Shown here: piece after piece, positions 1 to 64,000 of the stretch | Position numbering within the stretch: position 1 is the first letter of the stretch | How the letters are laid out: each line of letters starts with the position of its first letter | From: Dehalococcoidia bacterium | GTDB lineage: Bacteria > Chloroflexota > Dehalococcoidia > Lucifugimonadales > UBA3495 | Length of the DNA stretch: 64,000 nt | Assembly: GCA_965249215.1 (NCBI GenBank) | Contig: CBDFLN010000002.1 | Location: 186,662-250,661 of the forward strand | Direction: 5' to 3' | Translations under genes and position numbers: made by a program | The notes under the pieces: model-generated | What the model was told of the DNA's origin: nothing | Databases searched by the model: none | What the model saw: the letters and a program-made list of their open reading frames with translations, nothing else

Positions 1-108
1 AGTGGCCTCCGTCGTTTTTCTCCTCAGCCCTGCGGTGCTGGAGTCGCGCCTGAATGACCGCTATGCGCGGCGGACGCTGGACGCATCCGGCGGCCAGGTA
101 GTTACCCA

Positions 109-1017
109 TTGGTTCAGCGACATGACGTAGCCGTGGTGGTGGACAGCAGTTGCTGTCTGCCGCCGGAACTCCTGCGCCAGTGGAATATCACCGTCGTTCC
201 CCACCAACTGGTAATTGGCGACCGCTCTTTTCGAGACGGCGTAGACATCCGGCCCGATGAGTTCTATCGCCTGCTCGCCCGGGATGATCACACTGCCCTG
301 TCCACCGCCGCTCCCCAGCCCGGCCACTTCCTGGAGGGATTCCTCGCCGCAGGTCGGCTGGCGCCCAACGTTCTGTGCTTGACCCTCCCCACCGAGTTCA
401 GCGCCGCCTACCGCTCCGCCTGCGCCGCGGCGGAGGCGGCCGACGGCAGGTTGGCAGGCGCCAAGGTCCAGGTCTTGGACAGCCGCGCCGCCGCCGGAGG
501 CTCCGGCCTGGTCGCTCTCGCCGCTGCCCGCTGGGCCGCGGAGGGCTTGCGCCTGGATGATATTGCGGCCCGCGTCCAGCGACTGTCGCCCCGGGTAGGT
601 CTCCTGGCCTTTCTGGACACCGTCCGCTACCTTAGACGCAGCGGACGCGTGCGGGCGCTTGACGCTTGGGCCGGCGCCCTGTTCAACATTAAGCCCCTTA
701 CCGAGCTGCGCCAGGGCGAGGCCCGTATGCTGGACAAGCCCCGGGGACGGGCCAATGCCGCCCGGCGCCTGTTGGACGTGATGCGCCAGCGGGTCGCCGG
801 AAAGCCTGTCGTCGTCAACGTCATGGAAGCCGATGCCCCTCAAGACGCCCAGGAACTTTGCCGGCAAATCCAGGCTGAGTTCGACTGCCGAGAAATCATC
901 AACAGCCAGTTCACCCCGGTGATGGGCCTGCACACCGGCCCAGGGTTGCTGGGCGTTGCATTCTACGTGGATGACGGCGTTGATGACGGAGACGGCGGAG
1001 CGCCGGAGGGCCCGTGA
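109..1017 (+). CDS. DegV family (fatty-acid-binding, FakB-like) protein
   Basis: 302-aa ORF. The N-terminus VAVVVDSSCCLP..ITVVP and the length fit the DegV family. The TTG start at 109 is uncertain. Antisense ORF 61..933 is a GC-rich shadow. Confidence 0.8.
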   Translation: MVQRHDVAVVVDSSCCLPPELLRQWNITVVPHQLVIGDRSFRDGVDIRPDEFYRLLARDDHTALSTAAPQPGHFLEGFLAAGRLAPNVLCLTLPTEFSAAYRSACAAAEAADGRLAGAKVQVLDSRAAAGGSGLVALAAARWAAEGLRLDDIAARVQRLSPRVGLLAFLDTVRYLRRSGRVRALDAWAGALFNIKPLTELRQGEARMLDKPRGRANAARRLLDVMRQRVAGKPVVVNVMEADAPQDAQELCRQIQAEFDCREIINSQFTPVMGLHTGPGLLGVAFYVDDGVDDGDGGAPEGP

Positions 1018-1643
1018 TGAACGATCAATTGAACGATCGGGCGCGCCGCGACGCCGCCTTAGCCAGGGACGCGCTGGAACTCCACCGCCCGCCCCGCCAG
1101 GGCGGCCCTCCCGCGGGTGTCCTGGTCGCCTTGAGCGGCCCGCCCGGCGTAGGCAAGTCCCATTTCGCCGCGCAGCTGGCCGAAAAACTCCCCTGCGTCG
1201 TCCTGGAAAGCGACCGCATTCGCAAGCTCCTGGTCGCCAAACCCCGGTACACCGGGCAAGAGCACGGCCGCGTCTTCGCCGTATGCCATCTCCTCGTGGA
1301 AGAATGCCTGGCCCGCGGCCATCGCGTCGTCTTCGACGCCACCAATCTCAGCGAGGCTGTCCGCCGCCCCCTGCGGCGAATCTGCCGCCGCTTGTCCGTT
1401 CCCCTGCTGTGGGTGCGCGTCACCGCCCCGTTGGATGTTGTGAAACAGCGGTTGGCCGGAAGGGACGCCGGGGAACCGGACGGCTTTTCCGATGCCGGGT
1501 GGGACGTCTACTGCCGCATGGCCCCCGGCGAAGAACCTATTAAAGGCCCGCATTTCAACGTCGATTCATCCGGCGACATCACTGGCGCAGTCGACCAGAT
1601 CGCCCGCCAGGCCTCGGCCTCCGGCGACCCCGTTGTCCGTTGA
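1017..1643 (+). CDS. P-loop small kinase-like protein (AAA_33 / zeta-toxin-like fold)
   Basis: Walker A GPPGVGKS lies near the N-terminus of a ~208-aa protein. GGAGG sits 7 nt upstream of ATG 1017. The start overlaps the degV stop (GTGATGA). Confidence 0.6.
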   Translation: MNDQLNDRARRDAALARDALELHRPPRQGGPPAGVLVALSGPPGVGKSHFAAQLAEKLPCVVLESDRIRKLLVAKPRYTGQEHGRVFAVCHLLVEECLARGHRVVFDATNLSEAVRRPLRRICRRLSVPLLWVRVTAPLDVVKQRLAGRDAGEPDGFSDAGWDVYCRMAPGEEPIKGPHFNVDSSGDITGAVDQIARQASASGDPVVR

Positions 1644-1671
1644 CCCCACTCTGTAAAAGAAAGTTGGAGAT

Positions 1672-3189
1672 ATGAAAATAACCGTAGCCGTTGACGAAGT
1701 GACCCAAGTCGATACCCCGGCCCTGGTGGTCAATCTGTTCAAAGGCGTCACTGAGCCAGGCGGCGCTACCGGGGCCGTGGACAAGGCCCTTGACGGGGCC
1801 ATCTCCCGGCTCATCAAGGAAGGCGAGATAAAGGGCAACCAGGGCTCGATTAGCCTGCTGCACACCATGGGCAAAATCGCACCCCAACGGGTGGTGGTTG
1901 TCGGCTTGGGGCCCGCCGACAAGCTCGACGCCCAGGTTGTGCGCCAGGTTTCAGGCGACGCGGCCCGCTATCTCAGGCAGCGGGGCATCGCCAGCGCCGC
2001 CTCTATAGCCCACGGCGCCGGCCTTGGCGGCATGGACCCCGCCGCCTCAGGCCAGGCCATCGCCGAGGGCGCCCTCCTCGGCCTTTATCGCTTCGATTCC
2101 TATCTCTCCTCCAACGACGACCGGCCGCAAAGCTCCTTGGAAGAACTGGTCATCGTAGACCGGGACGCCGACCGGGCGGACGGCATCCGCTCCGGAGTTG
2201 CCGCCGGTGAAATCATGGCCCAAGGCGCAATCCTGGCCCGGGACATGGTCAACGAGCCGGCCAACGTCATGACGCCCACCCGGATGGCCGAGACCGCCGA
2301 ACGGGTTGCAGGTTCCGATGGCCTGTCTTTAACCGTGTTCGAGGCGTCCCAAATGCGGGAAATGGGCATGGGAGCCTTGCTCGGCGTCGCCCAGGGCAGC
2401 GATCAACCGCCGAAGTTAATAGTCTTGGAGTACGAAGGCGACCCCGAACGCCCTGAGAACAACCTGGGGCTGGTGGGCAAAGGCATCACCTTTGACACCG
2501 GCGGCATTTCCCTGAAGCAGCCCGGCGGCATGGAAGCCATGAAGGGCGATATGGCCGGCGGCGCGTCCGTTATCGCAGCCATGCAGGTCATCGCCCGCCT
2601 TCAGCCCAAAATAAACGTCACCGGCATCATCGCCGCCACCGAGAATATGCCCGGCGGCTCGGCCCAGCGCCCCGGAGACGTGGTGCGGGCCATGAACGGC
2701 AAGACCATCGAGGTTATTAACACCGACGCCGAGGGCCGCCTGGTGCTGGCCGACGCCCTGTGCTGGGCCCGCCAGAAGGGCATCACCCGGCTGGTCGACG
2801 TGGCCACACTCACCGGGGCCATGGTCGTCTCGTTGGGCAAGGCCTGCACCGGCGTCATGGGCAACGACCAGGCCTTAGTGGACCAGATCGCCGCCGCCGG
2901 TGACGACGCAGGGGAGAGATTCTGGCAGCTTCCCATGTTCGACGAGTACAAAGACCTGATTAAGAGCGACGTGGCGGACATGAAGAATTCAGGGGGCCGC
3001 CAGGCCGGTTCCATCACCGCCGCCTTCCTGCTCTCCGAGTTCGTCGACGGTGCAGCCTGGGTCCACCTGGACATTGCGGGCACTTCCACCGCTGCCAGCA
3101 CCAAGGGATACCAGGTCAAGGGCGCTTCCGGCGTGCCCGTCCGCACCCTGGCCCAGTTGGCCTGCCGCCTGGCCCAGGAAGCGGCTTAG
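1672..3189 (+). CDS. pepA: leucyl aminopeptidase (M17)
   Basis: 505 aa with the M17 motifs GKGITFDTGGISLK and NTDAEGRL. Confidence 0.9.
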   Translation: MKITVAVDEVTQVDTPALVVNLFKGVTEPGGATGAVDKALDGAISRLIKEGEIKGNQGSISLLHTMGKIAPQRVVVVGLGPADKLDAQVVRQVSGDAARYLRQRGIASAASIAHGAGLGGMDPAASGQAIAEGALLGLYRFDSYLSSNDDRPQSSLEELVIVDRDADRADGIRSGVAAGEIMAQGAILARDMVNEPANVMTPTRMAETAERVAGSDGLSLTVFEASQMREMGMGALLGVAQGSDQPPKLIVLEYEGDPERPENNLGLVGKGITFDTGGISLKQPGGMEAMKGDMAGGASVIAAMQVIARLQPKINVTGIIAATENMPGGSAQRPGDVVRAMNGKTIEVINTDAEGRLVLADALCWARQKGITRLVDVATLTGAMVVSLGKACTGVMGNDQALVDQIAAAGDDAGERFWQLPMFDEYKDLIKSDVADMKNSGGRQAGSITAAFLLSEFVDGAAWVHLDIAGTSTAASTKGYQVKGASGVPVRTLAQLACRLAQEAA

Positions 3190-3495
3190 CCCCGCCCAGC
3201 CGCCTGGCTCAGGAAGCGACTTAGCCCCGCCCAGCCGCCTGGCCCAGGAAGCGGCTTAGCCCCGCCCTGCCGCCTGGCCCAGGAAGCGACTTAGCCCCGC
3301 CCAGCCGCCTGGCTCAGGAAGCGACTTAGCCCCGCCTAGCCGCCTGGCCCAGGAAGCGGCTTAGCCCCGCCCAGCCGCCTGGCCCAGGAAGCGGCTTAGC
3401 CCCGCCCAGCCGCCTGGCCCAGGAAGCGACTTAGCCCCGCCTAGCCGCCTGGCGCAAGAAGCGGCTTAGCCCCGCCCAGCCGCCTGGCCCAGGAA
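3165..3495. repeat. 35-bp tandem repeat, about 9.5 contiguous copies
   Basis: Unit CCGCCTGGCCCAGGAAGCGGCTTAGCCCCGCCCAG starts at 3165, 3200, 3235 ... 3480. Two alternating variants occur (GCGGC/GCGAC, GGCCC/GGCTC). The first unit encodes the last codons and stop of pepA. Confidence 0.9.
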
Positions 3496-3628
3496 TCTCT
3501 CCGTTCGTACTGAGGGAAATCGAAGTACCAACGGAGAGACGCCTCCACCATTGCCGGATCCCCGCCGCCGCCGGCCCCAGCCCGTGTGCTATTATGGGCC
3601 TCCAACACGCTGCAAAGGAGTTATCACC

Positions 3629-4651
3629 ATGCCATTTGGAGGCAATGACTGGCTGGCCTTGACCCGGGAAGAGACCCTGGAGCCGGACCTTCCCATCTGC
3701 GACCCCCACCACCACTTCTGGGACTTGCGCACTGCGCGCGTCCCGTACCAGAGATACCTGCTGCACGAACTGGCCGACGATATCAACAGCGGCCACAACG
3801 TGCGCTCCACCGTGTTCATCGAGGCTCGCTCCATGTACCGCGACACGGGGCCCGAGGAGTTGCGCTGCGTCGGCGAGGTCGAATTCGTCCAGGGTCTCGC
3901 CGCCGCCAGCGCCAGCGGCCTATACGGACCCGGCCGCGCTGCCGCGGCCATCGTTGGCAAGGCCGACTTGAACATGGGCGATGGAGTCAAGCCCGTGCTG
4001 GAAGCCTTGCAGGCCGCCAGTCCCAACCGCTTCCGCGGCATCCGCCACTCGGTTACCTGGGACCCCCACCCAGAGGTTGAAAACCAGGCCGCAGGAGCCA
4101 CCCAAGGCATGATGGGCGGCGATAATTTCCGCGCCGGGGCCAGGGTCCTGGAGGCTATGGGACTGTCCTTCGAGGCCTGGATGTTTTTCCACCAGCTACC
4201 GGACCTGGCCGCATTCGCCAAATCCGTTCCCGACCTGACCATCATCCTGAACCACGTCGGAGGCTTGCTACGGACAGGCCCCTACGCCGGCCGGGACGAC
4301 GTGATGGAGACGTGGCGCAACGGCGTTGCCGCCGTGGCCCAGTGCCCCAACGTCAGCGTCAAGTTGGGCGGCATTGGAATGCCCCGCACCGGGTTCGACT
4401 GGTCCGCCCGCAGCGAGCCCATAGGCTCGGAAGAATTGGCCCGCGACATGGCCCCTTTGATGGACTACTGCATCGACAAGTTCGGCCCCGATCGCTGCAT
4501 GTTCGAGAGCAACTTCCCCGTGGACAAGGTCTCCTATTCCTACAACGTCATGTACAACGCCTTCAAGCGCCTGTCCAAGGGCTACTCCCCCTCCGAGCGC
4601 AGCGCCATGTTCCACGACAACGCCGTCCGCGCCTACCGCATCGAGGTCTAG
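3629..4651 (+). CDS. amidohydrolase family protein (amidohydrolase_2-type metal-dependent hydrolase)
   Basis: HxH metal motif in ICDPHHHFWD. AAAGGAG lies 9 nt upstream of ATG 3629, so I trimmed the ORF-track start at 3551. Confidence 0.75.
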   Translation: MPFGGNDWLALTREETLEPDLPICDPHHHFWDLRTARVPYQRYLLHELADDINSGHNVRSTVFIEARSMYRDTGPEELRCVGEVEFVQGLAAASASGLYGPGRAAAAIVGKADLNMGDGVKPVLEALQAASPNRFRGIRHSVTWDPHPEVENQAAGATQGMMGGDNFRAGARVLEAMGLSFEAWMFFHQLPDLAAFAKSVPDLTIILNHVGGLLRTGPYAGRDDVMETWRNGVAAVAQCPNVSVKLGGIGMPRTGFDWSARSEPIGSEELARDMAPLMDYCIDKFGPDRCMFESNFPVDKVSYSYNVMYNAFKRLSKGYSPSERSAMFHDNAVRAYRIEV

Positions 4652-4694
4652 GGGCCAGGCAACTAACCTCCACCTAAACCCCCAACCGGGATAC

Positions 4695-4758
4695 GTTTGC
4701 TTTTAGAGTAGGCTATGTCTGAGCCTAGATATGTCAGCCCCCATAACCGAACGGAGCC
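4695..4758. repeat. direct repeat copy 1 flanking the lipoprotein gene
   Basis: GTTTGCTTTTAGAGTAGG...CCCCATAACCGAACGGAGCC recurs at 5987-6045 in the same orientation (about 85 percent identical by eye, with a 5-nt indel). Confidence 0.75.
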
Positions 4759-5909
4759 ACCGTGTAAGCCGGGCCAATACTGTATGCAACGTCGCCGCTG
4801 CCGGGGCGGTCGGAGAACAGGTCGATGGCGCTCACATCACGCTCCCCGAGATCCACTGGAGGCGCTGACGCTTCCGGGGTTGTCGCGGGTAGCAAAGGTT
4901 CAAATGGTTTGTGGTAAATATTTTCCAAAGTGAAGCCGTCGTATGCGGCGCCATCGACGCCATATTGGTAGATGACCTTCAAGCTTGCGGGATGGCCTAA
5001 GATGTGGTCGTACGTTACACGCAGATAGCGGGGCGGGTTAGAACTCAAGGCATGCTCAAGATGCTCAAACAGGTCGTCGATGGTCCTGTAGGAGTAGTCG
5101 GAAACATGTTCTTCAGCTAAAGTCTCCCCGGACTCCCCGTCGATGACCGACTCGATTACCCCGTTCCTGACAGCGATCTTAAGGTCCTTTGAATCTTCCG
5201 GGCATTCACACAGCGGCCTGATTCTCAAATCATAGTTGTCTGAGCCCATGGCGTACCATTCGTCCTTGGCTGAGGAGAGTTCCTCCTTCGCTAAATCAAC
5301 GTCATACAGTGGTTCCTGTGGTTTCGAAGGGTCGACGGGTTCGTAGACAATCGACGTCAGGCTATATCCATCGTCGGGCGTGTTCGTATCACTTACCCCC
5401 CAGGAAGTGGGATAGCCCAAGGTGGGATGATATTTCGCACCCAGTCTGTAGGCCCTGGTGCGCAAGGCGCTGTTGATCTCGGAAAACAGGGCGCCAATGG
5501 TCTTGTTGGCGTAGACGACCTCATCTTCGGTTAACGCCTCTCCGGAATACAAGTCAATAACTAACTCGATGGCGCCGTTCCTGACAACGATCTTGAGGGT
5601 CGTTGAAGATTCCGGGCATAGACACAGCGCCTCGATTTCCAGATTATAGTTGGCTGAGCCTTTGGCGTACCATTTGTCCTTGGCCTCGGCAAGTTTCTCC
5701 TTTTCAAAGTCGACGTCATAAGCGGGCTCACGCGTCGGAGCAGACGTTGGGGTAGGTGTTGGAGCGGACGTTGGGGTAGATGTTGGAGCAGATGTTGGAG
5801 AAGGTTGATTACTGTTCCCCGCGCCGTCGCTGCACGCGACTAAGACCATCAGGAAAGACAGCGCTGTCAGAATAGCAGCCGGTCCAGCGGAACTTTTTGT
5901 AGAACACAT
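4734..5909 (-). CDS. lipoprotein with an internally duplicated ~150-aa domain, function unknown
   Basis: Signal peptide plus lipobox (LMVLVAC), then a PTSA-rich linker. Two homologous halves follow (DVDFEKEKLAEAKDKWYAKGSANY.. and DVDLAKEELSSAKDEWYAMGSDNY..). GC is visibly lower than in the neighbours. Confidence 0.6.
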   Translation of the reverse strand: MCSTKSSAGPAAILTALSFLMVLVACSDGAGNSNQPSPTSAPTSTPTSAPTPTPTSAPTREPAYDVDFEKEKLAEAKDKWYAKGSANYNLEIEALCLCPESSTTLKIVVRNGAIELVIDLYSGEALTEDEVVYANKTIGALFSEINSALRTRAYRLGAKYHPTLGYPTSWGVSDTNTPDDGYSLTSIVYEPVDPSKPQEPLYDVDLAKEELSSAKDEWYAMGSDNYDLRIRPLCECPEDSKDLKIAVRNGVIESVIDGESGETLAEEHVSDYSYRTIDDLFEHLEHALSSNPPRYLRVTYDHILGHPASLKVIYQYGVDGAAYDGFTLENIYHKPFEPLLPATTPEASAPPVDLGERDVSAIDLFSDRPGSGDVAYSIGPAYTVAPFGYGG

Positions 5910-5986
5910 GAATTATCTCCCCATTCACCTGCTTTGGTATAGGGCGTATATGGCCATCACGTCGAACGGACGCGGTGAGCAACGAA

Positions 5987-6045
5987 GTTTGCTTTTGGAG
6001 TACGTCCGAGCTTGGATATGCCAGACCCCATAACCGAACAGAGCC
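5987..6045. repeat. direct repeat copy 2 flanking the lipoprotein gene
   Basis: Matches 4695-4758. Lies between the 5-prime side of the lipoprotein gene and the AKR stop codon. Confidence 0.75.
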
Positions 6046-6067
6046 CTCAGCGGAGCCGGTACTAGCC

Positions 6068-7081
6068 CTACGGGCTAACGTACTGCGGCGGGTAGGGGTT
6101 CACGCTGTGCTTGGCGAAAACCTCGTCTATCCGTCGCATATCCTCGGCCGAGAGGGCCCACTCCAGCGCCCCCAGGTCCTCTTCCAGCTCCTGGTCGTTC
6201 AGGATGCCTACCAGGGCAGTGCCAACCGCAGGGTTTGCCAAGACCCACCTCAGCGCGAGCTGCGGCAGGGTCTTGCCGAGGCTCTCCGCGACGGGTTTCA
6301 GGTCGTCGACCAGGTTCACGTTTCGCTTCCACACCGAATCGTCGAAAATGTCCACCACCACCTCCGGCGCGTCTCCCCTCATGCGCCAGTCCACTTCCTC
6401 GAAGTTCTTCGGCACCGTGCAGGTCCCGGACAGCAGGCCGGAGGCCAATGCCCCCCAGCCCATCACTCCAATGTCCTCTTGCTCGCAATGGGGGATGATC
6501 TCTGTGTCCACCCGCCTGTCGAAAGCGTTGTAGTGGTACTGCGCCGCATCCACCCGCCGGATAGCGTTGCATTCCTTGACTTGGGCAAGGCTGTGATTCG
6601 AGAGGCCCACGTACCTCGCCTTCCCCTGCTGCACCAGGCTGTCCAGGGTCTCCATGGTCTCCTCGAAAGGCGTGTGGGGGTCCGGATAATGCACCAGCAG
6701 CACGTCTATGTAGTCGGTCTGCATCCGCTCCAGGCTCTGTTCCACCAGGGGCAGTATGTAGTCCCTTCGGCTGTCCCGGCCCGGCCGCGGCCGGTCGAGC
6801 TCCGATCCCTGCCAGCCCAGGCCGCACTTAGTCACCAGCGCCACGTCCTTGCGGCGCGTGCCGAGGGCCCTTCCCAGCATCTTTTCCGAGTCCCCCAGTC
6901 CGTAGTGGGGCGCGGTATCGAAGCAGTTGATGCCCATGTCGATGGCCCGGTTTACCGTGGCGCACATCTGGTCGATATAGTCGTCCCCCCACAGTCCTTT
7001 GGTCGGCTTTGACGCGTCATGACAGCCGTAGCCTATGGCTGACACCGTGATGTCCGTTGCTCCGAATTTGCGGTATTCCAT
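6068..7081 (-). CDS. aldo/keto reductase (paralogue 1)
   Basis: Starts at MEYRKFG (ATG 7081), as in the two paralogues. AKR-typical CFDTAP.YG and DVLLVHYPD motifs. The upstream ORF extension to 7246 is discarded. Confidence 0.85.
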   Translation of the reverse strand: MEYRKFGATDITVSAIGYGCHDASKPTKGLWGDDYIDQMCATVNRAIDMGINCFDTAPHYGLGDSEKMLGRALGTRRKDVALVTKCGLGWQGSELDRPRPGRDSRRDYILPLVEQSLERMQTDYIDVLLVHYPDPHTPFEETMETLDSLVQQGKARYVGLSNHSLAQVKECNAIRRVDAAQYHYNAFDRRVDTEIIPHCEQEDIGVMGWGALASGLLSGTCTVPKNFEEVDWRMRGDAPEVVVDIFDDSVWKRNVNLVDDLKPVAESLGKTLPQLALRWVLANPAVGTALVGILNDQELEEDLGALEWALSAEDMRRIDEVFAKHSVNPYPPQYVSP

Positions 7082-7330
7082 CGCTCTGCTGCCTCCAACG
7101 AGTTGGGTTCCTGCGCAATCATGGGACCTGACCGGTTGTCCCCGGCTCCGGTCGTCCAATAGTACATCAATCACCGCCGCCCAATCCACCAACTGCTCAT
7201 TCCGCCGCCAACCAACCCTGGAGCAACGGTCCTCTCGGCGCGGCACCCACCCTGTCTCGTTGACAACGACAGACTCAAATTGATATAAGCTTCTACAGGC
7301 GTACAGCCAAGACGAGGGGGAATCAACAAC

Positions 7331-7696
7331 ATGAGCAGTTCCAATGATGGCCCAGTAGGCGTCCTGCGCATGGTAGGCATCGACGTGGGGGACTTGGACC
7401 GGGCCAAGGAGTTCTGGTCCGCTATCCTAGGGCTAGAGGAAGAGAGCCGGGGCCCCGAATACCTGTTGTTCGTCAGGCGTCCGGGCGAGCCCATCATCTA
7501 CTTGCAAAAGGTGCCGGAGAAAAAGATCATCAAGAACCGGATGCACTTCGACATCGCCGTCAAAGACCTGGATGTAGGCGTCGACCGGGCGCTTGCCCTG
7601 GGCGCGACGAGGTCCCGGACTATCCCCGGAGGCGGACCCCACGTTGCAGTCCTGGAAGACCCCGACGGCAACGAGTTCTGCCTGGTCATGCACTAG
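7331..7696 (+). CDS. VOC (glyoxalase/bleomycin-resistance/dioxygenase) family protein
   Basis: 121 aa, with GIDVGDLDRAKEFW .. MHFDIAV .. LEDPDGNEFCLV, typical of a single VOC module. Confidence 0.75.
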   Translation: MSSSNDGPVGVLRMVGIDVGDLDRAKEFWSAILGLEEESRGPEYLLFVRRPGEPIIYLQKVPEKKIIKNRMHFDIAVKDLDVGVDRALALGATRSRTIPGGGPHVAVLEDPDGNEFCLVMH

Positions 7697-7784
7697 TTAG
7701 CCGGCAGCAGTGACCAAAACTGCGTAGGGGGCGGGGATAAATGTGCCCCCTGGCAGGCTAACTGCCTTAGGCTAACGTCGAATT

Positions 7785-8157
7785 CCCCGTTCACCGTGAG
7801 CCTGTCCAAATCACCCGTTCACACTGAGCTTGTCGAAGTGCGCCGCCGCCCGTTCGTTTGGTTCGAGAGCCTCACCACGAACGGGCTACCAGCCTGGGCG
7901 CACCACGAACGGGCTGCCAATCTTCACCCGTTGACACTGAGCTTGTCGAAGTGCGCCGCCGCCCGTTCGTCTGGTTCGAGAGCCTCACCATGAACGGGCT
8001 ACCAGCCTGGGCGCACCACGAACGGGCTACCATCCTGGGCGCACTACGAACGGGCTGCCAGTCTGGGCGCACTACGAACGGGCTGCCAGTCTGGGCGCAC
8101 CACGAACGGGCTGCCAATCTTCACCCGTTCACCCTGAGCTAGTCGAAGGGCCCGCCG
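7785..8157. repeat. REP/MITE-like composite repeat array (family A)
   Basis: Repeated modules CCCGTTCAC(N)TGAGCNTGTCGAAG, GGTTCGAGAGCCTCACCA and 28-bp units CGAACGGGCTRCCANNCTGGGCGCACYA (x ~4.5). Hairpin arms GAACGGG/CCCGTTC. ORF-track peptides here are translations of the repeat. Confidence 0.8.
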
Positions 8158-9168
8158 CTACGGGTCTACCATCACGGGCGGGTGCGTATCGACGCCGTAC
8201 TTGGCGAACACCTCGTCTATCTCGCGCATCTCCTCGCCCGATATAGCCCACCCCAGCACCCCCAGGTTCTCTTCCAATTCCCGGCTGTTTATCGTCCCCA
8301 CCAGGGCCGCGCTCACCGCCGGGTTGGACAGCACCCACCTCAAGGATAGCTGGGCGATGGTCTTGCCCCGCCTCTCTGCGATGGGTTTAAGCTCGTCCAC
8401 CAGGCGTATGTTACTTTGGAAGATGTCATGGGCATACTGCCCCTTCATAATCTCGCCGGCGGCGTCTCCCTTTGCCCGCCAGTCCGAATCGCTGAACGTA
8501 GTGTCCGCGGTGAATGCGCCCGCCAGCAAGCCCGACGCCATCGAGCCCCACACCATCACCCCCAAGCCCTGCTCCCGGCACCAGGGGAATATCTCCGGCT
8601 CCATCCGACGGTCGAACATGTTCAACTGGTATTGAGCGATCTCCAGCGGCCGGATCTCGTGGCACTTCTTGATCTGGGCCTCCGCGAAGTTGGACACCCC
8701 CAAATATCTAACCTTCCCCTGCTGCACCAAGGTGTCCATGGCGTCCATGGTCTCCTCGAAAGGCGTGCCCGTATCCGGGAAGTGGCACAACAGCACGTCT
8801 ATGTAGTCAGTTTGCAGCCTTTGCAGGCTTGATTCCACCAGGGGCAGTATGTTCTCCCTCCGGGCATCCCTGCCCTTGGGCCTGCCCTCCGCCGATCCCT
8901 CGAACCCGAACCCGCACTTGGTCACGACCACCACGTCCTTCCGCTGCGGGCCCAGGGCCTTGCCCAACATTAACTCCGATGCGCCGCCGCCGTACACCGG
9001 CGCCGTGTCGAAACACGTGATTCCCAGGTCCAGGGCCCGGCGAACCGCCGCGCCCATTTCGTCGCCGTAGCCTCCGCCGCCTGCTACTTGCGGTACGCTG
9101 GCATCCCAGCAACCACAGCCCAGCACCGATACCGTTAGGTCCGTTGGTCCGAATTGTCGGTATTCCAT
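8158..9168 (-). CDS. aldo/keto reductase (paralogue 2)
   Basis: Starts at MEYRQFG (ATG 9168). Collinear with 6068-7081 and 10233-11219. Confidence 0.85.
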   Translation of the reverse strand: MEYRQFGPTDLTVSVLGCGCWDASVPQVAGGGGYGDEMGAAVRRALDLGITCFDTAPVYGGGASELMLGKALGPQRKDVVVVTKCGFGFEGSAEGRPKGRDARRENILPLVESSLQRLQTDYIDVLLCHFPDTGTPFEETMDAMDTLVQQGKVRYLGVSNFAEAQIKKCHEIRPLEIAQYQLNMFDRRMEPEIFPWCREQGLGVMVWGSMASGLLAGAFTADTTFSDSDWRAKGDAAGEIMKGQYAHDIFQSNIRLVDELKPIAERRGKTIAQLSLRWVLSNPAVSAALVGTINSRELEENLGVLGWAISGEEMREIDEVFAKYGVDTHPPVMVDP

Positions 9169-9276
9169 TTCTCTGCCACCTCCATAAGGCTGGATACTAC
9201 GAATACCCGGGCTTGATGCCGGCACGCCTCCTGTCACTCCCGGCGCACCCCCTGGCCACCGCTGGCGCACCGCCTG

Positions 9277-9657
9277 TCATCTACAATCCCAGCGCACCCA
9301 CCATGTCATTCCTGTAAGTGTCGGGTAATTCGTTGACATATCCAAACAGCGGAGCATAAGCCCCCGGAGTTCATAGCGGGCGAGGTCGGCGGCCTCCTGG
9401 CGGAGGCGGGCCAGTTCATGGCGGAAGCGGTTGTCTTGGAGCCAACGGTAGGGTGTGCCTTGTCCTATGCCCAAGGAGCGTGCGGCTTGAGCCAGGGTGG
9501 GAGCAGCGGCGATGATGGGCAGAGCTTGCTGCCGACGGGAGGAAAGGCCGGAATTTTCGAATTCTGTACCATTCTGTACCATTCCGTTCCATTTTGGGGC
9601 GTCGGCAGCAGGCGAGGGAGGGTTGGAGGATTCGGGGCTGGGGCGGCGTTTGGTCAC
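9277..9657 (-). CDS. helix-turn-helix protein, probably a truncated phage/mobile-element remnant
   Basis: LSSRRQQALPIIAAAPTLAQAARSLGIGQGTPYRWLQDNRFRHELARLRQEA resembles small phage HTH proteins. The C-terminal 25 aa look like read-through junk. Confidence 0.3.
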   Translation of the reverse strand: MTKRRPSPESSNPPSPAADAPKWNGMVQNGTEFENSGLSSRRQQALPIIAAAPTLAQAARSLGIGQGTPYRWLQDNRFRHELARLRQEAADLARYELRGLMLRCLDMSTNYPTLTGMTWWVRWDCR

Positions 9658-10030
9658 GACACGTCACGGGCCTCAGTGGCTGGTCTTGATTGGGTCCGGC
9701 GATATGGCAGGGACCTGACCTGCATCCATGATAAGGGGAGCCTGGGAGGCTGGGCAAGGGGCAAGTGTCAGTGGTGGGGGCGCTGGGGGCGAGATTATGA
9801 CCCCCTCTAAATCTCCCCCTTCGTAAGGGGGAGAGGTCAAGTTTGGTACAAACCGGGGAGACTGGTAACAGATTATCCATGAACATAGGTAACAATTTCC
9901 TTCAAGGAGGAAAGGAAATGGCGGCTGGGAGGAGGGAATAACGGTTTGTCAACGAATTAGCTAACACATACAATTCCGAGCGCAGCGCAGCGGAGAGAGG
10001 AATCTGCAATCCCGCGGCGGCTGGCGGTCC

Positions 10031-10104
10031 GCCCCTTCGACAAGCTCAGGACAGGCCCCTTCGACTGGCTCAGGACAGGCCCCTTCGACTGGCTCAGGAC
10101 AGGC
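10031..10104. repeat. 24-25-bp tandem repeat x3 (family A-related)
   Basis: CCCCTTCGAC(AA/TG)GCTCAGGACAGG repeated three times. The same motif occurs at 53590-53615. Confidence 0.7.
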
Positions 10105-10167
10105 ATTTTAGGTTCTTTCGTCGCAGGCTCCTCAGAATGACTGGGGGAGGGTGTTCCTCAGGATGAC

Positions 10168-10181
10168 GGGGGGGGGGGGGG
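10168..10181. repeat. G14 homopolymer
   Basis: 14 consecutive G counted directly, intergenic, about 50 nt 3-prime of the AKR3 stop. Confidence 0.9.
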
Positions 10182-10232
10182 CCGTCGCCCCAGAATGACA
10201 GGTTGGGGACAGGCAGGCAGCCCGGAAGCAGC

Positions 10233-11219
10233 CTATGGGTCCAGGCCAATGCCAGGGTGAGTCTCCACGCCGTACTTGGCGAATACCGCGTCAACCTCCC
10301 GCAGGTCCTCGGCGGAAAGCGCCCAACCCAGCGTACCCATGTTCTCCTCGAACTCTTTGGTGCGCAGGGTGCCGACCAGGGCGGTGCTTACTGCCGGGTT
10401 GGACAACACCCACCGGAGCGCAAGCTGGGGCATCGTCTTGCCCAGTTTGGCCGCAATGGATTTCAGCTCATCCACCACCTGGATGTTACGTGCCCTGTGC
10501 TCCAGGGCCAGCATACCCCCGTCGAATCCGGCGCTGCCTCCTATCCCTCGATAGTCGCCTTCTTGGAACTTCATGTCCACAGTGAAAGTACCCGTCAGCA
10601 GGCCGAAACCCATTGACCCGTAGGTCATAACCCCTATGCCGGTTTCCATGCAATAGGGATACATCGCCTTCTCGACGCGCCTGTCGAACATGTTATAGTC
10701 GTGCTGCACCACGCTAACCGGGCGAGTCTTCTCGCACTCCCGCACCTGCTCCTCGGTGAAATTTGAAACGCCTGTGTAACGCACCTTCCCCTGCTGCACC
10801 GCGGTCTCCAGCGCCCCCATGGTCTCCTCGAAAGGCACGCTCACGTCCGGCGCATGCACCAGCAGCACGTCCAGGTAGTCCGTTTGCATCCTTTGCAGGC
10901 TCTGGTCCACCTGCTGTAGGATAGACTCCCTGCGGCCGTCCCGGTTCTTCAGCCTGCCGACCTGCGAACCCTGGAAGCCCAGGCCGCACTTGGTCACCAC
11001 CACCACGTCTTTCCGCCGGGCGCCCAATGCCCTGCCCAGCATTCGCTCCGACTCCCCGTCGCCGTACTGGGCCGCAGTATCGAAGCAGGTTATGCCATGG
11101 TCCAAGGCTCGCTTTACGGCGGTCTCCATTTCATCGCCGTAAGCCTTCTCGTAGTCCCATACGCCGCACCCAAACACCGACACGGTCAGGTCCGTAGGGC
11201 CGAATCTGCGGTATTCCAT
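10233..11219 (-). CDS. aldo/keto reductase (paralogue 3)
   Basis: Starts at MEYRRFG (ATG 11219). Collinear with the other two AKR genes. Confidence 0.85.
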   Translation of the reverse strand: MEYRRFGPTDLTVSVFGCGVWDYEKAYGDEMETAVKRALDHGITCFDTAAQYGDGESERMLGRALGARRKDVVVVTKCGLGFQGSQVGRLKNRDGRRESILQQVDQSLQRMQTDYLDVLLVHAPDVSVPFEETMGALETAVQQGKVRYTGVSNFTEEQVRECEKTRPVSVVQHDYNMFDRRVEKAMYPYCMETGIGVMTYGSMGFGLLTGTFTVDMKFQEGDYRGIGGSAGFDGGMLALEHRARNIQVVDELKSIAAKLGKTMPQLALRWVLSNPAVSTALVGTLRTKEFEENMGTLGWALSAEDLREVDAVFAKYGVETHPGIGLDP

Positions 11220-11552
11220 TGGTCTGCCTCCTCCAGTCAGCCTGGCTATTGGAAAACTCAGGGGCTGGGCGTCCGGTTCTCCGCCCGCCCGATTTTCAGC
11301 ATTGTACACCAATAACTGGCAGGGTAAGGAGACATTGCGGTGACGCCGGTAGCATTTCCGGCCGGGGTCTAACTCCCGCTCTGGTGTTGCTTCGCGACCT
11401 CACTATGCCTCCGGGTGGCCAAGAGGACCCGCTACTTGGCAATGGCCGGATGTTGGGCGGCAAGTGGAGGGCAACGGCAGACCTGGTGGTATAATCCGGC
11501 CCGAACCGCGTTGGGAGAACGAGTATCAACCAGGGAGAGTTGAGACGAAGCA

Positions 11553-13097
11553 ATGGTAGAGCGGTTCTTGTGTAGCCTGGCGCCGCTGGCGGCGTTATTG
11601 CTGGCGCTGGCGATAGCCTGCGGTGTGCCCGACGCACTGGGAACGACACCTCCGGAAGCCACCGTGACGCCCACGAACATGAACGAGCCTCAACCCACAG
11701 AGGCCATGACACCCGAACTCACGGAGGTAGTGACGCCCGTATCCACGGAGGTGACGGAGCCGGAACCGACAGACGTGACGGAGCCGGAACCGACAGACGT
11801 GACGGAGCCGGACCCCACGGACGAGGCGGAAACGGAGAGCTATTACGGCGGCGCTCTCAGGGTGGCGTATCCTATTGACCACTCAACTCTGGACCCAGTC
11901 CAAGCCGAGGCCGTAATCATAACCGACGCGGTCGGTCAAATTTTCGAGCCCTTGGTCCGCATCGCTCCCGACGCCTCGTACGTTCCCATTCTGGCCACGG
12001 CCTGGGAAATCAGCGACGACCTTATGTCCTACACCTTCACCCTGCGGGAAGGGGTGAAGTTCCACAACGGGGCCGACTTCACGGCAGACGACGTGGTCTT
12101 TAGCCTTAACCGGGCTCGGGATCCTGACATCTCCTCGCAGGCTGCCCTATTTGGCAGTGTTGATGATATCGTCGCCGTCGACGACTATGCCGTTCGTATT
12201 GACCACGATGTCCCCAACGGCCTCTTCCTGGACGTCCTGCAGCTATTGCCATCGGCCATCCTGGACGCCGATACGGATCTCGACAAGTTGGCAGTGGGTG
12301 AGGAGGCCTACGGCACAGGCCCATTCATGCTCGAAGAGTTGCTGCCGGAAGAACGGGTCACCATGGTCCGCAACCCCGACTATTGGGACCGCGGATTGCC
12401 TTACCTGGATGAGTTGGTCTTCGTGGGTATCGCGGAACGTTCAGCCCGGCGTGAGGCGCTCTTGGACGGCGATGTGGACGTATTGCCCGGTGTCGAACCA
12501 AAGGAAGTCGACGCCATCTCTGCCGGTCCCTACACCCAGGTGCATAGCGTTGTGTCATCAAGCTGGATCGGGATAGCCATAAATAACCTGATACGGCCTT
12601 TTGACGACAAACTTGTGCGGCAGGCGTTGCGATACGCCGTCGACCGGGATCTGGTCAACCAAATGGCGTTCTTGGGCCTGGGCGCCCCCAACAACGACAG
12701 CCCGGTTTGGCCCGGGGACTCCCGCTTCTACGCTCCAGAATATGAGGTTGAGTACGATCCGGAAAAGGCACGGCAGCTCTTGGCGGAGGCCGGCTACTCG
12801 GATGGCATCGATATCACCATAGCCACGGCTGACCTGGATCCAGGAATGATCGAGTTGCCCGCGGCATTCAAACAGAGCGCGGCGGCGGCGGGCATCCGGG
12901 TCGACATCAAAAGTCACTCGTCGGCCCAATTCTGGAGTCAGATATATCCCTACGGGCCTTTGACTGTCTTCTGGAATTTGGTCCGGCCCCACCCGGACCA
13001 CTCCCTGACGATAATCTTCCACAGCGGCTCACGGTGGAACACGACCTACTTCGGCAAACAACTGGTTGAGGGCGCCGAATTCGCTCCGTTCGATAGG
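11553..13097 (+). pseudogene. ABC transporter substrate-binding protein (family 5), N-terminal part, interrupted by an IS element
   Basis: Lipoprotein signal (LALAIAC), then a 24-bp x 2.7 tandem repeat encoding TEPEPTDV (11751-11816). SBP_bac_5-like body. The reading frame runs into the IS inverted repeat at 13098 and then into nonsense. Confidence 0.8.
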
Positions 13098-13227
13098 GAA
13101 ATTTTGGGAATTATATACCTGTTTACACAATTGAAGTTGGGCAGTTTAGCCACTTGCTCAGGTGAGGGGAGTCACTCTCCGGTGACAATGCCCGCCAGGG
13201 TGAGTTTTAGGACTTCCCAGGTCGCTC

Positions 13228-13401
13228 CTACTCCGTATCCTCGGCCTTGTCCCGCTCCGCTTCCACTTCCTTGCTCTGATAGTCCCACGTCTCTTTAGGC
13301 GGCCCCTGCATACAGGCAAGGGCTATTTCCTCCGGCGATGCGTCTACCGGGTCCCACAACGTCCCAATCCTCTTGTCGGCTAGTGGTTCTCTCTTGGCCA
13401 T
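13228..13401 (-). CDS. hypothetical 57-aa protein (below the ORF-track cutoff)
   Basis: My own translation is MAKREPLADKRIGTLWDPVDASPEEIALACMQGPPKETWDYQSKEVEAERDKAEDTE. AAAGGA lies upstream, 35 nt after the passenger stop, inside the IS ends. Confidence 0.25.
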   Translation of the reverse strand: MAKREPLADKRIGTLWDPVDASPEEIALACMQGPPKETWDYQSKEVEAERDKAEDTE

Positions 13402-13436
13402 ATCACAGTCCTTTTACTGTCGGCTATGGTGAAGGT

Positions 13437-15710
13437 CTAGATGCGCCTGAAAAGCTCCGCAACCCTGGGAAAGCGGGGCGCCGGCAGGTTCCAGGCGGGG
13501 TCTGTCCTTCGGATTGAGTCCACAACAGCGTCCCGATCCAAGACAAGCACATTCCCACTTCCATAAGTGGCCGTCCGGTTCACCCAGTGGTCCTGCACCT
13601 CTCGCATTCGCAGAATGTCGCGCACATTGTCGACGCCTATCAGAATGTCAGTGTCAGTGGCTGTCCAATACCCTTGCGTGGGAACTGCCTTCCTGGTGTA
13701 CCGTTCTCGAACTAACCGGCTGGCCATCTGTTGATGCTTCAACTCCCAGGCCCAGCCGTTGAAATCGCTGGCCGTAACCGGCTTCGCCCAGGCCGCTATC
13801 ACTTCATCACCTATAAGGTTTTCGACCAACAATGTCCGTATAAGGCTTGTGGACTCCAATAGATAGTCAAAGCTGGCAGGGTCCTTGACGGAGGCTATGG
13901 TCTCCGTCATCCGGTCTAAATACTCTAAGTAGAAGTCTTGCCCAAGGCGATTGATGAAGGGCAGGGTTTCCTTGTCTAGGCGTCTGCGGGTGTCCTCGTC
14001 GTCTGACGGCAACCCTTTTGGCGTGTAGACCAGAAACGCTCTATTCCTGACTTCGTTGGCGAACTCGGTCGCGTCGGGGTTCAGCGTAACTATCGTGCAT
14101 GGATAATGCCCCCCATTACTCACCATCACGTCATACAGCTTTATGATGAGCTCGCCTTGCTTCTGGTTTCTACCAGAAAAGCGTTCCGCGGCCACGTCCT
14201 GATAGAACAGGGGCAGTACTCCAACATGGCGGGCTGCATCCTTGAAGTCCGTTTGGGTGAAATCGCTGTTATCTAGGACAGTGGGCGGCCCGAACATAGA
14301 TGTCAAGAGGAACCTTACCAGTGCACTTTTCCCGCAATGCGACTGGCCGTAAACAATGGCCACGTGCTTGATCTCTTTGGAAGCATTGCCACCGGCAAGA
14401 TAGATGTCTCGGGCCAAGGCGGGCATGAACGGCGTGAAGTATAGCCAGCCCATCAGCCCGAAGTAGTTGCGCTGTAGAAGGTCGGCCCCCTTCCCAAACT
14501 CATGAAACTTGTCGATAAATTGGTTGATAAGCAATGCGTCGCTGGCAATGCCTTCATTGGAGCCGGCGACCTCCACCGAACGGCCATCATAGATGAAGTG
14601 GTCACTAATGCGACTCAGGCTATGCCACCTGGCAGGTGTCGCCGGCCTCTTGGAGGCCAGCGCATAGTTGATGGGCCGAAGCGCCGCTTCGTCAAGAATC
14701 GCCTTGCCTTCGGGTAAAACGTGAATGTTCTCACGCAACCCCTCGGACATGGCGGTTTCCAAGTCAGCAGCCCGCACAGCGATATACTCAGGGTCGCCCG
14801 GCATATCGGTTCCCGAGAAGAAGAGGGTGAAGTGTTCGCCCTTCCGCTTCGCTTCCCGTCCGGCCGGCAGGTCCTCCGCCTTGACCAGGTGGGCCGGTTT
14901 CGTTTCCGGCCTGAGTTGGAGCCCAGTTGCCAGGGACAAGGCTGCCTCATATTTCCGCATTAGGCAGCCCCACATCCAGTCGTCATTGTCGAACGCTAAC
15001 AGGACTTCACCCTGGCGTCCCGACATAGCCCTATCGGACAGGTTGGCGCTTCCTACAAGGACGCGGCGCAGCCCCGGCTTCTCCAGGAAGTACAGCTTGG
15101 AATGAACGATGCCGCCGCCCGTGACGTAGAACCTGGCCCGCCCAGTTGCTTGCCACGCCATCAAATGCGCCGTCTGTTCGTCTGTGGCCCCGCCGATCCC
15201 CAGATAGCCTCGCGCAAGCTCGTCCTCGATGGCTTGCTGAAAGAGCACTACCTTCTCGGCGCTGGTTTCTCGCACCAGGCCTTCGGACCCGAATAGGATT
15301 TCCGCCTCCCTGTACTCTTGCATGGTCAGGAGCTTGAGAATCGAGGGAAGGGACACAGTGTAGGTCAGCGCCCGAAACGTCTCGAAGCCGGCCAGTATGT
15401 CTGTCGTGAACTTTGTGACGTCGTGCTCGTAGGGCCAAATAACCTCCAGGCTCAGGGCTGCATCCCGTGCGTCCTCCAAGGTGTCAAACGCACTCAGCTG
15501 CGGCTGCGCAATCCTATCTTCAAACATCGTGCCGCGGCTTGCCGCTATAAGGTCTACGTGCCTGATGCGGTATGATGGTCTCCCGGCCCGCGGCACGCGG
15601 ACAGCCTGCAGCCTCCCGGACTTTATCCAACCAGAAACTATTTGCTGCTTAGTCCCAATGACCTCAGCGGCTTCTGATGCACTCTCGTAAACTTCCTTGA
15701 CATTCGCCAT
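13437..15710 (-). CDS. HTH + PLD-like (HKD) nuclease domain + P-loop NTPase fusion protein (IS passenger)
   Basis: Residues ~10-57 are excisionase/MerR-type HTH-like (EAAEVIGTKQQIVSGWIKSGRLQAVRV). Single HKD motif H203-S-K..VGSANLS. Walker A GQSHCGKS (455-462), a possible Walker B LPLFYQD and an SF3-helicase-like continuation. GGAGG RBS. Confidence 0.7.
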   Translation of the reverse strand: MANVKEVYESASEAAEVIGTKQQIVSGWIKSGRLQAVRVPRAGRPSYRIRHVDLIAASRGTMFEDRIAQPQLSAFDTLEDARDAALSLEVIWPYEHDVTKFTTDILAGFETFRALTYTVSLPSILKLLTMQEYREAEILFGSEGLVRETSAEKVVLFQQAIEDELARGYLGIGGATDEQTAHLMAWQATGRARFYVTGGGIVHSKLYFLEKPGLRRVLVGSANLSDRAMSGRQGEVLLAFDNDDWMWGCLMRKYEAALSLATGLQLRPETKPAHLVKAEDLPAGREAKRKGEHFTLFFSGTDMPGDPEYIAVRAADLETAMSEGLRENIHVLPEGKAILDEAALRPINYALASKRPATPARWHSLSRISDHFIYDGRSVEVAGSNEGIASDALLINQFIDKFHEFGKGADLLQRNYFGLMGWLYFTPFMPALARDIYLAGGNASKEIKHVAIVYGQSHCGKSALVRFLLTSMFGPPTVLDNSDFTQTDFKDAARHVGVLPLFYQDVAAERFSGRNQKQGELIIKLYDVMVSNGGHYPCTIVTLNPDATEFANEVRNRAFLVYTPKGLPSDDEDTRRRLDKETLPFINRLGQDFYLEYLDRMTETIASVKDPASFDYLLESTSLIRTLLVENLIGDEVIAAWAKPVTASDFNGWAWELKHQQMASRLVRERYTRKAVPTQGYWTATDTDILIGVDNVRDILRMREVQDHWVNRTATYGSGNVLVLDRDAVVDSIRRTDPAWNLPAPRFPRVAELFRRI

Positions 15711-15719
15711 TGCTACCTC

Positions 15720-15778
15720 CAGTCAATACAGTCATTACAGCCATTGTACCATCAAGGCGAGAAAGACTGTATTGACTG
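15720..15778 (-). promoter_or_regulatory. putative promoter of the passenger gene flanked by a 14-bp inverted-repeat operator
   Basis: CAGTCAATACAGTC (15720-15733) and GACTGTATTGACTG (15765-15778) are perfect reverse complements. Between them on the minus strand sits TGGTACAAT, an extended -10 (15743-15751). Confidence 0.45.
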
Positions 15779-15798
15779 TATTGGGACGGTCGCCCAGG

Positions 15799-16776
15799 CT
15801 AAAGCATCCGTGGTTGTCGGGTGATTTCCGGCCCTATCAGGCCAGCGTATGAAAGCCGCTTGCCAGCTGTTCCCCTGGCCATGCGGCCCATGATGGCCTC
15901 CGTGTCCAACGGGCGGCTGTTGTGACGGCCTGAGAACTCGGTTACGTAGCGCCCCAGGTGCTTGGCCGAGATATGGTGGTAGGTCCCGTTGATTCCCCGC
16001 TTGAGCAAGGCCCAAAAGGACTCTATCCCGTTGGTGGTCGCCTCATGCTTGACGTACTCCCCGGCGCTGTGCTGGACCGTCCAGTGGGAGCGGTGGGGCA
16101 TCCCTTCGTATGCCTTGGCTTCGTCGGTGTAGACCACGGCCCCAATCTCGGTAGTTTGCCGGACAAAACCCTGGAGGGCCTCTTTGTCGGTGAAGGCGAT
16201 GGGCCTAGCGGTGATTTGCCCGGTCTCCTGGTCGCGAGCTCCCACAACCGCGGCCTTGCCTACCGGCCCGCGGCCAGCGTTCAGTTTCTTGTCCTGGTGC
16301 TTGTTCCCTTCCTTCCCGCCGATGTAGGTCTCGTCGATCTCCACGGGGCCGGAGAATTGGTCGGGATTCTCTTTGAGGGTTTCCCGGATGCGGTGGGCCA
16401 AGTGCCAAGCCGTCTTTTGGGTAACGGCCAGGTCCCGGTGTAGCTTCATGCTCGATACGCCCTTCAGATGTGTAGAAAACAGGTAGAAGGCGATGGCCCA
16501 GGTTCCCAGGGGGAGCTTCGAACCTTGCATCAATGTGCCGGTCTTTATGGAGAAGTCCTTGCGGCAATCCTTGCACCGGAACGGCTGGGGCTTGCGGTTC
16601 TTGCGCTCTCTCACGCCATCCAGTCCGCCGCAGAAGGGGCAGCATATCCCGGAGGGCCAGCGGGTTTCCATGAACCACGCCTCAGCGTCGGCCTCGTTGG
16701 AGAATCGCTGGATGGCTTGGACTAGGGAGATACCCTTGCGAAAGGACTTGCCGGGGGCTGATTTAGTCATGGTCAC
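15799..16776 (-). CDS. IS1595-family (ISXO2-like) DDE transposase
   Basis: N-terminal zinc ribbon CPFCGG..CKDCRKDF, plus VEIDETYIGGK, VYTDEAKAY and NGIESFWALLKR motifs. 325 aa. Confidence 0.85.
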   Translation of the reverse strand: MTMTKSAPGKSFRKGISLVQAIQRFSNEADAEAWFMETRWPSGICCPFCGGLDGVRERKNRKPQPFRCKDCRKDFSIKTGTLMQGSKLPLGTWAIAFYLFSTHLKGVSSMKLHRDLAVTQKTAWHLAHRIRETLKENPDQFSGPVEIDETYIGGKEGNKHQDKKLNAGRGPVGKAAVVGARDQETGQITARPIAFTDKEALQGFVRQTTEIGAVVYTDEAKAYEGMPHRSHWTVQHSAGEYVKHEATTNGIESFWALLKRGINGTYHHISAKHLGRYVTEFSGRHNSRPLDTEAIMGRMARGTAGKRLSYAGLIGPEITRQPRML

Positions 16777-16797
16777 TATCCTTTGGTTGATAGTACC

Positions 16798-16826
16798 AGT
16801 TTACACATTTGGGCCTTCAAAGTCAA
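16798..16826 (-). promoter_or_regulatory. putative transposase promoter
   Basis: The minus strand reads TTGACT-N17-TAAACT just inside the right IR, about 20 nt upstream of an AAAGGA RBS. Confidence 0.35.
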
Positions 16827-16875
16827 GGGTTTTTGCCCCAATTGTGTAATTAGGTATATAATTCCCGAAATTTTC

Positions 16876-17112
16876 ACCGTAGGCCCGTTGGCCCAAGAGT
16901 TGGACGCGCTCATCGAACGGGCCAGGGGGGAGAGCCTGGAACAGCAAAAGGTGACCTATCGGGAGATACAGGCCTTCTTGGCGGAACAGGTGCCGCAGCT
17001 TGTCATAGCCTCTCGTCCCAAGATAGCCGGAGCAGGGAATCATGTGCAGGGCTTGGCGCTAAGCCCGCTAAGTCCGAATTATTACTACGAAACGGTCTGG
17101 CTGGAGCAGTAG
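16876..17112 (+). pseudogene. ABC transporter substrate-binding protein, C-terminal part
   Basis: ..ELDALIERARGESLEQQKVTYREIQAFLAEQVPQLVI..NHVQGLALSPL..YYYETVWLEQ is a typical family-5 SBP C-terminus. It begins right after the IS inverted repeat. Confidence 0.75.
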
Positions 17113-17141
17113 GGCCAGCCGGTTCCGCTGCCGTGTCCAGT

Positions 17142-18122
17142 TCATACCACTAGCACAATCTTCCCGAAGTTGGCGTTGGTCTCCATGTATTCGTGGGCCT
17201 TTCCCGCCTCCGCCAGGGGGAAAGTGCGGTCCACCACCGCCCGAATCCTGCCGTCGGCGATCAACGGCAGCACGTGTCTCATGAACTGGTGGGTCAGCCC
17301 TATCTTCTCCTCCAGGGGACGGGGCCTCAGCACCGTGCCGTGCACCCGGAGCCGCTTGGGCATTAACAGTCCCAGGCTGGTTTCCACCTTGTCTCCGCCC
17401 ATCAACCCCACCAACACGATCCTCCCCTGGGTCGACATGGCGGCGATGTTCCGCTCCCAGTACGGACCGCCCACCAGGTCGCAGACCACGTTGACGCCCT
17501 TCCTGCCCGTCGCCTCCTTCACCACTTGGACAAAGTCCTGCTCCCGGTAGTTGATGCCCTTGTCCAGACCCAACTCCGCCGCCCTGGCAAGCTTCTCCGC
17601 CGATCCCGCCGTCCCGAACACGTAGGCCCCGGCCTGGTGCGCCAGTTGCAGGGCGGCAGTGCCCACGCCGCTGCCCACGGCGTGCACCAGCGCCGACTCC
17701 CCCATCTGCAATTCGCAATGGTTGAACAGGGCATCGTATGCGGTGAAGAATACCTCCGGTATGGCCGCGGCCTGGACGAAGTCCAACTCCGGCGGCATGG
17801 GCATGGCCATCAGGTGGTGCGTCGTTACCCGGCTCGCGTACCCTGCTCCCGCCAGCAGCCCGAACACCCTGTCCCCCGGAGCCATTGCCGTCACCCGTTC
17901 GCCCGCTTCCAGCACCACCCCGGAAAACTCCAGACCGGGCACGTCGGCCCGCACCCCCGGCGGCGGGGCGTAGCCTCCAAGGCGCTGCAGCAGATCGGCC
18001 CGGTTCAGGGCCGATGCCTTTACATCGACAAGGACTTCATCCGGAGAGGGAACCGGGTCGTCGACTTCCCTTACCTGCAGTACCTCCGGGCCTCCCGGCC
18101 CCGTAATCAGCGCCGCTCGCAT
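17142..18122 (-). CDS. NAD(P)H:quinone oxidoreductase (MDR superfamily, PIG3/Qor-like)
   Basis: MRAALITGPGGPEVLQVREV.., ASALNRADL and AVGSGVGTAA nucleotide-binding motifs. AAGGAGG lies upstream of ATG 18122. The ORF-track extension to 18317 is discarded. Confidence 0.8.
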   Translation of the reverse strand: MRAALITGPGGPEVLQVREVDDPVPSPDEVLVDVKASALNRADLLQRLGGYAPPPGVRADVPGLEFSGVVLEAGERVTAMAPGDRVFGLLAGAGYASRVTTHHLMAMPMPPELDFVQAAAIPEVFFTAYDALFNHCELQMGESALVHAVGSGVGTAALQLAHQAGAYVFGTAGSAEKLARAAELGLDKGINYREQDFVQVVKEATGRKGVNVVCDLVGGPYWERNIAAMSTQGRIVLVGLMGGDKVETSLGLLMPKRLRVHGTVLRPRPLEEKIGLTHQFMRHVLPLIADGRIRAVVDRTFPLAEAGKAHEYMETNANFGKIVLVV

Positions 18123-18150
18123 AGGCGGACCTCCTTTCTTGCCAACACCC

Positions 18151-19563
18151 TTAAGGCCGGATAGAATCCGCCTCTTCCGCAGTGATGCCGTCGGTAAACC
18201 AGGACTGGACGACCGTCTGCCGCGCAAGCTCGATATCTTGGTGCGCCAGCTGTGGCAACGATTCAAGGGCTTTCGCCTCTTCCGCAGTGATGCCGTCGGT
18301 AAACCATGATAGCGCAATTACATGCCGGGCAAGCTCAACATCTATCGACGCAAGGTCTCCCGAGTAGTTAATCGCCAACCGTTCATCTTGGATGATGCCG
18401 TCGGCAAACCACGGAAGAGCTGCTGTCTTTGGCCCAAGCTCGGTATCTGCGGCCACGAGGTTTTCCAATCCACGAATAGCCTCCCCTTCCCCATAGGTCA
18501 TGTCGTCGGTAAACCACGGCAGGGCCGCTATCGTTCGTCCAAGCTGAATATCTGCAGTCGCGAGGACTCCTAATCTACGGATAGCCTCCCCTTCCCCATA
18601 GGTGATGCCGTCCGCAAACCACGACATACCAATCGTCTCGTGAGCAAGGTCAACGTCCTTTGACGCCAAATCGGCCAATCGATCGATGGCCCTGGACCCA
18701 TTCTCGGTGATGCCGTTAGTCGCCCACGAGAAATCTACTATGCGCCGCGCCAATTCAACGTCCGCCAGCGCAAGTTTGCCTAAGGCGCCAAAAGGAGGGA
18801 TCTCCGAAACTCCATCTTCCAACCAGAGACGCGTTACGGTCTTGGCAAGTTCGATGTCCGCTGATATTAGACCATGCTCATGCAAATCGGAGATAGCGAT
18901 TGAGGCTTTCGATAAGTGAAATAAACCGCCTATGAACCAAGAAAAGCCGGCGATCATTCTTGCCAGGTCCGCGTCCTTAGTGGCGAGGTTGTCCACTTCA
19001 ATAAGGACCTTGGCTTCCCAGTAGGTCAGTTCATCGGCGAGCCAGGAGACGCTCACCACGTCTTGGGCCAGCCCGCGGTCCGCTAATGCGAGCCCGTACA
19101 GGCTCTCGAGCACGAGCCGTTTGCCGTCAACCGTTACTGAAACGTAGCCAGCTTGGCTCTGGCCTAAGAGCCAAGGCTTTTTGACGATGGCGCTGCAAAG
19201 CTCGGCGTCAAACAGCCAAAGTTTCGTAAGCAAGTCGACGAAGTCGGCGTAGGCTTCGGGTGGGGCTTCCATAGTCCCCGCGTTGCATTCGGTGATGGGT
19301 TCCTGCACCGTTGCCGTGACGGTCGGCACAGGAATAGAAATGCTCACTGACCCAGGCGTAGCTGTAGGGGCTTCAGTGGCCTCCGAAGTTGGCTCGTTGA
19401 CGGTTTCCTGGACGACTGCCGTTGGGGGCGGCGTATCAATAACGGCGACAGTTGGCTCAGGGGTAGAAACGCTCCCTGGCCCCGGCGTAACGGTAGCCAC
19501 CAGGCCACAGCCAACCGCCGTCAAAAGCACCGTCACAGATGTTAGTACTACAAGTAGTCTCAT
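18151..19563 (-). CDS. repeat-containing lipoprotein, function unknown
   Basis: Signal peptide plus lipobox (LLTAVGC). About 10 tandem ~37-aa repeats centred on SWF(T/A)DGIT..E. The last two repeats are near-identical at DNA level (111-bp period, 18170 vs 18268). Lower GC. Confidence 0.6.
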   Translation of the reverse strand: MRLLVVLTSVTVLLTAVGCGLVATVTPGPGSVSTPEPTVAVIDTPPPTAVVQETVNEPTSEATEAPTATPGSVSISIPVPTVTATVQEPITECNAGTMEAPPEAYADFVDLLTKLWLFDAELCSAIVKKPWLLGQSQAGYVSVTVDGKRLVLESLYGLALADRGLAQDVVSVSWLADELTYWEAKVLIEVDNLATKDADLARMIAGFSWFIGGLFHLSKASIAISDLHEHGLISADIELAKTVTRLWLEDGVSEIPPFGALGKLALADVELARRIVDFSWATNGITENGSRAIDRLADLASKDVDLAHETIGMSWFADGITYGEGEAIRRLGVLATADIQLGRTIAALPWFTDDMTYGEGEAIRGLENLVAADTELGPKTAALPWFADGIIQDERLAINYSGDLASIDVELARHVIALSWFTDGITAEEAKALESLPQLAHQDIELARQTVVQSWFTDGITAEEADSIRP

Positions 19564-19800
19564 GATGCACGGAGGAGGAGGCCCGGCAATTATCGGGCAG
19601 AACACTTGCCGTGGCAAATCCGCTGTTTCGTGCCCACAATAGCGAAACGCGGCAAGCAAGCACTGACCATGTATAATGTCTTCCGGGAGCGTTCTCGAAC
19701 GTCGCTGAACCTCTGGTTAGACAACAACCCGCCAAGGAGGAGGACGCTGGTCTGTCCCAAATGGCGGATGACCCTTAACAGAATGGACATGCAGTGACCC

Positions 19801-20562
19801 GTGTACCGCTACTCGGTATGGATTCTCATAGTCTTGGTGCCGTTGGCTTTGGCTTGCGGCAGGATTCTTTTGACACCGGGGCCAACTACCGGTCCGACTG
19901 TTACCTCTGATCCCGGACCTACTTCAACCGCTACACCTGCTCCCACGCGCACGCCGTTGCCTCCTGATACAGCGGCGCCCACCGATGCGCCCCCTACGGT
20001 GGCTCCAATCCCAACCGTGTCGGCGACCCCCGTTCCAACTGGAACCCCCACGCCGACTGCCTCCCCCCCGCCGCCATCCTGGACCTTCGGCAGCTTATCG
20101 TGTTTCGCCCCGTCATGTTCTCAGGCTGAGACCCGTTATCCGTCCACGGTCTTGGCGGACCTCACCGTAGAAGCGACGTTTACCAACCCAAGGTATGCAA
20201 GCCAATTTCAGTACGGGTTTGTGATTCGTGACCGCATCAGAATCTGGGTTGCCAGTGATGGCGACTGGGAGGCCGTCGCCTGGGCAAGGGAAACGCGGAG
20301 TGACTCCCTTAACGTATTCTGGCGGGTGGCCTCTACCGCTGGGGGAAGTTTAGACGTTCCCTTTGACACCAGTCCGAGTGGCAAGAATCATGTTCGTGTA
20401 ACTGCCAAGGGGGAGCGAGTATGCTTGTTTGTCAACGGTGAAGCTGCTGCCTGCGTTGACCTGCCAGAGTTTACTATGGCTGGCGAAGTCAGCATTGCTT
20501 CGCAGTACGGACGCGTTCCCTATAGGGGCTTTAGGGTAGCAGCGTTTCAAGAGGCCGGCTAA
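19801..20562 (+). CDS. lipoprotein with Pro/Thr-rich linker and C-terminal beta-rich domain
   Basis: GTG start, lipobox LALAC, PT-rich linker. The C-terminal domain has a truncated paralogue at 23374-23920. Confidence 0.6.
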   Translation: MYRYSVWILIVLVPLALACGRILLTPGPTTGPTVTSDPGPTSTATPAPTRTPLPPDTAAPTDAPPTVAPIPTVSATPVPTGTPTPTASPPPPSWTFGSLSCFAPSCSQAETRYPSTVLADLTVEATFTNPRYASQFQYGFVIRDRIRIWVASDGDWEAVAWARETRSDSLNVFWRVASTAGGSLDVPFDTSPSGKNHVRVTAKGERVCLFVNGEAAACVDLPEFTMAGEVSIASQYGRVPYRGFRVAAFQEAG

Positions 20563-20646
20563 GCTATCCCGGAATTGTATATAATCCCTAACCACTAATG
20601 ATCGCCGTCCGTTCCCCTGAAACCCCTATACGAGGAGGTCCTGGTC

Positions 20647-21615
20647 ATGGTTGGAAGTTATAGCATCCTGGTGGGCACTACCGGCGCAAGCCTGTTCCGC
20701 AGTCCCGACGGCGGCGAGACCTGGGGACGCCTCGGCCCTCCCTTCCCCGGCGACTCCCAGGTCAGGGCCCTGGCAGTTGACTCCAGCAGGCCCAGCGTGG
20801 TCTACGCCGGCTCCAACTACGGCATCTTCCGCAGCAACGACGCCGGGGCAACTTGGCTGAAGCTGGACTCGCCCATGGACGGGCTGCATATCTGGTCCAT
20901 TGCAGTGGACCCGTCCGATTCCAACACCCTGTTCGCCGGAACCAGCCCGCCCTTCCTGTTTCGGTCCAAGGACGGCGGCGACACCTGGCAGAAGCTCCCC
21001 GCTGACATCGCCCAGGAGTGCGCCATCGGCTTGCCCCGGGTCACCGCCATGGCGGTTGACCCCGTGCACCCTGACACCGTCTATGCCGGAGTCGAGATCG
21101 ACGGGGTCCACCGCAGCCGGGACGGCGGCGACACCTGGGCCAGGTTAAATACCGGTATCACCAACCCCGACATCCACGGTATGGCTTTCAGCTTGGGACA
21201 GCGCGACACAGTTCTGGTAAGCACTCCCGCTGAGATTTTCGCCAGCAGCGACGACGGCGATTCCTTCCAGTCCCTCGCCCTCACCTCATCCTGGGCGCTG
21301 CCCTATTGCCGCTGGATTGCCGTGAAGCCGGACAACCCGCAGGTGGTCTTCGCCGCCAACGGCGACGGCGCCATCGGCAACACCGGGACCATTCAACGCT
21401 CCATCGACGGCGGCAGGACTTGGGAAACCCGGCCCCTGCCCGTCGAGCCCAACTCGCCCCTGTGGAATTTCGCCACCCATCCCGCCGACCCAAACCTGGT
21501 GCTGGCCAGCAGTATCTATGGCGAGCTATACCGCAGTACCGACGGGGGAGATTCCTGGGAGAAGCTGAAGAAAGAGTTTACCGAGGTCCGGGCCCTAGCC
21601 TGGCTGCCCAGCTAG
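20647..21615 (+). CDS. BNR/Asp-box repeat (beta-propeller) protein
   Basis: Six SxDxGx(T/S)W Asp-boxes: SPDGGETW, SNDAGATW, SKDGGDTW, SRDGGDTW, SIDGGRTW, STDGGDSW. Confidence 0.75.
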   Translation: MVGSYSILVGTTGASLFRSPDGGETWGRLGPPFPGDSQVRALAVDSSRPSVVYAGSNYGIFRSNDAGATWLKLDSPMDGLHIWSIAVDPSDSNTLFAGTSPPFLFRSKDGGDTWQKLPADIAQECAIGLPRVTAMAVDPVHPDTVYAGVEIDGVHRSRDGGDTWARLNTGITNPDIHGMAFSLGQRDTVLVSTPAEIFASSDDGDSFQSLALTSSWALPYCRWIAVKPDNPQVVFAANGDGAIGNTGTIQRSIDGGRTWETRPLPVEPNSPLWNFATHPADPNLVLASSIYGELYRSTDGGDSWEKLKKEFTEVRALAWLPS

Positions 21616-21745
21616 GCCGGCTAGGCCAGAATTAGCATACGCCCGCAGCTGCTGTACATCGCCGCCTGCGTCCCTGACCGCACCTCCGCGGCTGTGCCTG
21701 ACTGGGCCGCCGCCGCCCGGCCGGCTTGACACAGGCCCCGTTCCC
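21599..21745. repeat. diverged copy A of the zinc-ribbon gene 3-prime end
   Basis: Aligns with 24126-24270. The minus-strand translation ..CQAGR...SSCGRMLILA* compares with the intact ..CQACRM...SSCGRMLIPA*. Confidence 0.75.
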
Positions 21746-21836
21746 CAAGATATTGGAATGGTCTGATGACATACTCCCTATAAGTATGCAAGAATTTCTG
21801 GGGTAGGTTCGCTAATGCGGCTGATGGAGGAATCAG

Positions 21837-22079
21837 GTGGCAAGACCGGAGAGTAGGAGCAGCCCGTTGTTGTGGATCGGCGGAGCAATTCTCGTCGCAG
21901 CGGCTGTGGTCATCGGCGGTTTCTGGGTGTACGCGATCACGACGGCCGAGGACATGCCGACATTGCTCATGCTCGCGCTCATTGCCATACCGGTCGGGTT
22001 GGCCGTCTTGTTGACCGCGGTCATACGAGACAGAATCATTAACAAGAAGAAAGAGAACTTTCTGGAGGTTGACAATTGA
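21837..22079 (+). CDS. small membrane protein (two predicted TM helices)
   Basis: 80 aa with two hydrophobic stretches. Its stop overlaps the TTG start of the YbjQ gene (TTGA). Confidence 0.5.
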   Translation: MARPESRSSPLLWIGGAILVAAAVVIGGFWVYAITTAEDMPTLLMLALIAIPVGLAVLLTAVIRDRIINKKKENFLEVDN

Positions 22080-22390
22080 TCGTGACAACGACCGACGCCA
22101 TTCCGGGAGCTACGATCGCCGAAACGCTGGGGCTCGTGCGGGGCAGCACCGTGCGCGCCCGTCATATCGGACGGGATATCCTGGCTGGGCTCCGCAATAT
22201 CATCGGCGGCGAGGTCAACGAATACACCAAGCTCTTGGCGGAGGCCCGCGAAGAGTCGCTTCAGCGCATGATCGAGAACGCCGAGGGCATGGGCGCCAAT
22301 GCCATCGTCGGCACGAGGTTCATCACCGCGAGCGTGGCCCAGGGGGCGGCCGAAATCGTTGCTTACGGGACCGCCGTCAAGACGACCTAG
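22076..22390 (+). CDS. YbjQ family (UPF0145) protein
   Basis: MIVTTTDAIPG..IIGGEVNEYTKLLAEAREESLQRM..ANAIVG is characteristic of YbjQ/DUF74. Confidence 0.8.
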   Translation: MIVTTTDAIPGATIAETLGLVRGSTVRARHIGRDILAGLRNIIGGEVNEYTKLLAEAREESLQRMIENAEGMGANAIVGTRFITASVAQGAAEIVAYGTAVKTT

Positions 22391-22398
22391 TTCCCCTG

Positions 22399-22528
22399 CC
22401 CTGGCTGCCCAACCAGCCAGCCTAAGCCGGGATTAGCATACGCCCGCAGCTGCTGCACAGCACCGTCTGCGTCCCTGACCTCACCCGCTGCTGTATCTGG
22501 GTAGGCTGCGCCATCCGGCAGGCCTGGC
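22399..22528. repeat. copy B of the zinc-ribbon gene 3-prime end (130 bp)
   Basis: Near-identical to 24126-24255, with only a few mismatches by eye. Confidence 0.85.
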
Positions 22529-22549
22529 CAACCTTCGCTTGAGGCCACG

Positions 22550-22960
22550 TTATGGGACCTGCGCTAACGCCGACAAGAAGCGGGGTGCGTTGACGATGCT
22601 GGCGCCGAGGTATGTCCCTATGGGCAGCAGATGCCTGCGGTCACCGGTCACCAGGTAGTCGGCGGAAGCGGCCGCCGCGCACTCGAGAATGCGGTTGTCT
22701 GCATGGCTGCCCTCGATGACGTCTGCGAGGCGGGGAGGATCGATGACCAGGGCGGCCTTCTCAACGGCTCTTATCGCCGCGGCCGCACGGTCCTCCGCCC
22801 AGCCTAACTTGCGGCGCAACACTCCGGCCAGCTCCTCAAGTATGAACGGGGACAGCACCAATTGGAATCGTCCCCGCAAGCCCAACTCCAACGCCAAGCG
22901 TTCGTTGCCGGGAAAGTTCAGGCCGGAGACGATTACGTTAGTGTCGAAAACGACCCTCAC
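22550..22960 (-). CDS. PIN-domain toxin (type II TA system)
   Basis: MRVVFDTNVIVSG.. N-terminus and a ..YLVTGD.. acidic motif. 4-nt overlap with the upstream RHH gene. Confidence 0.75.
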   Translation of the reverse strand: MRVVFDTNVIVSGLNFPGNERLALELGLRGRFQLVLSPFILEELAGVLRRKLGWAEDRAAAAIRAVEKAALVIDPPRLADVIEGSHADNRILECAAAASADYLVTGDRRHLLPIGTYLGASIVNAPRFLSALAQVP

Positions 22961-23214
22961 GTATGATGATGCTCGGCATCGGCCCGGTACTCCTCGACAA
23001 GGCGGGCCACGTCCTCTGGGCCGATGCCCTGCCCCCTAGCTCGCTCCTCGCCGTATTGGAGCAGTTGTCGCCACTCGCACTCTTCGATGTAGCGTAGCGC
23101 CGCTTCTCGCAGGAATTCGCTTCTCGACTGGCCCAGCCGCCTCATGGCTTCGTCCACACGGTCCGCCATTTCCTCCGGAAGAGAGAAGGTGATCGTCTTG
23201 GTCGTTCGCGGCAT
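22957..23214 (-). CDS. ribbon-helix-helix (CopG-like) antitoxin
   Basis: TITFSLPEEMADRVDEAMRRLGQSRSEFLREAALRYI is a typical RHH. Confidence 0.75.
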   Translation of the reverse strand: MPRTTKTITFSLPEEMADRVDEAMRRLGQSRSEFLREAALRYIEECEWRQLLQYGEERARGQGIGPEDVARLVEEYRADAEHHHT

Positions 23215-23245
23215 GATTGCCTCGTTGTTACCGGGTCTTACTCAA

Positions 23246-23274
23246 ATTATGGCCGACAAGGGCTACAGTGTCAA
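23246..23274 (-). promoter_or_regulatory. putative promoter of the RHH/PIN operon
   Basis: The minus strand reads TTGACA-N17-CATAAT, about 30 nt upstream of ATG 23214. Confidence 0.4.
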
Positions 23275-23373
23275 CAGGATGTCTGGCCAACTTTAGACTC
23301 GGCAATGACGGAGAAGTTCACATAAGCGTCTCAGGATTCGGCGGGCTGTAGTCCAGAGGACTGCGAGGCCTGA

Positions 23374-24125
23374 CGAGGTTGTAGGTCTGCTAGTGCTGCT
23401 CGGTCCCCAACCCCGCCTTCCCCTCCGCCTCTACTTACCGGCGCCATATCGTGTTTTACCCCATCATGTTCCCAGGCTGAGGACCGCTATCCGTCCACAG
23501 TCTTGGCGAACCTCGCCGCTGAAGCCACGTTTACCAACCCAACTGATACAAGCCAGTTTGAGTACGGGTTTGTAATCCGTGAATGCGACGGGATTGACCG
23601 CATCGCAATTTTCGTTGCCAGTGACGGCGACTGGGAGGTCGTCGTCTGGGCGCGGACTGAATACCGTAATGGAAGCACTGTATACGAGGCCGCCTCTCAA
23701 GATTGGGGGAGTTTGGACGTTCCGCTTGATACCAGCGACCGGGGTGAGAATCATGTTCGAATTACTGCCATGGGGGAGCGAGTGTGCTTGTTTGTCAACG
23801 GTGAGGATGCTGCCTGCGTTGACCTGCCAGACTTTACTATGGCTGGCGAAGTCAGCATCTCTTCCGGGTACGGAAGCGTTTCCTATAGGGGCTTCAAGGT
23901 AACGGCGCTTGAAGAGGCCGACCAGGTGTTCCCGGAATTCTATATATCCCTTGCCGCTAGCGACAACCGGCCGTCCCCCCTGAAACCCTGCGAGGAGGCC
24001 CTGGTGACGACCGGAGCGTATGGCATCCCGGTGGGAACCACCGGCGCGAGCCTGTTCCGCAGTGCCGATGGGGGGATTCCTGGGAGAAGCTGAAGAAAGA
24101 GTTTACAGAGGTTCCGGGCCTCTGG
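23374..24125 (+). pseudogene. degenerate duplicate: 5-prime-truncated lipoprotein paralogue fused to a BNR gene with internal deletion
   Basis: Collinear with 20040-21615. It lacks the signal peptide, the lipoprotein stop is lost, the BNR ATG is changed to ACG, and the first and last Asp-boxes are joined (FRSADGG|DSWEKLKKEF). Confidence 0.75.
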
Positions 24126-24148
24126 CCTGGCTGCCCAACTAGGCCGGC

Positions 24149-24850
24149 CTAAGCCGGGATTAGCATACGCCCGCAGCTGCTGCACAGCACAGTCTGCGTC
24201 CCTGACCTCACCCGCTGCTGTATCTGGGTAGGCTGCGCCATCCGGCAGGCCTGGCACAGACCCCGTTCCACTTTCGCCACCGCCAACCCGCGCTTCGCCC
24301 GACGCAGGCCTTCGTAGCGCTGTACTGCCGAGGCATCCAGCGCGGCCACCAGGCCCTTTCGCCTTGCCGACGCCTCTTGTATCTCTGAGTTGCACCTTTT
24401 CGCCTCGGCCTGCAACTCCGCTTTCCGCGCCTTCCACGTTGCCAGACCGTCCGAAAGTTCCTGGGCCAGCGAGTCCACCCGCTGCTGCGACTCTTCCGCC
24501 TGCACCGACAGCTCCAACAGCTCCGAGTCCTGTTGCTCCAGCGACTGCCGGACGTTCTCAACCTCTTGCTGCAGGCTTTTCAGGTCCCTGGCGTTCGTGA
24601 CCTCGCCGCCGTACAGCTGCTGCTCCAGCCGGGTCGAACGCTCCCGCAGGGTTTCCACCTCCAACTGCCGCACCTTGTGTTCGCCCTGCACCTGGGGCAG
24701 CCGCTCCCTTTCTTCCTCTAACGACGTCTCCACCTGCCCCATCAACGGCCCGGAACTCAACTCCGCCTCTACCTTAGCCCGGGCCTTATGAATCCGGTCC
24801 AAGGCCAGGTCCATCTCCTGAAGCAAGTACAGTTGTTTTACCGTGGTCAT
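24149..24850 (-). CDS. coiled-coil protein with C-terminal C4 zinc ribbon (COG1579/DUF164-like)
   Basis: Long heptad-rich region, then CQACRM..(17)..CSSCGRML. Confidence 0.7.
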   Translation of the reverse strand: MTTVKQLYLLQEMDLALDRIHKARAKVEAELSSGPLMGQVETSLEEERERLPQVQGEHKVRQLEVETLRERSTRLEQQLYGGEVTNARDLKSLQQEVENVRQSLEQQDSELLELSVQAEESQQRVDSLAQELSDGLATWKARKAELQAEAKRCNSEIQEASARRKGLVAALDASAVQRYEGLRRAKRGLAVAKVERGLCQACRMAQPTQIQQRVRSGTQTVLCSSCGRMLIPA

Positions 24851-25096
24851 AAATCGACGCTCGCAACTCCCCTGTTTGGGCTTGGGCTTCCACCGCCGCC
24901 GCTCCCTTCCCCATCCTTATTCTACACTAAGGTCTGATTCTAGAAAGATGCACCTGCCTTGTCAACGCCACCGCACCCGGCGCCAGGCCACCCGCCTCTT
25001 CCGCATTTCCCCCGCCGTTGCCGCCTGCCTTCCCGGTTGGCGTTGCTCTGATGTATATTGGAGGGCCAGCAGGATCCCGCCTAACGGAGCCCGCTC

Positions 25097-26332
25097 GTGC
25101 GCATACTGCACTTTTCCGACCTGCACATTGGCGTCGAAAATTATGGCCGCACCGACCCTGAGACCGGTCTGTCCACCAGGCTGGGAGACTTCCTGGCCTC
25201 CCTCGACCAGGTGGTCGAGTTCGCCCTGGCGGAAAACGTGGACCTGGTGCTCCTCGCCGGCGATGCCTACAAGGGCCGGGACCCATCCCAGACCCAGCAG
25301 CGGGAATTCGCCAAGCGGTTGGCCCGCCTGTCCGAGGCCAACATCCCAACCTTCCTCCTGGTGGGCAACCACGATCTACCCAACGCCGTGGGCCGGGCCA
25401 CCGCCGTTGAAATCTTCCACACCCTGCGGGTGCCCAACGTCCACGTGGGCTCGTCCCTGCAGAACTACACCATTGCCACCCGGTCCGGGCCCCTGCAGAT
25501 ACTGGCTGTGCCCTGGCCCCGCCGCAGCGGCATGTTGAGCCGGGAGGACTCCCGCGGCAAGTCCATAGATGAAGTCCGCGAAGAAGTGGAAAGGCGGATG
25601 ACCTCCGCCATCTATTCCCGTGCCCAGGAGTTGGACCCACAAATGCCCGCCGTCATCGCCGCCCACCTCACCGTCAACGGCGCCACCGTGGGCACCGAAA
25701 GGTCCATGATGCTCGGCCAGGACCACGTGTTGATGGCCGGCGACCTGGTACGCCCCCAGGTCGACTACGTAGCTCTGGGCCACATCCACAAACACCAGGT
25801 GCTGCGCACGGAAGCCCCCATGATGGCCTATTCCGGTAGCCTCCAACGGGTGGACTTCAGCGAAGAGGGCGACGAGAAAGGCTTTTGTGTCGTCGACCTC
25901 GACCCTGCCGCACCACAGGGCCGGCGCTTGACCGGGTTCGACTTTCGTGCCTTGGAAGCCCGCCCCTTCGTCACCATCGAAACGACGTTGGTTTCCGGGG
26001 ACCCCGATCCCACCCGGTCGGTCCTGCGCGCCATCGCCAGAAAGGATGTTGCCAACGCAGTGGTGCGAGTGCGCGTAACCCTACCACCCGATTTGGAGCC
26101 GCACCTTCGGGAGGCCGACGTCCGCGAGGCCCTGGCCCCCGCCCACTACATCGCCTCCATCAACTTGGAATCTTCCGAGGAGACCCGCCGCACCCGCCTG
26201 GCAGCCGGTGAGGCCGAGGGCCTGCAACCCATGCAGGCCCTGCGCTTGTATCTGGACAGCAGGGACATCGACCCCAACCGGCGGGAGCGCATGATCCAGC
26301 TTGCCCAGGAGATCGTCGAGGAGGACGACTAG
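25097..26332 (+). CDS. sbcD: exonuclease SbcD / Mre11-family nuclease
   Basis: MRILHFSDLHIG, LLAGDAYK and LVGNHD metallophosphoesterase motifs. GTG start. Confidence 0.85.
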   Translation: MRILHFSDLHIGVENYGRTDPETGLSTRLGDFLASLDQVVEFALAENVDLVLLAGDAYKGRDPSQTQQREFAKRLARLSEANIPTFLLVGNHDLPNAVGRATAVEIFHTLRVPNVHVGSSLQNYTIATRSGPLQILAVPWPRRSGMLSREDSRGKSIDEVREEVERRMTSAIYSRAQELDPQMPAVIAAHLTVNGATVGTERSMMLGQDHVLMAGDLVRPQVDYVALGHIHKHQVLRTEAPMMAYSGSLQRVDFSEEGDEKGFCVVDLDPAAPQGRRLTGFDFRALEARPFVTIETTLVSGDPDPTRSVLRAIARKDVANAVVRVRVTLPPDLEPHLREADVREALAPAHYIASINLESSEETRRTRLAAGEAEGLQPMQALRLYLDSRDIDPNRRERMIQLAQEIVEEDD

Positions 26333-26456
26333 GCCCGGCCGCCCATCGCCTCCCGCGGGTTGACCCCTTTTACCCCAAGCGATACCCTGTCTGTGCTTCG
26401 CTCCCCGATGGGAGTGAGCCGTCCCCCGGGACTTTAGCCGGAGCCAGAGGATAAAC

Positions 26457-27548
26457 ATGAAAGCAGCGGTGCTGTACGAGCCACACCAACCCCTGAAGGT
26501 TGAAGAGTTGACCCTGGACGCCCCCGGGCGGCGGGAGGTGCTGGTAAAAGTCGCCGCCAGCGGCGTCTGTCACAGCGACCTGCATTACATCAAGGGAGTC
26601 AAGGAATTCCCGTTGCCCGTGGTGCTGGGCCATGAAGGGTCCGGCATCGTCCAGGAAGTTGGCCCAGACGTCACCTACGCCAAGCCCGGGGACCACGTAG
26701 TGATGTCCTTTATTCCCAATTGCGGCCGGTGCTCTCACTGCATCGCAGGCCGGCAGCACCTGTGCGACGACACCTACAAGCTCATCGGCACCCTGATGGA
26801 CGGCACCAGGCGGATGCGCAAAGGAGACCGGGAGATCAACCACTTCATGGGAGTGTCGTCATTTGGCGAATACTCCATTGTGCCCGAGGACAGCCTGGTG
26901 CTGGTGCGAGACGATGCGCCCCTGGACAAGCTGGCTTTGATTGGCTGCGGCGTTCCCACAGGGGTTGGAGCCGTCATCCACACCGCCAAGGTCAAGCCGG
27001 GCAGCCGGGTGGTGGTCATAGGTGTTGGCGGCGTAGGCCTGAACGTGGTCCAGGGAGCGGTCTTGGCGGGAGCAAAGGCAATCATTGCCGTGGACATCAG
27101 GGATCACAAGCTCCAACATGCGGTGGAGTTCGGCGCGACACATTTGATCAATGCTGCCGCGGAAGACGTCACCGAACGGGTCCGGGACGTCACCAAGGGG
27201 GAGATGGCCGACTATGCCTTCGAGGTGATCGGGACCGTTGACACGATGAAGCAGGCGCTGGGCACAACCCGTCCGGGCGGGGTGACGGTGCTTGTGGGCG
27301 CTCCGCCCGACGACGCCCAACTTACCATCGACCCCAACTTCCTGCAGGAGGGCCGCACGCTGGTGGGCTGCGCCTACGGGTCCTGCTATCCCAGGGCGGA
27401 CATGCCCATGTTGATCGACCTGTACATGGCGGGCAAGCTGAAACTGGACCAGCTCATCTCCCGGACTTTCCCCCTTGACGAAATCAACACTGCCTTCGAT
27501 CTCCTGGACCGTGGAGAAGTGGCCCGCAGCATAATCAGTTACGCCTAG
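26457..27548 (+). CDS. zinc-dependent alcohol dehydrogenase (class III-like MDR)
   Basis: GVCHSDLH, GHEGSG, a CGRCSHC structural-zinc loop and the GVGGVGL Rossmann motif. Confidence 0.85.
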   Translation: MKAAVLYEPHQPLKVEELTLDAPGRREVLVKVAASGVCHSDLHYIKGVKEFPLPVVLGHEGSGIVQEVGPDVTYAKPGDHVVMSFIPNCGRCSHCIAGRQHLCDDTYKLIGTLMDGTRRMRKGDREINHFMGVSSFGEYSIVPEDSLVLVRDDAPLDKLALIGCGVPTGVGAVIHTAKVKPGSRVVVIGVGGVGLNVVQGAVLAGAKAIIAVDIRDHKLQHAVEFGATHLINAAAEDVTERVRDVTKGEMADYAFEVIGTVDTMKQALGTTRPGGVTVLVGAPPDDAQLTIDPNFLQEGRTLVGCAYGSCYPRADMPMLIDLYMAGKLKLDQLISRTFPLDEINTAFDLLDRGEVARSIISYA

Positions 27549-27580
27549 CGCCTGTGCAGGTCTTCCCCGGCGTGCGTCGT

Positions 27581-28417
27581 CTATTCCAGGATGATGTTGT
27601 CGATGAGCCGCACCCGGCCCAGGCGCACAGCCGTCGATACCATGGCCCGGCCGGTCACCTGCTCCAACTCCTCCAGCGAGTCGGCGTCGGCAACGCTGAC
27701 ATACTCGATGCCAGTCACCAACGGTTCTTGCTCCAGCGTCTGCCGCACCTCGCAACGCAGCCTGTCGCCGGCCCGCTCGCCGGCCCGCCATAGTGTCTCC
27801 GCGCACGTCAACGCCCTGAAGACCACGGGAGCTGCCCGCCGCTGCTGCGGGTCCAGGTATGCGTTGCGGCTGCTGCACGCCAACCCGTCGCCTTCCCTAA
27901 CCGTGGGGACCACCACCAACTTCACGCCCAAGTCCAGGTCCCGCAGCAAACGCCGGACCACCGCGGTCTGCTGCCCGTCCTTCTGGCCGAAGTATGCCCG
28001 GTCGGGCCGGGTGAGGTTCAACAGCTTGGTCACCACGGTAGCTACCCCCCGGAAATGGCCGGGCCGGTGCGCGCCCTCCAATTTGCCCGAGAGTCCCTCC
28101 ACGCCGACCCACGTGTCGAATCCAGGAGGGTATACCTCCTCCACCGCGGGGACGAACACCAGGTCTGCCCCTTCTTCTCGCAGCAACGCCAGGTCCCGGT
28201 TCAGGTCCCTGGGGTACTGGGCGAGGTCTTCCCCTTGCCCGAACTGGGTTGGATTCACGAAGATGCTCACCGCGAGGGTTTTGTTCTCTTCCCGGGCCTG
28301 CCGGACCAGAGCCAGGTGACCCCGGTGCAGCGCTCCCATAGTCGGAACCAACCCCATGGGCTGTGCCGCCTCGCGGCAGGCCCGGGCCAGGTCCTGCCCG
28401 ATTTCCAAGACCTTCAC
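27581..28417 (-). CDS. panC: pantoate--beta-alanine ligase
   Basis: PTMGALHRGHLALV and FVNPTQFG motifs. Confidence 0.9.
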   Translation of the reverse strand: MKVLEIGQDLARACREAAQPMGLVPTMGALHRGHLALVRQAREENKTLAVSIFVNPTQFGQGEDLAQYPRDLNRDLALLREEGADLVFVPAVEEVYPPGFDTWVGVEGLSGKLEGAHRPGHFRGVATVVTKLLNLTRPDRAYFGQKDGQQTAVVRRLLRDLDLGVKLVVVPTVREGDGLACSSRNAYLDPQQRRAAPVVFRALTCAETLWRAGERAGDRLRCEVRQTLEQEPLVTGIEYVSVADADSLEELEQVTGRAMVSTAVRLGRVRLIDNIILE

Positions 28418-29268
28418 GGGAGCGGTGTTCCCTGGATATAACCCAACTCTTCCAGGATGCCTTGGTCCATTGCAAAGCTCTGCTCCTCGGCGGGAAACGA
28501 CCCCTCTTTGACCTCCAGTGCGTACTGGGTCAGAGCACCCTCTATCGTCTCAGCGAGACGGGCGTATTGCTTGGTGTGCTTAGGCACAAAGTCCGTGTAC
28601 AGGCCAAGCATGTCGTGCAACACCTGCACCTGCCCGTCGCAGCCGCCGCCCGCACCTATCCCGATGGTGGGAATAGTCAGCCGCTCGGAAATCATCCTGC
28701 CGAGCGGCGCAGGCACCAGCTCCAGCACCAGGGAGAAGGCCCCAGCCTGCTCCAGGGCCTGCGCGTCCTTCAGCAACTGCAACGCCCCGGCCTGGCTTTG
28801 TCCTTGGACGCGATAGCCCCCCAGGCCGTGCACTGACTGAGGCGTCAGGCCGATGTGCCCCATGACCGGTATCCCAGCGTCAACTATCCGGGCTACAACC
28901 TCCGTTACCTTTTCTCCGCCTTCCAATTTCACCGCTTGGGCGCCCCCCTCTTGCACCAACCGGGCGGCGTTGGCGAGTCCCTGGGTTGCGTCCAGTTGGT
29001 AGGACATGAACGGCAGGTCTGCCGTGATCATGGCGCGTTGCGCCCCCCGGGCCGCCGCCTTTACGTGGTGCACCATGTCTTCCATGGTCACCGGAATAGT
29101 CGAATCGTAGCCCAGCACCACCATCCCCAGGCTGTCTCCCACCAAAAGGATGGGAATTCCGGCGCGGTCAGCCAGCCGCGCCGACGTGTAGTCGTAGGCG
29201 GTGACCACGGGTATCTTCTGCCCCTTCCTCTTCATCTTGGCAACGTCGCAGATGGTTACCCTGGGCAT
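28414..29268 (-). CDS. panB: 3-methyl-2-oxobutanoate hydroxymethyltransferase
   Basis: VVTAYDYTSARL..LLVGDSLGMVVLGY. 4-nt overlap with panC. Confidence 0.9.
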   Translation of the reverse strand: MPRVTICDVAKMKRKGQKIPVVTAYDYTSARLADRAGIPILLVGDSLGMVVLGYDSTIPVTMEDMVHHVKAAARGAQRAMITADLPFMSYQLDATQGLANAARLVQEGGAQAVKLEGGEKVTEVVARIVDAGIPVMGHIGLTPQSVHGLGGYRVQGQSQAGALQLLKDAQALEQAGAFSLVLELVPAPLGRMISERLTIPTIGIGAGGGCDGQVQVLHDMLGLYTDFVPKHTKQYARLAETIEGALTQYALEVKEGSFPAEEQSFAMDQGILEELGYIQGTPLP

Positions 29269-29302
29269 GTCTAGCTCCTCCTCGAGGCGTCCCGGCTATT
29301 GA

Positions 29303-30226
29303 TTAAACGCGATGCCCTTCGCGGTTGGGGACAGTTGCTGCCCCATCGGCATATCGGTCAACTAACTCTCTCATGGCGGCGATTCGGCCCGGGTCGACGC
29401 CCCGTTCTGCTGCCATGGGAAGCGACGCAGCGGCCAGGGCAGCGTAGACCGGCGCCAGCTCCGGCAACCGCAAAGACAACGCTTCCAAGTGAGTCCTGAC
29501 TGTGCCGGCGTCCCCTCGGACTACCGGGCCGGTGGCCGCTGCCGTGGTCCCCTGCGCGGCTGCCGCGTCCAACGTCGCCCGGCACAGGGGATACAACGAC
29601 TGCATCGCCTGCCGCTCCGTAAACCCCATCGATTGCCACACCTCCACCGCTGCTTGCAAAAGAGCCGTCAGGTGGCCGCAGCCCAAGACCGCCGCGGCGT
29701 GGTACAGGGGCCGGTCGGCGTCTGGAATCGAAACGGGGAGGCCGCCGATTCGGCTCGCCATTTCCCACAACAAGTCGTTCAGCCATCCCTGCCCCGACAC
29801 CGCAATGGTTATCCCCTGAAGCCGCTCCTTTGCCTCTTCCGCTGAAGCGACGCCCCCCAGGGTCTGGAACGGATGAAACGCGCCCGCGATTGCCCCCTGC
29901 TCCGTTGCCGGTTCGAGCAATTCGGTCGACGCCGCTCCGCAGCAATGAACAACTCCCTGCCCCTTTCTCCACGCTACCGAGCCGGCAACTTCCCTTATCG
30001 CTTCGTCGGGCGTGGTGATAAACGCCAGGTCTACGGCGTCGGTCAATTCCTGCGCGCTGCTCACTGCAAAGCAACCGGGAATACCGTTGGCCAACCCCTC
30101 CGCGGAGCTTCTGCTCCGGCTGCAGACCGAGGCCACTCGATAGCCCTTGGCCGCCAGGGCCCACGCCAGCCCTCTGCCCAGCACCCCGGCGCCGATAAAG
30201 CCTATGGCAGGGTCGCGCCTATCCAC
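29303..30226 (-). CDS. Rossmann-fold/DUF2520-type oxidoreductase (possible PanG-like ketopantoate reductase)
   Basis: IGFIGAGVLGRGLA dinucleotide-binding motif. Sits directly upstream of panB in the same operon. GTG start. Confidence 0.55.
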   Translation of the reverse strand: MDRRDPAIGFIGAGVLGRGLAWALAAKGYRVASVCSRSRSSAEGLANGIPGCFAVSSAQELTDAVDLAFITTPDEAIREVAGSVAWRKGQGVVHCCGAASTELLEPATEQGAIAGAFHPFQTLGGVASAEEAKERLQGITIAVSGQGWLNDLLWEMASRIGGLPVSIPDADRPLYHAAAVLGCGHLTALLQAAVEVWQSMGFTERQAMQSLYPLCRATLDAAAAQGTTAAATGPVVRGDAGTVRTHLEALSLRLPELAPVYAALAAASLPMAAERGVDPGRIAAMRELVDRYADGAATVPNREGHRV

Positions 30227-31193
30227 GATTCAACTCCGAGATTGCCGGAAAGCCCCCCAGTCCCGAGGGCGTCTGCACAGCCCTCAGCACCGCCTGAGCG
30301 GTGACTTCCACCGCCGCTACCCCCAGCCGGGAAACGTCCGCCTGCCCCGGGAACCGGCCGGTGGAAAGGGCAAACATCGTGTCCCCGTCGTACATGGTGT
30401 GGCAGGGGCGTATCGTCAGGGCCAGGCCGTCGTGGCTGGCCATTGCCAGGTAGTTGGCTTCTTCCCGGGTCAGCGGGGCGTCCGTCGCGACCACCCCAAT
30501 CGTCGTGTTCGTCATGGGCAATCCTGGGCGCCATGCCTCACCCGCCAGCATGACTTCCACCGGGTCGTGAAAGCCGGAGCCGTCGTCTCGCCGGGGACCT
30601 GCTATCAGCCGGCCCGACCGGTGGTCGTAAATTCCCCCGTAGGCGTTTACCGCCACCGCCGCCGCCACCGTTGCGCCGTCGGGCAACGTCACGCTTGCCG
30701 TTCCGAAACCCGACTTGACTGCTGCCTCCGGCCCCATGGCCTTGGCCGCCGTGGCGCCGGTGCCCGCGCCCACGCTCCCCTCTTCAAGAGGACTGCTCCC
30801 GGCGGCTTGACAGGCGGCCAGGCCTTGCGCCGGACCGGGCCGCACCCGAGGGTTGATTACGTTCAGGTCGAACAGGATAGCCGCCGGCACTATGGGCACC
30901 ACCGCCGGGCCAGCTTGAAATCCGATGCCCAGGTCCGCCAGATAGTTGACCACCCCAGCTGCCGCTTCCAACCCGAAGGCGCTGCCACCGCTCAGGAGAA
31001 CCCCATGCACCTTGTCCACCCTGTGCATCGGGCGCAGCAGGTCGGTCTCGCGAGTGCCCGGAGACCCGCCCCGCACGTCGACGCCCCCAACTGCCCCGTC
31101 CCGGCAGATGAACACCGTGCATCCGGTGCCGTGGGCCATGTCTGTATAGTGCCCGGCTTCCAGTCCTGCCACGGCCGTTATCGTCCGGTTCAA
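30219..31193 (-). CDS. DmpA/P1-family (S58) aminopeptidase
   Basis: AGHYTD..GTGCTV..GGVDVRGGSPGTRETDLL is the Ntn-hydrolase DmpA-like signature. 8-nt overlap with the downstream gene. Confidence 0.75.
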   Translation of the reverse strand: MNRTITAVAGLEAGHYTDMAHGTGCTVFICRDGAVGGVDVRGGSPGTRETDLLRPMHRVDKVHGVLLSGGSAFGLEAAAGVVNYLADLGIGFQAGPAVVPIVPAAILFDLNVINPRVRPGPAQGLAACQAAGSSPLEEGSVGAGTGATAAKAMGPEAAVKSGFGTASVTLPDGATVAAAVAVNAYGGIYDHRSGRLIAGPRRDDGSGFHDPVEVMLAGEAWRPGLPMTNTTIGVVATDAPLTREEANYLAMASHDGLALTIRPCHTMYDGDTMFALSTGRFPGQADVSRLGVAAVEVTAQAVLRAVQTPSGLGGFPAISELNRG

Positions 31194-31251
31194 GAGACCG
31201 TCCTCCCAAAGCCCCGCATCCGTCTATGCCGGACAACCCGCCTGTGCCGGA

Positions 31252-31285
31252 CAAAAGGAAAGCCCCGACGCGTCGGGGCGTTTTC
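31252..31285 (-). terminator. rho-independent terminator-like hairpin
   Basis: GCCCCGAC-GC-GTCGGGGC (31262-31279) is followed on the minus strand by TTCCTTTTGT and on the plus strand by GTTTTC. It lies downstream of the oxidoreductase stop. Confidence 0.6.
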
Positions 31286-31440
31286 AATAGACCCAGTTAT
31301 GTTCCCGGCCGTCTCGGTCCCCATGAGATCCCAGCGGCGCACCCAATGCTGCAACCAAGGTCAGCTTAGAGAGCTCACCCCCCAATTAGGGTGGATGGCA
31401 CTACAATTGTATGAAGCTGCAAACCGGGTGTCAACTAGCG

Positions 31441-32544
31441 TTAACCGGCAGATGATACGACAACCTCGCGCCCTTGCTCCGATGCTTGCACGATGTCGTC
31501 GATGAGGCGATGCAGCTCCACAGCCGCGGCGAAATCGGGCCGGCAGTCTTCTCTCGAGAGGATTGCTTGCCCGAACCTCTGATACATCTGCCCCACGTTA
31601 TAAGGCTCTCCCTTGGGCATCCCTTCCGGCGCAAAGAAATATTCCTCGGGGACTTCCAGGTCCTCCAGGGAATGCCCCCCTCTAACGCCTTGCAGGCGGA
31701 CCGCATAGTTGGTGGGAGAGACGTCGCAAGATGCGACCAGGGTGCCTTCCATGCCGTAGACCTCCATACTGAAGCCGCTGCCTGCCCAAGGAGCGCCGGC
31801 GACGTGCACCGAACTCACCCCCCCGTTGGCCAGTTTGCCGCTAACCAGGATGGTATCCGGTGAAGTAACCTCCACCATCTGCCCGGAGTCTATCTCAAGC
31901 CATTCCTTGATTTGGGTGCTCACTACCGAGGAAACATGACTGAAATCGCCGGCCACGTAGGATAGAGCGTCTATGATGTGGCCGCCGCCGATGGTCAAAG
32001 CGTTGGCCCCAAGCTCGGAGCGCCGCTGCCAGAAATCTTCCGGAGGCCACTGCAACATCCCGCCCCAAATCAGGCTTGCGCGGCATGACACCACCTCGCC
32101 CACGTAGCCGGACTCCACCAGGCGCTTGGCGTACAGAAACCCGGGGTTGACCCGGGTCTGCAGTCCTACCATGTTTCGGACTCCCTTGGCCTGCGCCAGC
32201 TTGGCCATTTCCTCGGCCTCGGCGGTTGTCCGTCCCAGCGGCCACTCGGTATACACGTGCTTGCCGGCGTGGAGAGCGGCCATCGTCGCTTCGTAATGTG
32301 CGGGAACTTTGATACTCACCACCACGGCGTCGATGTCCGGGTGGTCCAACATCTTCCGGTAGTCGTCGAATGCCAGTATGGCCCCGTATTTTTGGCGCGT
32401 CTCTTCGGCGCTTTCCCGCCGGGTGGTGCAAACCGCGGTCAACTCGAAGTCCGGGCTGGCGGCCGCCGCCGGCAGGTGGGTCCGGGAAGCCCATCCCTTC
32501 CGGCTATTGGCGCCTATGATGCCCAACCGGATCTTGTCTGCCAT
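31441..32544 (-). CDS. Gfo/Idh/MocA family oxidoreductase
   Basis: IRLGIIGANSRKGWA N-terminal Rossmann motif, EWP motif, 367 aa. Confidence 0.8.
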   Translation of the reverse strand: MADKIRLGIIGANSRKGWASRTHLPAAAASPDFELTAVCTTRRESAEETRQKYGAILAFDDYRKMLDHPDIDAVVVSIKVPAHYEATMAALHAGKHVYTEWPLGRTTAEAEEMAKLAQAKGVRNMVGLQTRVNPGFLYAKRLVESGYVGEVVSCRASLIWGGMLQWPPEDFWQRRSELGANALTIGGGHIIDALSYVAGDFSHVSSVVSTQIKEWLEIDSGQMVEVTSPDTILVSGKLANGGVSSVHVAGAPWAGSGFSMEVYGMEGTLVASCDVSPTNYAVRLQGVRGGHSLEDLEVPEEYFFAPEGMPKGEPYNVGQMYQRFGQAILSREDCRPDFAAAVELHRLIDDIVQASEQGREVVVSSAG

Positions 32545-32770
32545 TGCTACTCCTGGAGCCAGGAATTTCTAGTTCGCCTCTCATTCCCGCTCATTCCCTC
32601 CCACCAGGGGGCGCGGGCAGGGTTTTTGTTTCTGTGTCATTTTGAGCCACGGAGCCGGGCGGTGATCGATGGGCCTTGGCAAGGCGGCAAGAGCGGCCAT
32701 CCACAGTGTATGGAAGGCCGCCGGACGGGGCAAGGGCTCGGTGTCAGGAGTTTGGGGCTTAAGGACAGGC

Positions 32771-33215
32771 GCCGGTGCGTGTGCTTCGAGAGCCTCAGCA
32801 CGAACGGGCTACCCAGTCTCCCGTTCACCCTGAGCCGGTTCGAAGGTCCCGCCGCCGGTGCGTGTGCTTCGAGAGCCTCAGCACGAACGGGCTACCCAGT
32901 CTCCCGTTCACCCTGAGCCGGTCGAAGGTCCCGCCGCCGGTGCGTGTGCTTCGAGAGCCTCAGCACGAACGGGCTACCCAGTCTCCCGTTCACCCTGAGC
33001 CGGTCAAAGGGCCCGCCGCCCGTTCGCCTGCTTCGAGAGCATCAGCACGAACGGGCTACCCAGTCTCCCGTTCACCCTGAGCGTGTCGAAGGGCCCGCCG
33101 CCCGTGCGTGTGCTTCGAGAGCCTCAGCACGAACGGGCTACCCAGTCTCCCGTTCACCCTGAGCCGGTCGAAGGGCCCGCCGCCCGTGCCTGTGCTTCGA
33201 GAGCCTCAGCGCGAA
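32771..33215. repeat. 82-83-bp tandem array (~5.4 copies) of REP/MITE-like family A
   Basis: Units start at 32771, 32854, 32936, 33018, 33100 and 33182. Each contains the hairpin GAACGGGCTACCCAGTCTCCCGTTC and the motif CACCCTGAGCCGGTCGAAGG. Confidence 0.9.
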
Positions 33216-33227
33216 GGGGGGTTGGAA

Positions 33228-33256
33228 TTGACATTCCAGCCATCGGAAAATAGAGT
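33228..33256 (+). promoter_or_regulatory. putative promoter of the VOC gene
   Basis: TTGACA-N17-TAGAGT, about 75 nt upstream of ATG 33333. Confidence 0.3.
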
Positions 33257-33332
33257 AAAGTCGCACGGTTCTCCCAGTTCCACAGGGTTTGGCATGGGTC
33301 GACCTTGCCAGTTTTTGGCGGGAGGCAGCAGG

Positions 33333-33710
33333 ATGGCGACAGTCCTCGATCACACGATAGTCCCGGTGCGGGATAGGGAGAAGTCGGCGGAGTTCTATAC
33401 GCGCATTTTCGGCTTTGAAAACCTGGGGGCAACCGGCCACTTTCTGGTGGTGCGGGTCAATGAGACTTTCAACCTGGACTTTGCCGTGTCCGACGACTTC
33501 CGGAGCATCCACTACGCCTTTGCCATGGAGCCGGAGGAGTTCGAGGCGGCCTTCGCCAGGGTTAGGGAGTCCGGGGTCGCCTACGGAGACAGCCCGTTCG
33601 CTCGGGACAATATGCAGGGTCCCGGGATGACCATTGGGGCCAGGGGCAAAGGCAAAGCGGTCTACTTCGATGACCCCGACGGCCACGTGTTGGAGATCAA
33701 GACCTACTAG
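33333..33710 (+). CDS. VOC (glyoxalase) family protein
   Basis: MATVLDHTIVPVRDREKSAEFYTRIFGF.. with GGAGG 7 nt upstream. The ORF-track start at 33108 lies inside the repeat array. Confidence 0.75.
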   Translation: MATVLDHTIVPVRDREKSAEFYTRIFGFENLGATGHFLVVRVNETFNLDFAVSDDFRSIHYAFAMEPEEFEAAFARVRESGVAYGDSPFARDNMQGPGMTIGARGKGKAVYFDDPDGHVLEIKTY

Positions 33711-33914
33711 CCGCCAGCAGCCGTGGTTGGGATGTGCGGGATGGAGTTGGACTAAGAGCCGTCATCAAATGAGCCCCTGAAAGGCCCCTGCGCTCCGAGA
33801 CGGGATGCGCGGGTATCAACTTGCTCGGCTTGTAGGCGCAGTCTCTCGATTCAGCGACATCGAGTGTTGGGCTTTGACAATCACTGGAATGCACGCTAAT
33901 TTGGCTTCAGTCTA

Positions 33915-34904
33915 CTATGCCGTTTCTATCAAAATTCTGCGATTTCTCAGGGGTATTTCTCTTCGGACGTCATCCGGCAGGCCGTCATAAGTCTCAAGCA
34001 GTTTGTCTACTAGGTCGTTAGGCCCCCACAAGCGAATCTGGAAGAAAGACCTTTCGTTCTCATTCCGGACCGCCTTTGTGAAATCGCCGAGGCTAACCAG
34101 CAAACCATGTTCGGCGCCGAATGACCCGATATTGCCCTGGAGGCGGTTGTAGTCGGGCAGATCTACGGCGCTGCGGCCAGATTTGACTTGAACGCATAGC
34201 CGCGGATCTCCAAAGCCCATATCACCCTGCCCAGCTAGGACGTCTACGCCGCCGTCCGGCCCAGGCCGAGTTTCCAATGCGCGGTAGCCTGACGCTCTCA
34301 GGATTTCGGCAACGAGGCACTCCATCCGGGTGCCTGAAAACCTGTCACGGATGCGATCTACGATTCGGTCATAAATTTGCTCTTCCAAGTCGACTTGGAA
34401 TTCAGTCTCTTCGTTGACGGGAGAGACAGTCTCTCCGTCGGTTGCTATATCTCCACTCAGATGTTTGCCTAATATGCCGTCGATACGTGCCTCGGCGTTA
34501 TTTGCCCGTACACGAAATACTGTTGCCAATCCACCCATGGAATTCAATAAATCCCGGTCGAAATAGGAGCGTGGAACATCTGGTGTCTTCCAGTCCACCG
34601 AACGCACGTGAGAGGCTTCCAACTCTTCCCGATACTGGTAATCGCCAGACGCCCTACCCACATTGACGACTCGCGGGCTCTTTCGAGGTAGCACAATCAT
34701 GTCGCCGACGCGAATTTCGTGGATGAAATTCCACACCTGGTCCGCCGAGTTCCTGGTCGGCATATGTTCTCGGAGCGACTCTCTACTGTTGAAACCGCCA
34801 GCGCTATACCCTACTCCAAAGTCTATGCCGGCTAGCCCTTGGGACAAAAATGTTTCCTCGTATTCGCCCATTCTCCCGGCTCTAACTACCCAGACAGTCA
34901 ACAT
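33915..34904 (-). CDS. Mrr-type (PD-(D/E)xK) restriction endonuclease with N-terminal extra domain
   Basis: C-terminal Mrr_cat-like GPDGGVDVLA..CVQVKSG. The N-terminus VWVVRAGRMGEYEETFL.. is typical of COG1715-like proteins. GGGAGGAGA lies directly upstream of ATG 34904. Lower GC. Confidence 0.7.
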   Translation of the reverse strand: MLTVWVVRAGRMGEYEETFLSQGLAGIDFGVGYSAGGFNSRESLREHMPTRNSADQVWNFIHEIRVGDMIVLPRKSPRVVNVGRASGDYQYREELEASHVRSVDWKTPDVPRSYFDRDLLNSMGGLATVFRVRANNAEARIDGILGKHLSGDIATDGETVSPVNEETEFQVDLEEQIYDRIVDRIRDRFSGTRMECLVAEILRASGYRALETRPGPDGGVDVLAGQGDMGFGDPRLCVQVKSGRSAVDLPDYNRLQGNIGSFGAEHGLLVSLGDFTKAVRNENERSFFQIRLWGPNDLVDKLLETYDGLPDDVRREIPLRNRRILIETA

Positions 34905-35027
34905 TCTCCTCCCGGTCGGCAGCAAAGCCTGCCAATTTCTCGACTTGATGATACCCCAACCGGGTTGCTACCCGTCCCATATCCGATAAACTCACTTGCA
35001 AGAACGAGCCTTCGGGCCCAACGGGCT

Positions 35028-35267
35028 CTAGGCGTCATCCAACCGGACAAACAAGTGTCCATCGCTGACGCTCACGGGGAAGGAGAACATGCGGGCAATT
35101 GGGCCGTTGATGCATTCGCCTTGGGTATGTTCGAAGCGCCACCCGTGGTCGGGGCACATAAACACCGAGCCCTCGTTGGAAACCGTGCCGCCCGCATGGG
35201 GACACACCATGGACAGCAGCAGATAGCCCTTCCTCCCACGTACAAGGTAGAAATGCTCTTCATCCAC
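35028..35267 (-). CDS. Rieske [2Fe-2S] domain protein (N-terminus uncertain or truncated)
   Basis: CPHAGG..(17)..CPDHGW cluster ligands. Homology-like sequence continues upstream to about 35380 without any ATG/GTG/TTG. Confidence 0.55.
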   Translation of the reverse strand: MDEEHFYLVRGRKGYLLLSMVCPHAGGTVSNEGSVFMCPDHGWRFEHTQGECINGPIARMFSFPVSVSDGHLFVRLDDA

Positions 35268-35479
35268 CGTAACGAGGGTGGGGAGTTTGCTGAATGACGA
35301 CTCGAGGCCCAGGTCTATATCGGTTGCTTCCAGAGGGGCGCCTCTCTGCTGCCGGCGGGCGACTTACGAGCCCAGATAGGGCTGTCCGCAGTATAGCCTA
35401 TGGGCCGGGGCTGTCGGGTCGACGGGTCAATCTTGACGCGCCGTGGGATTTGGTGGAGTATAGGGCCGCGGCGCATTAG

Positions 35480-37198
35480 CCCGAATCCACCGAAGGAGGG
35501 CGTCGGGTTAGCGTCCTGAAGCGGCAAGAAGGTGCTCCTGTGCTTCTGGGATAATGGTTTTGTAGCAAAAAACCGACCCCGGAAAAGGAGCACCCAATAG
35601 ATGCTGCCACGCAACCACCCCGACCGGATCCAAATCACCTTCGACGACCGCCGCTTGGTGGCCAATGCCGGGCTGCTCCTTCCGGCCACCCTGGCGCGGC
35701 ACCTCGGCCTGCCCGAACTCGTCCGGCAGCGCCTCGACCTGGGCGATGCCCCGGGGCGGGCGAACACGAGCGACAAGATGATGACGCTGGTGGCGTCTGC
35801 GCTGGCTGGGGGCGACTGCATTGACGACGCCGATGTGTTGCGCACCGGGGGGACGGCCTGCACCCTGGGCGGCACGGTCAAGGCGCCATCCACCCTGGGC
35901 ACCTTCCTGCGCAGCTTCCGGTGGGGCCACGTCCGTCAACTCGACCGGGTGAGCCGCGAGTTGCTGGCCCGGGCTTGGCAGGCCGGGGCGGGACCCGGCG
36001 ACGGGCCCCTGACCATTGACCTGGACTCCACCATCTGCGAGACCTACGGACTGGCCAAGGAGGGCGCACGCCACCACGGCTATACCGGCAAGCGGGGCTA
36101 TCACCCGCTGTTGGCCGTCGCCGCCGGCACCGGCGACGTGCTGATGTCCCGGCTGCGCGAGGGCCGCGCCAACACCGCCCGGGGCGCCGCCCACTTTCTG
36201 CGGGAGACGGTGGGGCGGGTACGCTACGCCGGGGCCAACGGACGACTCACGCTACGGGCCGACAGCGGGTTCTACACTCATGGCGTGGTATCCGTCTGCC
36301 GCAAGATGGATGTCCGCTTCTCCATCACCATCCGCCAGCACAAGAGCCTGCGCAATCTCATCGAGACGATACCCGAGGATGCCTGGACTCCCATTCCCTA
36401 CTGGATGGACGGCGCCGCCGATGTGGCCGAGACCACCTGCACTCCCTTCCAGAGTGAACCTGACGCCGCGCCGGTGCGGCTCATCGTCCGGCGTGTGAAG
36501 CCCACGCCCGGTTCCCAGTTGGCCCTCTTCGCCAAATACAGCTATCACGGCTTCATCACCGACCGGGACGGGGAGTTGCTCGAACTGGAGGCTGACCATC
36601 GCCGCCACGCCGAGATCGAGAATGCCATACGCGACCTCAAGTACGGCGTCGGGCTCAACCATCTCCCCTCGGGCCGCTTCGCCGCCAACGGCGCCTGGCT
36701 GGCCGTCCAGACGATGGCCCACAACCTGGCCCGCTGGACCGCGCGGATCGGTCTGGGAGAGCGGATAGCCACCACCAAGACCCTCCGGCGGCGGTTCTTC
36801 TCCCTGGCCGGACGGCTCACCCGCTCGGCACGCCGGTTGACCCTGCATCTTCCGGATCGCTGGCCTTGGGCTGAGAAGTTCAGCCGCGCCTTGGCCCGGC
36901 TGCGAGCCATTCCACTCCCGGCCTGACGGCACCGTCGGCGACCGACCCACCCACCGGACAACCGAAGATCCCCGCAGACTCGCGCCAGCCCGGTCCGAGA
37001 GAGTTCCCTGTTGCGTATTCTCTCGCCATCCCGCGCATCGCAGCTCCTGCAGACGGCCATAGGGGCCCCTGTGCGGCGATGAAGACCGTCCGCCGACCTC
37101 CCTACCCCAAATGGAACCCAGGCTATTTCCCCTGTAGCTCCCTCATCCCCCTTCCGCTTTCCTCACGCCGTCCATCGGTGTCCTTCGGTGGATTCGGG
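35480..37198 (+). mobile_element. IS1380-family insertion sequence (1719 bp)
   Basis: Perfect 18-bp terminal inverted repeats CCCGAATCCACCGAAGGA (35480-35497) and TCCTTCGGTGGATTCGGG (37181-37198). Flanking 5-bp direct repeat ATTAG (35475-35479 and 37199-37203). Confidence 0.9.
35601..36926 (+). CDS. IS1380-family DDE transposase
   Basis: 441 aa. N-terminus ..ITFDDRRLVANAGLLLPATLA.., plus IDLDSTICETYG, LRADSGFY and HAEIENAIRDLK. Confidence 0.85.
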   Translation: MLPRNHPDRIQITFDDRRLVANAGLLLPATLARHLGLPELVRQRLDLGDAPGRANTSDKMMTLVASALAGGDCIDDADVLRTGGTACTLGGTVKAPSTLGTFLRSFRWGHVRQLDRVSRELLARAWQAGAGPGDGPLTIDLDSTICETYGLAKEGARHHGYTGKRGYHPLLAVAAGTGDVLMSRLREGRANTARGAAHFLRETVGRVRYAGANGRLTLRADSGFYTHGVVSVCRKMDVRFSITIRQHKSLRNLIETIPEDAWTPIPYWMDGAADVAETTCTPFQSEPDAAPVRLIVRRVKPTPGSQLALFAKYSYHGFITDRDGELLELEADHRRHAEIENAIRDLKYGVGLNHLPSGRFAANGAWLAVQTMAHNLARWTARIGLGERIATTKTLRRRFFSLAGRLTRSARRLTLHLPDRWPWAEKFSRALARLRAIPLPA

Positions 37199-37223
37199 AT
37201 TAGACTAAAGGCCGGAGGCTGTT

Positions 37224-37415
37224 GTGGCGGACCTGAGTAGAGATGAAATCCGGGCTATGGGCCATGCCGTCGGCCTGGAAATACAAGAGCCCGACCTTAC
37301 CGAAGTCATGCACAGCCTGAACGCCTTGCTGGAATCCCTGGACCGGATCAACCCGCCCGGCTTGGACGGCGTGGAGCCGTTGCCTATCCTTCTTCCCCCG
37401 GGCCAGGCCGCCTAA
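37224..37415 (+). CDS. GatC-like / amidase-accessory-like small protein
   Basis: LSRDEIRAMGHAVGLEIQEPDLTEVMHSLNALLESLDRIN..LDGVEP follows the GatC pattern. GTG start with GGAGG 5 nt upstream, about 20 nt from the IS1380 end. Confidence 0.45.
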   Translation: MADLSRDEIRAMGHAVGLEIQEPDLTEVMHSLNALLESLDRINPPGLDGVEPLPILLPPGQAA

Positions 37416-37469
37416 CCGCCAATCCCCAGCATTGCGGCGGGTAGACCCCAGCGAGACGGGGCCTGGAAG

Positions 37470-38468
37470 CTAGGCTTGGGTCAACTCCCGCACCGCTTCC
37501 TGGAATGCCGGCACCACCTGCTGCCAGTCTCCCACCACCCCGTAACGGGCCTCTTTGAAGATATTGGCCTCGGCGTCCTTGTTGATGGCCACTATGACCT
37601 TGGCGCCGGAGCATCCGGCCATGTGCTGGCTGGCCCCGGAAATCGCGACCGTGATGTACAGGTCCGGGGTGATCGACTTCCCCGTCAACCCCACTTGATA
37701 GGCAATGGGAATCCACCCAGAGTCCACCGCCGCACGGGACGCCCCCAAGGCGCCGCCCAGAAGCTTGGCCAGTTGCTCCAGTCCCTCGAAGGGCTCAGGC
37801 CCACCCAAGCCTCGGCCGCCGGAGACCACCACCCTGGCGTCCTCCAGCTTGACCCCCGTCGACTCCTCCTCCACGCGTTCCAGGATGCGGTTCTTGGCCT
37901 GTGAGGCTTCCAGGTCCACCGGGAACGAGACCACCTCTCCCTGCCTCGAAGGGTCGGGCTCCCTGGGCTCGTAAACCTTGGGCCGCACCGCCGCAATCTG
38001 CGGAGTGTATTCGCAACTCACCACCGCCACCGCGTTGCCGCCGTACACCGGCCGGTTGGCCAGCAACCGCTTTGAGTCGGGGTCTACCGAGACCTCCAGG
38101 CAGTCCTGGGCCAGCCCCACGCCCAGGCGAAAGGCCAGTCGCGGAGCAAGTTCTCTTCCCTCTTCCGTCCGGCCAATCAGGATGATGTTGGGCGCCGTTT
38201 CCCGGCAAAGGGTCTCGATGGCCGCCAGGTACAGGTCTGCCTGGTAGTCTGCCAGCAACGGGTTGGTCACCGCGTACACCCGGTCGGCGCCGCCTTGAAT
38301 CGCCTGCTGGGCCGCCCGCTCCACGCTCTGCCCCAACAGGCCCACGGCCAGCTCCTCGCCGAGGTCGTCGGCCACCCTCCGTCCCGCCTCCAGCAATTCC
38401 TGGCCGGTGGAACTCAGGTCTTCCCCCGCGGTTTGGGCTACCACCAGCACGCCCGTTGCGTCTGCCAT
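37470..38468 (-). CDS. etfA: electron transfer flavoprotein subunit alpha
   Basis: C-terminal FAD-binding [18 protein letters not shown]. Confidence 0.85.
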
Positions 38469-38546
38469 CTGCTTTCCTCCGGATAGTCGGAGTTGCGGCG
38501 CCGTCGGTCCGCAATCTCCCGTGATTGCCCTTTACCTGATCGCCTT

Positions 38547-39347
38547 CTAAATGAGCTTGGCTTCCCTCAGCTTGAACGCCAGTTGACGTCCGGCGTCGGC
38601 CGCATCGTCTCCCTCGATGATTTCGCATTCCTGGCTACTCTGCGGTATGAACAGTTCCCGCAGCGACACCCGCGGCTGCAACTCGTCAAGGTCCAGGCCC
38701 AGGTCCGCCGCGGTCCATACGGTAGGGCTCTTCCTGGTGGCCGCCATGATGCCCCGCAGCGTCGGGTAACGGGGTTGCCCCAGTTCGTTGCTCACGGTGA
38801 CCAACGCAGGCAGCGGGGCCTCGTTCACCGTGTAACCCGCCGACGTGGTGCACTCGGCGACCACGGTCCCGTCTTTGACCTCGACCTTGCGGCACAGGGC
38901 AATGCACGATACTCCCAGGATTTCGGCCACTCCCAGGGGCACCTGGGCGTTGTCCCAGTCCGAGGCCTGCCGCCCGCAGATAACCAGGTCGAACCCCTCC
39001 AGCTTGCGGATGGCCGCCGCCAGCACTTGGGCCGTGAAAAAGCTGTCTATGGTGTTCTGGAAGGCATCGTCCTGCAAGAGGACCAGCTCGTCCGCTCCCA
39101 TGGACAGGGGCTTCTTCATCACGTCCATAGCGAACGACGTGCCGCTGGAAATGACCGTAATCGCCGCTTCCTGCGAGTCCTTGATTAGCAGGGCCGCCTC
39201 TACGGCGTTTTCGTCGAATCCGTTCACAACCGGGGCTATGCTGGGAGGCGTGACCACTTTTTTCGCGCCGGAATCAACCTGGAAAGCGGAGGCGGGCATC
39301 TCCGGGTCGATCACCTGCTTAGCCAGGACTGCAATTTTCAATGGCAT
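38547..39347 (-). CDS. etfB: electron transfer flavoprotein subunit beta
   Basis: MPLKIAVLAKQVIDPE.. 266 aa, directly upstream of etfA. Confidence 0.85.
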   Translation of the reverse strand: MPLKIAVLAKQVIDPEMPASAFQVDSGAKKVVTPPSIAPVVNGFDENAVEAALLIKDSQEAAITVISSGTSFAMDVMKKPLSMGADELVLLQDDAFQNTIDSFFTAQVLAAAIRKLEGFDLVICGRQASDWDNAQVPLGVAEILGVSCIALCRKVEVKDGTVVAECTTSAGYTVNEAPLPALVTVSNELGQPRYPTLRGIMAATRKSPTVWTAADLGLDLDELQPRVSLRELFIPQSSQECEIIEGDDAADAGRQLAFKLREAKLI

Positions 39348-39553
39348 CGCCGATTCTCCTCGCCCGCTTTCCGTGTGTGAAACATATCACTAAGCTCGAC
39401 GCAGTGTCAACGAAGCTGGCCGCGCCCCGCCCGCTGTAGTCAACGCCGGCTGGCCTTGGACTGGCTGCCCCTGCTCCCCTTCCGACGCCCCCGGTGCGCT
39501 TTGAAGCGGTGCCTGGTTCTCCTATCTACCCGGGCAATGGAAAGCCCGCTGCG

Positions 39554-39562
39554 TGATATAAT
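39554..39562 (+). promoter_or_regulatory. extended -10 element upstream of htpX
   Basis: TGATATAAT, about 80 nt upstream of ATG 39644. No convincing -35. Confidence 0.3.
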
Positions 39563-39643
39563 GGATTGTACAATAAATTAGCTTGCGGCGGCCCCGCGGG
39601 CGGGGGGCCCAGAGCGAAACCCAGGCGTGGAGTCTCGAAAAAC

Positions 39644-40498
39644 ATGAACACCTTTAAGACCTTCTTCCTGTTGATGCTCCTCAGCGGCATTCTTGTTGCC
39701 GTCGGCGGGGCCTTTGGCGGCACGACCGGCATCATAATTGCCCTTGTGTTCGCTGTGGCCCTCAACTTCTTCGCCTACTGGTCCAGCGACAAGATTGCTT
39801 TGAAAATGGCCCACGCCCATCCTGTGACCGAGCAGGAAAACCCCGAGCTGTACAGCATCGTCTCCGAGCAGGCCTCGCTGGCCGGTCTTCCCATGCCCAA
39901 GGTGTATGAAATCCAGTCTGATTCTCCCAACGCCTTCGCCACCGGCCGCAACCCCCAGCACGCCACCGTGGCCGTCACCACCGGCATCCGGCGTATCCTG
40001 AACCGCCAGGAGTTGGGCGGTGTGCTCGCTCACGAGATGGCCCACGTGGGCAACCGGGACACTCTGATAATGGCCGTGGTTGCCACCATCGCCGGCGCCA
40101 TCTCCATGCTGGCCTTCATGGCCCAGATGTCCGCCATCTTCGGAGGCTTTGGCGGCGGTGGCGGCCGCGACCGCGGCGGCAGCATGATTGGCCTGCTGGT
40201 CATCGCCATAGTCATGCCCTTGGCCGCTGCCCTGGTCCGCGCCGCCATTTCCCGCACCAGGGAGTTTCAAGCCGACGCAACCGGCGCACACACCTCCGGC
40301 GATGCCCTAGCCTTGGCCAGCGCCCTGGAGAAGCTCGAGATGGGCAGCCAGGCCCGCCCCATGAAGGTGTCCGAAGGCGCATCCCATCTCTTTATCGTCA
40401 ACCCTCTCAGGGGCCAGTCCATGGCCAACCTCTTCTCCACCCATCCTCCCATCCAGGAGCGGGTGCGCCGGCTGCGGGATACCCGGCCCAACTTCTAG
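39644..40498 (+). CDS. htpX: zinc metalloprotease HtpX (M48)
   Basis: HEMAHV motif, N-terminal TM helices, start at MNTFKTFFLL. Confidence 0.85.
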   Translation: MNTFKTFFLLMLLSGILVAVGGAFGGTTGIIIALVFAVALNFFAYWSSDKIALKMAHAHPVTEQENPELYSIVSEQASLAGLPMPKVYEIQSDSPNAFATGRNPQHATVAVTTGIRRILNRQELGGVLAHEMAHVGNRDTLIMAVVATIAGAISMLAFMAQMSAIFGGFGGGGGRDRGGSMIGLLVIAIVMPLAAALVRAAISRTREFQADATGAHTSGDALALASALEKLEMGSQARPMKVSEGASHLFIVNPLRGQSMANLFSTHPPIQERVRRLRDTRPNF

Positions 40499-40659
40499 CC
40501 CCTGTCGCCCTCCCTTCCATCGTAAGGAACGGCCCTGCCTTCCTCCGTTTCCAGCTGGGAAAAGATAGGGAGTCCCCCAGGCCCGGCCCCGTCGCGACTC
40601 CGGCTATTCCGGCCTCACTCCCCATTCCCTTCCTTACGCTATAATTGCCGGGCTACGAC

Positions 40660-42021
40660 ATGGGTGGTTGCCTCTTGATACTGCTTAGGCCGGTGTTGAC
40701 CCTCGCCCTGGGGGTCCTGTTCTTCGTCGCGTTCCTTTGGTGGGGCTTGCAGGACAACGTCACCGGCAAGCTCCTCACCGCCGAGTTCTATACCGATACC
40801 ATCTCCCAGGAGGACGCCTACAACCGCATATACGACCAGGTCTTACTGGACGAGGAGTTGGAGGAGACGACCCAGGACTTGCTGGGCGGCGTCCAGGTGG
40901 TGAGCCAGGCGGAAATTGCGGCCCTGCTCCGGGACATACTCCCTCCCGACTACCTCCAGTCTCAGACCGAGGTTTCTATCCAGCGAACCGTCGAATACTT
41001 CAGGGGCGACCGGGAGACGTTGGACATCTACGTGGCGCTCGGGCCTCCATTGGACAACGTCAGGCCCGTCGTCCTCGCATACATCGACCAGCGCATTGAC
41101 GGGTTGGAAGAGCAGGACTTGGGCCGGTTGCAGTGCACCGAACAACAGGCCAACGACGTGGCCGACATTTACCGCGACCGTTGGCAGCGGCTGTCCCAGG
41201 GCGAAGCGCCCTCGAGCATACCTTCCCTGGCCTCATTCGAGGAAGTGTGCCGCGAGACCATATTCGAGTTAGCTTTCGAGGACCTGCTCGCCAAGGCTGG
41301 CCTGGATAACCGGGCGAGGCAGGACCTGCGGGCTCAGCGGGGCGACCTGAAGGAACACTTCAGGAAGGGAGAGGCGAAAGAAGTCTTGAAGTTGGCCGCC
41401 CGCCCCTTGGCCGGCCCGTTAATCGATGACGCCATCCAGGATATCCGGGACCGCCTCGACTCTCAGGACCGGTTTGACCTGATTCGCAACGTCGCCGACT
41501 GGAACAACACCGACGAGCAGGAGCTCCGGGCTGACTTGGACTCGGCCCGGGACGTATTCTCCCGCGGCAGGCAGTCCGCCAAGTGGGGCGCCTTAGTCGT
41601 GCTGGTCCTTAGCTCTGTTCTCATGCTGCTGCTTCACTTTCCGAGACTCAAGAACGGCCTGCTTTTCCTGGGATTCACCATGTTTTCCACCGGCCTGTTC
41701 TTCTACATCGCCGGTAGGGTTGCCGCGGCCCAACTGCCCGGGCGTGTACGGGACCTGGTGGAATTGGGCTCGGACCAGTTGACCGACGTGCCGCCGTCGA
41801 TCACTGAACTTGGAGAAGACCTTCTGGTCTCTTTCGGGAGACAACTTGTTGGCGGTGTCGATGTCCCCGCCTTGGTCGTGCTGATCGTAGGCGTCGTCGT
41901 GTTCGGAACGTCCTTCTTCGTCGACCGCCTGTTGTCCCCTTTGCGCTCCCTCTGGGACAGCCCCGGCGACGAACAGCGACCTCCGCCTAGCTCAGACGCC
42001 CAGGATTCCGGGGAATGGTGA
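40660..42021 (+). CDS. membrane protein, function unknown
   Basis: N-terminal TM helix, a large soluble acidic domain, two or three C-terminal TM helices. ATG 40660 is preferred because TTG 40645 overlaps a TATAAT box (40640-40645). Confidence 0.55.
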   Translation: MGGCLLILLRPVLTLALGVLFFVAFLWWGLQDNVTGKLLTAEFYTDTISQEDAYNRIYDQVLLDEELEETTQDLLGGVQVVSQAEIAALLRDILPPDYLQSQTEVSIQRTVEYFRGDRETLDIYVALGPPLDNVRPVVLAYIDQRIDGLEEQDLGRLQCTEQQANDVADIYRDRWQRLSQGEAPSSIPSLASFEEVCRETIFELAFEDLLAKAGLDNRARQDLRAQRGDLKEHFRKGEAKEVLKLAARPLAGPLIDDAIQDIRDRLDSQDRFDLIRNVADWNNTDEQELRADLDSARDVFSRGRQSAKWGALVVLVLSSVLMLLLHFPRLKNGLLFLGFTMFSTGLFFYIAGRVAAAQLPGRVRDLVELGSDQLTDVPPSITELGEDLLVSFGRQLVGGVDVPALVVLIVGVVVFGTSFFVDRLLSPLRSLWDSPGDEQRPPPSSDAQDSGEW

Positions 42022-42074
42022 CATCCCGCCGGCTGCCCCTGCGACGAGCGAGCCGGCCGTCTGCCCCGGCCGTG

Positions 42075-43028
42075 CTATAGCCGCGCCCCCACAAACTGCG
42101 GGTATCCCATCAAGAACTCCGCTGCGGACAAGGCCCTGCGCCCCTCCAGTTGCAGCGACTTCAGCCCCAATACCCCGTCGGCGGTGCCTACTCCCACAGG
42201 CGTTTCGCCCGCCTCCAGCCGTACCACTTCTCCAGGCGTTGCCGCCGCCCCCATTGCCGGCAGGGCCGTAACCTCCAGAAGCTTCAATGTCTTGCCGTCC
42301 CAGTTGGTGAAGAGCCCCGGCCACGGGCTGAACGCCCGGCGTCGTCTCTCCAACTCCCAAGCCGGCGTCTTCCAATCTGCTTCTCCGTCCCTCCGCTCCA
42401 ACCGGCGGGTTGTCGTGGCCAGCGCCGCGTCCTGGGCTGTCGCTGTGACTTCCCCGGCCGCCCAGGGGCCCAAGGTGTCCAGGAGCAACCGTGCCCCTGC
42501 TTGGAACAGCTCCAGCGTCAAGTCGTTGGCCGTTTCATTTCCCGACAGGGGATATGCCAGTTGAGCGACAATAGGCCCTGTGTCCATTCCCTCGTCCAGC
42601 AGCATTAAAGTCACTCCCGTAACCGTTTCCCCCTCCAGGATTGCCGTGGCCACTGGGGAAGGACCCCGGTACTTGGGCAGCAACGAGGGATGCAGGTTCA
42701 GGCATCCCAGGGACGGCGCGTTCAGCGCCGCCGCCGGCAGCAACTGGCCGTAGGCGGCGACCACAATTGCGTCGGCCCCAAGCCCCGCCAATTGCTGCTG
42801 CGCCGCCTCGTTGCGCAGGCTGGCCGGCTGGAACACCGGGAGGCCCAGCTCCAAGGCGCAGCCCTTCAACGGCGGCATCTCCACCGCCCGGCCCCTTCCT
42901 TTGGGGCGGTCCGGCCGGGTATACACCGCTATGACCTCCGCCACTTCGGACTGGGTCAGGGCCTGCAACACCGGCGCCGCGAACGCCGGCGTCCCCATGA
43001 ACACAACGCGTATTTTATCCTTGGACAT
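42075..43028 (-). CDS. fmt: methionyl-tRNA formyltransferase
   Basis: IRVVFMGTPAFA.. and NLHPSLLPKYRG motifs. Confidence 0.9.
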   Translation of the reverse strand: MSKDKIRVVFMGTPAFAAPVLQALTQSEVAEVIAVYTRPDRPKGRGRAVEMPPLKGCALELGLPVFQPASLRNEAAQQQLAGLGADAIVVAAYGQLLPAAALNAPSLGCLNLHPSLLPKYRGPSPVATAILEGETVTGVTLMLLDEGMDTGPIVAQLAYPLSGNETANDLTLELFQAGARLLLDTLGPWAAGEVTATAQDAALATTTRRLERRDGEADWKTPAWELERRRRAFSPWPGLFTNWDGKTLKLLEVTALPAMGAAATPGEVVRLEAGETPVGVGTADGVLGLKSLQLEGRRALSAAEFLMGYPQFVGARL

Positions 43029-43215
43029 TTCGGCCCCTAGACGGCTCTTCGCCTACCTATTTCACCTTGACAGTCACGCTGCGCCGTTGCTAGAATAAGG
43101 GAACCGTCTACCGGAGCTCGAACTCCCCACGTTTGCACCGCCGGGAGTTTGGGCTCGACGGAAATGAGACGGAATTTAAGAAGGAGGTGATAGCGAATGG
43201 ACGTTAGTTTAGCAC

Positions 43216-43330
43216 CCAGGGGCGATGGTAGGCATCTGTCTGGACACGACGAGGTGATCGTCTCCTAGTTGTCCCTTACATACGAGAACCCGTTCGTCGG
43301 GCCCAGACCAATGCCTACCATCGCCCCTAG
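43216..43330. other. long-range inverted repeat (18 bp perfect) in the fmt-rpsP spacer
   Basis: AGGGGCGATGGTAGGCAT (43218-43235) pairs with ATGCCTACCATCGCCCCT (43311-43328). The 75-nt interior holds smaller hairpins (GACGAGGTGATCGTC, ACGAGAACCCGTTCGT). Confidence 0.6.
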
Positions 43331-43402
43331 ACCCGAGTGTCAAAGGGCGCTCTCACTGGCAGAGTGGCTGGGCCCGATGCCTTTTGTAAGCGCCCATATC
43401 AA

Positions 43403-43432
43403 TTGACATCCGTTGCCCCCCCGGCTTAAAAT
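43403..43432 (+). promoter_or_regulatory. putative rpsP operon promoter
   Basis: TTGACA (43403-43408), N18, TAAAAT (43427-43432), about 40 nt upstream of ATG 43474. Confidence 0.5.
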
Positions 43433-43473
43433 CCGTCATACCCACACTGCGCGCGTTATGCGCCGGAGAATAG

Positions 43474-43923
43474 ATGCTGCGAATTCGACTAAGAAGAGTC
43501 GGCAAGAAGAGGAGACCTTCCTATAGGATCGTAGTCGCCGAGGCCCGTTCCCCGCGGGATGGCGCCTATCTGGAATGGATTGGCAACTACGACCCCATGA
43601 CCGACCCTCCCGCCACGTCACTCAAGGTTGACAGGGCTGTCCAGTGGTTGAGCAACGGAGCTCAACCCTCCGACGCCGTAAGGCGCATACTCGACAAGAA
43701 CGGTATTAGCAAGAATGGTTCGGTAGTGGAGGTCGCCGCCGCCACAGCCGTTGACGACCTACCAGCGGCCGAGGAGTCCGATGCGCCGCCTGCGCAGGCT
43801 GAGGCCGGCGAAGAGGCAGTGGCAGCCGTTGAGCCGGCGGCGGATGAAATTGCTTCCGATGATGAAGCCCCCGCCGATGGGTCTTCCCCTGACGGGTCTT
43901 CCGAAGAGGGTCCCGCCGCATGA
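43474..43923 (+). CDS. rpsP: 30S ribosomal protein S16 with Ala/Glu-rich C-terminal extension
   Basis: MLRIRLRRVGKKRRPSYRIVVA.. Confidence 0.9.
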   Translation: MLRIRLRRVGKKRRPSYRIVVAEARSPRDGAYLEWIGNYDPMTDPPATSLKVDRAVQWLSNGAQPSDAVRRILDKNGISKNGSVVEVAAATAVDDLPAAEESDAPPAQAEAGEEAVAAVEPAADEIASDDEAPADGSSPDGSSEEGPAA

Positions 43924-44147
43924 AAGAGCTTATCGAGTACATCGCCCGGTCCCTGGCCAGCGACCCCGACGCGGTGCAAGTCACTGAAGTCGAAGAGGAC
44001 GGGCGCATCATCCTGCGCCTGGAAGTAGCGCCCGATGACAAGGGCAAGGTCATTGGCCGCCAGGGAAGGGTGGCCCAAGCCATGAGAGTGCTCCTCAGGG
44101 TCGCTGCAGTAAAGCACGGCGCCCACGCCGTTTTGGAGATCGTTTAA
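43920..44147 (+). CDS. KH domain RNA-binding protein (YlqC/UPF0109)
   Basis: ..DKGKVIGRQGRVAQAMRVLL.. Conserved position between rpsP and rimM. Confidence 0.85.
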   Translation: MKELIEYIARSLASDPDAVQVTEVEEDGRIILRLEVAPDDKGKVIGRQGRVAQAMRVLLRVAAVKHGAHAVLEIV

Positions 44148-44198
44148 CTCCTCTGCATCCCGGCCTGTTCCACCCAAGCCCGCCGGCGGTTACGCCAG

Positions 44199-44711
44199 GT
44201 GCCTGAACCCGATTCCGACAACTCCCACATAGTCGTCGGTCGTATCGTCGGCTCCCACGGCGTCTCCGGTGCTATTAGGGTCCGTGTAATGAGCGACGTT
44301 CCCCACCGGTTCGACTCCGAACGGCTTTTGCACGTCGGCGGCCATGCTTACTCGATTACCAACTCCGCTCCCGCGCCAAACGGCCAGATGATTCTCCAAC
44401 TCCAGGGCGTTGACTCCCTAGACGCCGCCCGCGGCCTGGTGGGGCAATCAGTGACCGTCCCGTTGGCCGCTGTCCCTCAGCTGCAGGAAGGAGAGTATTA
44501 CCACTTCCAGCTTTTGGGTATGAATGTGCTCACCGAAGAAGGCGAATGCCTTGGCCGCGTGCGGGAGATCCTGGAGACGGGCAGCAACGACGTCTATGTC
44601 GTTTCCGGCGAATCGGGAGAGGTGCTTATTCCCGCTTTGACCGAGGTAATTCGGGAGGTGCGCTTGAACGAGGGCCTCATGGTCGTAAAGCTGCTGGAAG
44701 GCCTCCGCTAA
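44199..44711 (+). CDS. rimM: 16S rRNA processing protein RimM
   Basis: VVGRIVGSHGVSGAIRV PRC-barrel layout. GTG start. Confidence 0.85.
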   Translation: MPEPDSDNSHIVVGRIVGSHGVSGAIRVRVMSDVPHRFDSERLLHVGGHAYSITNSAPAPNGQMILQLQGVDSLDAARGLVGQSVTVPLAAVPQLQEGEYYHFQLLGMNVLTEEGECLGRVREILETGSNDVYVVSGESGEVLIPALTEVIREVRLNEGLMVVKLLEGLR

Positions 44712-44883
44712 CCGCCTTTGACCGGGCAAATGCCCGGTGCTAAAATCCCCAGTAAGCGATTTCTCTTTCCCTGGCGATATAGGCTCAGGTTGAGGTCCTT
44801 CTCGACCAGGTCCGCCCCATAACCTATCTCCTCGAAGATACGGCCTGGCAGATTCGGCCTAGTAGATACGGATGGAGGCCCCC

Positions 44884-45648
44884 ATGTCCGGTCACTCTAA
44901 ATGGTCAACCATCAAACACCAGAAAGGCGCTGCCGACGCCAAGCGCGGCGCCTTGTTCACCAAGTTGAGCCGCGACATCGCCCTGGCCGTCCGCGACGGC
45001 GGCGGCGCCGACCCGGACATGAACTTCCGCCTTCGCCTGGCCATTGACAAAGCCAAGAGCAGCAACATGCCCCAGGACAACATTCTTCGGAGCGTCAAGC
45101 GCGCCAGCGGCGACGGCGGCGCTGATGAAAACATCGAAGAGGTAATCTACGAAGGGTACGGCCCCGGCGGCGGGGCCATCCTGCTTCAGGCCCTCACCAC
45201 CAATCGCAACCGGACCGCCGCCGACGTCCGGTCTACCTTCACCAGGGGCGGCGGCAACTTGGGGGAAAGCGGCTGCGTCGCCTGGAACTTCGATACCCGG
45301 GGCCTTATTACCGTAGAAGTCCCAGACCCGGACAAGGGCGAGGAGATAAGCCTGCTGGCTATCGACGCCGGCGCCGAGGACGTGAACTTCGAGGACGGCA
45401 TGTTGGAGATTTACACCGCCCCCGAACAACTATTTGAAGTACGCCGGGAGTTGGAATCCGCCGACGCCAAGCCCGAGACCGTGGAGATATCCATGGTCCC
45501 CAAGTCCATCGTGCCCCTGGGCGACCGCGAGGCCGAGCAGACCCTCAAGCTGTTGGACAGTCTGGAGGACCTGGCCGACGTACAAAAGGCCTACACCAAC
45601 GCCGACTTCCCTGCTGAGGTGCTCAAACGATACCAGGAGGAGTCTTAG
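44884..45648 (+). CDS. YebC/PmpR family DNA-binding regulator
   Basis: MSGHSKWSTIKHQKG.. with GGAGG upstream. Confidence 0.9.
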   Translation: MSGHSKWSTIKHQKGAADAKRGALFTKLSRDIALAVRDGGGADPDMNFRLRLAIDKAKSSNMPQDNILRSVKRASGDGGADENIEEVIYEGYGPGGGAILLQALTTNRNRTAADVRSTFTRGGGNLGESGCVAWNFDTRGLITVEVPDPDKGEEISLLAIDAGAEDVNFEDGMLEIYTAPEQLFEVRRELESADAKPETVEISMVPKSIVPLGDREAEQTLKLLDSLEDLADVQKAYTNADFPAEVLKRYQEES

Positions 45649-45673
45649 CCGGTGAGCGGAGGGGCGGAAGCCG

Positions 45674-46195
45674 ATGCTGGTGCTTGGGATTGACCCCGGC
45701 ACCCTGCGCATGGGGTACGGCGTGGTGTCAGAGGACCAACGGCTGCAGGCCGAAGACTACGGCGTCGTCTCCCTCCCCAGCAAAATGCCCTTGGAACAAC
45801 GACTCTACCAGCTATACACCCACGTTCAGAACCTGATCAACGTGTTCAACCCCGACGCCGTGGCGGTGGAGGAGCCTTTCGTAGGCAAAGGCGAGCGCCG
45901 GTTCGCCGGCTCGGCCCTCGCCGTCGGCCAGGCCCAGGCCCTGGTGCTCATCGGCGCCGCCGGCGCCGCGGTTCCCGTGTTCAAGTACCCCCCGGCCCAG
46001 GTCAAGCTGGCGGTGGCCGATTATGGCGCCGCCACCAAGGAACAAATGCGCACCACCATAGCGGCGACCCTGGGATTGACCGATGTCCCAGCCTCCGATG
46101 CCGCCGACGCCCTGTCCGTGGCCCTGTGCCACCTGGTACAGGTGGGGACGGCCGAGGCTCTGGGCCGGGAAATACCCCATGGGATGGAGAGGTAG
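45674..46195 (+). CDS. ruvC: crossover junction endodeoxyribonuclease RuvC
   Basis: MLVLGIDPG.. plus the downstream acidic residues typical of RuvC. Confidence 0.85.
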   Translation: MLVLGIDPGTLRMGYGVVSEDQRLQAEDYGVVSLPSKMPLEQRLYQLYTHVQNLINVFNPDAVAVEEPFVGKGERRFAGSALAVGQAQALVLIGAAGAAVPVFKYPPAQVKLAVADYGAATKEQMRTTIAATLGLTDVPASDAADALSVALCHLVQVGTAEALGREIPHGMER

Positions 46196-46198
46196 TGG

Positions 46199-46780
46199 GT
46201 GATTGTCGGGGTTCAAGGCACCCTTAACGCCGTAGGCCCCGACTGGGTCCATCTGCGCGTCGGCGGCGTAACCCTGCAGGTCTTCGTGCCCGAGACCGCC
46301 ATCGGCGAGTTGGGTCCTGTGGGAGGCCACGTAAGTCTATACACCCACCTGCGACTGCGCGACGAGCAGCCGGTGCTCTACGGCTTCACTACCCACGCGT
46401 CTCTGGAGTTGTTCCTGTTGCTCAACGGTGTTTCCGGCGTCGGCCCCCGGCTGGCCCTGGCCCTGCTGTCCAAGCTGGGCGCATCCACCTTGAACCAGGC
46501 CATCGTCTCCGGCGATATCGCCTCCCTGGCCTCGGCCACCGGCGTGGGCCGCCGCACCGCCAGCCGCATCGTCCTGGACCTCAAGGGTAAAGTCGAGTCC
46601 TACGATTCTGAAGGCTTGCCCGGACAGGCCTCGGACGACGTGGAAGTCATAGCCGCCCTTACCGCCCTTGGCTATTCCAACAACGAAGCCCGCCGCGCTG
46701 TTGCCAATATGGACCGTGGCGAGGATTTGACCCTCGAAGACCGGATTCGCCTCGTCTTGCAGCAACTCGGCGGCGGCTGA
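46199..46780 (+). CDS. ruvA: Holliday junction branch migration protein RuvA
   Basis: MIVGVQGTL..LYGF..ELFLLLNGVSGVGPRLALA HhH motifs. GTG start. Confidence 0.85.
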   Translation: MIVGVQGTLNAVGPDWVHLRVGGVTLQVFVPETAIGELGPVGGHVSLYTHLRLRDEQPVLYGFTTHASLELFLLLNGVSGVGPRLALALLSKLGASTLNQAIVSGDIASLASATGVGRRTASRIVLDLKGKVESYDSEGLPGQASDDVEVIAALTALGYSNNEARRAVANMDRGEDLTLEDRIRLVLQQLGGG

Positions 46781-46980
46781 TGTCGCCCCCGGCGCTTACT
46801 CCGGCTTTGCCCGCTGGCGTGACAGGCGCGGTTCAAGGTATGATTTACGTGGATGCAGGGGTACTGCGTGGATTGTACGCTGCATATCCGGTCTAGGGAG
46901 CCAAAGCGCTGGGTACTTTTTCTCACGACATCAAGTTAATAGCCGCTTCCGGGTTTGACTCGGAGACACTGACCGCTCCG

Positions 46981-47265
46981 GTGGATACCGGGGCAACCTT
47001 CACGTCGGTCCCCAGTCCAATTCTACAACGCCTGGGCGTATCTCCTCAGCGTTTGGTGCGACTGAAGTTGGCCAACGGAGAGGTGTCAGAGCAGCCAATG
47101 GGCGAGGTGTTGGTGGAATTGGACGGCGTGAGGGCTACTGTATTGTGCATTTTTGGCCCGCCGGATGCTCCACCATTAATTGGAGCCCATACTTTGGAAG
47201 CTTTCCTAATGGCAGTTGACCCGGTGGCGCAGCAACTTGTGCCTACGGAAGCGCTCTGGCTCTAA
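46981..47265 (+). CDS. retropepsin-like (clan AA) aspartyl protease, 5-prime end unresolved
   Basis: VDTGATF active-site motif and a ..LIGAHTLEAF.. flap-like region. Family-like sequence continues upstream to 46897 with no canonical start, and there is an in-frame TAG at 46894. Confidence 0.5.
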   Translation: MDTGATFTSVPSPILQRLGVSPQRLVRLKLANGEVSEQPMGEVLVELDGVRATVLCIFGPPDAPPLIGAHTLEAFLMAVDPVAQQLVPTEALWL

Positions 47266-47342
47266 TTGGACGGCTTAACATAAGTTAGTGCGCGACCACA
47301 GGCGTAGCATAGATTTCTTGGAGCAACCGTTTAAGGCTAAAG

Positions 47343-49451
47343 ATGGTCTCTAAAGCTCAAAGACCAGACAACCCGCAAGCCGGCCATAACGGCGGCAACG
47401 GCGCGGCCGCCGGCGCTCCTCCGCTGGAAGCCCGGCCCTTCGAGTTGGTCTCCGATTTCCGCATGACAGGCGATCAGCCTAAAGCTGTGGATCGCCTGGT
47501 CGACGGCATTGTCCAGGGCGCCGACCGGCAGGCCCTCATGGGCGTGACCGGCAGCGGCAAGACCTTCACCATGGCCAACGTCGTCCAGAGGGTGCAACGC
47601 CCCACGTTGGTGATGGCCCACAACAAGACCCTGGCCGCCCAGCTCGCCACCGAGTTCAAAGAGTTCTTTCCCCGCAACGCCGTCGAGTTCTTCGTGTCCT
47701 ACTACGACTATTACCAGCCCGAGGCCTACGTCCCCCAATCCGACACCTACATCGAGAAGGACGCAAGCATCAACGATGAACTGGACAAGCTGCGCCTGTC
47801 GGCCACCACCTCCCTTCTCACCCGCCGCGACGTCTTGATCGTCGCCTCCGTGTCCTGCATCTATGGCCTTGGCGACCCCGAGGACTACTTTCACTTCGTG
47901 GCCCAGCTCAAAGTGGGCGACATCCGCAACCGCAGCCAGTTCGTCCGGCAGCTCGTGGACATGCAGTACGAGCGCAATGACATGGACCTCTCCCGGGGCA
48001 AGTTCCGCGTCCGCGGCGACACCCTGGAACTGGTCCCCGCCTACGAAGAGGCTGCGGTTCGCATCCAGTTCTTTGGCGACGAGGTCGAGCGCATCGTCCA
48101 GGTAGACCCCCTGACCGGCGAGTTCCTGGGCGAGAAGCAGGACATCTACATCTTCCCAGCCAACCACTTCGTCACTCCCAAGGAAAAGCTGGAGCTGGCC
48201 GTCAAAGACATCAGGGTGGAGTTGGAAGAGCAACTCAGCGTTCTGCGCAGCCGGGGCAAGGTGCTGGAGGCAGCCCGTCTAGAGAGCCGCACAAATTATG
48301 ACCTGGAGATGCTCCAAGAGACGGGCTTTTGCTCCGGCGTGGAAAACTACTCCCGCCACCTGGCCCAGCGCGCTGCCGGCAGCACCCCCTGGACCCTGCT
48401 CGACTACTTCCCCGACGACTACCTGCTCTTCGTCGACGAGTCCCACATGATGCTGCCCCAGATTCGCGGCATGTTCCACGGAGACATGTCCCGCAAGAAG
48501 ACCCTGGTCGAGTACGGCTTCCGCCTGCCATCAGCCCTGGACAACCGGCCGCTCAACTTTGATGAATACGAATCGCGGACCAACCAGGTCGTCTACGTGT
48601 CGGCGACTCCGAGCCCATACGAGTTGAAGCACAGTTCCGCCGTTGTCGAGCAGGTGATCCGGCCCACCGGGCTGCTCGACCCCACCGTTGAGGTCAAGCC
48701 GACTACGGGCCAGATCGACGACCTACTGCAGCAGATCAAGCTCCGGGTCGATCTGACCGAACGGTGCTTGGTCACTACCCTGACCAAGCGGATGGCGGAA
48801 GAGTTGGCCGACTATCTGTCCGAGATGGGCATCCGCAACCACTACTTGCACTCCGACGTCCAGACCCTCGACCGGGTGGAGATTCTCCGTGACCTGCGGC
48901 TGGGCGTCTACGACGTCATAGTGGGCATCAACCTGCTGCGCGAGGGCCTGGATTTGCCTGAGGTCAGCCTTGTGGCTATCCTGGACGCCGACAAAGAGGG
49001 CTACCTGCGGTCTGGCACTTCTATGATTCAGACCATCGGCCGGGCGGCCCGCCACTCCAACGGGCACGTCATCATGTACGCCGACCGGATTACCGATTCC
49101 ATGAAGCGGGCCATCGACGAGACCAACCGCCGCCGGACTATCCAGGACGACTTCAACCGGGAAAAGGGCATCCAACCCCAGAGCATCCAGAAGGAAGTCC
49201 ACGACATCACCGAGAGCATCAAGGGCATCGCCGACAACCGCGCCCGCTACCATGTCGCCCGCCAGGAGATGTCCCGGTCCGACATGTTCCGGGTGGTCAA
49301 GGACCTGGAAACCCAGATGAAGGAAGCGGCCAGGAACCTGCAATTCGAGAAGGCGGCCCAGTTCCGCGACGAGGTCTTCGAGCTGCGCCGCCTGCTGGCC
49401 CTGGAAGAAAAGACCCTGGCTCCCGCGGCGCTGGAAACCAGCGGCGAATAG
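47343..49451 (+). CDS. uvrB: excinuclease ABC subunit B
   Basis: GVTGSGKTF Walker A, a long helicase core and a C-terminal UVR motif ..[10 protein letters not shown].. Confidence 0.95.
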
Positions 49452-49534
49452 ACGCCTAGGGGGCAGCACCAGAAGACGGCTGGTGTGCCCTTATTCCTGA
49501 GCTGGTTCACGCCTCAGCCCGAGCCGTGCCCGCA

Positions 49535-50225
49535 GCCAATGTCACCTCGAGCGGTACAACCCCAACCCCCAACCCATGTCACCCCGAGTGAAGCGAGGGG
49601 TCCGGGGCGAGGGGGAAGCGTCCGCCGGCCACTAAGGCAGCAGGGACACTCTCAGACCCGAGCGATGCAACCCCGAACCCCAACCCACGCCACCCCTAGC
49701 GGTGCGCCTCCCAAAAACCCAGCCAATGTCACCCCGAGTGAAGCGAGGGGTCTGGGGTGGAGGGGGAGCGTCCGCCGCCCACTAAGTCATCAGTGACACC
49801 GTCAGACCCGAGCGATGCAACCCCGAACCCCAACCCACGCCACCCCTAGCGGTGCGCCTCCCAAAAACCCAGCCAATGTCACCCCGAGTGAAGCGAGGGG
49901 TCCGGGGTGGAGGGGGAAGCGTCCGCCGCCCCCTAGGGCAGCCGTGACACCGTCAGACCCGAGCGATGCAACCCCGAACCCCAACCCACGCCACCCCTAG
50001 CGGTGCGCCTCCCAAAAACCCAGCCAATGTCACCCCGAGTGAAGCGAGGGGTCCGGGGTGGAGGGGGAAGCGTCCGCCGCCCCCTAGGGCAGCCGTGACA
50101 CCGTCAGACCCGAGCGATGCAACCCCGAACCCCAACCCACGCCACCCCTAGCGGTGCACCTCCCAAGAACCCAGCCAATGTCACCCCGAGTGAAGCGAGG
50201 GGTCTGGGGCGGATGAGGGGGAGCC
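49535..50225. repeat. 150-151-bp tandem repeat, about 4.5 copies (family B)
   Basis: The landmark GTCACCCCGAGTGAAGCGAGGGGT recurs at 49578, 49728, 49878, 50029 and 50180. Copies 3 and 4 are essentially identical. Confidence 0.9.
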
Positions 50226-50507
50226 GGTTGTCCCGGAAGCCAAATCCTGCCAGTAGGGATTCATCGCCTCGATAATAGCGACTTTCTTAGCTCGCCGCCA
50301 ACCCTTGATTTCCTTCTCCCGCGTGATTGCGGAATAAACGTCCCCTGTAGCCTCAAAATAGACCAGCTTGGAAACCTTGTATTTCCTTGTGAACCGGCCG
50401 CCAAGGCCGTGCTTGTGCTCATGTAATCGACGTTCAAGGTTGTTGGTAACACCGGCGTAAAGGGCGCCGCGAAAGCTGGCCAGTATATATACGTAGTATT
50501 GCGCCAA
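50181..50507 (-). CDS. GIY-YIG nuclease family protein
   Basis: YYVYILAS..GALYAGVTNNLERRLHEHK. The C-terminal ~12 codons run into the last family-B repeat unit. Confidence 0.8.
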   Translation of the reverse strand: MAQYYVYILASFRGALYAGVTNNLERRLHEHKHGLGGRFTRKYKVSKLVYFEATGDVYSAITREKEIKGWRRAKKVAIIEAMNPYWQDLASGTTGSPSSAPDPSLHSG

Positions 50508-50682
50508 GGAGGCCCCCTACCCCAGATTCCTCACCCGCCTGGGGCGGGTTCGGAATGACAAGTATTTACGCGGCGTGGTCGGGAATGACGAGTACGTATG
50601 CGGCGTGGTCGGGAACGACAGGCCCTGGTAGTGCGTACCGGTAGTCGCGTTTTCTGGTGGGTCGAGTCGTAAGAGGCGGCTG

Positions 50683-51546
50683 TTACCCCGCGGCCCGGCG
50701 CAGCTGCTCCAACACCGCCCCGTTTTCCTCGGCGCTGAAGCCGTCCACGGCGGGAATCGCCTCGCCGGTGGTGCCGTCAACGATGCCCATTTCCACCATC
50801 CGGTCCAGCACCTCGGTCTCGTGTTCCACCGAGGGCAGCAGGTCTTTGCCCGTAAGCTGCGACAACGCCGCCACCAGTCCGTAGCCTCCCCAGTTGGAGA
50901 CGCTGGCGATAATCAGCCTGTCGACCGTGACCACCGAAGGGTTGTTGGGCAGGCGTTCGACGGCGGGAATTACCTCCGCCAGGTTCCCCATGCCAATCTC
51001 GTTGCCCCCGTCGCCGATGGCCACCGACGGTATCTCCGACTCGAACAAATAGTCCACCCTGGCGGTGTGCGGAGTAATGTCCACGTCCCGCATGTTCAGG
51101 TAGGTCTCGTCCTTGGTCCGGCCGCTGCGCTCGATGGACACCAGCAGGTCGGGCTGCAAGCGTTCCAAGAGTTGCGCGGCGTTCCGCCGGCTGGTCTCCA
51201 CGTCGGCGATGGGGAACTCAACCACTTCGGCGCCGTCGCCGGCCAGCTGCCGCAGCGCGGTCACCGTGAAGGAGTCGGTCACGTAGGTAACTTGGCGGCC
51301 CAGGGACTGCAGGGCTTGGCCGATGGCTATGGCCCCGGCGGGGCCGTCCGTTTCGGGCCCGCCCGACATGGTGATGTAGTAGCCCGTGACGATGACCGCG
51401 TGGCCCGGGTGCTCCAGAACGTAGCGGGCCGCGTCCCGGCAGAAATCCGCAGGCAGGTGGGGGCGCAACTCCGCCACTCCCCGCTTGTCCTGCTGCAAAA
51501 TAAGGTCTTCTATGGACTGGCTCATAGCCGCGTCGTCATCCTCCAT
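50683..51546 (-). CDS. DUF4392 domain protein (D-glutamate cyclase-like N-terminal module)
   Basis: 287 aa. Recognised from general family memory and from its pairing with the DUF1445 gene. No sharp motif to cite. Confidence 0.5.
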   Translation of the reverse strand: MEDDDAAMSQSIEDLILQQDKRGVAELRPHLPADFCRDAARYVLEHPGHAVIVTGYYITMSGGPETDGPAGAIAIGQALQSLGRQVTYVTDSFTVTALRQLAGDGAEVVEFPIADVETSRRNAAQLLERLQPDLLVSIERSGRTKDETYLNMRDVDITPHTARVDYLFESEIPSVAIGDGGNEIGMGNLAEVIPAVERLPNNPSVVTVDRLIIASVSNWGGYGLVAALSQLTGKDLLPSVEHETEVLDRMVEMGIVDGTTGEAIPAVDGFSAEENGAVLEQLRRAAG

Positions 51547-51616
51547 GGGATAGGTCTGAAGCCGGGGTCAGTGGACGGGCCTATGGCTCCCAAAGTCCCA
51601 ATGCCTCGTTAGACTC

Positions 51617-52411
51617 CTAAAGGACTGCGTAGTCCACGTCCCGCTGGTCGGTGATGAACATCTTGCCTGGGCCGTGGGTCAGCATCAACGGGGGCTTGCA
51701 GTTAAGCGCCACCGCTTGCGGCGTCACCCCGCAGGCCCAGAACACCGGCTCCTCGCCCGGCAGCACCTCCACCGGGTCTCCGAAATCGGGCCGGTCCAGG
51801 TCCTTTATCCCGATGGCCCCAGGGTCGCCGATGTGCACCGGCGCTCCGTGGGTTGCGGGGAATCGGGACGTGACCTGCACCGCCCGCACTATCTGGTCGC
51901 GTTTTATCGGCCGCATGCTCACCACCATCGGACCCGAAAATACCCCCGCCGGAGTGGTCGCGATATTGGTGATGTACATCGAAACGTTGCACTGCTTGTC
52001 CTGGTGCCGCAGGGGAATCCCCGCCTCCACCATGGCGGTCTCGAAAGAGAAGCTGCAGCCCAGCAGGAAGGACACCAGGTCGTCCCGCCAGTAGTCCACC
52101 AGCGACTCCACCTGTGCGGTGAACTCGCCGCGCTCGTACACCCGGTACGCCGGCAGGTCTGTGCGGATGTCCGCTCCGGGCGCCGTCAACTTGGGCTCCG
52201 TCTGACCCGGCTCCAGCACCTCCAGCAACGGGCACGGTTTGGGGTTGCGCTGGCAAAACAGCAGAAAGTCGAAGGCCAGGTCCTTGGGGAGGATGGCCAG
52301 GTTGGCCTGCACGTGTCCCGGGGCCACGCCCGACGTCACTCCCCGCCACTGGCCACAGCGTATAAGTTGCCTTACCTCGCTGGCTGCTTCCGGCAATACC
52401 TGGGTCGTCAT
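51617..52411 (-). CDS. DUF1445/UPF0317 putative hydro-lyase (D-glutamate cyclase-like)
   Basis: ..GVAPGHVQANLAILPKDLAFDFLLFCQRNPKPCPLLEV.. closely matches the family signature as I remember it. Confidence 0.75.
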   Translation of the reverse strand: MTTQVLPEAASEVRQLIRCGQWRGVTSGVAPGHVQANLAILPKDLAFDFLLFCQRNPKPCPLLEVLEPGQTEPKLTAPGADIRTDLPAYRVYERGEFTAQVESLVDYWRDDLVSFLLGCSFSFETAMVEAGIPLRHQDKQCNVSMYITNIATTPAGVFSGPMVVSMRPIKRDQIVRAVQVTSRFPATHGAPVHIGDPGAIGIKDLDRPDFGDPVEVLPGEEPVFWACGVTPQAVALNCKPPLMLTHGPGKMFITDQRDVDYAVL

Positions 52412-52777
52412 GCAAGTCCCCCTCTATCGTCGCTCAGTATCCGGCATGGGACGCTGGTGTTCCGGTTGTGCCGGACTTTCCGCCAGCCAAGAAAGACCAT
52501 AGGCGTCTTCTTTAGCTGTCATCATAATAAGAGAGCCAGGCCCAGTCAATTTGTCTCTATCCGGCGTTGGGGCAATGTGAGCGTCGGGACTGAAAATTCT
52601 ACCTCCCCTCCCATTTCGGGTCGCCGGAGGTCTTGGAGTTGAGGCGCGGGGCTGGTTTTCGTTGCAACGGATGGCGAACGAATGGGCCATCTGCGCCCGT
52701 CAAGACCCATCAGGCCTTAGTTTGAGGACGGGCCTTCGGGGCTGTCAACGGAGAGTTGACAGTGGAAGAGAGGGCGT

Positions 52778-53206
52778 TCAGGCCAAGACAGGGTTGTCAA
52801 GAGTAACGACCGAGTCGCCGTGTTCCGTCGCTGCCAGCGCGTTGGCGAAGCGGGCGTCTGCCGTCACCAGCGTCGCACCCACCCGATGCGCCAATGCCAG
52901 ATACAAACAGTCATACACCGGCCGCTCCAGTGCAAGCGCCAGGCGGACCGCCTCCGGACTGTACTCTTCATCCTCTGACCAACGAACAGGTGCGTCTGAA
53001 ATTGCCGCCGCTAGGGTTCCGGCTCTGCTGCGCTCCAGCTCCCCTGTCCGAACCTTGCGCCACAGTGCGTTACCGACCTCCGACGCCAGCAGGCGAGGAG
53101 CATGGAGCTCATGACGGCTTTCAAGCAACCGACCGGCTTCGGCGGAGTACTCTTCTTCTACAAACCATTTGACCGCTACGCTGGCGTCCACCACCAGGCG
53201 CATCAT
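52778..53206 (-). CDS. vapC: PIN-domain toxin VapC
   Basis: RLVVDASVAVKW.. and ..TLVTADARF.. acidic motifs. 4-nt overlap with the antitoxin gene. Confidence 0.8.
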   Translation of the reverse strand: MMRLVVDASVAVKWFVEEEYSAEAGRLLESRHELHAPRLLASEVGNALWRKVRTGELERSRAGTLAAAISDAPVRWSEDEEYSPEAVRLALALERPVYDCLYLALAHRVGATLVTADARFANALAATEHGDSVVTLDNPVLA

Positions 53207-53460
53207 GTATCCCTATGGCCGCTTTCGCGGTCTTCACGAATCAGCATGTATGAAGGCGTCTGAGGAAGTACGGGAGTTTCTTTGCGCAATCTTTCGGACA
53301 GGTCTCGGAACGCTCTGACCTTTTCCTCCATCCCGTCCTGCGCCGCCTCCTCCAAAATGTGGCGCGCCTCGCCCTCCAGGGAACGGTTGTTCGCGGCGGC
53401 GCGGAGTTTCAGCCGTCTGACTACGTCATCGTCCAGGCGTCGCACGTGTACGGTCCCCAT
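53203..53460 (-). CDS. vapB: VapB/FitA-like antitoxin
   Basis: VHVRRLDDDVVRRLKLRAAANNRSLEGEARHIL is the typical FitA/Arc-like N-terminus. Confidence 0.75.
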   Translation of the reverse strand: MGTVHVRRLDDDVVRRLKLRAAANNRSLEGEARHILEEAAQDGMEEKVRAFRDLSERLRKETPVLPQTPSYMLIREDRESGHRDT

Positions 53461-53567
53461 GACTTACCCCCCGAGTGGTGTGCTAACAATATGGTAGCAT
53501 GATTCTATAGTGATGCAACGGCCCGCTGAAGATGGCAGGCGACATGTTTTGCGGCACTAAGTCCGAT

Positions 53568-53688
53568 AGCCCGTTCGTGGTGAGCCCTTCGACAAGCTCA
53601 GGACAGGACTCTCGAACCAAACGAGCGGGCGGATGCGGAGATGTTCGTGTCCTTCGACCAACTCAGGGCGAACGGGGGGCTGGGCCTT
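53568..53688. repeat. solitary family A REP/MITE-like element
   Basis: AGCCCGTTCGTGGTGAGCCCTTCGACAAGCTCAGGACAGG...CTCGAACCAAACGAGCGGGCGG shares its motifs with 7785-8157, 10031-10104 and 32771-33215. Confidence 0.7.
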
Positions 53689-53831
53689 ATTCTATCAAGT
53701 CATATTGCGTCGCAGCCCCGCCCACCAAACGCCCGTGGTATCGGGTGATATACTTTTCTGTGTGCTCTGACGCTTCCTGAATCGCATGAAGCTACGGCTG
53801 TGTCTTCAAACCTGAGTATTAACGAGTTGCG

Positions 53832-54515
53832 GTGTTGGACTTACCGGTACATAGGGTAGCCTTGCTGGCGGGCCAGGACAACGGCGTCGGCCCCCTGGTG
53901 GACATGCTCGACCGTGCCGGCTTGGCTTGCCTGCGCGGCTCCGACCTGACCGATCTGGACGGCGACGGCGCGGAGCGGCAGCCGGAGGCCGCCCTCGTCG
54001 ACCTGGCGTCCCTCGACCTGGCACAGGGCAGGCTCTTGATTGAACAGTGCAAAGAGCTCCGGATACCGGTTTTGGCCCTAGCGTCCCTGGACGGCGAGTC
54101 CGAGTACGACCCCTCCCTGAACCCCGACGAGCTGGTCTTTTATCCCGTCCGCGAGGCCGAGCTGTTCCCCAGGCTCAAGCAGGCCGTCTATCGGGTCAGG
54201 GGCCCCGCAAGTTCCCAGTTGCTGCGGGCCAGGGAGTTGACCATCGACCTGGAACGCTACGACGTAACGGTCGCCGGCCGGCGAGTTGCGCTGAAGTACA
54301 AGGAATTCCAGTTGCTGGTGCTGCTGGCTTCCAATCCGGGCCGGGTCTATTCACGGGAGTCCCTGCTCAGCCAGGTGTGGGAATACGACTACCTGGGCGG
54401 CACCCGCACCGTCGACGTTCACGTGCGCCGCCTGCGCTCCAAGATAGAGTCTCCCGGCCGCACGTTTATAGAGACCATCTACCAAGTAGGCTACCGCTTC
54501 AAAGCCCCGGACTAG
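53832..54515 (+). CDS. OmpR/PhoB-type winged-helix regulator with atypical receiver domain
   Basis: The C-terminal ..LKYKEFQLLVLLASNPGRVYSRESLLSQVWEYDY..TVDVHVRRLRSKIE..VGYRF is canonical. The N-terminal receiver lacks the DD pair and the conserved Lys. Confidence 0.75.
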   Translation: MLDLPVHRVALLAGQDNGVGPLVDMLDRAGLACLRGSDLTDLDGDGAERQPEAALVDLASLDLAQGRLLIEQCKELRIPVLALASLDGESEYDPSLNPDELVFYPVREAELFPRLKQAVYRVRGPASSQLLRARELTIDLERYDVTVAGRRVALKYKEFQLLVLLASNPGRVYSRESLLSQVWEYDYLGGTRTVDVHVRRLRSKIESPGRTFIETIYQVGYRFKAPD

Positions 54516-56737
54516 ACCCGCGGGGCCGCAGCCCGCGAGGGCCACCAGTTCCATCGTCCGAACAGGGCAACCAGCGCCGGCACTATCAGCGTGCGCGTGA
54601 TGAAGGTGTCTATCAACACGCCGGCGGCCACCGCAAAGCCAAGCTGCATCAGGTCCTGAAGGGGTAGGACCATCAACGCCGAAAACGTGCCGGCCAGTAT
54701 CATCCCGGCGGAGGTGATCACGGGACCCGTACGGGCGAGAGCGTGACCGGCCGCTTCCGTCAGCGGCGCCCCCCTGACCTCTTCCCGGATGCGCGACATC
54801 AGGTAAATGTTGTAGTCGACGCTCAAGGCGTTGAGAAACACGAACAGGAAGAACGGGACGCCCTGGCCAACCCCCGGGTGACCCATGGCCACCACAAAGA
54901 CCAAGACGGCCAGCCCGAGAGTCGAGAAATAGGTGAATGCTATCGTCGCCATCAGGTAAAGAGGAGCAATCAGAGAGCGGAGCAGTATCGCGAGCACAAC
55001 GCCGATAGCCAGCAGTATCAATGGCAGCACCACGAACGTGTCTCGGGTGTTCGCCGTGCGGGTGTCTTGCTCCTGGGCGGTGTCTCCTCCAACCAGCACG
55101 CTCCCAGCAGGAAGGCCCGCCGCCGCGGCGCTCTCCCGGGCCAGGGTGCGCAGTTCCGGGATAGTGTTGAGGCCCTCAATCGAAAACGGGTTGACAGTTA
55201 GTACAGCGTGGATCACCACCGTGCCGCCGTCCTCGGAGATGAAGCGCGACACTTCCTCCTCCGGCAGCTCCGAACCGGGGGGGACGTCCACTCCCCATGG
55301 ACGGCTCGGCCCCGCCACTCTGGCAACGCCGGGATGCTCCGATAGGTCTACGGTTATCTTATCGATTCTTTGGAGTGAGACTGGATCGAGAGCGCCCTCA
55401 CCGGGCGGCAATGAAATGTAGACCAGCGTGGGGGCAAGTTCTCCGGTAGGAAACCCCTCTCTGAGCAGCTCGAAGCTGCGGACCGACTCGGTATCTTTGG
55501 GAAGACTCGCCAGGCTGTCGTAATTGGTCTGGAAGGGCGTCAACCCGACTATCAGCAAAGCGAGAACAATCCCAGTTACCGCCAGCGTTGCTAACGGGCG
55601 CTTCAGGACTACGGCTCCGATCCTGCCGTAAACGCTGCCCCGCCAGGGCGCGGCCTCCTCTGCCCCTGTGCTTAGCCGCGGACGCGCCGGCCAGAATGCG
55701 GACCGCCCGACTATGGTGAGAACCGCAGGTACCAGGGTGATCGCGGCAAGCATCATGAGCGCAACGGCCACCGCAATGACCGGCCCCAGGGCCTGGTAGG
55801 ACCGCAACGTGGCCAGCAGGAGCACCGCCGACGCAATCAGTATTGTCGCCCCCGCCGACGCCACCGCGCCCCCGACGCCCCGCATGGTTTGCCGCATCGC
55901 TTCGTGGCGGTCCTGGTGGCGGGTTAACTCCTCCCGGAATCGCGCCGAGACGAACAGCACGTAATCGGTGCCCGTGCCGAACAGCACCACCGTCATGATT
56001 CCCGTGGTCTGGGCCGACACCGCCAGGTCCAACCGTTGCGCCAGCCCCCCGCCGACGGCATTGGCCAGCATGAACACCGTCCCAACCGCCAGCAACGGCA
56101 GCGCCGCCATGATGGGCGAGCGATAAATCAGCAGCAGCAGGACCAGTACCAGCAGCACCGTGACCAGCAGCAGCAGCGTATCGATCTGCGAGAAAACACC
56201 GATCAGGTCTACCAGCAGGCCTCCGGCCCCGCCCACTGCGACCTCGACGCCCGGCAGGCCCAACGCCGCCGTCCGGTCCCGGATCTCGTTCACGGTGTCG
56301 GCGAATGCTTCCTCGGCGGCCGAGCCGGTGACGTCTACGAAGACGTACATGGTCGTGCCGTCCTTGGACACCAGGCCGCCCTGCGCGCCGGCGCCCTGTT
56401 CCGGGGAGCGGACACGGCCCACGTTGGCCGGCGCATCGGGCCCCGACAGCCACCGGCCGAGTTCGGCGGCCGCCCCGTACGCAGCCGGCCCAAGGCCGGA
56501 CTCTGCGCGGAAGACTACGAGGACCGGCGTGCCCGTCGAGGGAAAACGATCCCGCGCCAGCTCGTAGGCCCGGGTTGCCTCGGAGTCCTTGGGCAGGAAA
56601 AACGCTTGGTCGTTCTCCCGCACCTGGTTCAGGGACGGCAGTTGCGAGATTAACAGGCCCGAAATAATGACCCAGGCGAGGAGCGTTATCCACTTGCCCC
56701 GGCGGCTGCTCGCGAAGTCGGTCAGGTATGCGAGCAT
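54512..56737 (-). CDS. MMPL family (RND superfamily) transporter
   Basis: 741 aa with two TM bundles and two periplasmic loops. N-terminus ..SRRGKWITLLAWVII.. is typical of MMPL proteins. Confidence 0.8.
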   Translation of the reverse strand: MLAYLTDFASSRRGKWITLLAWVIISGLLISQLPSLNQVRENDQAFFLPKDSEATRAYELARDRFPSTGTPVLVVFRAESGLGPAAYGAAAELGRWLSGPDAPANVGRVRSPEQGAGAQGGLVSKDGTTMYVFVDVTGSAAEEAFADTVNEIRDRTAALGLPGVEVAVGGAGGLLVDLIGVFSQIDTLLLLVTVLLVLVLLLLIYRSPIMAALPLLAVGTVFMLANAVGGGLAQRLDLAVSAQTTGIMTVVLFGTGTDYVLFVSARFREELTRHQDRHEAMRQTMRGVGGAVASAGATILIASAVLLLATLRSYQALGPVIAVAVALMMLAAITLVPAVLTIVGRSAFWPARPRLSTGAEEAAPWRGSVYGRIGAVVLKRPLATLAVTGIVLALLIVGLTPFQTNYDSLASLPKDTESVRSFELLREGFPTGELAPTLVYISLPPGEGALDPVSLQRIDKITVDLSEHPGVARVAGPSRPWGVDVPPGSELPEEEVSRFISEDGGTVVIHAVLTVNPFSIEGLNTIPELRTLARESAAAAGLPAGSVLVGGDTAQEQDTRTANTRDTFVVLPLILLAIGVVLAILLRSLIAPLYLMATIAFTYFSTLGLAVLVFVVAMGHPGVGQGVPFFLFVFLNALSVDYNIYLMSRIREEVRGAPLTEAAGHALARTGPVITSAGMILAGTFSALMVLPLQDLMQLGFAVAAGVLIDTFITRTLIVPALVALFGRWNWWPSRAAAPRV

Positions 56738-56900
56738 CGTCTGCCCGCGCCATCAGGCCGGATTCTGTCCAAGTTAGAGCACGTCATCAAAGCCGATTCT
56801 TCACGGCTTTCAAGTATCGACACCCCAGTCGGGATGTCAACGATGTCGACGCGATAAATGGGGGCGCCTTTCGCCCCTGCAGGGCAGTCCTGCGGCAGGG

Positions 56901-59405
56901 TCAGCTTGCCTCGGCGCTCACCGCATCGAGGAAGCGGGCCACGTGACTGGCCAACTCGACGTGCTTCTTTTGCTTTAGTTGCGGGTCCTGCTCCATCACC
57001 TTAGCCGCTTCTTGCCGGGCCGACTCCAGCAGTTGCCGGTCCGACAGGTGGGCCATTCGCAGGTTGGGCAGCCCGCTCTGCCGGGTGCCGAAGAAGTCTC
57101 CCGGCCCCCTTAGCTCCAGGTCCACCTCGGCCAGGCGGAAGCCGTCGTGGATTTCCTCCAGGGCCGACAGGCGTTCCTTGGCCACGTCCGAAGGCGAGTC
57201 CGACATCAGGATGCAATAGCTCTTGTGCTCGCCCCGGCCCACCCGGCCTCGAAATTGGTGCAGCTGGGCCAGCCCGAACCGGTCCGAGCCCTCTATCATC
57301 ATCACCGTGGCATTGGCTACGTCTATGCCCACTTCCACCACCGCGGTGGACACCAGGATGTCCACTTCCCCGTCGCGGAACCGGCGCATGACCTTGTCCT
57401 TGTCCTTGGAAGACATCCGGCCGTGGAGCAGCCCCAGTTTCAGGTCTGGAAAGACCTCAGCAGACAGCCGCTCGTATTCCTCGGTGGCGGCCTTGGCCTC
57501 GATGACTTCCGACTCCCCAACCAGTGGGCAAATCACGAAGGCCTGCCTGCCCTCCTGAGCCTGCTTGCGGATAAAGCCGTAGGCCGCCTCCCGGCGTTCC
57601 GGGCCCAGCCATCGGGTCGCCACCGTCTCCCGCCCTGCGGGGAGCTCGTCTATGGTCGAAATGTCCAGGTCGCCGTACAGCGTCAGCGTAAGGGTGCGGG
57701 GAATTGGCGTCGCCGACATGATTAGCGTGTGGGGAGTTTCCAATCCTCGTTGCCGCAACGCCGACCGCTGCAGCACCCCAAACCGGTGCTGCTCGTCGGC
57801 CACGGCCAGCGCCAGCTTGGGCAGCGACATGCCCGCCTGTATCAGGGCGTGGGTGCCTATCAGCAGGTCCAGAGTTCCGTTGGCGGCCATCTCGGTCAGT
57901 TCCCGCTTCCGAGACGCCCTGGTGCTGCCGGTCAGCAGGCCCACCGACACCGGCCGGGCCAGCGATTTCAGGTACACCGACAGCAGATAGTCGGACTGGA
58001 CCGGCCTGGCCATGCCCCCCAGCAGGCGCGACACCGTCTGAAAGTGCTGCTCCGCCAGCACCTCCGTGGGCGCCATCACCGCTCCCTGGTATCCGCCGGC
58101 CGCCGCCTTGAGCAAGGCAGCCAGGGCCACCACGGTCTTGCCGCTGCCTACCTCGCCCTGGAGCAGCCGGTTCATAGGAGGCGTGCCCCGCTCCAGGTCG
58201 CCGTCGATTTGCTCGATGCACCGCTTCTGGGCCCCGGTAAGCTGGAAAGGCAGCGACGACAGGAAGCCTTCCGCCACCTCCGGTTGGTTCCCGATAGCAA
58301 TGCCCTGCACCGACCTGTTCTGGCTCTTCTTTCGCCTCAGCACCGCCAGCTGGAGGGTGAAAAGCTCGTCGAAAGCCAGGCGCGTCCGCGCCGCTTCCCG
58401 CTGGCCCTCGTCCTCCGGGAAGTGGGCCTGCTGGATGGCGTCCGCCAGCGGCATCAGGCCGGCGCGGGCCAGCAGGTCATCTGGTAATAGCTCGTCCACG
58501 CCGCCCAGCCACTCCTGCAACGCCTGCCAGGTCAACCGCCTCAGGTTGCGGCCGGTGAGACCCTCGGTCAGCGGGTACACCGGCACCAACCGGCCCACGT
58601 GAATCGGCGCTTGCCCCTGGTCCAGCAGCTCGTACTCCGGCGACTCCAGCACCAGCTGCCCCCTGTACACGTCCGGCTTGCCGCTGACCGCTATCCGGGT
58701 GTTCGGCTTGATGGTCCGCGCCAGGTATCGCTGCCCGAACCATATCACCCGGATGTTGCCCGTCTCGTCGCTGAGCACCGCCTCGGTGTCCTTGCGCTTC
58801 CCTTGACGCCCGCCGGTGACCATGTGAACGTCCCAAACGTCGGCCACCACCGTGCATTCTTCTCCGGGGGAAAGCTCCGATATCTTGGAGAAATTCGAGT
58901 AGTCGGCGTGCCTGCGGGGGAACAAGTACAGCAGGTCGCGGACGCTCTCCACGTCCAGCTTGGCCAGCCGGGCGGCGGTCTTGGTGTCCACGCCACGCAG
59001 CCGGGTCACCGGCGAGTCCACGGTCAGACCTGATGGGGGCTTGCGGCGCGTTCCGCCCTTGGAAGCCGCTCCAGGGCCCTTGAAGGCCGCTTTTGCTGGC
59101 GCAGCAGGGGCAGCGGCTACCGGCGCCGCCGCGTCCGCTGGGCCGTCGTCGTTCAACACCGCTTGCCACTCGCCGGCCCATTGCCGGCGTTCCTCCGGCG
59201 ACATCCGGCTGTAGAGGCGGCCCGTGAGCTGCTCGGCCAGGTCCCCGCCGGCAACAAGCTCTGCCATCTCTGAGGACCAGCGTTGGAGGAATTTGTCCAG
59301 GCCGCCTACAACGGCCCGGTCGTCGAAACCCCGGGACTCTTCCAGCCGCAGGATGTTGCGCAGGGAGTCCCGCCAGGTTGGAGAGCCGCTGCCGGCAGGG
59401 GCCAT
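56901..59405 (-). CDS. recG: ATP-dependent DNA helicase RecG
   Basis: GEVGSGKT and DEQHRFG motifs, an OB wedge region, and a long Ala-rich N-terminal extension. Confidence 0.9.
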   Translation of the reverse strand: MAPAGSGSPTWRDSLRNILRLEESRGFDDRAVVGGLDKFLQRWSSEMAELVAGGDLAEQLTGRLYSRMSPEERRQWAGEWQAVLNDDGPADAAAPVAAAPAAPAKAAFKGPGAASKGGTRRKPPSGLTVDSPVTRLRGVDTKTAARLAKLDVESVRDLLYLFPRRHADYSNFSKISELSPGEECTVVADVWDVHMVTGGRQGKRKDTEAVLSDETGNIRVIWFGQRYLARTIKPNTRIAVSGKPDVYRGQLVLESPEYELLDQGQAPIHVGRLVPVYPLTEGLTGRNLRRLTWQALQEWLGGVDELLPDDLLARAGLMPLADAIQQAHFPEDEGQREAARTRLAFDELFTLQLAVLRRKKSQNRSVQGIAIGNQPEVAEGFLSSLPFQLTGAQKRCIEQIDGDLERGTPPMNRLLQGEVGSGKTVVALAALLKAAAGGYQGAVMAPTEVLAEQHFQTVSRLLGGMARPVQSDYLLSVYLKSLARPVSVGLLTGSTRASRKRELTEMAANGTLDLLIGTHALIQAGMSLPKLALAVADEQHRFGVLQRSALRQRGLETPHTLIMSATPIPRTLTLTLYGDLDISTIDELPAGRETVATRWLGPERREAAYGFIRKQAQEGRQAFVICPLVGESEVIEAKAATEEYERLSAEVFPDLKLGLLHGRMSSKDKDKVMRRFRDGEVDILVSTAVVEVGIDVANATVMMIEGSDRFGLAQLHQFRGRVGRGEHKSYCILMSDSPSDVAKERLSALEEIHDGFRLAEVDLELRGPGDFFGTRQSGLPNLRMAHLSDRQLLESARQEAAKVMEQDPQLKQKKHVELASHVARFLDAVSAEAS

Positions 59406-60265
59406 CAGGAGTTGGACATATCGCCGGCGCGGGCCAGCGCCACGCCCACTCCTCCGGGGCCTACGTAGGCGCCCAAGGCGGGGCCAAACCGTGCGACCAC
59501 TATTTCATCGAGGGGGACCAGCGCCGCCAGCCTGGTCTTCAGAGACTGCGCCTCTTCTGGCTGGGTGCTGTACACCACTGCCAGTTGGTCCAACGGAGCG
59601 AGCTGTTCCGCCAGCTCCACCAGCCGCGGCAGGGCCCGGCCCCGGCTCCGCACCCGCTCCACCGGATGTACGACGCCATCCTGAATCGTCAGTATGGGCT
59701 TGACGTTCAGCGCCGACCCGACGAAGGCCTGGGCTTTGCCAATTCGCCCACCCTTTTGGAGGTAGGTCAACGTGTCGAGCAGGAAAAGGCCGTGGTACCG
59801 GGAAATCCCTTGCCGGGCCTGTTCGGCCAGCTGGCTGTGGGACTGGGCATCCGCCGCCTGCCGGGCCGCCGACAGCGCCATCAACCCCAACGGAATCGAC
59901 GCCAGCTGGGAATCGATTACCTCGATGCGGCCCGCGGCCTCGTCGCCCAGCGCCGCCCGCGCCTGTTCCGCCGAATTCACCGTGCCGCTGAGCTTCCCCG
60001 ACACGTGCATCGACACCACGTCGTGCCCTTGCCCCAGTAGCTGCCGGTACGCCGCCGTGAAGTCGGCCACCGACGGCTGGGCCGTGGTGGGCAGAGGTCC
60101 GCCGGCCTCCAGCTTGCTGTAGAACTCGTCCGCCGTGATGTCCACGCCGCCCCTATAGGGCTTGTCGTCGATTATCACGTAGGCTGGGACTACGGTGATA
60201 TCCCATTGCTTCGCCAACTCTAGGGGCAGGTCGGATGCGCTGTCCGTTACTATTCTCACTGCCAT
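59405..60265 (-). CDS. DegV family protein (FakB-like)
   Basis: MAVRIVTDSASDLPLELAKQWDITVVP.. Immediately downstream of the DAK2-domain gene. Confidence 0.85.
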   Translation of the reverse strand: MAVRIVTDSASDLPLELAKQWDITVVPAYVIIDDKPYRGGVDITADEFYSKLEAGGPLPTTAQPSVADFTAAYRQLLGQGHDVVSMHVSGKLSGTVNSAEQARAALGDEAAGRIEVIDSQLASIPLGLMALSAARQAADAQSHSQLAEQARQGISRYHGLFLLDTLTYLQKGGRIGKAQAFVGSALNVKPILTIQDGVVHPVERVRSRGRALPRLVELAEQLAPLDQLAVVYSTQPEEAQSLKTRLAALVPLDEIVVARFGPALGAYVGPGGVGVALARAGDMSNS

Positions 60266-60268
60266 GGC

Positions 60269-61924
60269 CTACTCCACCGACGCGAGATAGTGGTAATGGG
60301 GCTGCCCTCCGTACACTAGCTCCACTTGCAGCCCAGGTGCCTGGGTCTCCAGGTACCGGCAAAGTTCCTCCGCTTTCGCTTCTGAAGCGTCCGCTCCCCG
60401 GTATACCGTCACGATCTGGTCAGCTGATTGCACCACGCCGTCCAAAGCCGTCTTCAGGGCGTCTTCCGGCGACTCTGCCGTGCCAGCGAGGTTTCCTTCC
60501 AACAGGGCGATGTACTGCCCGGCTTCCACCTTGGTCCCTTCGATGCTGGTGGAACGCACCGCCTGGGTTACCTCCAAGGTCGAAACACCGTCTAGGGCAT
60601 CCGTCATAGATTTCAGGTTGCGCTCCAGCGGCTCTTCCGGATTAAACGCCAGCAGCGCGGAAACCCCCTGAGGCACCGTGCGCGCCGCCACCACGTTGAT
60701 GCGGGCATCGGCCCCGGCGGACTGTAGTGCGGTTGCTTCCACGTTGGAGTTGTTGGGCAGGACGATGATCCATTCTGCGCCCGTGGCCTGGGCCGCTTCC
60801 AGGAATTGGCCGACGCTGGGATTCATGGTCTGCCCGCCGTTGATCACCATCGAACATCCGGTATCCTTGAATAGCTGCGCCAGGCCTTGCCCCTGCACCA
60901 CGGCCACCACCGCCAGCCCTGCAGGCGTCGACTGTCCGCTCCGGCCTTTCTGCACGAACTCCCGGTTCTGCCGGCCCATGTTCTCGATCTTGATTTCGTG
61001 CAGGTCTCCCAGCGACGCGCCGTAACTCAGCGCCGGCCCCGGGTCCTCTGAATGCAGATGCACCCTGGCCAGCCGCTGGTCACCGACGACCACCGCCGAG
61101 TCCGACCACTCCGTCCCAAAGTGCTTGCGTATGTCCTCCAACGCCAGCCCTTGGCCCTCGATGAGGAATTGGATGCAATAGCCCCACTGTGCTTCCAGCG
61201 TGGAGTCCAGGAAGTCCGGGTCGATATTGCTGCCGGTCCCGCCCCCGCCCGTGTTGACGACCGGCTCGGTGCAGGCGGCCGCCACCGCCTCGTCCAACAC
61301 GGCCTGTTCACTGGCCGTCAGTTGACATAACGCTCCGCCAATAATGACCGCCACGCCCATCCCCCCGGCGTCCACCACGCCGGCCTCCCGCAGCATGGCC
61401 ATCTGGGAGGGAGTCTGGTACACGGCCTCCACCGACGACCGGAAGGCCTGTTCCCACAGCCGCCGCGGCTCCGGGCTTGCTTCCCCTTCCAATAACTGCT
61501 GCACCGAGGTCGACGTGGAGCGCAGCACGGTGAGCATGGTCCCCTCTACCGGCTGTGCGACGGAGCCGTAGGCCGCATCCGCCGCCAGGGTCAAGCCCCG
61601 GGCCAGGTCGCGGCCGCTGCACGTTTCAGCTTCCCGCAGGGCGTCGGCCAAGCCCCGGAACAACTGGGACAGGATTACGCCGCTGTTGCCCCTGGCGCCC
61701 CAGAACGCCCCCTCGGCCAGCCCCGACGATACCTCCGCCGCGCTGGCCTCGTCGCCGGGGCACTTCTCCAGGGCCGAGCGTATGGTCAGCAGCATGTTGG
61801 TGCCGGTGTCGCCGTCGGGCACCGGGAACACGTTCAGCGCGTTGATGGCGTCTCGGTACCGTTCCAGGGATTGCGTCGCCGCAACGAACGCCTGCCGCAG
61901 GTCGCCGCCGCTTAAATCGCTCAT
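60269..61924 (-). CDS. DAK2-domain protein, YloV/FakA-like
   Basis: ..NVFPVPDGDTGTNM.. Dak2 signature. 551 aa, the same size and domain order as YloV/FakA. Confidence 0.8.
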   Translation of the reverse strand: MSDLSGGDLRQAFVAATQSLERYRDAINALNVFPVPDGDTGTNMLLTIRSALEKCPGDEASAAEVSSGLAEGAFWGARGNSGVILSQLFRGLADALREAETCSGRDLARGLTLAADAAYGSVAQPVEGTMLTVLRSTSTSVQQLLEGEASPEPRRLWEQAFRSSVEAVYQTPSQMAMLREAGVVDAGGMGVAVIIGGALCQLTASEQAVLDEAVAAACTEPVVNTGGGGTGSNIDPDFLDSTLEAQWGYCIQFLIEGQGLALEDIRKHFGTEWSDSAVVVGDQRLARVHLHSEDPGPALSYGASLGDLHEIKIENMGRQNREFVQKGRSGQSTPAGLAVVAVVQGQGLAQLFKDTGCSMVINGGQTMNPSVGQFLEAAQATGAEWIIVLPNNSNVEATALQSAGADARINVVAARTVPQGVSALLAFNPEEPLERNLKSMTDALDGVSTLEVTQAVRSTSIEGTKVEAGQYIALLEGNLAGTAESPEDALKTALDGVVQSADQIVTVYRGADASEAKAEELCRYLETQAPGLQVELVYGGQPHYHYLASVE

Positions 61925-62029
61925 CGATGACCCCGTCCGTTCCCGCCTAACCTTACGCTTTTCGTCCCATTATATGCTACGGAGTTTGCGACGGCCCCGC
62001 AGACTGCCGCTGCCGCCGCACCGTTTACC

Positions 62030-62058
62030 TTGACACTTTCGACACCCTAGCTTACCAT
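62030..62058 (+). promoter_or_regulatory. putative rplU-rpmA promoter
   Basis: TTGACA-N17-TACCAT. The ORF-track ATG at 62057 lies inside the -10, which supports the downstream start at 62096. Confidence 0.45.
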
Positions 62059-62095
62059 GAATTCCGAGCTTAATCATGGGCTACGCGGGTTAAAC

Positions 62096-62485
62096 ATGGA
62101 CTACGCGGTATTCAAGACGGGCGGCAAGCAGTACCGGGTGAAGCCCGGCGACACCTTGGACGTGGAGAAACTTTCCGTGGGTGTCGCCACGGTTGCCGAA
62201 TTCGGCGAGGTGCTGGCGATTTCCGACGACGGCGACGTCACCTTCGGCTCTCCCTACGTGCCCGGCGCCAAGGTCCTGGCCCAAGTGCAGGCCCATTACA
62301 CCGACAAGAAGATCATGGTCTTCAAGTACAAGGCTAAGACCAGGTACCGGCGCAAGAGGGGCCATCGCCAGGACTACACCCGTCTCCTCATTCAAGATAT
62401 CAAGGTGGACAAGCCCGCGTCCCGGACCCGCAGGCCCAGGGCCCAGCGAAGTACCGCCGCAAAGGCTGAGAGCGATGGCGCATAA
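62096..62485 (+). CDS. rplU: 50S ribosomal protein L21 with basic C-terminal extension
   Basis: [15 protein letters not shown].. Confidence 0.9.
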
Positions 62486-62732
62486 GAAAGCAGGCGGAAG
62501 CTCCCACAACGGGCGCGACAGCAATGCCAAGCGGTTGGGAGTCAAACGCTACGGAGGCGAACGCGTTACCAGCGGGTCTATCCTGATCCGCCAGCGGGGC
62601 ACACGCATCCTCCCCGGGTCCAACGTCGGCTTGGGCAGGGACCACACCATCTTCGCCAAGTTGGACGGCCAGGTACAATTCGAATGGGCCGCCAAGGGCC
62701 GGCGGCGTGTCAGCGTCTACCCGCTGGACTAG
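62475..62732 (+). CDS. rpmA: 50S ribosomal protein L27
   Basis: [24 protein letters not shown].. It is embedded in the C-terminal part of ORF-track entry 62181..62732. Confidence 0.9.
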
Positions 62733-62813
62733 CCCGTTATCCACGGCCGCTTCATTGCCTGAGTCTAACCAGGTGCGGCCCTGCTCCAACAATAGCTAAC
62801 GACAGAGACGAAC

Positions 62814-63014
62814 ATGAAAGCCGAAATTCATCCCAAGTTCTTTAAGTCTACCGTCACCTGCTCCTGCGGCAACGTCTTCGAGACGGGAGCCACCAAGCCC
62901 ACTCTAAGGGTCGAGGTGTGCAGCAAGTGCCACCCCTTCTACACCGGCGAGCAGCGGGTCGTGGACACCCAGGGGCGCATCGAGCGTATGCGCCGCCGCT
63001 ACAACCTCCAATGA
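62814..63014 (+). CDS. rpmE: 50S ribosomal protein L31 (zinc-binding type)
   Basis: MKAEIHPKF.. with CSCG and [10 protein letters not shown]. Confidence 0.9.
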
Positions 63015-63204
63015 CCCGCGTCCTCCCTGCCGCGGGCTGACTCCCGCCGTTCCCTTGCACTTCCATCGGGCTAACACGCGCGCACCCTTGCCGGCGGCGC
63101 CCTTCGCATTTGCCGTAGGTTCTCTGGAACTTCGAGCATCCGGCCGCAATATCGCCTTGCAACCAGTCTGCCGATGAGTTCCGGCCTGACTCAAGGAGAA
63201 ATCA

Positions 63205-64000
63205 GTGCCTGAAGAGCCAAGGTTCGCCTACGGCGGACAAGCGGTCATCGAAGGCGTCTTGATTCGAGGCCGCAATCACTTCAGTTTGGCCGTGCGCCGC
63301 CCCGACGGGAGCATCGAGCGCCGCTCGAACCGTCTCAACTCCTTCTACACCGGCCGAGCCCGCCGTCTGCCCTTCGTCAGGGGATTCATAGTACTGGCCG
63401 AAACTTTGGTCCTGGGAATCAAGGCCCTGCATACGTCGGCCAACCTCGCCGCGCAAGAACCTGGGACAGATGCCAAGACTGAAATCCCCAATTGGGCAAT
63501 GGCTGTAACCCTATTTTCTTCCCTCGTAATTGGCCTTAGCGTTTTCTTCCTGTTGCCCCTGTTGATCGTTTGGGCCATGGACCCCGTGGTCCCGTCTCAC
63601 ATCGTCAGCGAGCTAATCGAAGGGGCCCTGCGCTTGCTCATCCTGGTCGGCTACGTATGGGCCATCGGATTCTTCCCGGATATCAAGCGCGTTTTCGCCT
63701 ACCATGGCGCCGAACATATGGCCGTCCACGCCCACGAGGCCGGCCTGCCGCTTAACGTGGACAACGTGCGGAAGTTCGGCACCCCCCATCCCCGGTGCGG
63801 CACCGCGTTCCTGCTCACGGTCATGCTGGTATCCATCGCCGTCTTTATCCTGCTCATGGACCCGCCGTGGGAGTACCGCATAGCCTCCCGCATCGTCTTG
63901 ATTCCCGTCATCGCCGCCATCAGCTACGAGATAATCCGCTTCAGCGGCACCCGCCAGCACCTGCTCGTCGGACAGATTATTGCCCAGCCCGGCCTGTGGC
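63205..64000 (+). CDS. DUF1385 domain membrane protein (partial, runs off the window)
   Basis: My own translation from GTG 63205 (AAGGAGA upstream) gives YGGQAVIEGV, YHGAEHM and HPRCGTAF motifs. No stop before 64000, so it is absent from the ORF track. Confidence 0.75.
   Translation, partial: MPEEPRFAYGGQAVIEGVLIRGRNHFSLAVRRPDGSIERRSNRLNSFYTGRARRLPFVRGFIVLAETLVLGIKALHTSANLAAQEPGTDAKTEIPNWAMAVTLFSSLVIGLSVFFLLPLLIVWAMDPVVPSHIVSELIEGALRLLILVGYVWAIGFFPDIKRVFAYHGAEHMAVHAHEAGLPLNVDNVRKFGTPHPRCGTAFLLTVMLVSIAVFILLMDPPWEYRIASRIVLIPVIAAISYEIIRFSGTRQHLLVGQIIAQPGLW

Follow-up and report, generated by a model that had tools for sequence, protein, structure and literature searches.

An IS1595-family transporter insertion sequence with a variable cargo slot and a probable restriction-like nuclease as its passenger

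Both the IS1595 and the IS66 family are recognised to include transporter insertion sequences (tISs; bioRxiv 10.1101/2021.05.26.445724). A known IS1595 tIS has a single DDE transposase with a Zn ribbon and an ISXO2-like domain, short terminal inverted repeats (IRs), an 8-bp target-site duplication (TSD), and passenger genes that lie within the IRs and are mobile together with the IS. The element described here was found in a 64-kb stretch of DNA (the window) and shares all of these features. It differs in that its passenger is an uncharacterised PLD-SF3 protein, a second conserved ORF, small in size, lies at the far end of its backbone, and the element has a defined slot whose content varies among close relatives. 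A literature search found no published description of an IS1595 backbone with a far-end small ORF and a variable slot.

The passenger resembles several described nucleases. Single-gene PLD nucleases with a variable C-terminal sensor or helicase are experimentally shown defence proteins, for example SauUSI (PMC7913695, PMC3141236) and the END nucleases (PMC12191111). In SauUSI, a single polypeptide, an N-terminal single-HKD PLD nuclease is succeeded by an NTPase motor and then by a C-terminal domain, and no cognate methylase is needed (PMC7913695, PMC3141236). The single-gene END nucleases, in which the N-terminal PLD domain is joined to a C-terminal sensor or helicase that varies, are missed by DefenseFinder and PADLOC (PMC12191111). 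The nuclease and ATPase activities of NgoAVII work together (PMC4267654).

Here, we hold with good confidence the overall reading that the locus is an intact IS1595-family tIS with a variable slot, whose passenger is probably a restriction-like nuclease.

Ends of the element and its insertion site

The element extends from 13106 to 16866 (3761 bp; Table 1). The first-pass annotation had recognised it as a unit but placed it at 13098-16875; the IS is real, and its limits become 13106-16866 once the TSD is removed. A repeat search returned arms at 13099-13133 and 16839-16873 (35 nt, 91% complementary), and the IR core GGGAATTATATACCT has exactly two occurrences in the 64 kb, one in each orientation, where 0.04 would be expected. 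The inverted-repeat ends are thus real and related, as had been proposed, but the IRs measure 28 bp (26/28 identical) instead of 36-37, with tips GGGAATT... at 13106 and ...AATTCCC at 16866. The outer 8 bp on either side form a perfect direct repeat, GAAATTTT, which is the TSD, although a clean 8-bp TSD had earlier been thought missing. It was mistaken for additional IR because the AAATTT core of GAAATTTT is palindromic. The lower GC content noted for the element relative to its surroundings is borne out (57.2% vs 62.5% in the window): no other segment of 3761 bp within the 64 kb is as low, and the transposase gene has a GC content of 60.8%.

Table 1. Coordinates of the element, its genes and its target gene in the window; protein domains are given in residues of the passenger.
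Feature	Position	Strand	Sequence or basis
SBP gene, 5′ part (codons 1-517, left TSD copy included)	11553..13105	+	SBP_bac_5, E = 2.4e-85
Left TSD copy, 8 bp	13098..13105		GAAATTTT
Distal terminal IR, far from transposase	13106..13133		GGGAATTATATACCTGTTTACACAATTG
Conserved backbone ORF, 57 aa	13228..13401	-	KRIGTLWDPVDASPEEIA.ACMQGPPKETWDY
Passenger gene, 757 aa	13437..15710	-	Pfam PF27394 Aq_aa27; Foldseek; conserved residues
Passenger wHTH	residues about 1-60		
Passenger single-HKD PLD nuclease domain, linker after	residues about 78-260		
Passenger D5/SF3-like P-loop ATPase	residues about 385-565		
Passenger C-terminal domain, matching no fold	residues about 566-757		
Repeat-rich region in the transposase/cargo gap	15720..15783	-	CAATACAGT direct and inverted repeats around TGGTACAAT extended -10-like box
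IS1595-family DDE transposase, 323 aa (N-terminal Zn ribbon, ISXO2-like DDE domain)	15799..16770	-	identical to P0278
Transposase promoter-like site, TTGACT-17-TAAACT (16826..16798)	16794..16826	-	sequence match
Transposase-side terminal IR	16839..16866		reverse complement GGGAATTATATACCTAATTACACAATTG
Right TSD copy, 8 bp	16867..16874		GAAATTTT
SBP gene, 3′ part (last 78 codons and stop codon)	16875..17112	+	frame resumes from 13105

The element splits a family-5 solute-binding protein (SBP) gene whose frame is otherwise intact, as first described. The reading frame runs across the junction (...FDR-EIF-TVGPLAQ...) when the IS is taken out together with one copy of the TSD, and the SBP rebuilt in this way is 99% identical to P0037, an intact SBP of 596 aa whose gene is without the segment. 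A sister strain (contig L083, which encodes P0037; 97-99% nt identity) aligns to window positions 10176-13105 and 16867-18136, and its uninterrupted gene is 99.1% and 97% identical at the nucleotide level to the 5′ and 3′ parts, respectively. The two alignments overlap by exactly 8 bp, namely GAAATTTT. The empty site (L083:9546-9553) holds this 8-mer once and is without exactly the IR-to-IR segment and one TSD copy. The insertion had been called recent, and it is, because the sister strain has an intact SBP gene with one GAAATTTT copy. The IS inserted in this AT-rich 8-mer near the SBP 3′ end and severed the last 79 codons. The gene had been described as an ABC-transporter substrate-binding gene; there are no permease genes beside it, and the SBP is an orphan.

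Transposase, backbone and variable slot

The assignment of the transposase to the ISXO2/IS1595 type stands. It matches DDE_Tnp_IS1595 (Pfam PF12762; 3.3e-37, 128 bits vs a cut-off of 27), Zn_ribbon_IS1595 (PF12760; 2.5e-8, 34.2 bits vs a cut-off of 25.4, residues 27-73), and transpos_IS1595 (NCBIfam NF033547; 6.7e-54, 183 bits vs a cut-off of 75). The ORF runs from 15799 to 16776 on the minus strand, and the database gene call P0278 begins at the ATG at 16770. The usual TSD length in the IS1595 family is 8 bp, and the family traits present are the ISXO2-like DDE domain, the Zn ribbon, the short terminal IRs, and a TSD of this length. At 16794-16811 the inner IR segment recurs internally and overlaps the -10 of the promoter-like site of the transposase, an arrangement kept in the related elements L084 and L086. 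The DDE transposase presumably binds the IRs; it may also bind the internal IR-like site over its own -10 and in this manner regulate itself, and it would cut with an 8-bp stagger in AT-rich targets.

Comparison with related elements separates a backbone from a slot. The tip GGGAATTATATA is common to the window element, L001, L003, and L084-L088, and the L094-L100 elements have the tip GGGGATTATATA. L084, a cargo-poor sister IS, is like the window element over nt 1-1070 (85.6%) and in its terminal ORF (90% nt identity to the 57-aa ORF), and unlike it in the intervening 2.4 kb. The 57-codon ORF, correctly noted earlier as lying inside the repeats, thus belongs to the IS backbone rather than to the cargo. 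It has homologues in L084-L087 and L094-L100 and Zn-ribbon variants in L001 and L003, and it has no Pfam match. The backbone begins with an IR, the promoter and the transposase gene, continues with the variable slot, and closes with the conserved small ORF and the second IR.

Other cargo fills the slot in closer backbones, whose transposases are 70-92% identical and which have the same small ORF. For example, sister elements hold a 109-aa ORF or a set of uncharacterised ORFs, and L086 and L087 hold ThaI and N6_N4_Mtase, a ThaI-type restriction-modification pair. A methylase and methylase-HNH pair fills the slot of L094-L100, which amount to seven copies, six of them with perfect 8-bp TSDs; L084 and L085 are two identical copies. 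Transposase identity does not track cargo: the cargo is unlike that of the window element in L084 and L086 (transposase 92% and 84% identical), whereas it is homologous in L001 and L003 (~60%).

The passenger protein and what it may do

A precomputed PF27394 (Aq_aa27) match is on record for a protein identical to the passenger (P0001) and for 36 of 36 homologues. Residues H203, K205, G220-S-A-N223, G455, K461, N544, and R557 are invariant in 25 homologues, and at least 90% of sequences retain G460 and the Walker B residue D505. The HKD motif (H203-S-K205 ... G220-S-A-N223) fits the pattern HxK(x)4D(x)6GSxN, except that in our own reading of the alignment its acidic position in the window passenger is E210, not D (203-HSKLYFLE-210). 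With one such motif per chain, dimerisation would be implied. By Foldseek, the closest solved structure to the PLD part is NgoAVII-R (4rct, 8e-6), with SauUSI at 1e-4. In Pfam, the RE_NgoFVII N-terminal PLD domain scores 23.6 bits, just below its cut-off of 23.8, and PLDc_2 scores 17.2 bits vs a cut-off of 27.

The ATPase core, which has no Pfam match, contains a Walker A motif GQSHCGKS (G455, K461), D505, a motif-C-like N544, and R557. The Walker A, Walker B, motif-C-like Asn, and Arg appear to be shared with D5-like SF3 primase-helicases and HUH-SF3 Reps; in contrast to these, the N-terminal module of the passenger is a PLD nuclease instead of a primase or HUH nuclease. Foldseek matches of the ATPase include MPXV E5 (4e-4), NrS-1, SaPI5, and viral D5-like primase-helicases (2e-6), many phage proteins among them, with low full-length TM-scores for the D5-like matches (0.13-0.3) and with the AAA+ proteins RFC and Cdc48 scoring similarly to SF3 helicases. 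The C-terminal 192 aa, although confidently modelled (pLDDT 86), gave no match to a modification reader of solved structure or to any other domain (best E = 0.14). The passenger matches no family in PADLOC-DB v2 except for a weak 20-bit match of the HKD motif to ZacB (6e-5), and a sequence search found no phage homologue.

The passenger has the same succession of nuclease, motor, and C-terminal domain as SauUSI, and likewise no methyltransferase is encoded within the window element. In contrast to the passenger, SauUSI has an SF2 helicase for a motor, a 5mC/5hmC reader as C-terminal domain, and no N-terminal HTH. The two proteins are alike in architecture without being members of one family. 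A Type IV enzyme of the SauUSI kind was rejected on the SF3/AAA+-like motor and on the C-terminal model, which is without a PDB match; Type IV-like self/non-self recognition is unsupported because that domain matches no modification reader. Among the NgoAVII/CglI-type ATP-dependent enzymes and BfiI, the likeness is that the closest solved PLD domain comes from NgoAVII. However, NgoAVII has a separate ATPase subunit, a B3-like DNA-binding domain in its R-protein, and a co-encoded methyltransferase, none of which the passenger has. The END nucleases share the modular single-gene PLD design, a likeness taken at the level of the PLD superfamily, and END(PaCF1) differs in having an inactive EndoIII-like sensor and no ATPase.

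The passenger is most likely a self-contained, ATP-dependent, restriction-like nuclease, a reading in which we place middling confidence. Sister elements have restriction-modification genes in the slot that it occupies. Against this reading count the lack of a PADLOC family, of a phage homologue and of a methyltransferase in the element, and the Pfam scores of the PLD domain below their cut-offs. In the proposed mechanism, pairing of the PLD domains would create a single HKD active site, and DNA translocation or remodelling would be powered by the D5/SF3-like ATPase. DNA would be bound by the N-terminal wHTH, the C-terminal domain, or both, which may also repress the repeat-flanked promoter; the repeat-rich region upstream of the gene is a putative cargo promoter and operator. 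The protein could act against incoming DNA, or as an addiction module favouring IS retention.

The genomic settings of the homologues are varied. In favour of a defence role, neighbours include HsdM, N6_N4 methylase, Fic, Zeta, SLFN/AlbA_2, SIR2-TPR, DUF4143, and AAA_15, and plasmid homologues are annotated as 'restriction endonuclease PLD domain-containing protein'. Against it, the defence-like neighbourhoods reduce to no more than about five orthologous contexts, and many members of the family occur as lone genes flanked by housekeeping genes.

Replication initiators likewise combine a nuclease and an SF3 helicase in a single fusion protein. It is possible, though unlikely, that the passenger is a replication or mobility protein (a Rep-like initiator or a captured replicon module) and not a defence enzyme. 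The wHTH would then bind iteron-like repeats, nicking would fall to the PLD domain instead of an HUH nuclease or primase, the SF3 helicase would unwind, and an excised or circular form of the element could replicate. The resemblance of the ATPase half to D5-type primase-helicases and that of SaPI5 points this way; Cch of SCCmec matches only weakly (E = 0.26). The HTH matches HTH_17 (Pfam, weakly) and TIGR01764, is of the excisionase/AlpA type, and resembles RacA, Xis, and BldC; HTHs of this type often adjoin D5-type helicases in integrative elements. However, most members of the family are without an HTH, and some are lone genes flanked by housekeeping genes, for example guaA and purD in L029. 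Each of the three elements with the passenger has short direct and inverted repeats immediately upstream of it (CAATACAGT in the window, GCACATT in L001, CAGATGGTT in L003), and the family namesake is presumably, judging from its name, the plasmid-borne Aquifex gene aa27. Yet the Acetobacteraceae plasmids with homologues have a separate RepA, and there the homologues lie among toxin-antitoxin modules. Moreover, the PLD domain is closest to restriction endonucleases, and sister ISs with transposases 70-92% identical move and multiply without the passenger, as the copies of L084/L085 and L094-L100 show.

Rather improbable, and slightly more so than a replication role, is a passenger whose main role is addiction or stabilisation: toxic if lost or deregulated, it would serve IS persistence over host protection. 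A selfish role of this kind has been put forward for mobile restriction-modification systems, and restriction-modification pairs fill the slot of sister elements. The toxin-antitoxin setting of the plasmid homologues agrees with this role, and a putative repeat-flanked promoter of its own together with an HTH would fit tight autoregulation, but the element has neither an antitoxin nor a methylase partner, and a single-gene nuclease offers no obvious post-segregational mechanism. The addiction and defence readings are inseparable by computation.

Mobility of the element as one unit

Two related elements, L001:4917-8568 (TSD AATTATAT) and L003:4860-8948 (TSD ATTTAATT), carry a homologous passenger inside GGGAATTATATA ends, in the gene order transposase, passenger, small ORF. 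The IS ends thus enclose the passenger in both, and perfect 8-bp TSDs are found in three diverged passenger-carrying elements at unrelated target sites. The window element contains the three minus-strand ORFs originally listed, all intact. The segment 13106-16866 is one intact tIS of the IS1595 family, and the IR-bounded unit moves whole, with transposase, passenger, and small ORF. Neither SBP orthologues containing the segment nor IRs that exclude the passenger were found.

That chance IS ends surround a resident gene, or that the passenger inserted into an older immobile IS, is conceivable a priori, and the L003 passenger is frameshifted and L085 and L086 are without perfect TSDs, but this is contradicted by the TSDs of the three elements and by the L083 empty site, as well as by the intact ORFs of the window element, and is extremely improbable.

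The best IS1595 transposase match on PLSDB plasmids is 48% identical (all are below 50%), and by ISfinder's usual criteria the window element would presumably count as an unnamed IS.

Insertion of the element into the SBP gene

The transporter IS (tIS) of the IS1595 family moved into the family-5 solute-binding protein (SBP) gene as one unit. When the element and one copy of its target-site duplication (TSD) are removed, the two parts of the gene rejoin in frame (...FDR-EIF-TVGPLAQ...) and encode a protein of 596 aa. A protein search with this reconstruction found an intact SBP of 596 aa (P0037; 99% identity, 100% coverage), encoded on L083, a contig of a sister strain from another ENA sample. 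The gene has the same neighbours on that contig: aldo-keto reductases precede it and a zinc-type alcohol dehydrogenase follows. By blastn, L083 6628-9553 corresponds to window 10176-13105 (99.1%), and L083 9546-10815 corresponds to window 16867-18136 (97.0%). These alignments share exactly 8 bp, GAAATTTT, present as a single copy in L083. L083 and the window are a textbook pair of empty and filled sites, and the insertion is recent and strain-variable, in line with the first-pass annotation, which had described the SBP gene as recently split. A chance composite, as opposed to one mobile unit, is excluded because the empty site contradicts it. The case therefore documents present-day mobility, within an uncultured lineage of Chloroflexota, of an IS1595 unit of 3.8 kb that includes a passenger of 2.3 kb. 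The SBP, an orphan with no adjoining permease or ATPase genes, loses its last 79 residues through the insertion.

The inverted repeat (IR) that the first-pass annotation placed at the element ends is real, but its length of 36-37 bp is not; the true IRs are 28 bp, and the outer 8 bp are the TSD. A repeat search of the window returns the inverted arms, and their core GGGAATTATATACCT has exactly 2 occurrences, oppositely oriented, in the 64-kb window, where chance would give 0.04. GGGAATTATATACC opens both ends of the element: it starts at 13106 at the left end, and at the right end its reverse complement runs up to 16866. Because GAAATTTT contains the palindrome AAATTT, the TSD had been taken for IR and the duplication was sought too far out; hence the earlier statement that there is no clean 8-bp TSD, where a perfect one lies on both sides. 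Target 8-mers are mostly AT-rich in a genome of ~62% GC (GAAATTTT, AATTATAT, ATTTAATT, CTTAATTT, AATGATTT, AAAACTTT), and exceptions exist, e.g. GCCGGAAT. No second copy of the element was found in the 64-kb window. An ORF search agrees with the three minus-strand ORFs noted earlier, and the GC content is indeed below that of the flanks (57.2% for the element vs 62.5% for the window). The element is the lowest-GC stretch of its size in the window, and the drop is due to the passenger (57.1%), not to the transposase (60.8%).

Coordinates of the window element, related elements and other features (percentages for transposase and passenger are identity to the window proteins)
Feature	Coordinates	Length	Details
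Window element	13106-16866	3761 bp	28-bp IRs, 26/28 identical; perfect 8-bp TSD
TSD GAAATTTT	13098-13105 and 16867-16874	8 bp	direct orientation, identical, outside each tip
SBP gene parts (+)	11553-13105 and 16875-17112		
Inverted-repeat arms	13099-13133 and 16839-16873	35 nt	91% complementary
Transposase ATG	16770	323 aa	database gene call
Transposase promoter-like site	16826..16798		TTGACT-17-TAAACT
Internal inverted IR copy TACCAGTTTACACATTTG	16794-16811		third copy of inner IR segment; overlaps -10 of transposase promoter-like site
Outward promoter-like site	16833-16862 (+)		TTGCCC-18-TATAAT; consensus match only
CAATACAGT repeats	15720-15783		upstream of passenger
Passenger	13437-15710 (-)	757 aa	
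Passenger C-terminal domain	13437-14012	192 residues	residues 566-757
Related element L001	L001:4917-8568	3652 bp	transposase 60%, passenger 63%; perfect 8-bp TSD AATTATAT
Related element L003	L003:4860-8948	4089 bp	transposase 60%, passenger 55%; perfect 8-bp TSD ATTTAATT
L003 passenger homologue	L003:5995-8291		two ORFs, 5995-6537 and 6537-8291
L003 extra ORF	L003:8307-8648	113 aa	no family match
Sister IS L084/L085		1614 bp	transposase 92%; slot: 109-aa ORF; one genome has two copies, 100% identical
Sister IS L086/L087	L086:5903-9015	3113 bp	transposase 84%; slot: ThaI-family restriction endonuclease and N6_N4 methyltransferase; TSD imperfect
Sister IS L088	L088:5960-10013	4054 bp	transposase 72%; slot: ~seven small ORFs of unknown function; perfect TSD TTTCGTTG
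Sister IS L094-L100	L094:4904-7414	2511 bp	transposase 70%; slot: N6_N4 methylase and methylase-HNH protein; perfect 8-bp TSDs at 6 of 7 places
Tandem repeat GCCGCCTGGCCCAGGAAGCGGCTTAGCCCCGCCCA (consensus)	3164-3495	35-bp unit	9.5 copies, 93% matches
ORF downstream of tandem repeat	3551-4651		L083 counterpart annotated Amidohydro_2
Strain-level indel or replacement	4645-6066	1421 bp	L083 2675-3436, 761 bp
Lipoprotein-like ORF	4734-5909 (-)	391 aa	apparently internally duplicated
ORF with repeated units	18151-19659 (-)	502 aa	'...SWF.DGIT...' units

Backbone and exchangeable slot

The transposase is unambiguously of the IS1595 class to which it had been assigned (DDE_Tnp_IS1595, 3.3e-37; Zn_ribbon_IS1595, 2.5e-8; NCBIfam transpos_IS1595, 6.7e-54), and the element shows every IS1595 feature tested. 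ISs that carry passengers are already recognised as a category of their own, which the TnCentral preprint (bioRxiv 10.1101/2021.05.26.445724) confines to the IS1595 and IS66 families. The element itself is therefore no surprise, and nothing about the insertion is unusual or left unexplained. The IS has probably not been named so far, because the best transposase match in PLSDB is 48% identical.

The overlap between the promoter-like site of the transposase and the internal IR copy is also kept in the sister elements L084 and L086. The position of this copy over the -10 suggests autoregulation, in which the copy would be a putative transposase-binding site. Another promoter-like site, inside the transposase-proximal IR, faces the downstream SBP fragment.

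We collected 36 passenger homologues and fetched 82 loci. IS-borne passengers occur only in the window, L001 and L003. In the latter two the IRs open with GGGAATTATATA, and the order is transposase, passenger and small ORF, as in the window. The IS ends thus enclose the passenger in three diverged elements at unrelated sites, which bears out its earlier placement within the IS. The split of the L003 homologue into two ORFs means a pseudogene with a frameshift or, alternatively, an error in the assembly. Five further members of the HTH-bearing clade (L002/L005, L004, L089, L090 and L091) have no transposase, IS tips or small ORF; the passenger is thus a free-standing gene acquired by this IS lineage. 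L002, L004 and L089-L091 were also considered as non-autonomous derivatives, and this was rejected since they have neither IS tips nor the small-ORF motif.

Transposase relatives scored at E <= 1e-40 number 7960. The closest transposases belong to sister ISs without this passenger, and the backbone carries variable cargo. Between the window element and L084, DNA identity is 85.6% over nt 1-1070 (IR, promoter and transposase) and 90% over the small ORF, and the far IR also matches; between these matching parts, 2.4 kb of the window element stands in place of 370 bp of L084. The L094-L100 elements are seven copies on three contigs: two contigs of one ENA sample account for six copies, and the seventh comes from a second sample. 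A homologue of the 57-aa ORF lies at the far end of all listed sister elements except L088, in which the conserved motif was not found. The common motif is KR[IM]G[TS]LW[DE]PV[DE]A[ST]PE[ED]IA.ACMQGPPK..WD[YF]; L001 and L003 have a variant small ORF, marked by CxxC...CxxC at the C-terminus. Scans of the small ORF against PADLOC, PHROGs and NCBIfam were uninformative. A backbone gene common to L084 (109-aa ORF) and L003 (113-aa ORF) was considered and rejected, as the two ORFs are unrelated.

Cargo content and transposase identity disagree across elements; it follows that cargo has been exchanged, or repeatedly gained and lost, between the transposase stop codon and the small-ORF start. A comparison of the slot borders showed no conserved recombination signal. 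The presence of differing restriction-type cargo in one slot of close backbones suggests that very small ISs, too, spread defence genes within and between genomes, and that such spread is not confined to Tn7-like or large elements. In the literature searched, no description was found of the conserved small terminal ORF, of an exchangeable slot repeatedly occupied by restriction-type genes or of the wHTH-PLD-SF3 family, nor of an IS1595 with R-M cargo or of PLD with an SF3 helicase in defence.

Domains, relatives and possible function of the passenger

An alignment of 25 homologues shows a single HKD/PLD motif (invariant H203-x-K205 ... G220-S-A-N223) and a Walker A motif, GQSHCGKS, where Y454-G455 and K461 are invariant and G460 occurs in at least 90% of sequences. 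The Walker B residue D505 is present in at least 90% of the aligned sequences, not in all. N544 and R557 are invariant and, in our reading, may sit as motif C and arginine finger of SF3 helicases. Library matches are weak: the RE_NgoFVII N-terminal PLD domain (3.5e-5, 0.2 bits under the Pfam cut-off), PLDc_2, and, over residues 11-56, HTH_17 and an excisionase family. For all homologues the precomputed Pfam assignment is PF27394 'Aq_aa27', a family without described function, and literature searches gave only spurious matches to the name. PADLOC, PHROGs and NCBIfam scans gave weak PLD and HTH matches at most, and in the PDB neither the protein sequence nor a profile found more than weak HTH matches. 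The viral models that the AlphaFold model of the passenger matches are D5-like, DUF927 and COG3378 primase-helicases; a tblastn search of phages found no carriers.

In comparisons of the AlphaFold model (pLDDT 78.6) with the PDB, the PLD part matches the NgoAVII R-protein (4rct, 8e-6) and SauUSI (7clg, 1e-4). The ATPase part matches monkeypox E5 (a D5-like SF3 helicase), NrS-1 and the SaPI5 primase-helicase, and generic AAA+ clamp loaders score alike. The N-terminal HTH is akin to RacA, a mycobacteriophage Xis and BldC. The C-terminal domain has a confident fold when modelled alone (pLDDT 86), with no significant Foldseek match to solved structures (best E = 0.14). No modification reader was found in this separately modelled domain.

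A profile search of 1.84 billion representatives gave 303 clusters at E <= 1e-30 and 774 at E <= 1e-10, most of them 650-690 aa long and beginning after the HTH. In this family of a few hundred uncharacterised clusters, a PLD nuclease of restriction type and a D5/SF3-like motor are fused. The combination is absent from PADLOC-DB v2, which makes the family a reasonable candidate for a new single-gene defence or restriction enzyme.

The context survey covered 75 loci with distant homologues (26-30% identity; neighbours confirmed by Pfam). HsdM, N6_N4 methylase, Fic, Zeta toxin, SLFN/AlbA_2, SIR2-TPR, AAA_14/DUF4143 or ImmA-HTH adjoin the homologue at 30 loci, which represent about five orthologous contexts, so that the independent support is modest. 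A Hymenobacter homologue adjoins an AAA_15 ATPase. Other homologues are single genes amid housekeeping genes, e.g. guaA and purD in the locus L029. There is no conserved partner gene, and therefore the protein probably acts by itself. The possibility that the element encodes a methyltransferase partner was rejected, since none of its only three ORFs is a methyltransferase. On Acetobacteraceae plasmids, homologues annotated 'restriction endonuclease PLD domain-containing protein' or 'phospholipase D family protein' sit among toxin-antitoxin modules. Most of the 75 loci are from MAGs (Latescibacterota, Dehalococcoidia, Acidimicrobiia, Spongiisociaceae), and for several isolate labels (RHO, APA, Spongiisocius) we presume a sponge association.

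The odds are about even that the passenger is a restriction-like, ATP-dependent nuclease, complete in itself. This reading draws on the nuclease domain, which is closest to restriction PLD domains, on the R-M modules that occupy the same slot in sister ISs, and on the defence or toxin-antitoxin neighbourhoods of relatives. Moreover, fusions of PLD with a motor or sensor are proven single-gene defence enzymes, namely SauUSI (PMC7913695, PMC3141236) and the END nucleases (PMC12191111). The passenger falls outside the SauUSI family; its motor is SF3/AAA+-like, not SF2, and no modification reader is detectable.

The main rival, a Rep-like or mobility function, is unlikely. The fusion of a nuclease with an SF3 helicase, the HTH of excisionase type and the short repeats upstream of the passenger in all three elements would suit such a role, but sister ISs multiply without the passenger protein, and at least some copies stand alone amid housekeeping genes. 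Plasmid homologues also differ from the replication proteins of those plasmids; a Komagataeibacter plasmid with a homologue has its own RepA. An addiction module, somewhat less probable again, overlaps with the defence reading such that computation cannot separate the two. 

We tentatively propose that this Chloroflexota IS1595 lineage, apparently of sponge-associated communities, may be a modular shuttle with a fixed backbone (IRs, transposase, small terminal ORF) and a slot for mostly nucleic-acid-targeting cargo, and that Aq_aa27 (wHTH-PLD-SF3 ATPase; ~300 clusters at 50% identity) may be a new single-gene ATP-dependent defence nuclease that it spreads.

Other features of the window

The tandem repeat, which the sister strain L083 has too, lies directly upstream of the ORF with the Amidohydro_2 counterpart. 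The strain-level indel or replacement encodes the lipoprotein-like ORF in the window. From 18706 on, which is most of the 502-aa ORF, identity to the sister strain is 84.5% vs 97-99% in the flanks, and this ORF may encode a fast-evolving repeat protein.

Follow-up and report, generated by a model that had tools for sequence, protein, structure and literature searches.

The ATP-dependent PLD restriction enzymes R.NgoAVII and R.CglI reportedly carry a single HKD motif per chain and depend on an NTP-hydrolysing partner. Nuclease and ATPase (the N protein) are separate in these systems, the R protein binds DNA with a B3-like domain, and the systems include a methylase. Single-HKD enzymes such as Nuc, BfiI and NgoAVII act as dimers, in which two HKD motifs form one active site. 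In SauUSI, an ATP-dependent type IV restriction enzyme, an N-terminal PLD domain, an NTP motor of the SF2 helicase class and a C-terminal target-recognition domain follow each other in one chain, without a methylase. The SF3/D5-like ring helicase fold is otherwise known from viral replication, and the SF3 modules of poxvirus D5/E5, NrS-1 and ASFV C962R are fused to a primase or polymerase and have a replication role. McrBC, also of type IV restriction, combines an oligomeric ASCE/AAA+ motor with an endonuclease, likewise without a methylase.

The gene analysed here lies in a window of 64,000 nucleotides, the whole stretch of DNA under study, as the cargo of an IS1595-family element. In contrast to R.NgoAVII and R.CglI, its product has the nuclease fused to an SF3-like motor, and it has neither a B3 domain nor a methylase. 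The layout of SauUSI is shared, but the motor is a predicted SF3/D5-like ASCE (SF3/AAA+-like) module, which places the protein outside the SauUSI-like class of PLD domain, SF2 motor and modified-base reader. Compared with D5/E5, NrS-1 and C962R, the partner of the motor is a PLD nuclease. The likeness to McrBC, a two-protein system whose nuclease is of the PD-(D/E)xK type and whose AAA+ motor is specific for GTP, is a functional analogy only and no homology is claimed.

The IS1595-family element and its cargo slot

The cargo gene is located inside a 3,761-bp IS1595-family element (13106-16866), for which the following features were mapped.

11553-13105, plus strand: 5' part of an interrupted SBP_bac_5 solute-binding-protein gene, the insertion target (SBP_bac_5, E 3.4e-85)
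13098-13105, no strand: 8-bp target-site duplication GAAATTTT, copy 1, abutting the IS end
13106-13133, no strand: terminal inverted repeat (part of inverted repeat I1), GGGAATTATATACC..., at the end distal to the transposase gene
13228-13401, minus strand: small backbone ORF of 57 aa with an ...IDA[ST]PEEIA... motif, from by-eye alignment to homologues
13437-15710, minus strand: cargo gene, stop codon included, for a 757-aa HTH / PLD nuclease / SF3-like NTPase protein
15799-16776, minus strand: IS1595-family DDE transposase of 325 aa with an N-terminal zinc ribbon, from profile matches
16798-16826, minus strand: promoter-like sequence TTGACT-17-TAAACT preceding the transposase gene, a consensus match only
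16839-16866, no strand: terminal inverted repeat (I1) at the end proximal to the transposase gene
16867-16874, no strand: 8-bp target-site duplication GAAATTTT, copy 2, abutting the IS end
16875-17112, plus strand: 3' part of the interrupted SBP_bac_5 gene, from excision in silico

Inverted repeat I1 is 35 nt long and 91% complementary, and the terminal-repeat motif was found twice in the window against 0 expected occurrences. The transposase matched DDE_Tnp_IS1595 (PF12762, E 3.3e-37), Zn_ribbon_IS1595 (PF12760, E 2.5e-8) and NF033547 (E 6.7e-54, 183 bits against a cut-off of 75). The preliminary description of this DNA had taken the gene for a passenger of a small IS1595 transposon; the exact ends and perfect 8-bp duplications of that transposon are now defined. 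The size of the duplication is that listed by ISfinder for the IS1595 family. When 13106-16874 was deleted in silico, a 596-aa ORF reading ...EFAPFDREIFTVGPLAQ... was restored; the element landed recently in this transporter gene.

The backbone of the element consists of the transposase gene and the small conserved ORF, and the slot between the two holds the cargo. Ends of the form GGGAATTATA are common to the element of the window and the sister loci L001, L004, L069-L071 and L073. Three diverged copies have the unit of transposase, cargo and small ORF set between perfect 8-bp duplications, which read GAAATTTT for the window, AATTATAT for L001 and ATTTAATT for L004. No methyltransferase gene was detected inside these three elements, and the type II or type I R-M arrangement, a nuclease with its cognate methyltransferase, is not seen in them. 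In L069 the slot is occupied by a type II MTase and REase (REase_II, E 2.3e-15). L070 and L071, copies that share a genome and differ in their duplications, carry a C5 MTase and an HNH enzyme at this place, and L077 and L078 an MTase-HNH fusion. The duplications of L070 and L071 are also perfect 8-bp ones, and the flanks of L069 mismatch. The transposase of L004, which carries a PLD-NTPase gene (frameshifted into 180 + 584 aa), is 91% identical to that of L069 with its R-M cargo. The PLD-NTPase gene and R-M systems thus occupy equivalent positions within one IS lineage.

The window copy of the small ORF is without the CxxC...CxxC half; its homologues in L001, L004, L069, L070 and L073 are 69-84 aa long (aligned by eye), and the family counts 44 homologues. 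Since the small ORF follows an IS1595 transposase in 8 of 9 sister loci, with R-M cargo or none, it was assigned to the IS backbone and rejected as a partner or antitoxin of the cargo. The exception is L072, where the small ORF is present and no transposase was called.

In its zinc-ribbon DDE transposase, terminal repeats, 8-bp duplications and internal passengers, the element agrees with the IS1595 transporter IS. Unlike other IS1595 elements, the lineage combines a swappable slot with the small ORF as a second, conserved gene of the backbone. A fixed IS1595 backbone with a slot exchangeable between R-M and PLD-NTPase genes was not found described in the literature searched.

Domains and family of the cargo protein

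The ORF was present on the minus strand as described previously, and the motif sets of all three proposed parts, an HTH, a PLD nuclease and an SF3-like P-loop NTPase, were confirmed. The following features were assigned to the gene and its upstream region.

13440-13790, minus strand: C-terminal alpha/beta domain, residues ~641-757, confidently modelled
13791-14630, minus strand: SF3/D5-like P-loop NTPase with the helical region before its core, residues ~361-640
14325-14351, minus strand: Walker A, Y454-S462, within the NTPase
14631-14906, minus strand: linker, predicted disordered, residues ~269-360, from pLDDT and alignment
14907-15485, minus strand: PLD-superfamily nuclease domain, residues ~76-268, from profiles, Foldseek and conservation
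15036-15104, minus strand: single HKD motif H203-x-K205...G220-S-A-N223 in the PLD domain
15537-15689, minus strand: putative excisionase/MerR-type winged HTH, residues ~8-58, from profile matches and the AF2 model
15720-15783, minus strand: candidate iteron/operator region preceding the cargo gene, from inverted repeats I2 and I6

The HKD motif, one per chain, reads H203-S-K205-LYFL-E210 ... G220-S221-A-N223, departing from the canonical form by E for D at +7 and by a longer spacer before GSxN. Conservation was assessed in 70 diverse homologues of 17-46% identity, and a set of 28 homologues served for closer alignments and profiles. H203, K205, S221, N223 and E235 are invariant in the 70 homologues. 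Against RE_NgoFVII, an N-terminal PLD domain model and the best Pfam match of the nuclease domain, the single window sequence scored 23.6 bits, 0.2 bits short of the cut-off of 23.8; across the family, RE_NgoFVII was detected in 61 and PLDc_2 in 64 of the 70 members (best E 1.5e-10). R.NgoAVII was also the top PDB match of the model in Foldseek (4rct, E 1.2e-5), and SauUSI was aligned as well (7clg, E 5e-4). The invariant catalytic residues and the R.NgoAVII fold bear out the HKD motif claimed earlier. Of the PADLOC-DB v2.0.0 models, ZacB (residues 202-243, E 6.4e-5) and DrmC (E 0.01) matched the HKD motif alone; beyond this stretch of about 40 residues, no full-length system match was detected in PADLOC-DB v2.0.0 for the window protein or the 70 members.

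The NTPase motifs are arranged in the expected SF3 order: Walker A (G455-x4-G460-K461-S), Walker B (P500-x4-D505), a motif-C-like invariant Asn (N544) and then an invariant Arg (R557). Among the 70 homologues G460, K461, N544 and R557 are invariant and G455 and P500 nearly so, as is D505 in the closer set of 28. Judged from these alignments, the invariance of the PLD and NTPase motif residues over so much divergence is far beyond chance. The model of residues 361-757 (pLDDT 88, pTM 0.80) found its best fold matches in the SF3 helicases MPXV E5, vaccinia D5 and NrS-1 (probability 1.0), at a modest TM of 0.31-0.39 and with the AAA+ proteins RFC and Cdc48 close behind; ASFV C962R was also among the top matches. 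In a viral structure library, the NTPase model matched mostly D5-type primase-helicases. Only 3-5 of the 70 members touched an SF3 model of Pfam (RNA_helicase, DUF5906 or VapE), and sequence-level comparison of the protein with solved SF3 helicases gave no significant match. The Walker A and SF3-type motifs proposed before are in agreement with the invariant residues.

The linker shows pLDDT below 50 over most of residues 269-360, and its alignment columns are gappy and variable. For the C-terminal domain (~641-757) no specific fold match was obtained. Distant homologues align to query residues ~100-691, so this domain would be shared with them in part.

For the N-terminus, the single sequence gave weak matches to Pfam HTH_17 (residues 11-56, E 2.8e-3, 18.3 bits against a cut-off of 27), to the TIGR01764 excisionase model (E 4.9e-3, 17.2 bits against 28.8) and to MerR-like and excisionase PHROG families. 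Of 36 close homologues, 17 have a precomputed HTH_17 assignment. The 28-homologue profile (residues 7-59) matched RacA, Gp37 and MerR-like DNA-binding chains at only E 0.03-0.3. The AF2 model places two helices and then two strands at residues 11-50, a predicted layout consistent with a winged HTH. The HTH-like N-terminus of the preliminary description is retained on these below-cut-off matches, the homologues and the model. The HTH fusion is limited to one Chloroflexota clade (3 of the 70 diverse members).

Upstream of the gene there are two tandem copies of CAATACAGTC (15783-15765), and GACTGTATTGACTG is present in inverted orientation (15733-15720). These iterons flank TGGTACAAT, a -10-like element, after which comes a GGAGG ribosome-binding site; the region probably includes a promoter. 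Comparable iterons are located upstream of the gene at 9 of 10 HTH-clade loci, as against 2 of 56 non-HTH loci, and the type of iteron seems to change together with the recognition helix.

The statement that no named family is known with this three-part fusion has to be qualified for the protein. Its PLD and NTPase core is already catalogued as Pfam PF27394 (Aq_aa27), which is precomputed for all 36 close homologues and for the window's own protein, and which appears to represent the core of the family; the N-terminal HTH_17 fusion is special to the Chloroflexota clade of the window. The name Aq_aa27 presumably derives from an uncharacterised Aquifex aeolicus protein. In the profile searches, no characterised family or PADLOC system covered the whole protein, as had been supposed. 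RefSeq labels relatives as 'restriction endonuclease PLD domain-containing protein'. The literature searched held no description of function for PF27394 or its members, and nothing on this family under the combination of PLD, SF3 and defence.

Clustered at 50% identity, the family comprises 1,453 groups, of which 300 were matched at E < 1e-30, and PLD and NTPase co-occur in every full-length member tested. Other N-terminal domains on the NTPase module were sought, and the sole candidate, an AbiEii match, was rejected as a 368-aa fragment. Sequence-only PDB searches with the protein and two profiles returned HTH, HKD and P-loop snippets only, none significant for the whole protein. No homologue was found in 50,697 phage records.

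Genomic contexts of the homologues

It had been asked whether the homologues are always inside IS1595 ends. This is the case for 3 of the 10 close-clade loci examined, and most homologues are without any transposase; among about 55 distant loci, one has an IS1595 transposase in its flanks, ~7 kb off and on the opposite strand. At least 12 Latescibacterota genomes have the homologue directly upstream of an HsdM gene in a type I R-M island, whose other genes include AlbA_2/HATPase_c_4, a zeta-toxin-like gene, an Xre antitoxin, DUF488 and HsdS. The HsdM neighbour is limited to this branch. On Acetobacter and Komagataeibacter plasmids a solo homologue stands among VapC, MazF, HicAB and RelBE modules; one homologue plasmid has its own replication initiator and a TraA relaxase annotated nearby, and the other is typed as a MOBF + MOBP relaxase carrier. 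Further homologues are located in variable regions, and several adjoin housekeeping genes such as enolase/HpcH and SecA.

No conserved partner gene was detected across 61 loci, indicating that the cargo acts as a single-gene module. PADLOC matches at 1e-10 numbered 163 in near and 138 in far flanks among the matches listed (25 families); this comparison did not discriminate and was therefore left out as evidence for defence islands. The R-M island and the toxin-antitoxin plasmids speak for a defence context, the housekeeping neighbours against it.

Locus L002 holds a transposase-less cassette that contains no ORF besides this gene; it is bounded by perfect terminal repeats of 21 bp, has a fresh 8-bp duplication and resembles a mobile insertion cassette. 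Terminal repeats hugging the gene were found only at L002/L006, counted as 1 of the 68 loci searched, indicating that the gene is not generally its own terminal-repeat element. The terminal repeat of the L002 cassette had no match in JGI metagenomes.

Predicted role of the cargo gene

The role of the gene can be predicted from its genomic context, which leans to defence. The cargo is located in the slot where sister elements carry R-M systems, and is therefore most likely an energy-driven restriction or defence nuclease. The fuller proposal, a self-contained NTP-driven PLD DNA endonuclease of restriction or defence type, autoregulated through the predicted iterons, is one in which our confidence and our doubt are about equal. 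The cargo rides an active IS1595-family 'transporter' IS made up of transposase, cargo slot and small conserved ORF. The SF3/D5-like module may oligomerise on DNA, where NTP hydrolysis would drive translocation or remodelling. Because each chain has one HKD motif only, two PLD domains from separate chains would have to pair into one active site, which would then cut the DNA, presumably foreign or modified, with a protective effect. The clade-specific HTH would bind the 9-10-bp iterons, which overlap the predicted promoter and the ribosome-binding site of its own gene, and thereby keep the expression of a dangerous nuclease low. As the elements with a PLD-NTPase gene have no cognate methyltransferase, self-protection is left unexplained and type IV-like or other discrimination would be required. 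Against a defence role, mobile elements classically use D5-like helicases for their replication, and the modest predicted likeness to SF3 helicases is nearly equalled by that to generic AAA+ proteins.

The classical association with replication is the basis of another model, in which the HTH reads an iteron origin, the PLD domain nicks through a covalent phosphohistidine and the SF3-like helicase unwinds, so that the protein would be a PLD counterpart to Rep proteins of the HUH-SF3 type. The fold matches agree with helicases that typically replicate viruses or mobile elements, the iterons lie directly beside the gene as in Rep/ori pairs, and the L002 cassette consists of this single ORF between repeats. 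Iterons and HTH are, however, found in a single clade, some 95% of family members having neither, and the iterons overlap the promoter and ribosome-binding region as an operator would. The homologues are not accompanied by integrase, primase or other replicon genes, the phage records searched contain none of them, both host plasmids have replication or relaxase functions of their own, and the Latescibacterota homologue belongs to an R-M island. Such a replication or mobilisation initiator, raised in the preliminary description, is thus improbable. The proposal that the protein, as nickase or strand-transferase plus helicase, moves or copies its own cassette by way of the HTH-read iterons would explain the transposase-less L002 cassette, and since the PLD restriction enzyme BfiI catalyses DNA transesterification in vitro, the chemistry is conceivable. 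Given that such repeats are seen at so few loci, that an IS1595-type transposase acting in trans would also leave an 8-bp duplication, and that most of the family is without HTH and iterons, we regard it as very improbable. A transposition helper ATPase had also been suggested; it would aid the IS1595 transposase in target choice or strand transfer, like IstB, MuB or TnsC, and an ASCE/AAA+-like NTPase is indeed encoded directly downstream of the DDE transposase within the repeats of three diverged elements. This role is contradicted because sister elements without the gene have transposed (L070 and L071 with their different duplications, and L073 also is without it); in addition, by far the most homologues lack a neighbouring transposase, and an invariant PLD nuclease has no part in such a model, which is essentially excluded.

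Rather unlikely, and overlapping with a defence nuclease instead of excluding it, is a selfish stabiliser: a toxin-like nuclease-motor, restrained by tight HTH autoregulation or some other protection, would make the loss of the IS or plasmid costly and so benefit the element, not the host. R-M systems, the cargo of the sister elements, are said to be classic addiction modules; the plasmid homologues stand in toxin-antitoxin blocks, and the frameshift in L004 is as expected of a costly gene. On the other side, no antitoxin or methylase partner is conserved beside the gene, the downstream small ORF belongs to the IS backbone and not to the cargo, and a large NTP motor is atypical of simple toxins.

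If the protein is an NTP-dependent defence nuclease, it would represent a new motor class for restriction or defence, an SF3/D5-like ring helicase fold with a PLD nuclease, and PF27394-type proteins would form a sizeable candidate family of single-gene systems. The IS1595 plug-in slot, which takes either a PLD-NTPase gene or type II R-M systems of three kinds, would be a vehicle by which restriction-type modules hop within and between genomes, and slot equivalence could nominate new defence genes more generally. Many of the carrier genomes are sponge- or coral-associated MAGs, from communities in which defence genes are reported to be abundant (PMC5099237).

The IS1595-family element and its insertion site

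The 757-aa reading frame that carries the cargo protein is present on the minus strand at 13437-15710 as quoted in the preliminary description, and its proposed status as a passenger on a small transposon was borne out by defined ends, 8-bp target duplications and a target reading frame that can be restored. The inverted repeats begin GGGAATTATATACC, a motif that occurs exactly twice in the window against an expectation of zero, and the genes follow the order transposase, cargo gene and 57-aa ORF. The G+C content of the element is 57.2%, compared with 62.5% for the window. Deletion of the element together with one octamer (13106-16874) gave an intact SBP_bac_5 ORF of 596 aa, indicating that the insertion was recent and clean; the SBP_bac_5 gene is inactivated by it.

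Features of the element and its surroundings (window coordinates)
11553-13105 and 16875-17112, plus strand: split gene for an SBP_bac_5 ABC-transporter solute-binding protein, the insertion target
13098-13105 and 16867-16874: 8-bp duplication GAAATTTT, outside both ends of the element
13106-16866: IS1595-family element, 3,761 bp, with inverted repeats and target duplications
13228-13401, minus strand: small backbone ORF, 57 aa, with the IDA[ST]PEEIA motif
13437-15710, minus strand: cargo ORF, 757 aa
15733-15720: inverted iteron copy GACTGTATTGACTG
15783-15765: two tandem iterons CAATACAGTC
15799-16776, minus strand: transposase (DDE_Tnp_IS1595, E 3.3e-37)

Domain architecture and conservation of the cargo protein

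When the cargo sequence was scanned alone, all matches to curated libraries were sub-threshold, including the RE_NgoFVII PLD domain at residues 179-242 (23.6 bits against a cut-off of 23.8), HTH_17 at residues 11-56 (E 2.8e-3), PLDc_2 (E 4.6e-3), ATPase_2 (confined to Walker A), the TIGR01764 excisionase model and DrmC. The PHROG matches were MerR-like and excisionase families, and in the PADLOC search ZacB and DrmC were matched at the HKD motif only. The picture was made firm by the homologues. A word-indexed search detected 36 relatives with 27-100% identity, the window's own protein counted, and an exhaustive profile search extended the family to 1,453 clusters at E < 1e-3, of which 300 reached E < 1e-30. 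Across 70 aligned members, which share 17-46% identity with the query, G141, H203, K205, S221, N223, E235, G460, K461, N544 and R557 were invariant, a set that takes in the HKD catalytic residues, the Walker A lysine, a motif-C-type asparagine and the following arginine. Scanned singly, 64 of these members matched PLDc_2 and 61 matched RE_NgoFVII (best E 1.5e-10), and both PLD and NTPase were present in all full-length members tested. The cargo protein thus combines a conserved PLD nuclease domain, of restriction-enzyme type and with a single HKD motif, with an obligatorily linked SF3/AAA+-like NTPase whose catalytic residues are intact.

In the AlphaFold model of the full protein (mean pLDDT 76.6, residues ~269-360 disordered), the first PDB match was the restriction endonuclease NgoAVII R protein (4rct, E 1.2e-5), followed by SauUSI, an ATP-dependent restriction enzyme, and by the E5 helicase of monkeypox. 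When residues 361-757 were modelled separately (pLDDT 88.1, pTM 0.80), MPXV E5, vaccinia D5 and the helicase of phage NrS-1 ranked at the top with probability 1.0, but with TM-scores of just 0.31-0.39 and with clamp-loader and Cdc48 AAA+ proteins close behind; among predicted viral structures, D5-type and COG3378 primase-helicases dominated the match list. "SF3-like", short of strict membership of the SF3 family, is therefore the best description that these models allow for the NTPase.

The three-part HTH, PLD and NTPase architecture of the preliminary description was upheld. The HTH fusion, present in the window's clade of close Chloroflexota relatives, proved specific to that clade: HTH_17 was matched by only three of the 70 members, and most relatives from the profile search (650-690 aa) start at query residue ~70-100 and therefore lack the HTH. 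The core does not lack a family name; it is already catalogued as PF27394 (shown as "Aq_aa27"), which was precomputed for all 36 proteins of the word-indexed search. This accession was found in no paper of the literature searched, and no described function was found for the family; plasmid-borne relatives are labelled in RefSeq as "phospholipase D family protein" or "restriction endonuclease PLD domain-containing protein". The preliminary interpretation was thus borne out in part: the architecture and the passenger status stood, the family is a catalogued one, and both the HTH fusion and the IS association are specific to the clade.

The cargo slot and the genomic contexts of homologues

The three-gene unit recurs in two Chloroflexota MAG contigs, L001 and L004, with GGGAATTATATA ends as in the window and perfect 8-bp AT-rich duplications (AATTATAT in L001 and ATTTAATT in L004). 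Their transposases are ~60% identical to that of the window and their cargo proteins 55-63%. In L004 (~7995-10291, sponge MAG) the cargo gene is frameshifted into 180 and 584 aa and is probably a pseudogene. The L004 element also has an additional 113-aa ORF ahead of the small ORF.

The motif ...IDA[ST]PEEIA... is common to the window's small ORF and its relatives; the family numbers 44. A CxxC...CxxC zinc ribbon, present in all small-ORF relatives examined, has been lost from the window's copy, which may be defective, possibly affecting the mobility of the element. The small ORF was considered as a partner of the cargo and rejected, because it tracks the IS1595 transposase whatever the cargo, the transposase preceding it in 8 of 9 sister loci examined.

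Sister loci and other contexts
L073: no cargo; small ORF directly after the transposase
L069, 3419-6260: N6_N4 methyltransferase and type II restriction enzyme (REase_II, E 2.3e-15) as cargo
L070 and L071, 3695-6264: C5 methyltransferase and HNH enzyme as cargo
L077 (about 3200-6250) and L078 (about 1-3050): 592-aa methyltransferase-HNH fusion as cargo
L072: small ORF, no transposase called nearby
L008-L020, L023 and L030, around 5000-17600: Latescibacterota island, with Fic, then SIR2/TPR or an unannotated ~1,480-aa protein, AlbA_2/HATPase_c_4, PLD-NTPase homologue, HsdM, zeta-toxin-like kinase, Xre antitoxin, DUF488 and HsdS
L074, Komagataeibacter pKOB3, 6905-8737: plasmid relative among many toxin-antitoxin genes
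L075, Acetobacter Apa386Bp1, 6908-8968: plasmid relative among many toxin-antitoxin genes
L076, Thermus pTHEOS02, 6893-8005: plasmid relative of 370 aa among many toxin-antitoxin genes

The slot held by the PLD-NTPase gene in the window is filled by three different type II R-M cargos in sisters of the same IS1595 lineage, which share the ends GGGAATTATA and the conserved small ORF. The two copies L070 and L071 lie in one assembly with differing duplications (AATATTAT and AAATAATT), indicating that the element is active. The transposases of L004, with PLD-NTPase cargo, and L069, with R-M cargo, are 91% identical and their terminal repeats almost the same, so that the cargo has been swapped on a near-identical backbone. 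From the slot comparison it follows that the small ORF is a backbone gene, that the cargo is dispensable for transposition, and that restriction-type modules are what the slot otherwise carries. The cargo gene is a single-gene module carried by mobile elements in a slot interchangeable with R-M systems, and this modular IS1595 "defence slot" is noteworthy in its own right.

Most homologues have no nearby transposase. Within the HTH clade a transposase was nearby only for the window, L001 and L004, and none was found near L002/L006, L003, L005 and L065-L068; homologues are therefore not always inside IS1595 ends, the association being limited to these three close-clade loci. Among 61 genome loci, mostly from Dehalococcoidia, Acidimicrobiia (including Spongiisociaceae) and Latescibacterota MAGs, many of them from sponge or coral, no universally conserved neighbour was detected. 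In at least 12 Latescibacterota genomes, an HsdM methylase gene lies directly downstream of the homologue, in an island that also includes Fic, AlbA_2/HATPase_c_4, a zeta-toxin-like kinase, an Xre-type antitoxin, DUF488 and HsdS; the 1,482-aa island protein of L008 (1856-6301) had no Pfam match at E 1e-4. Type I R-M islands of this kind are where genes such as prrC, accessory to restriction or acting in abortive infection, are found.

On the Acetobacter and Komagataeibacter plasmids, a solo homologue lies amid VapC/Phd, MazEF, HicAB, RelBE and BrnT modules. On one of the two, the plasmid's own replication initiator and a TraA relaxase are annotated near the homologue, and the other was assigned MOBF and MOBP relaxases by typing. 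The Thermus copy matches the NTPase part only (query residues 385-649) and adjoins a transposase fragment. A search of 50,697 phage records yielded no homologue. When PADLOC matches were compared crudely between near and far flanks, there was no discrimination, and the result was not counted as evidence.

Predicted function and upstream iterons

Four independent contexts favour a putative role in defence or of a restriction-like kind. In the mechanism that we propose, the NTPase would oligomerise on DNA and then translocate or remodel it, and the PLD domains of two chains, by analogy, may pair into one active site that cleaves the DNA. Such pairing of PLD domains from two chains is known for Nuc, BfiI and NgoAVII. 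The targets would be foreign DNA; since the element includes no methylase, discrimination would be type IV-like or by another route. The protein would thereby belong with the known NTP-coupled PLD restriction or defence nucleases, but with an SF3-like motor. Taken as a whole, the reading as an NTP-driven restriction or defence PLD nuclease has about an even chance of being correct. An addiction role of a purely selfish kind overlaps with this reading and is rather unlikely, and a replication or mobilisation initiator is improbable. A helper of transposition, another role suggested in the preliminary description, is hardly credible because sister elements without the cargo gene indicate that it is not needed for transposition.

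The idea that the protein itself mobilises DNA, a radical one, is kept alive by a sole observation. In the Dehalococcoidia genome OY764162.1 (L002, the same as L006), the homologue is the sole gene of a 2.36-kb cassette (7935-10295) between the enolase (eno) and HpcH genes. The inverted repeats of the cassette (GGTTCTGTTCAAAATGTGTTG, 21-22 bp) and its 8-bp duplication (GAGGGCGC) are both perfect, and there is no transposase inside. Repeats hugging the gene were found at no other locus among 68, and the terminal repeat was absent from JGI metagenomes. The cassette is most likely a transposase-less unit moved in trans.

At 9 of 10 HTH-clade loci, a 9-10-bp motif is repeated two to four times within the 75 nt that precede the start codon, and an inverted copy is often present. 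The window's iterons flank a -10-like element, TGGTACAAT, and the GGAGG ribosome-binding site lies immediately next to the inverted copy. Of 56 loci that lack the HTH, for which start codons were called crudely, only two had upstream repeats of this kind. Most simply, the HTH would be an autoregulatory addition, predicted to bind an operator that overlies its own promoter; alternatively, the iterons may have an origin-like function. The motif varies by locus and, in our judgement, usually ends A-Y/T-A-T-T-G. The iteron type differs from gene to gene in the HTH clade, with examples such as GCGCACATTG x4, GGTTTACAT x4 and GGTTATATT x3, as noted in L001 (7997-8042) and upstream of L005, L065, L067 and L068. 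Where recognition helices are alike, so are the iterons: VSRQTI and TTTACAT are common to L005 and L068, and a QP-containing helix and ATAT-type repeats to L065 and L067, which in this small sample is suggestive of co-variation between iteron type and HTH recognition helix. The L001 gene call runs through the iterons, and its true start is therefore probably the MMKDVY methionine at 8043.

Follow-up and report, generated by a model that had tools for sequence, protein, structure and literature searches.

Three direct copies of a zinc-ribbon gene end at a probable recombination hotspot in a Dehalococcoidia bacterium

Introduction

Why should the 3' end of one protein-coding gene occur three times, always in the same orientation, at a single chromosomal locus, and how did other genes come to lie between the copies? 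The window analysed here, a 64,000-nt stretch of the genome of an uncultured Dehalococcoidia bacterium (GCA_965249215.1, CBDFLN010000002.1:186662-250661), poses this question at the end of a COG1579/CT398-like zinc-ribbon gene. An initial annotation had read the locus as a possible integration hotspot, in which three copies of the gene end bracket two accessory modules and no integrase lies in the window. We compared the locus with itself, with Pfam families and with related loci and contigs, designated below by L numbers.

Results

The three repeats and their genes

Self-comparison of the window reveals three direct copies of the zinc-ribbon gene 3' end, A, B and C, homologous in this comparison and placed by the initial annotation to within 4-7 nt of the boundaries given here; a 25-mer from their core has 3 matches at <=3 mismatches with 0 expected (100 shuffles). 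The features of the locus are as follows.

19801..20562, plus strand: lipoprotein gene, intact copy (ORF; orthologues in L019-L024 at 69-83% amino-acid identity; no Pfam match)
20647..21615, plus strand: BNR/Sortilin-Vps10-like gene, intact (Pfam Sortilin-Vps10 9.4e-28, PSII_BNR, BNR)
about 21595-21744 (alignment start 21593), no strand assigned: copy A, read as an old displaced zinc-ribbon gene 3' end of about 40 codons, stop and downstream tail
21726..21754, plus strand: promoter-like site across the junction of A and cargo (10/12 consensus positions; consensus match only)
21837..22079, plus strand: small protein gene with two transmembrane helices (2TM), overlapping the YbjQ start by 4 nt
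22076..22390, plus strand: YbjQ-family gene (Pfam YbjQ_1 2.5e-38)
22393-22528, no strand assigned: copy B, read as a second displaced 3' end of 107 nt coding, stop and about 30 nt downstream
22550..22960, minus strand: putative PIN-domain toxin gene (Pfam PIN_3 6.7e-17)
22957..23214, minus strand: putative ribbon-helix-helix (RHH) antitoxin gene (Pfam RHH_1 8e-12; 4-nt overlap with the PIN gene)
23215..23403, no strand assigned: spacer x, separating the toxin-antitoxin genes from the lipoprotein pseudogene
23404..23946, plus strand: lipoprotein C-terminus pseudogene, without signal peptide and most of the linker
23991..24142, plus strand: BNR pseudogene with an 830-nt internal deletion (joint at 24070-24074)
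24119-24255, no strand assigned: copy C, the functional zinc-ribbon gene 3' end and 30 nt downstream
24146..24160, minus strand: 15-mer ATCCCGGCTTAGGCC, spanning the final codons of the zinc-ribbon gene, its stop and 3 nt
24149..24850, minus strand: COG1579/CT398-like gene encoding a coiled coil and C4 zinc ribbon, the target gene (CT398_CC 2.4e-10, Zn_ribbon_9 1.2e-09)

Pfam bears out the gene identities first assigned from the sequence (CT398_CC/Zn_ribbon_9, YbjQ_1, PIN_3, RHH_1), and that of the BNR/Sortilin-like gene as well. The zinc-ribbon ORF is intact and keeps both CxxC motifs; its product has the architecture of its family (CT398_CC at residues 10-185, Zn_ribbon_9 at residues 199-230) and 578 homologues at E<=1e-30. 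Copy B is non-functional, having lost the first zinc-ribbon Cys codon at its right boundary.

In the window B and C are 95.6% identical over 137 nt and 98% over a 113-nt core (96-100% across strains); A is more diverged, at 78.7% to B and 83.8% to C over 228 nt that include the BNR tail (21521-21592), with an A-C range of 81-86%. The right junction of A with the 2TM promoter region is common to L001, and the -35 hexamer TTGACA of the promoter-like site there lies within relic A and the -10 within cargo. The left half of A varies among strains, and the pattern of the differences suggests gene conversion. The same junction between B and the PIN flank occurs in L030, in which B is only 77-80% identical to C, and the leftmost 30 nt of B in the window are similar to the remnant of B in L002 (0/500 shuffles); B therefore appears to be old. 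The 15-mer ATCCCGGCTTAGGCC recurs in B (22419-22433) and, in a diverged version, in A (21618-21632). The repeat shows no more tendency to fold than shuffled sequence does (z -0.02 to -0.64), has no match among viral, plasmid and phage sequences, and is single-copy in the genomes of two relatives.

A decaying duplicate beside copy C

Copy A belongs to a duplication of about 1.66 kb that spans the lipoprotein C-terminus, the BNR gene and the zinc-ribbon end, and the second duplicate survives as pseudogenes next to C. The unit begins with the lipoprotein C-terminal domain (from about 20045); 20088-21744 matches 23439-24269, the copies being about 77-84% identical, and 20088-20725 against 23439-24084 (76.7% identity, E 2e-139) confirms the decayed gene duplicate that had been noticed between B and C. 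The intact BNR gene, with orthologues about 88% identical in L019-L024, converges on the relic zinc-ribbon end at a distance of 5 nt, and the BNR pseudogene tail abuts C in the same manner; BNR-tail relics adjoin the zinc-ribbon end also in L001, L019, L021 and L008.

Missing from the right copy are the 5' part of the lipoprotein gene and 830 nt of BNR sequence; the latter deletion is equivalent to 20715-21544 of the intact copy, falls between the first and last Asp-box repeats, and is present in L008 too. The reading frame of the lipoprotein pseudogene is broken in L010 and L013. Pseudogene and intact copy differ by a dS of 0.45, window and L019 by only 0.25-0.28, and the pseudogene copy falls outside the window and L019 group in the tree. 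Two direct copies of a contiguous multi-gene segment, one of them decaying, are what defines a segmental duplication; the copies here do not abut, and the roughly 1.7 kb between them (21745-23438) holds 2TM-YbjQ, B, PIN-RHH and spacer x.

Occupied and empty alleles

B and C flank 1.6 kb that contains only the PIN/RHH pair and pseudogenes. Gene order, the 4-nt overlap and a promoter-like site of its own ahead of the RHH gene (23274-23246, 11/12 positions, a consensus match) mark the pair as a putative type II toxin-antitoxin system. Six long-read contigs (L009-L014), independent, from four or more samples and from strains 94-98% identical, share the window arrangement. L006 and L015 lack exactly one repeat and the B-C interval. 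L006, a short-read scaffold, has window positions 20871-22528 and 24124-26379 contiguous with a single 132-nt repeat; L015, a contig labelled 2x, has the same empty structure, comes from the same sample as the occupied L010 and L014, and encodes the same zinc-ribbon protein as L011-L014. The locus without insert that the initial annotation proposed to seek among relatives thus exists for the B-C segment, with a single repeat; no empty site for the A-B module was found in any relative examined.

The left flank of L015 differs by 0.00% from that of the occupied L009, and that of L006 by 0.53% from that of the occupied L010, and the right flanks group differently from the left. The single repeat of L015 is a B/C chimera, with a B-type marker on the left and the C-type marker of L013/L014 on the right, which places the crossover, in this single case, between repeat positions 73 and 124; the stop-codon core occupies positions 28-42. 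At one synonymous A/C site, the window's B and C have exchanged states relative to L009. Given the chimeric repeat of L015 and the incongruence of the flank similarities, the 1.6-kb segment appears to be added or removed today by homologous recombination between B and C.

A variable interval in related lineages

The interval between the YbjQ gene and the zinc-ribbon end differs across every related lineage, holding nothing, a permease, a toxin-antitoxin pair, GmrSD or PDC-S26, and we therefore take the gene end to be a genuine hotspot, as this comparison of sequences supports. L002 and L007 have defence islets inserted precisely at the stop codon of the zinc-ribbon gene, bounded by direct repeats of 13-15 bp that regenerate the gene end and are the counterpart of ATCCCGGCTTAGGCC. 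L007 differs from the 97-99% identical L022 by a 1,824-nt insert with an exact 13-nt flanking repeat over the last codons and stop; L002 has a 2,332-nt insert at the same position with an exact 15-nt repeat. The two inserts share a non-coding arm of about 280 nt (E 2e-42), and both carry defence genes. The precise stop-codon insertions, short repeats and shared arm imply that a site-specific process of some kind acts on this gene end in the clade.

2TM and YbjQ are kept together in every clade lineage, with 90-96% amino-acid identity of YbjQ among all clade relatives, and are not the accessory insert they had been taken for. Several lineages have 2TM-YbjQ at the locus without flanking repeats; in L001 the toxin-antitoxin pair lies away from the zinc-ribbon end, at the other end of the block, adjoining an oxidoreductase gene, with an A fragment beside it and no B/C repeats. 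This comes close to the pattern that the initial annotation had named as pointing to simple tandem duplication, namely YbjQ and toxin-antitoxin genes at the locus without flanking repeats. The toxin-antitoxin DNA of the window is 95-97% identical to that of the L008/L030 lineage and the flanks about 80% (PIN gene, 95.6% to L030 and 80% to L001), and the 23215-23344 part of spacer x is common to L008 and L030.

Search for a recombinase

No tyrosine or serine recombinase was found by Pfam in positions 1-49 kb of the window (locus genes and most ORFs of >=120 aa), and none in the gene tables of about 20 related loci, in which the Pfam labels of the genes around 26.4-29.3 kb are likewise free of recombinases. 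The scan of 1-49 kb returned two DDE transposases alone (15799-16776 and 35601-36926), in agreement, for these positions, with the absence of an integrase noted at the outset. Integron features are missing as well: there is no IntI integrase in these positions or at the related loci, and no attC-like fold of the repeat. The GC content shows no clear step across the locus and is not deviant. Neither module looks foreign, the B-C module carrying copies, diverged by roughly 20%, of the lipoprotein and BNR genes next to it and the A-B module being clade-wide. As in gene-end islands, repeats from the 3' end of the target gene flank the segment and the gene is intact. Classical integrase-borne islands in the window are not supported.

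Discussion

We consider it fairly probable that at least two rearrangements at the zinc-ribbon end left the relics A and B, and that homologous recombination between B and C acts on the locus now. On this reading, two or more separate rearrangements would have struck the final 107-120 nt of the gene and left the three copies as their footprints. Each would have parted the body of the gene from its former end by intervening DNA, abandoned that end as a relic and brought in a replacement, along with a copy of the BNR gene that lies downstream. The first, old, event would have left relic A by the intact copies of the lipoprotein and BNR genes, with 2TM-YbjQ now separating A from the zinc-ribbon gene and, in most lineages, a permease arriving as well; the second, also old, would have left relic B and set PIN-RHH and a second lipoprotein-BNR copy, now pseudogenes, beside the gene. 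Both would have a unit-cargo-unit topology in which the unit is chromosomal sequence, as may be produced by segmental duplication or by Campbell-type homologous insertion of a relative's chromosomal fragment and would not be expected from a self-contained attP element. Gene conversion would hold B and C at their present identity within the species, and as 137-bp direct repeats they would allow the 1.6-kb interval to be deleted or regained, giving occupied and empty alleles in one population. As the interval holds only the toxin-antitoxin pair and dead genes, we infer that addiction may keep it in most strains. Repeats of 137 to about 1660 bp, gene conversion and the L015 chimera point to homologous or segmental recombination rather than classical integration.

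Campbell-type integration is known mainly from laboratory suicide-vector integration and amplifications. The locus shares with it, and with segmental duplication, the unit-cargo-unit order, a decaying copy and gene conversion, and with repeat-mediated loss a RecA-type crossover between direct repeats that yields a precise empty allele and a chimeric repeat; unlike the laboratory cases, the structure in the window is natural and long-lived.

A possible but doubtful alternative is site-specific integration in trans, whereby integrase-less, CIME-like islets accreted at a core at the zinc-ribbon stop codon through an unlinked tyrosine or serine recombinase. A, B and C would then be attL, an internal att site and attR, and 2TM-YbjQ and the toxin-antitoxin pair decayed or cis-mobilisable elements integrated successively into the copy nearest the gene. 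Such accretion would account for three same-orientation copies around two modules, for ATCCCGGCTTAGGCC within all of them (diverged in A), for the single-copy empty site of L006 and L015, and for the repeat-flanked, arm-sharing defence inserts of L002 and L007, and it has precedents in the tandem, partly integrase-less islands of Dehalococcoides (PMC3146451) and in CIME accretion (PMC5704250). The gene-internal boundaries of A and B, equivalent to 24269 and 24255, are only 14 nt apart, which fits a fixed site and not random illegitimate joints. These boundaries and the precise L002/L007 insertions sit awkwardly with recombination by homology alone. Against integration in trans, no recombinase appears in the positions and related loci searched, the L002/L007 arm is absent from the window modules, and the repeats measure 137-150 bp or longer instead of the 13-15 bp of the clean cases. 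Moreover, the B-C module would need an attP that copies 1.8 kb of the host's lipoprotein-BNR-zinc-ribbon-end region, the L015 crossover lies off the stop-codon core, and the repeat lacks viral, plasmid or phage counterparts in a locus of ordinary GC content.

Plain tandem duplication of a larger chromosomal block with differential deletion and no insertion is quite improbable. The block might run, for example, from inside the zinc-ribbon end to just past PIN, with B-PIN as the novel joint, and later recombination between relics would have stripped genes from each copy. The unit-cargo-unit topology with one decaying copy, the L001 pair next to the oxidoreductase gene (as in a single undivided block), the lipoprotein pseudogene without its 5' end (as at a duplication boundary) and the demonstrably active repeat-mediated deletion all agree with it, but several additional precise deletions would be required, and a toxin-antitoxin pair so much more similar to that of L008/L030 than its flanks are suggests lateral movement, not vertical decay. 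The dN/dS of the lipoprotein pseudogene, only 0.45, likewise argues against it, since the sequence seems to have been long constrained, as a functional gene in another genome would be. Tandem duplication overlaps with the favoured history in being independent of an integrase. That the repeats are an assembly artefact or chance similarity is effectively refuted: short-read unitigs do break at repeats, and contig L016 stops about 50 nt before copy C within the BNR pseudogene, but the six independent long-read contigs agree, Logan contigs of other runs span 21552-22449 and 22499-24104 without mismatch, and the chance expectation is zero.

The nearest described systems resemble the locus in part. 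Within the same bacterial class, the ssrA-specific genomic islands of Dehalococcoides (McMurdie et al. 2011, PMC3146451) target a tmRNA gene with a 20 bp repeat and about 12 kb of foreign cargo; 16/31 have a serine-recombinase (DsiB) module adjoining attL, and about half are without an integration module. Common to both are tandem modules downstream of a single-copy gene, 3'-end direct repeats and a strain-variable region, whereas the window's target is protein-coding, its repeats are longer and one of its modules is built from copies of neighbouring chromosomal genes, no recombinase having been found. The locus resembles CIME accretion as described in PMC5704250 in having two modules without an integrase, set between three att-like repeats at a protein-coding gene's 3' end, and in that the nearest repeat copy keeps the gene intact; accretion requires a resident or incoming element with an integrase of matching specificity, of which none is seen here, and its att sites are short cores with arms, whereas the window has kilobase-scale copies of host flank. 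Toxin-antitoxin pairs stabilise deletable segments in superintegron cassettes and, as sgiAT, in SGI1 (cited in PMC5704250). The window's type II pair, with its own promoter-like site in a repeat-flanked segment otherwise without evident selective value, may act likewise; unlike superintegron cassettes, it lies outside any integron, integrase or attC structure, and stabilisation here is putative. As at defence hotspots, the same two core genes enclose GmrSD (PADLOC HEC-06), PDC-S26, a toxin-antitoxin pair or nothing in relatives; unlike such islets, the window itself carries the toxin-antitoxin pair only, those with 13-15-bp repeats belonging to L002 and L007.

An integration hotspot, as first suggested, gains from the variable interval, the B-C empty site and the L002/L007 islets, and loses by the lack of a recombinase, the conservation of 2TM-YbjQ and the copies of neighbouring genes in one module. 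We see the locus as a tidy but fairly ordinary case of a gene-end recombination hotspot, in which the zinc-ribbon tail would have been twice displaced and replaced and the two youngest copies bound a segment absent from some near-identical strains. More speculatively, and in our view unlikely, the stop-codon region of the COG1579-like gene could be the attachment site of undescribed integrase-less islets of 1.7-2.3 kb in marine Dehalococcoidia, moved in trans by an unlinked recombinase, or the window could hold a toxin-antitoxin cassette that carries its own copy of the target locus. Such a cassette would enter related genomes by homologous recombination alone, and addiction would resist its loss.

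A duplicated host unit ending inside the zinc-ribbon gene

The initial annotation had described three direct copies (A, B and C) of the 3' end of a COG1579/CT398-like zinc-ribbon gene. This was borne out by self-comparison, by a 25-mer from the repeat core (3 occurrences against 0 expected) and by n = 6 long-read contigs. The locus is laid out as follows.

Features of the locus
19801-20562 (+), lipoprotein gene
20647-21615 (+), BNR/Sortilin-like gene (BNR)
21595-21744, copy A
21837-22390 (+), gene for a small two-transmembrane-helix protein (2TM), then the YbjQ gene
22393-22528, copy B
22550-23214 (-), PIN toxin and RHH antitoxin genes (TA pair)
between the RHH gene and the lipoprotein pseudogene, 190-nt spacer
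23404-24142, decayed second copy of the lipoprotein C-terminus and the BNR gene
24119-24255, copy C, the true 3' end of the CT398_CC/Zn_ribbon_9 gene at 24149-24850 (-)

In the self-comparison, B and C are 95.6% identical over 137 nt, A and C 83.8% over 228 nt, and A and B 78.7%. A larger duplication (20088-20725 versus 23439-24084, 76.7% identity) accounts for the decayed gene duplicate already suspected between B and C, and it makes A the end of a ~1.66-kb unit (lipoprotein C-terminus, BNR and zinc-ribbon end) that is present twice, not an isolated repeat. In the left copy of this unit everything but the truncated zinc-ribbon piece is intact, and in the right copy only the zinc-ribbon end survives; the second BNR copy has lost 830 nt by a deletion between the first and last Asp-box repeats. 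The repeat core occurs at this one locus in the window and once per genome in both GTDB relatives that hold it, so a dispersed repeat or MITE is rejected.

Copy B has its inner boundary (24244-24255/22517-22528) at the first CxxC of the zinc ribbon, just past the 8-nt palindrome CAGGCCTG, in which AGGCCT and CCTGG occur; that of A lies 14 nt deeper into the zinc-ribbon gene. As pure speculation, this boundary region with its palindrome might be locally prone to breakage. The 2TM-YbjQ operon has a promoter-like site (21726-21754) whose -35 hexamer, TTGACA, belongs to relic A (CTGGCA in the functional copy) and whose -10 lies on the cargo side; relic A may have been co-opted as a promoter. Adjoining the locus is a repeat-rich lipoprotein gene (18151-19659; compare 13939-15834 in the related contig L002 and 13725-14846 in L019), which varies strongly in length and repeat number among lineages and is missing from L001 and L022.

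Occupied and empty alleles in near-identical strains

Related contigs were gathered via the zinc-ribbon protein; one metagenome-contig scan gave distant relatives only. The window arrangement is repeated in six long-read contigs (L009-L014) 94-98% identical to the window, and Logan contigs from other runs, which are k-mer contigs that break inside the repeat, match without mismatch over 21552-22449 and 22499-24104. Two contigs, L006 and L015, are without exactly one repeat and the whole B-C interval. In L006, 20871-22528 and 24124-26379 are contiguous across a single 132-nt repeat; L015 is empty in the same way, comes from the sample of the occupied L010 and L014, and carries the zinc-ribbon protein of L011-L014. 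A rough figure from coverage labels in contig names, not a measurement, puts the empty allele at a few per cent in sample ERZ25071132.

The empty alleles do not form a clade of their own: the left flank of L015 differs by 0.00% over 1.5 kb from that of the occupied L009, and the left flank of L006 by 0.53% from that of the occupied L010, and the right flanks group otherwise. The single repeat of L015 has the left-hand markers of copy B and a right-hand marker otherwise found only in copy C of L013 and L014, and a synonymous A/C site is exchanged between B and C in the window versus L009. Both are marks left by B-C crossover and gene conversion.

Two side observations follow. The spacer from the RHH gene to the lipoprotein pseudogene (23215-23438) is the most variable stretch among strains otherwise 98-100% identical (92-95% identity versus L009 and L013), and no origin was found for 23278-23403. 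In several long-read contigs (L012, L014, L019), the metallophosphoesterase gene next to the zinc-ribbon gene is broken up into 2-3 ORFs, which reflects either pseudogenisation or indel errors of low-coverage assemblies.

Age of the relics and the pseudogenes

The window and L001 have in common both relic A and the point where it joins the 2TM promoter region; L019-L022 have other sequence in that spacer. A short BNR-tail relic adjoins the zinc-ribbon end in L001, L019, L021 and L008. In L030, which overlaps L008 and represents the same lineage, a decayed B comes after a permease start and a BNR-tail relic; it is only 77-80% identical to the C of this lineage, and the 21-nt spacer that joins it to the PIN gene is the one seen in the window. 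Of the lineages in which short repeat remnants beside YbjQ were sought, only L002 has one, which resembles the leftmost 30 nt of B in the window (0 of 500 shuffles). These two findings indicate that relic B is old as well.

The pseudogene differs from the intact lipoprotein gene by a dS of 0.45, compared with 0.52 for the L024 orthologue and 0.25-0.28 for that of L019, and branches outside the window and L019 group in a tree. The copy has a dN/dS of 0.45 where orthologues have 0.30, an indication that it was functional during part of the divergence time. As the relics and the pseudogene copy are old, the fact that B and C are almost identical in the window's species is no sign of a recent origin, and we attribute it to concerted evolution or to renewal through repeated loss and regain. 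The TA operon (22529-23344) of the window is 95-97% identical to that of the L008/L030 lineage, with only 76-81% identity for B, the BNR pseudogene and the zinc-ribbon body, which suggests a recent lateral exchange of the TA pair alone.

A variable interval at the gene end across the clade

Among lineages with a zinc-ribbon protein 79-86% identical, two conserved blocks frame the locus: BNR, 2TM and YbjQ to one side, the zinc-ribbon gene with the metallophosphoesterase gene to the other; the content between YbjQ and the zinc-ribbon end differs.

Content between YbjQ and the zinc-ribbon end
L006, L015: nothing
L019-L021: xanthine/uracil-type permease
L022, L024: PPC-domain protein, permease and membrane protein
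L001: permease and membrane protein
L002: GmrSD
L007: PDC-S26/PDDEXK_4
window group, L008, L030: TA pair and pseudogenes

In relatives with a 51-70% identical zinc-ribbon protein the far side is wholly different. This variation shows that the proposed hotspot at the zinc-ribbon gene end is real; its attribution to integrative elements fares less well, as no recombinase was found in window positions 1-49 kb and the B-C cargo is not foreign. Relatives without the B-C segment exist, but they keep 2TM-YbjQ, which the initial annotation had taken for an accessory module and which, being conserved across the clade, is a fixed part of its genome.

Site-specific integration and other explanations

An alternative that we consider unlikely, but still take seriously, is site-specific recombination acting in trans on integrase-less islets at the zinc-ribbon stop codon. 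It draws on two islets in relatives, each inserted exactly at that codon.

Islets at the stop codon (zinc-ribbon gene on +)
L007, 772-2621, cargo PDC-S26/PDDEXK_4, 13-nt direct repeats
L002, 10690-13051, cargo GmrSD (HEC-06), 15-nt direct repeats

L007 has its empty site in L022 and L023, which are 97-99% identical to it; its insert measures 1,824 nt and lies between exact 13-nt repeats that span the last codons, the stop and 2 nt. The 2,332-nt insert of L002 has its exact 15-nt repeat at the same position, this 15-mer also lies within A, B and C, and a distance of only 14 nt separates the inner boundary of A from that of B. The two islets, neither of which encodes a recombinase, share a ~280-nt non-coding distal arm (74.6% identity, E 2e-42). 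However, the window modules lack this arm, markers place the one mapped crossover, that of L015, away from the stop-codon core, and no tyrosine or serine recombinase was found in window positions 1-49 kb or in any related-locus gene table. The repeat itself, single-copy in two relatives, has no significant fold (which, with the lack of IntI, rejects an integron-like attC site) and no attP counterpart on phage, plasmid or viral contigs. No Rfam match at E<=1 was obtained in 21400-24400 or the L007 islet, so a structured RNA or a known RNA family is rejected. Somewhat less probable still is a further reading, in which this stop codon is the target of a family of mini-islets that lack an integrase, or the TA cassette brings its own homology arm.

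A tRNA or tmRNA target is absent from the window, and an IS-mediated event is dismissed because the nearest transposase (IS1595 family, 15799-16776) is 5 kb off and no terminal inverted repeats accompany the 137-bp or 13-15-bp repeats. Beyond this gene, a DDE_Tnp_1_4 transposase (35601-36926) and a solitary Mrr-type restriction endonuclease (33915-34925), no mobility or defence genes were found in window positions 1-49 kb. At 32770-33219, an 82-nt GC-rich unit is repeated in tandem 5.5 times with 94% matching; the unit is similar to palindromic elements found both in the arm of the L007 islet and in the spacers between BNR and 2TM of L019-L022.

Proposed mechanism and significance

The present behaviour of the locus is best explained by host homologous recombination. 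It is proposed that each old event produced a unit-cargo-unit arrangement, the unit being host chromosomal sequence that ends 107-120 nt inside the zinc-ribbon gene. Such an arrangement is the footprint of a segmental duplication or, equally, of a Campbell-type homologous insertion of a relative's chromosomal fragment that by chance bore the cargo; a self-contained attP element would not bring 1.6 kb of host neighbour genes. At present, recombination between the 137-bp repeats gives the empty allele, chimeric repeats and gene conversion. Because the B-C interval holds only the PIN/RHH pair, with its own promoter-like site, and dead genes, we infer that post-segregational killing keeps it in most strains.

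We file the locus under a known kind, the gene-end hotspot with relic repeats. The closest described system, whose pattern it shares, is that of the ssrA-specific islands of Dehalococcoides (PMC3146451). These are tandem modules with 20-bp repeats from the end of the tmRNA gene at their boundaries; one half have a serine-recombinase module, and for the other half cis-mobilisation was proposed. PMC5704250 reviews the accretion model for elements that lack an integrase. From integrase-mediated islands the locus departs in two respects: no recombinase was found in window positions 1-49 kb, and the cargo is not foreign.

In an uncultured marine lineage, the locus offers a well-resolved natural case of a gene end turning into a hotspot: relic gene ends pile up, stay alike via gene conversion and then serve as recombination substrates through which a small segment comes and goes in a single population. 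In relatives, the stop codon of this conserved zinc-ribbon gene is a collecting place for small defence genes (GmrSD, PDC-S26) with 13-15-bp repeats and no integrase. If a trans-acting recombinase exists, the ssrA-island model would come to cover far smaller elements and a target that codes for protein; otherwise, the locus would illustrate a TA pair persisting and spreading through host recombination only.
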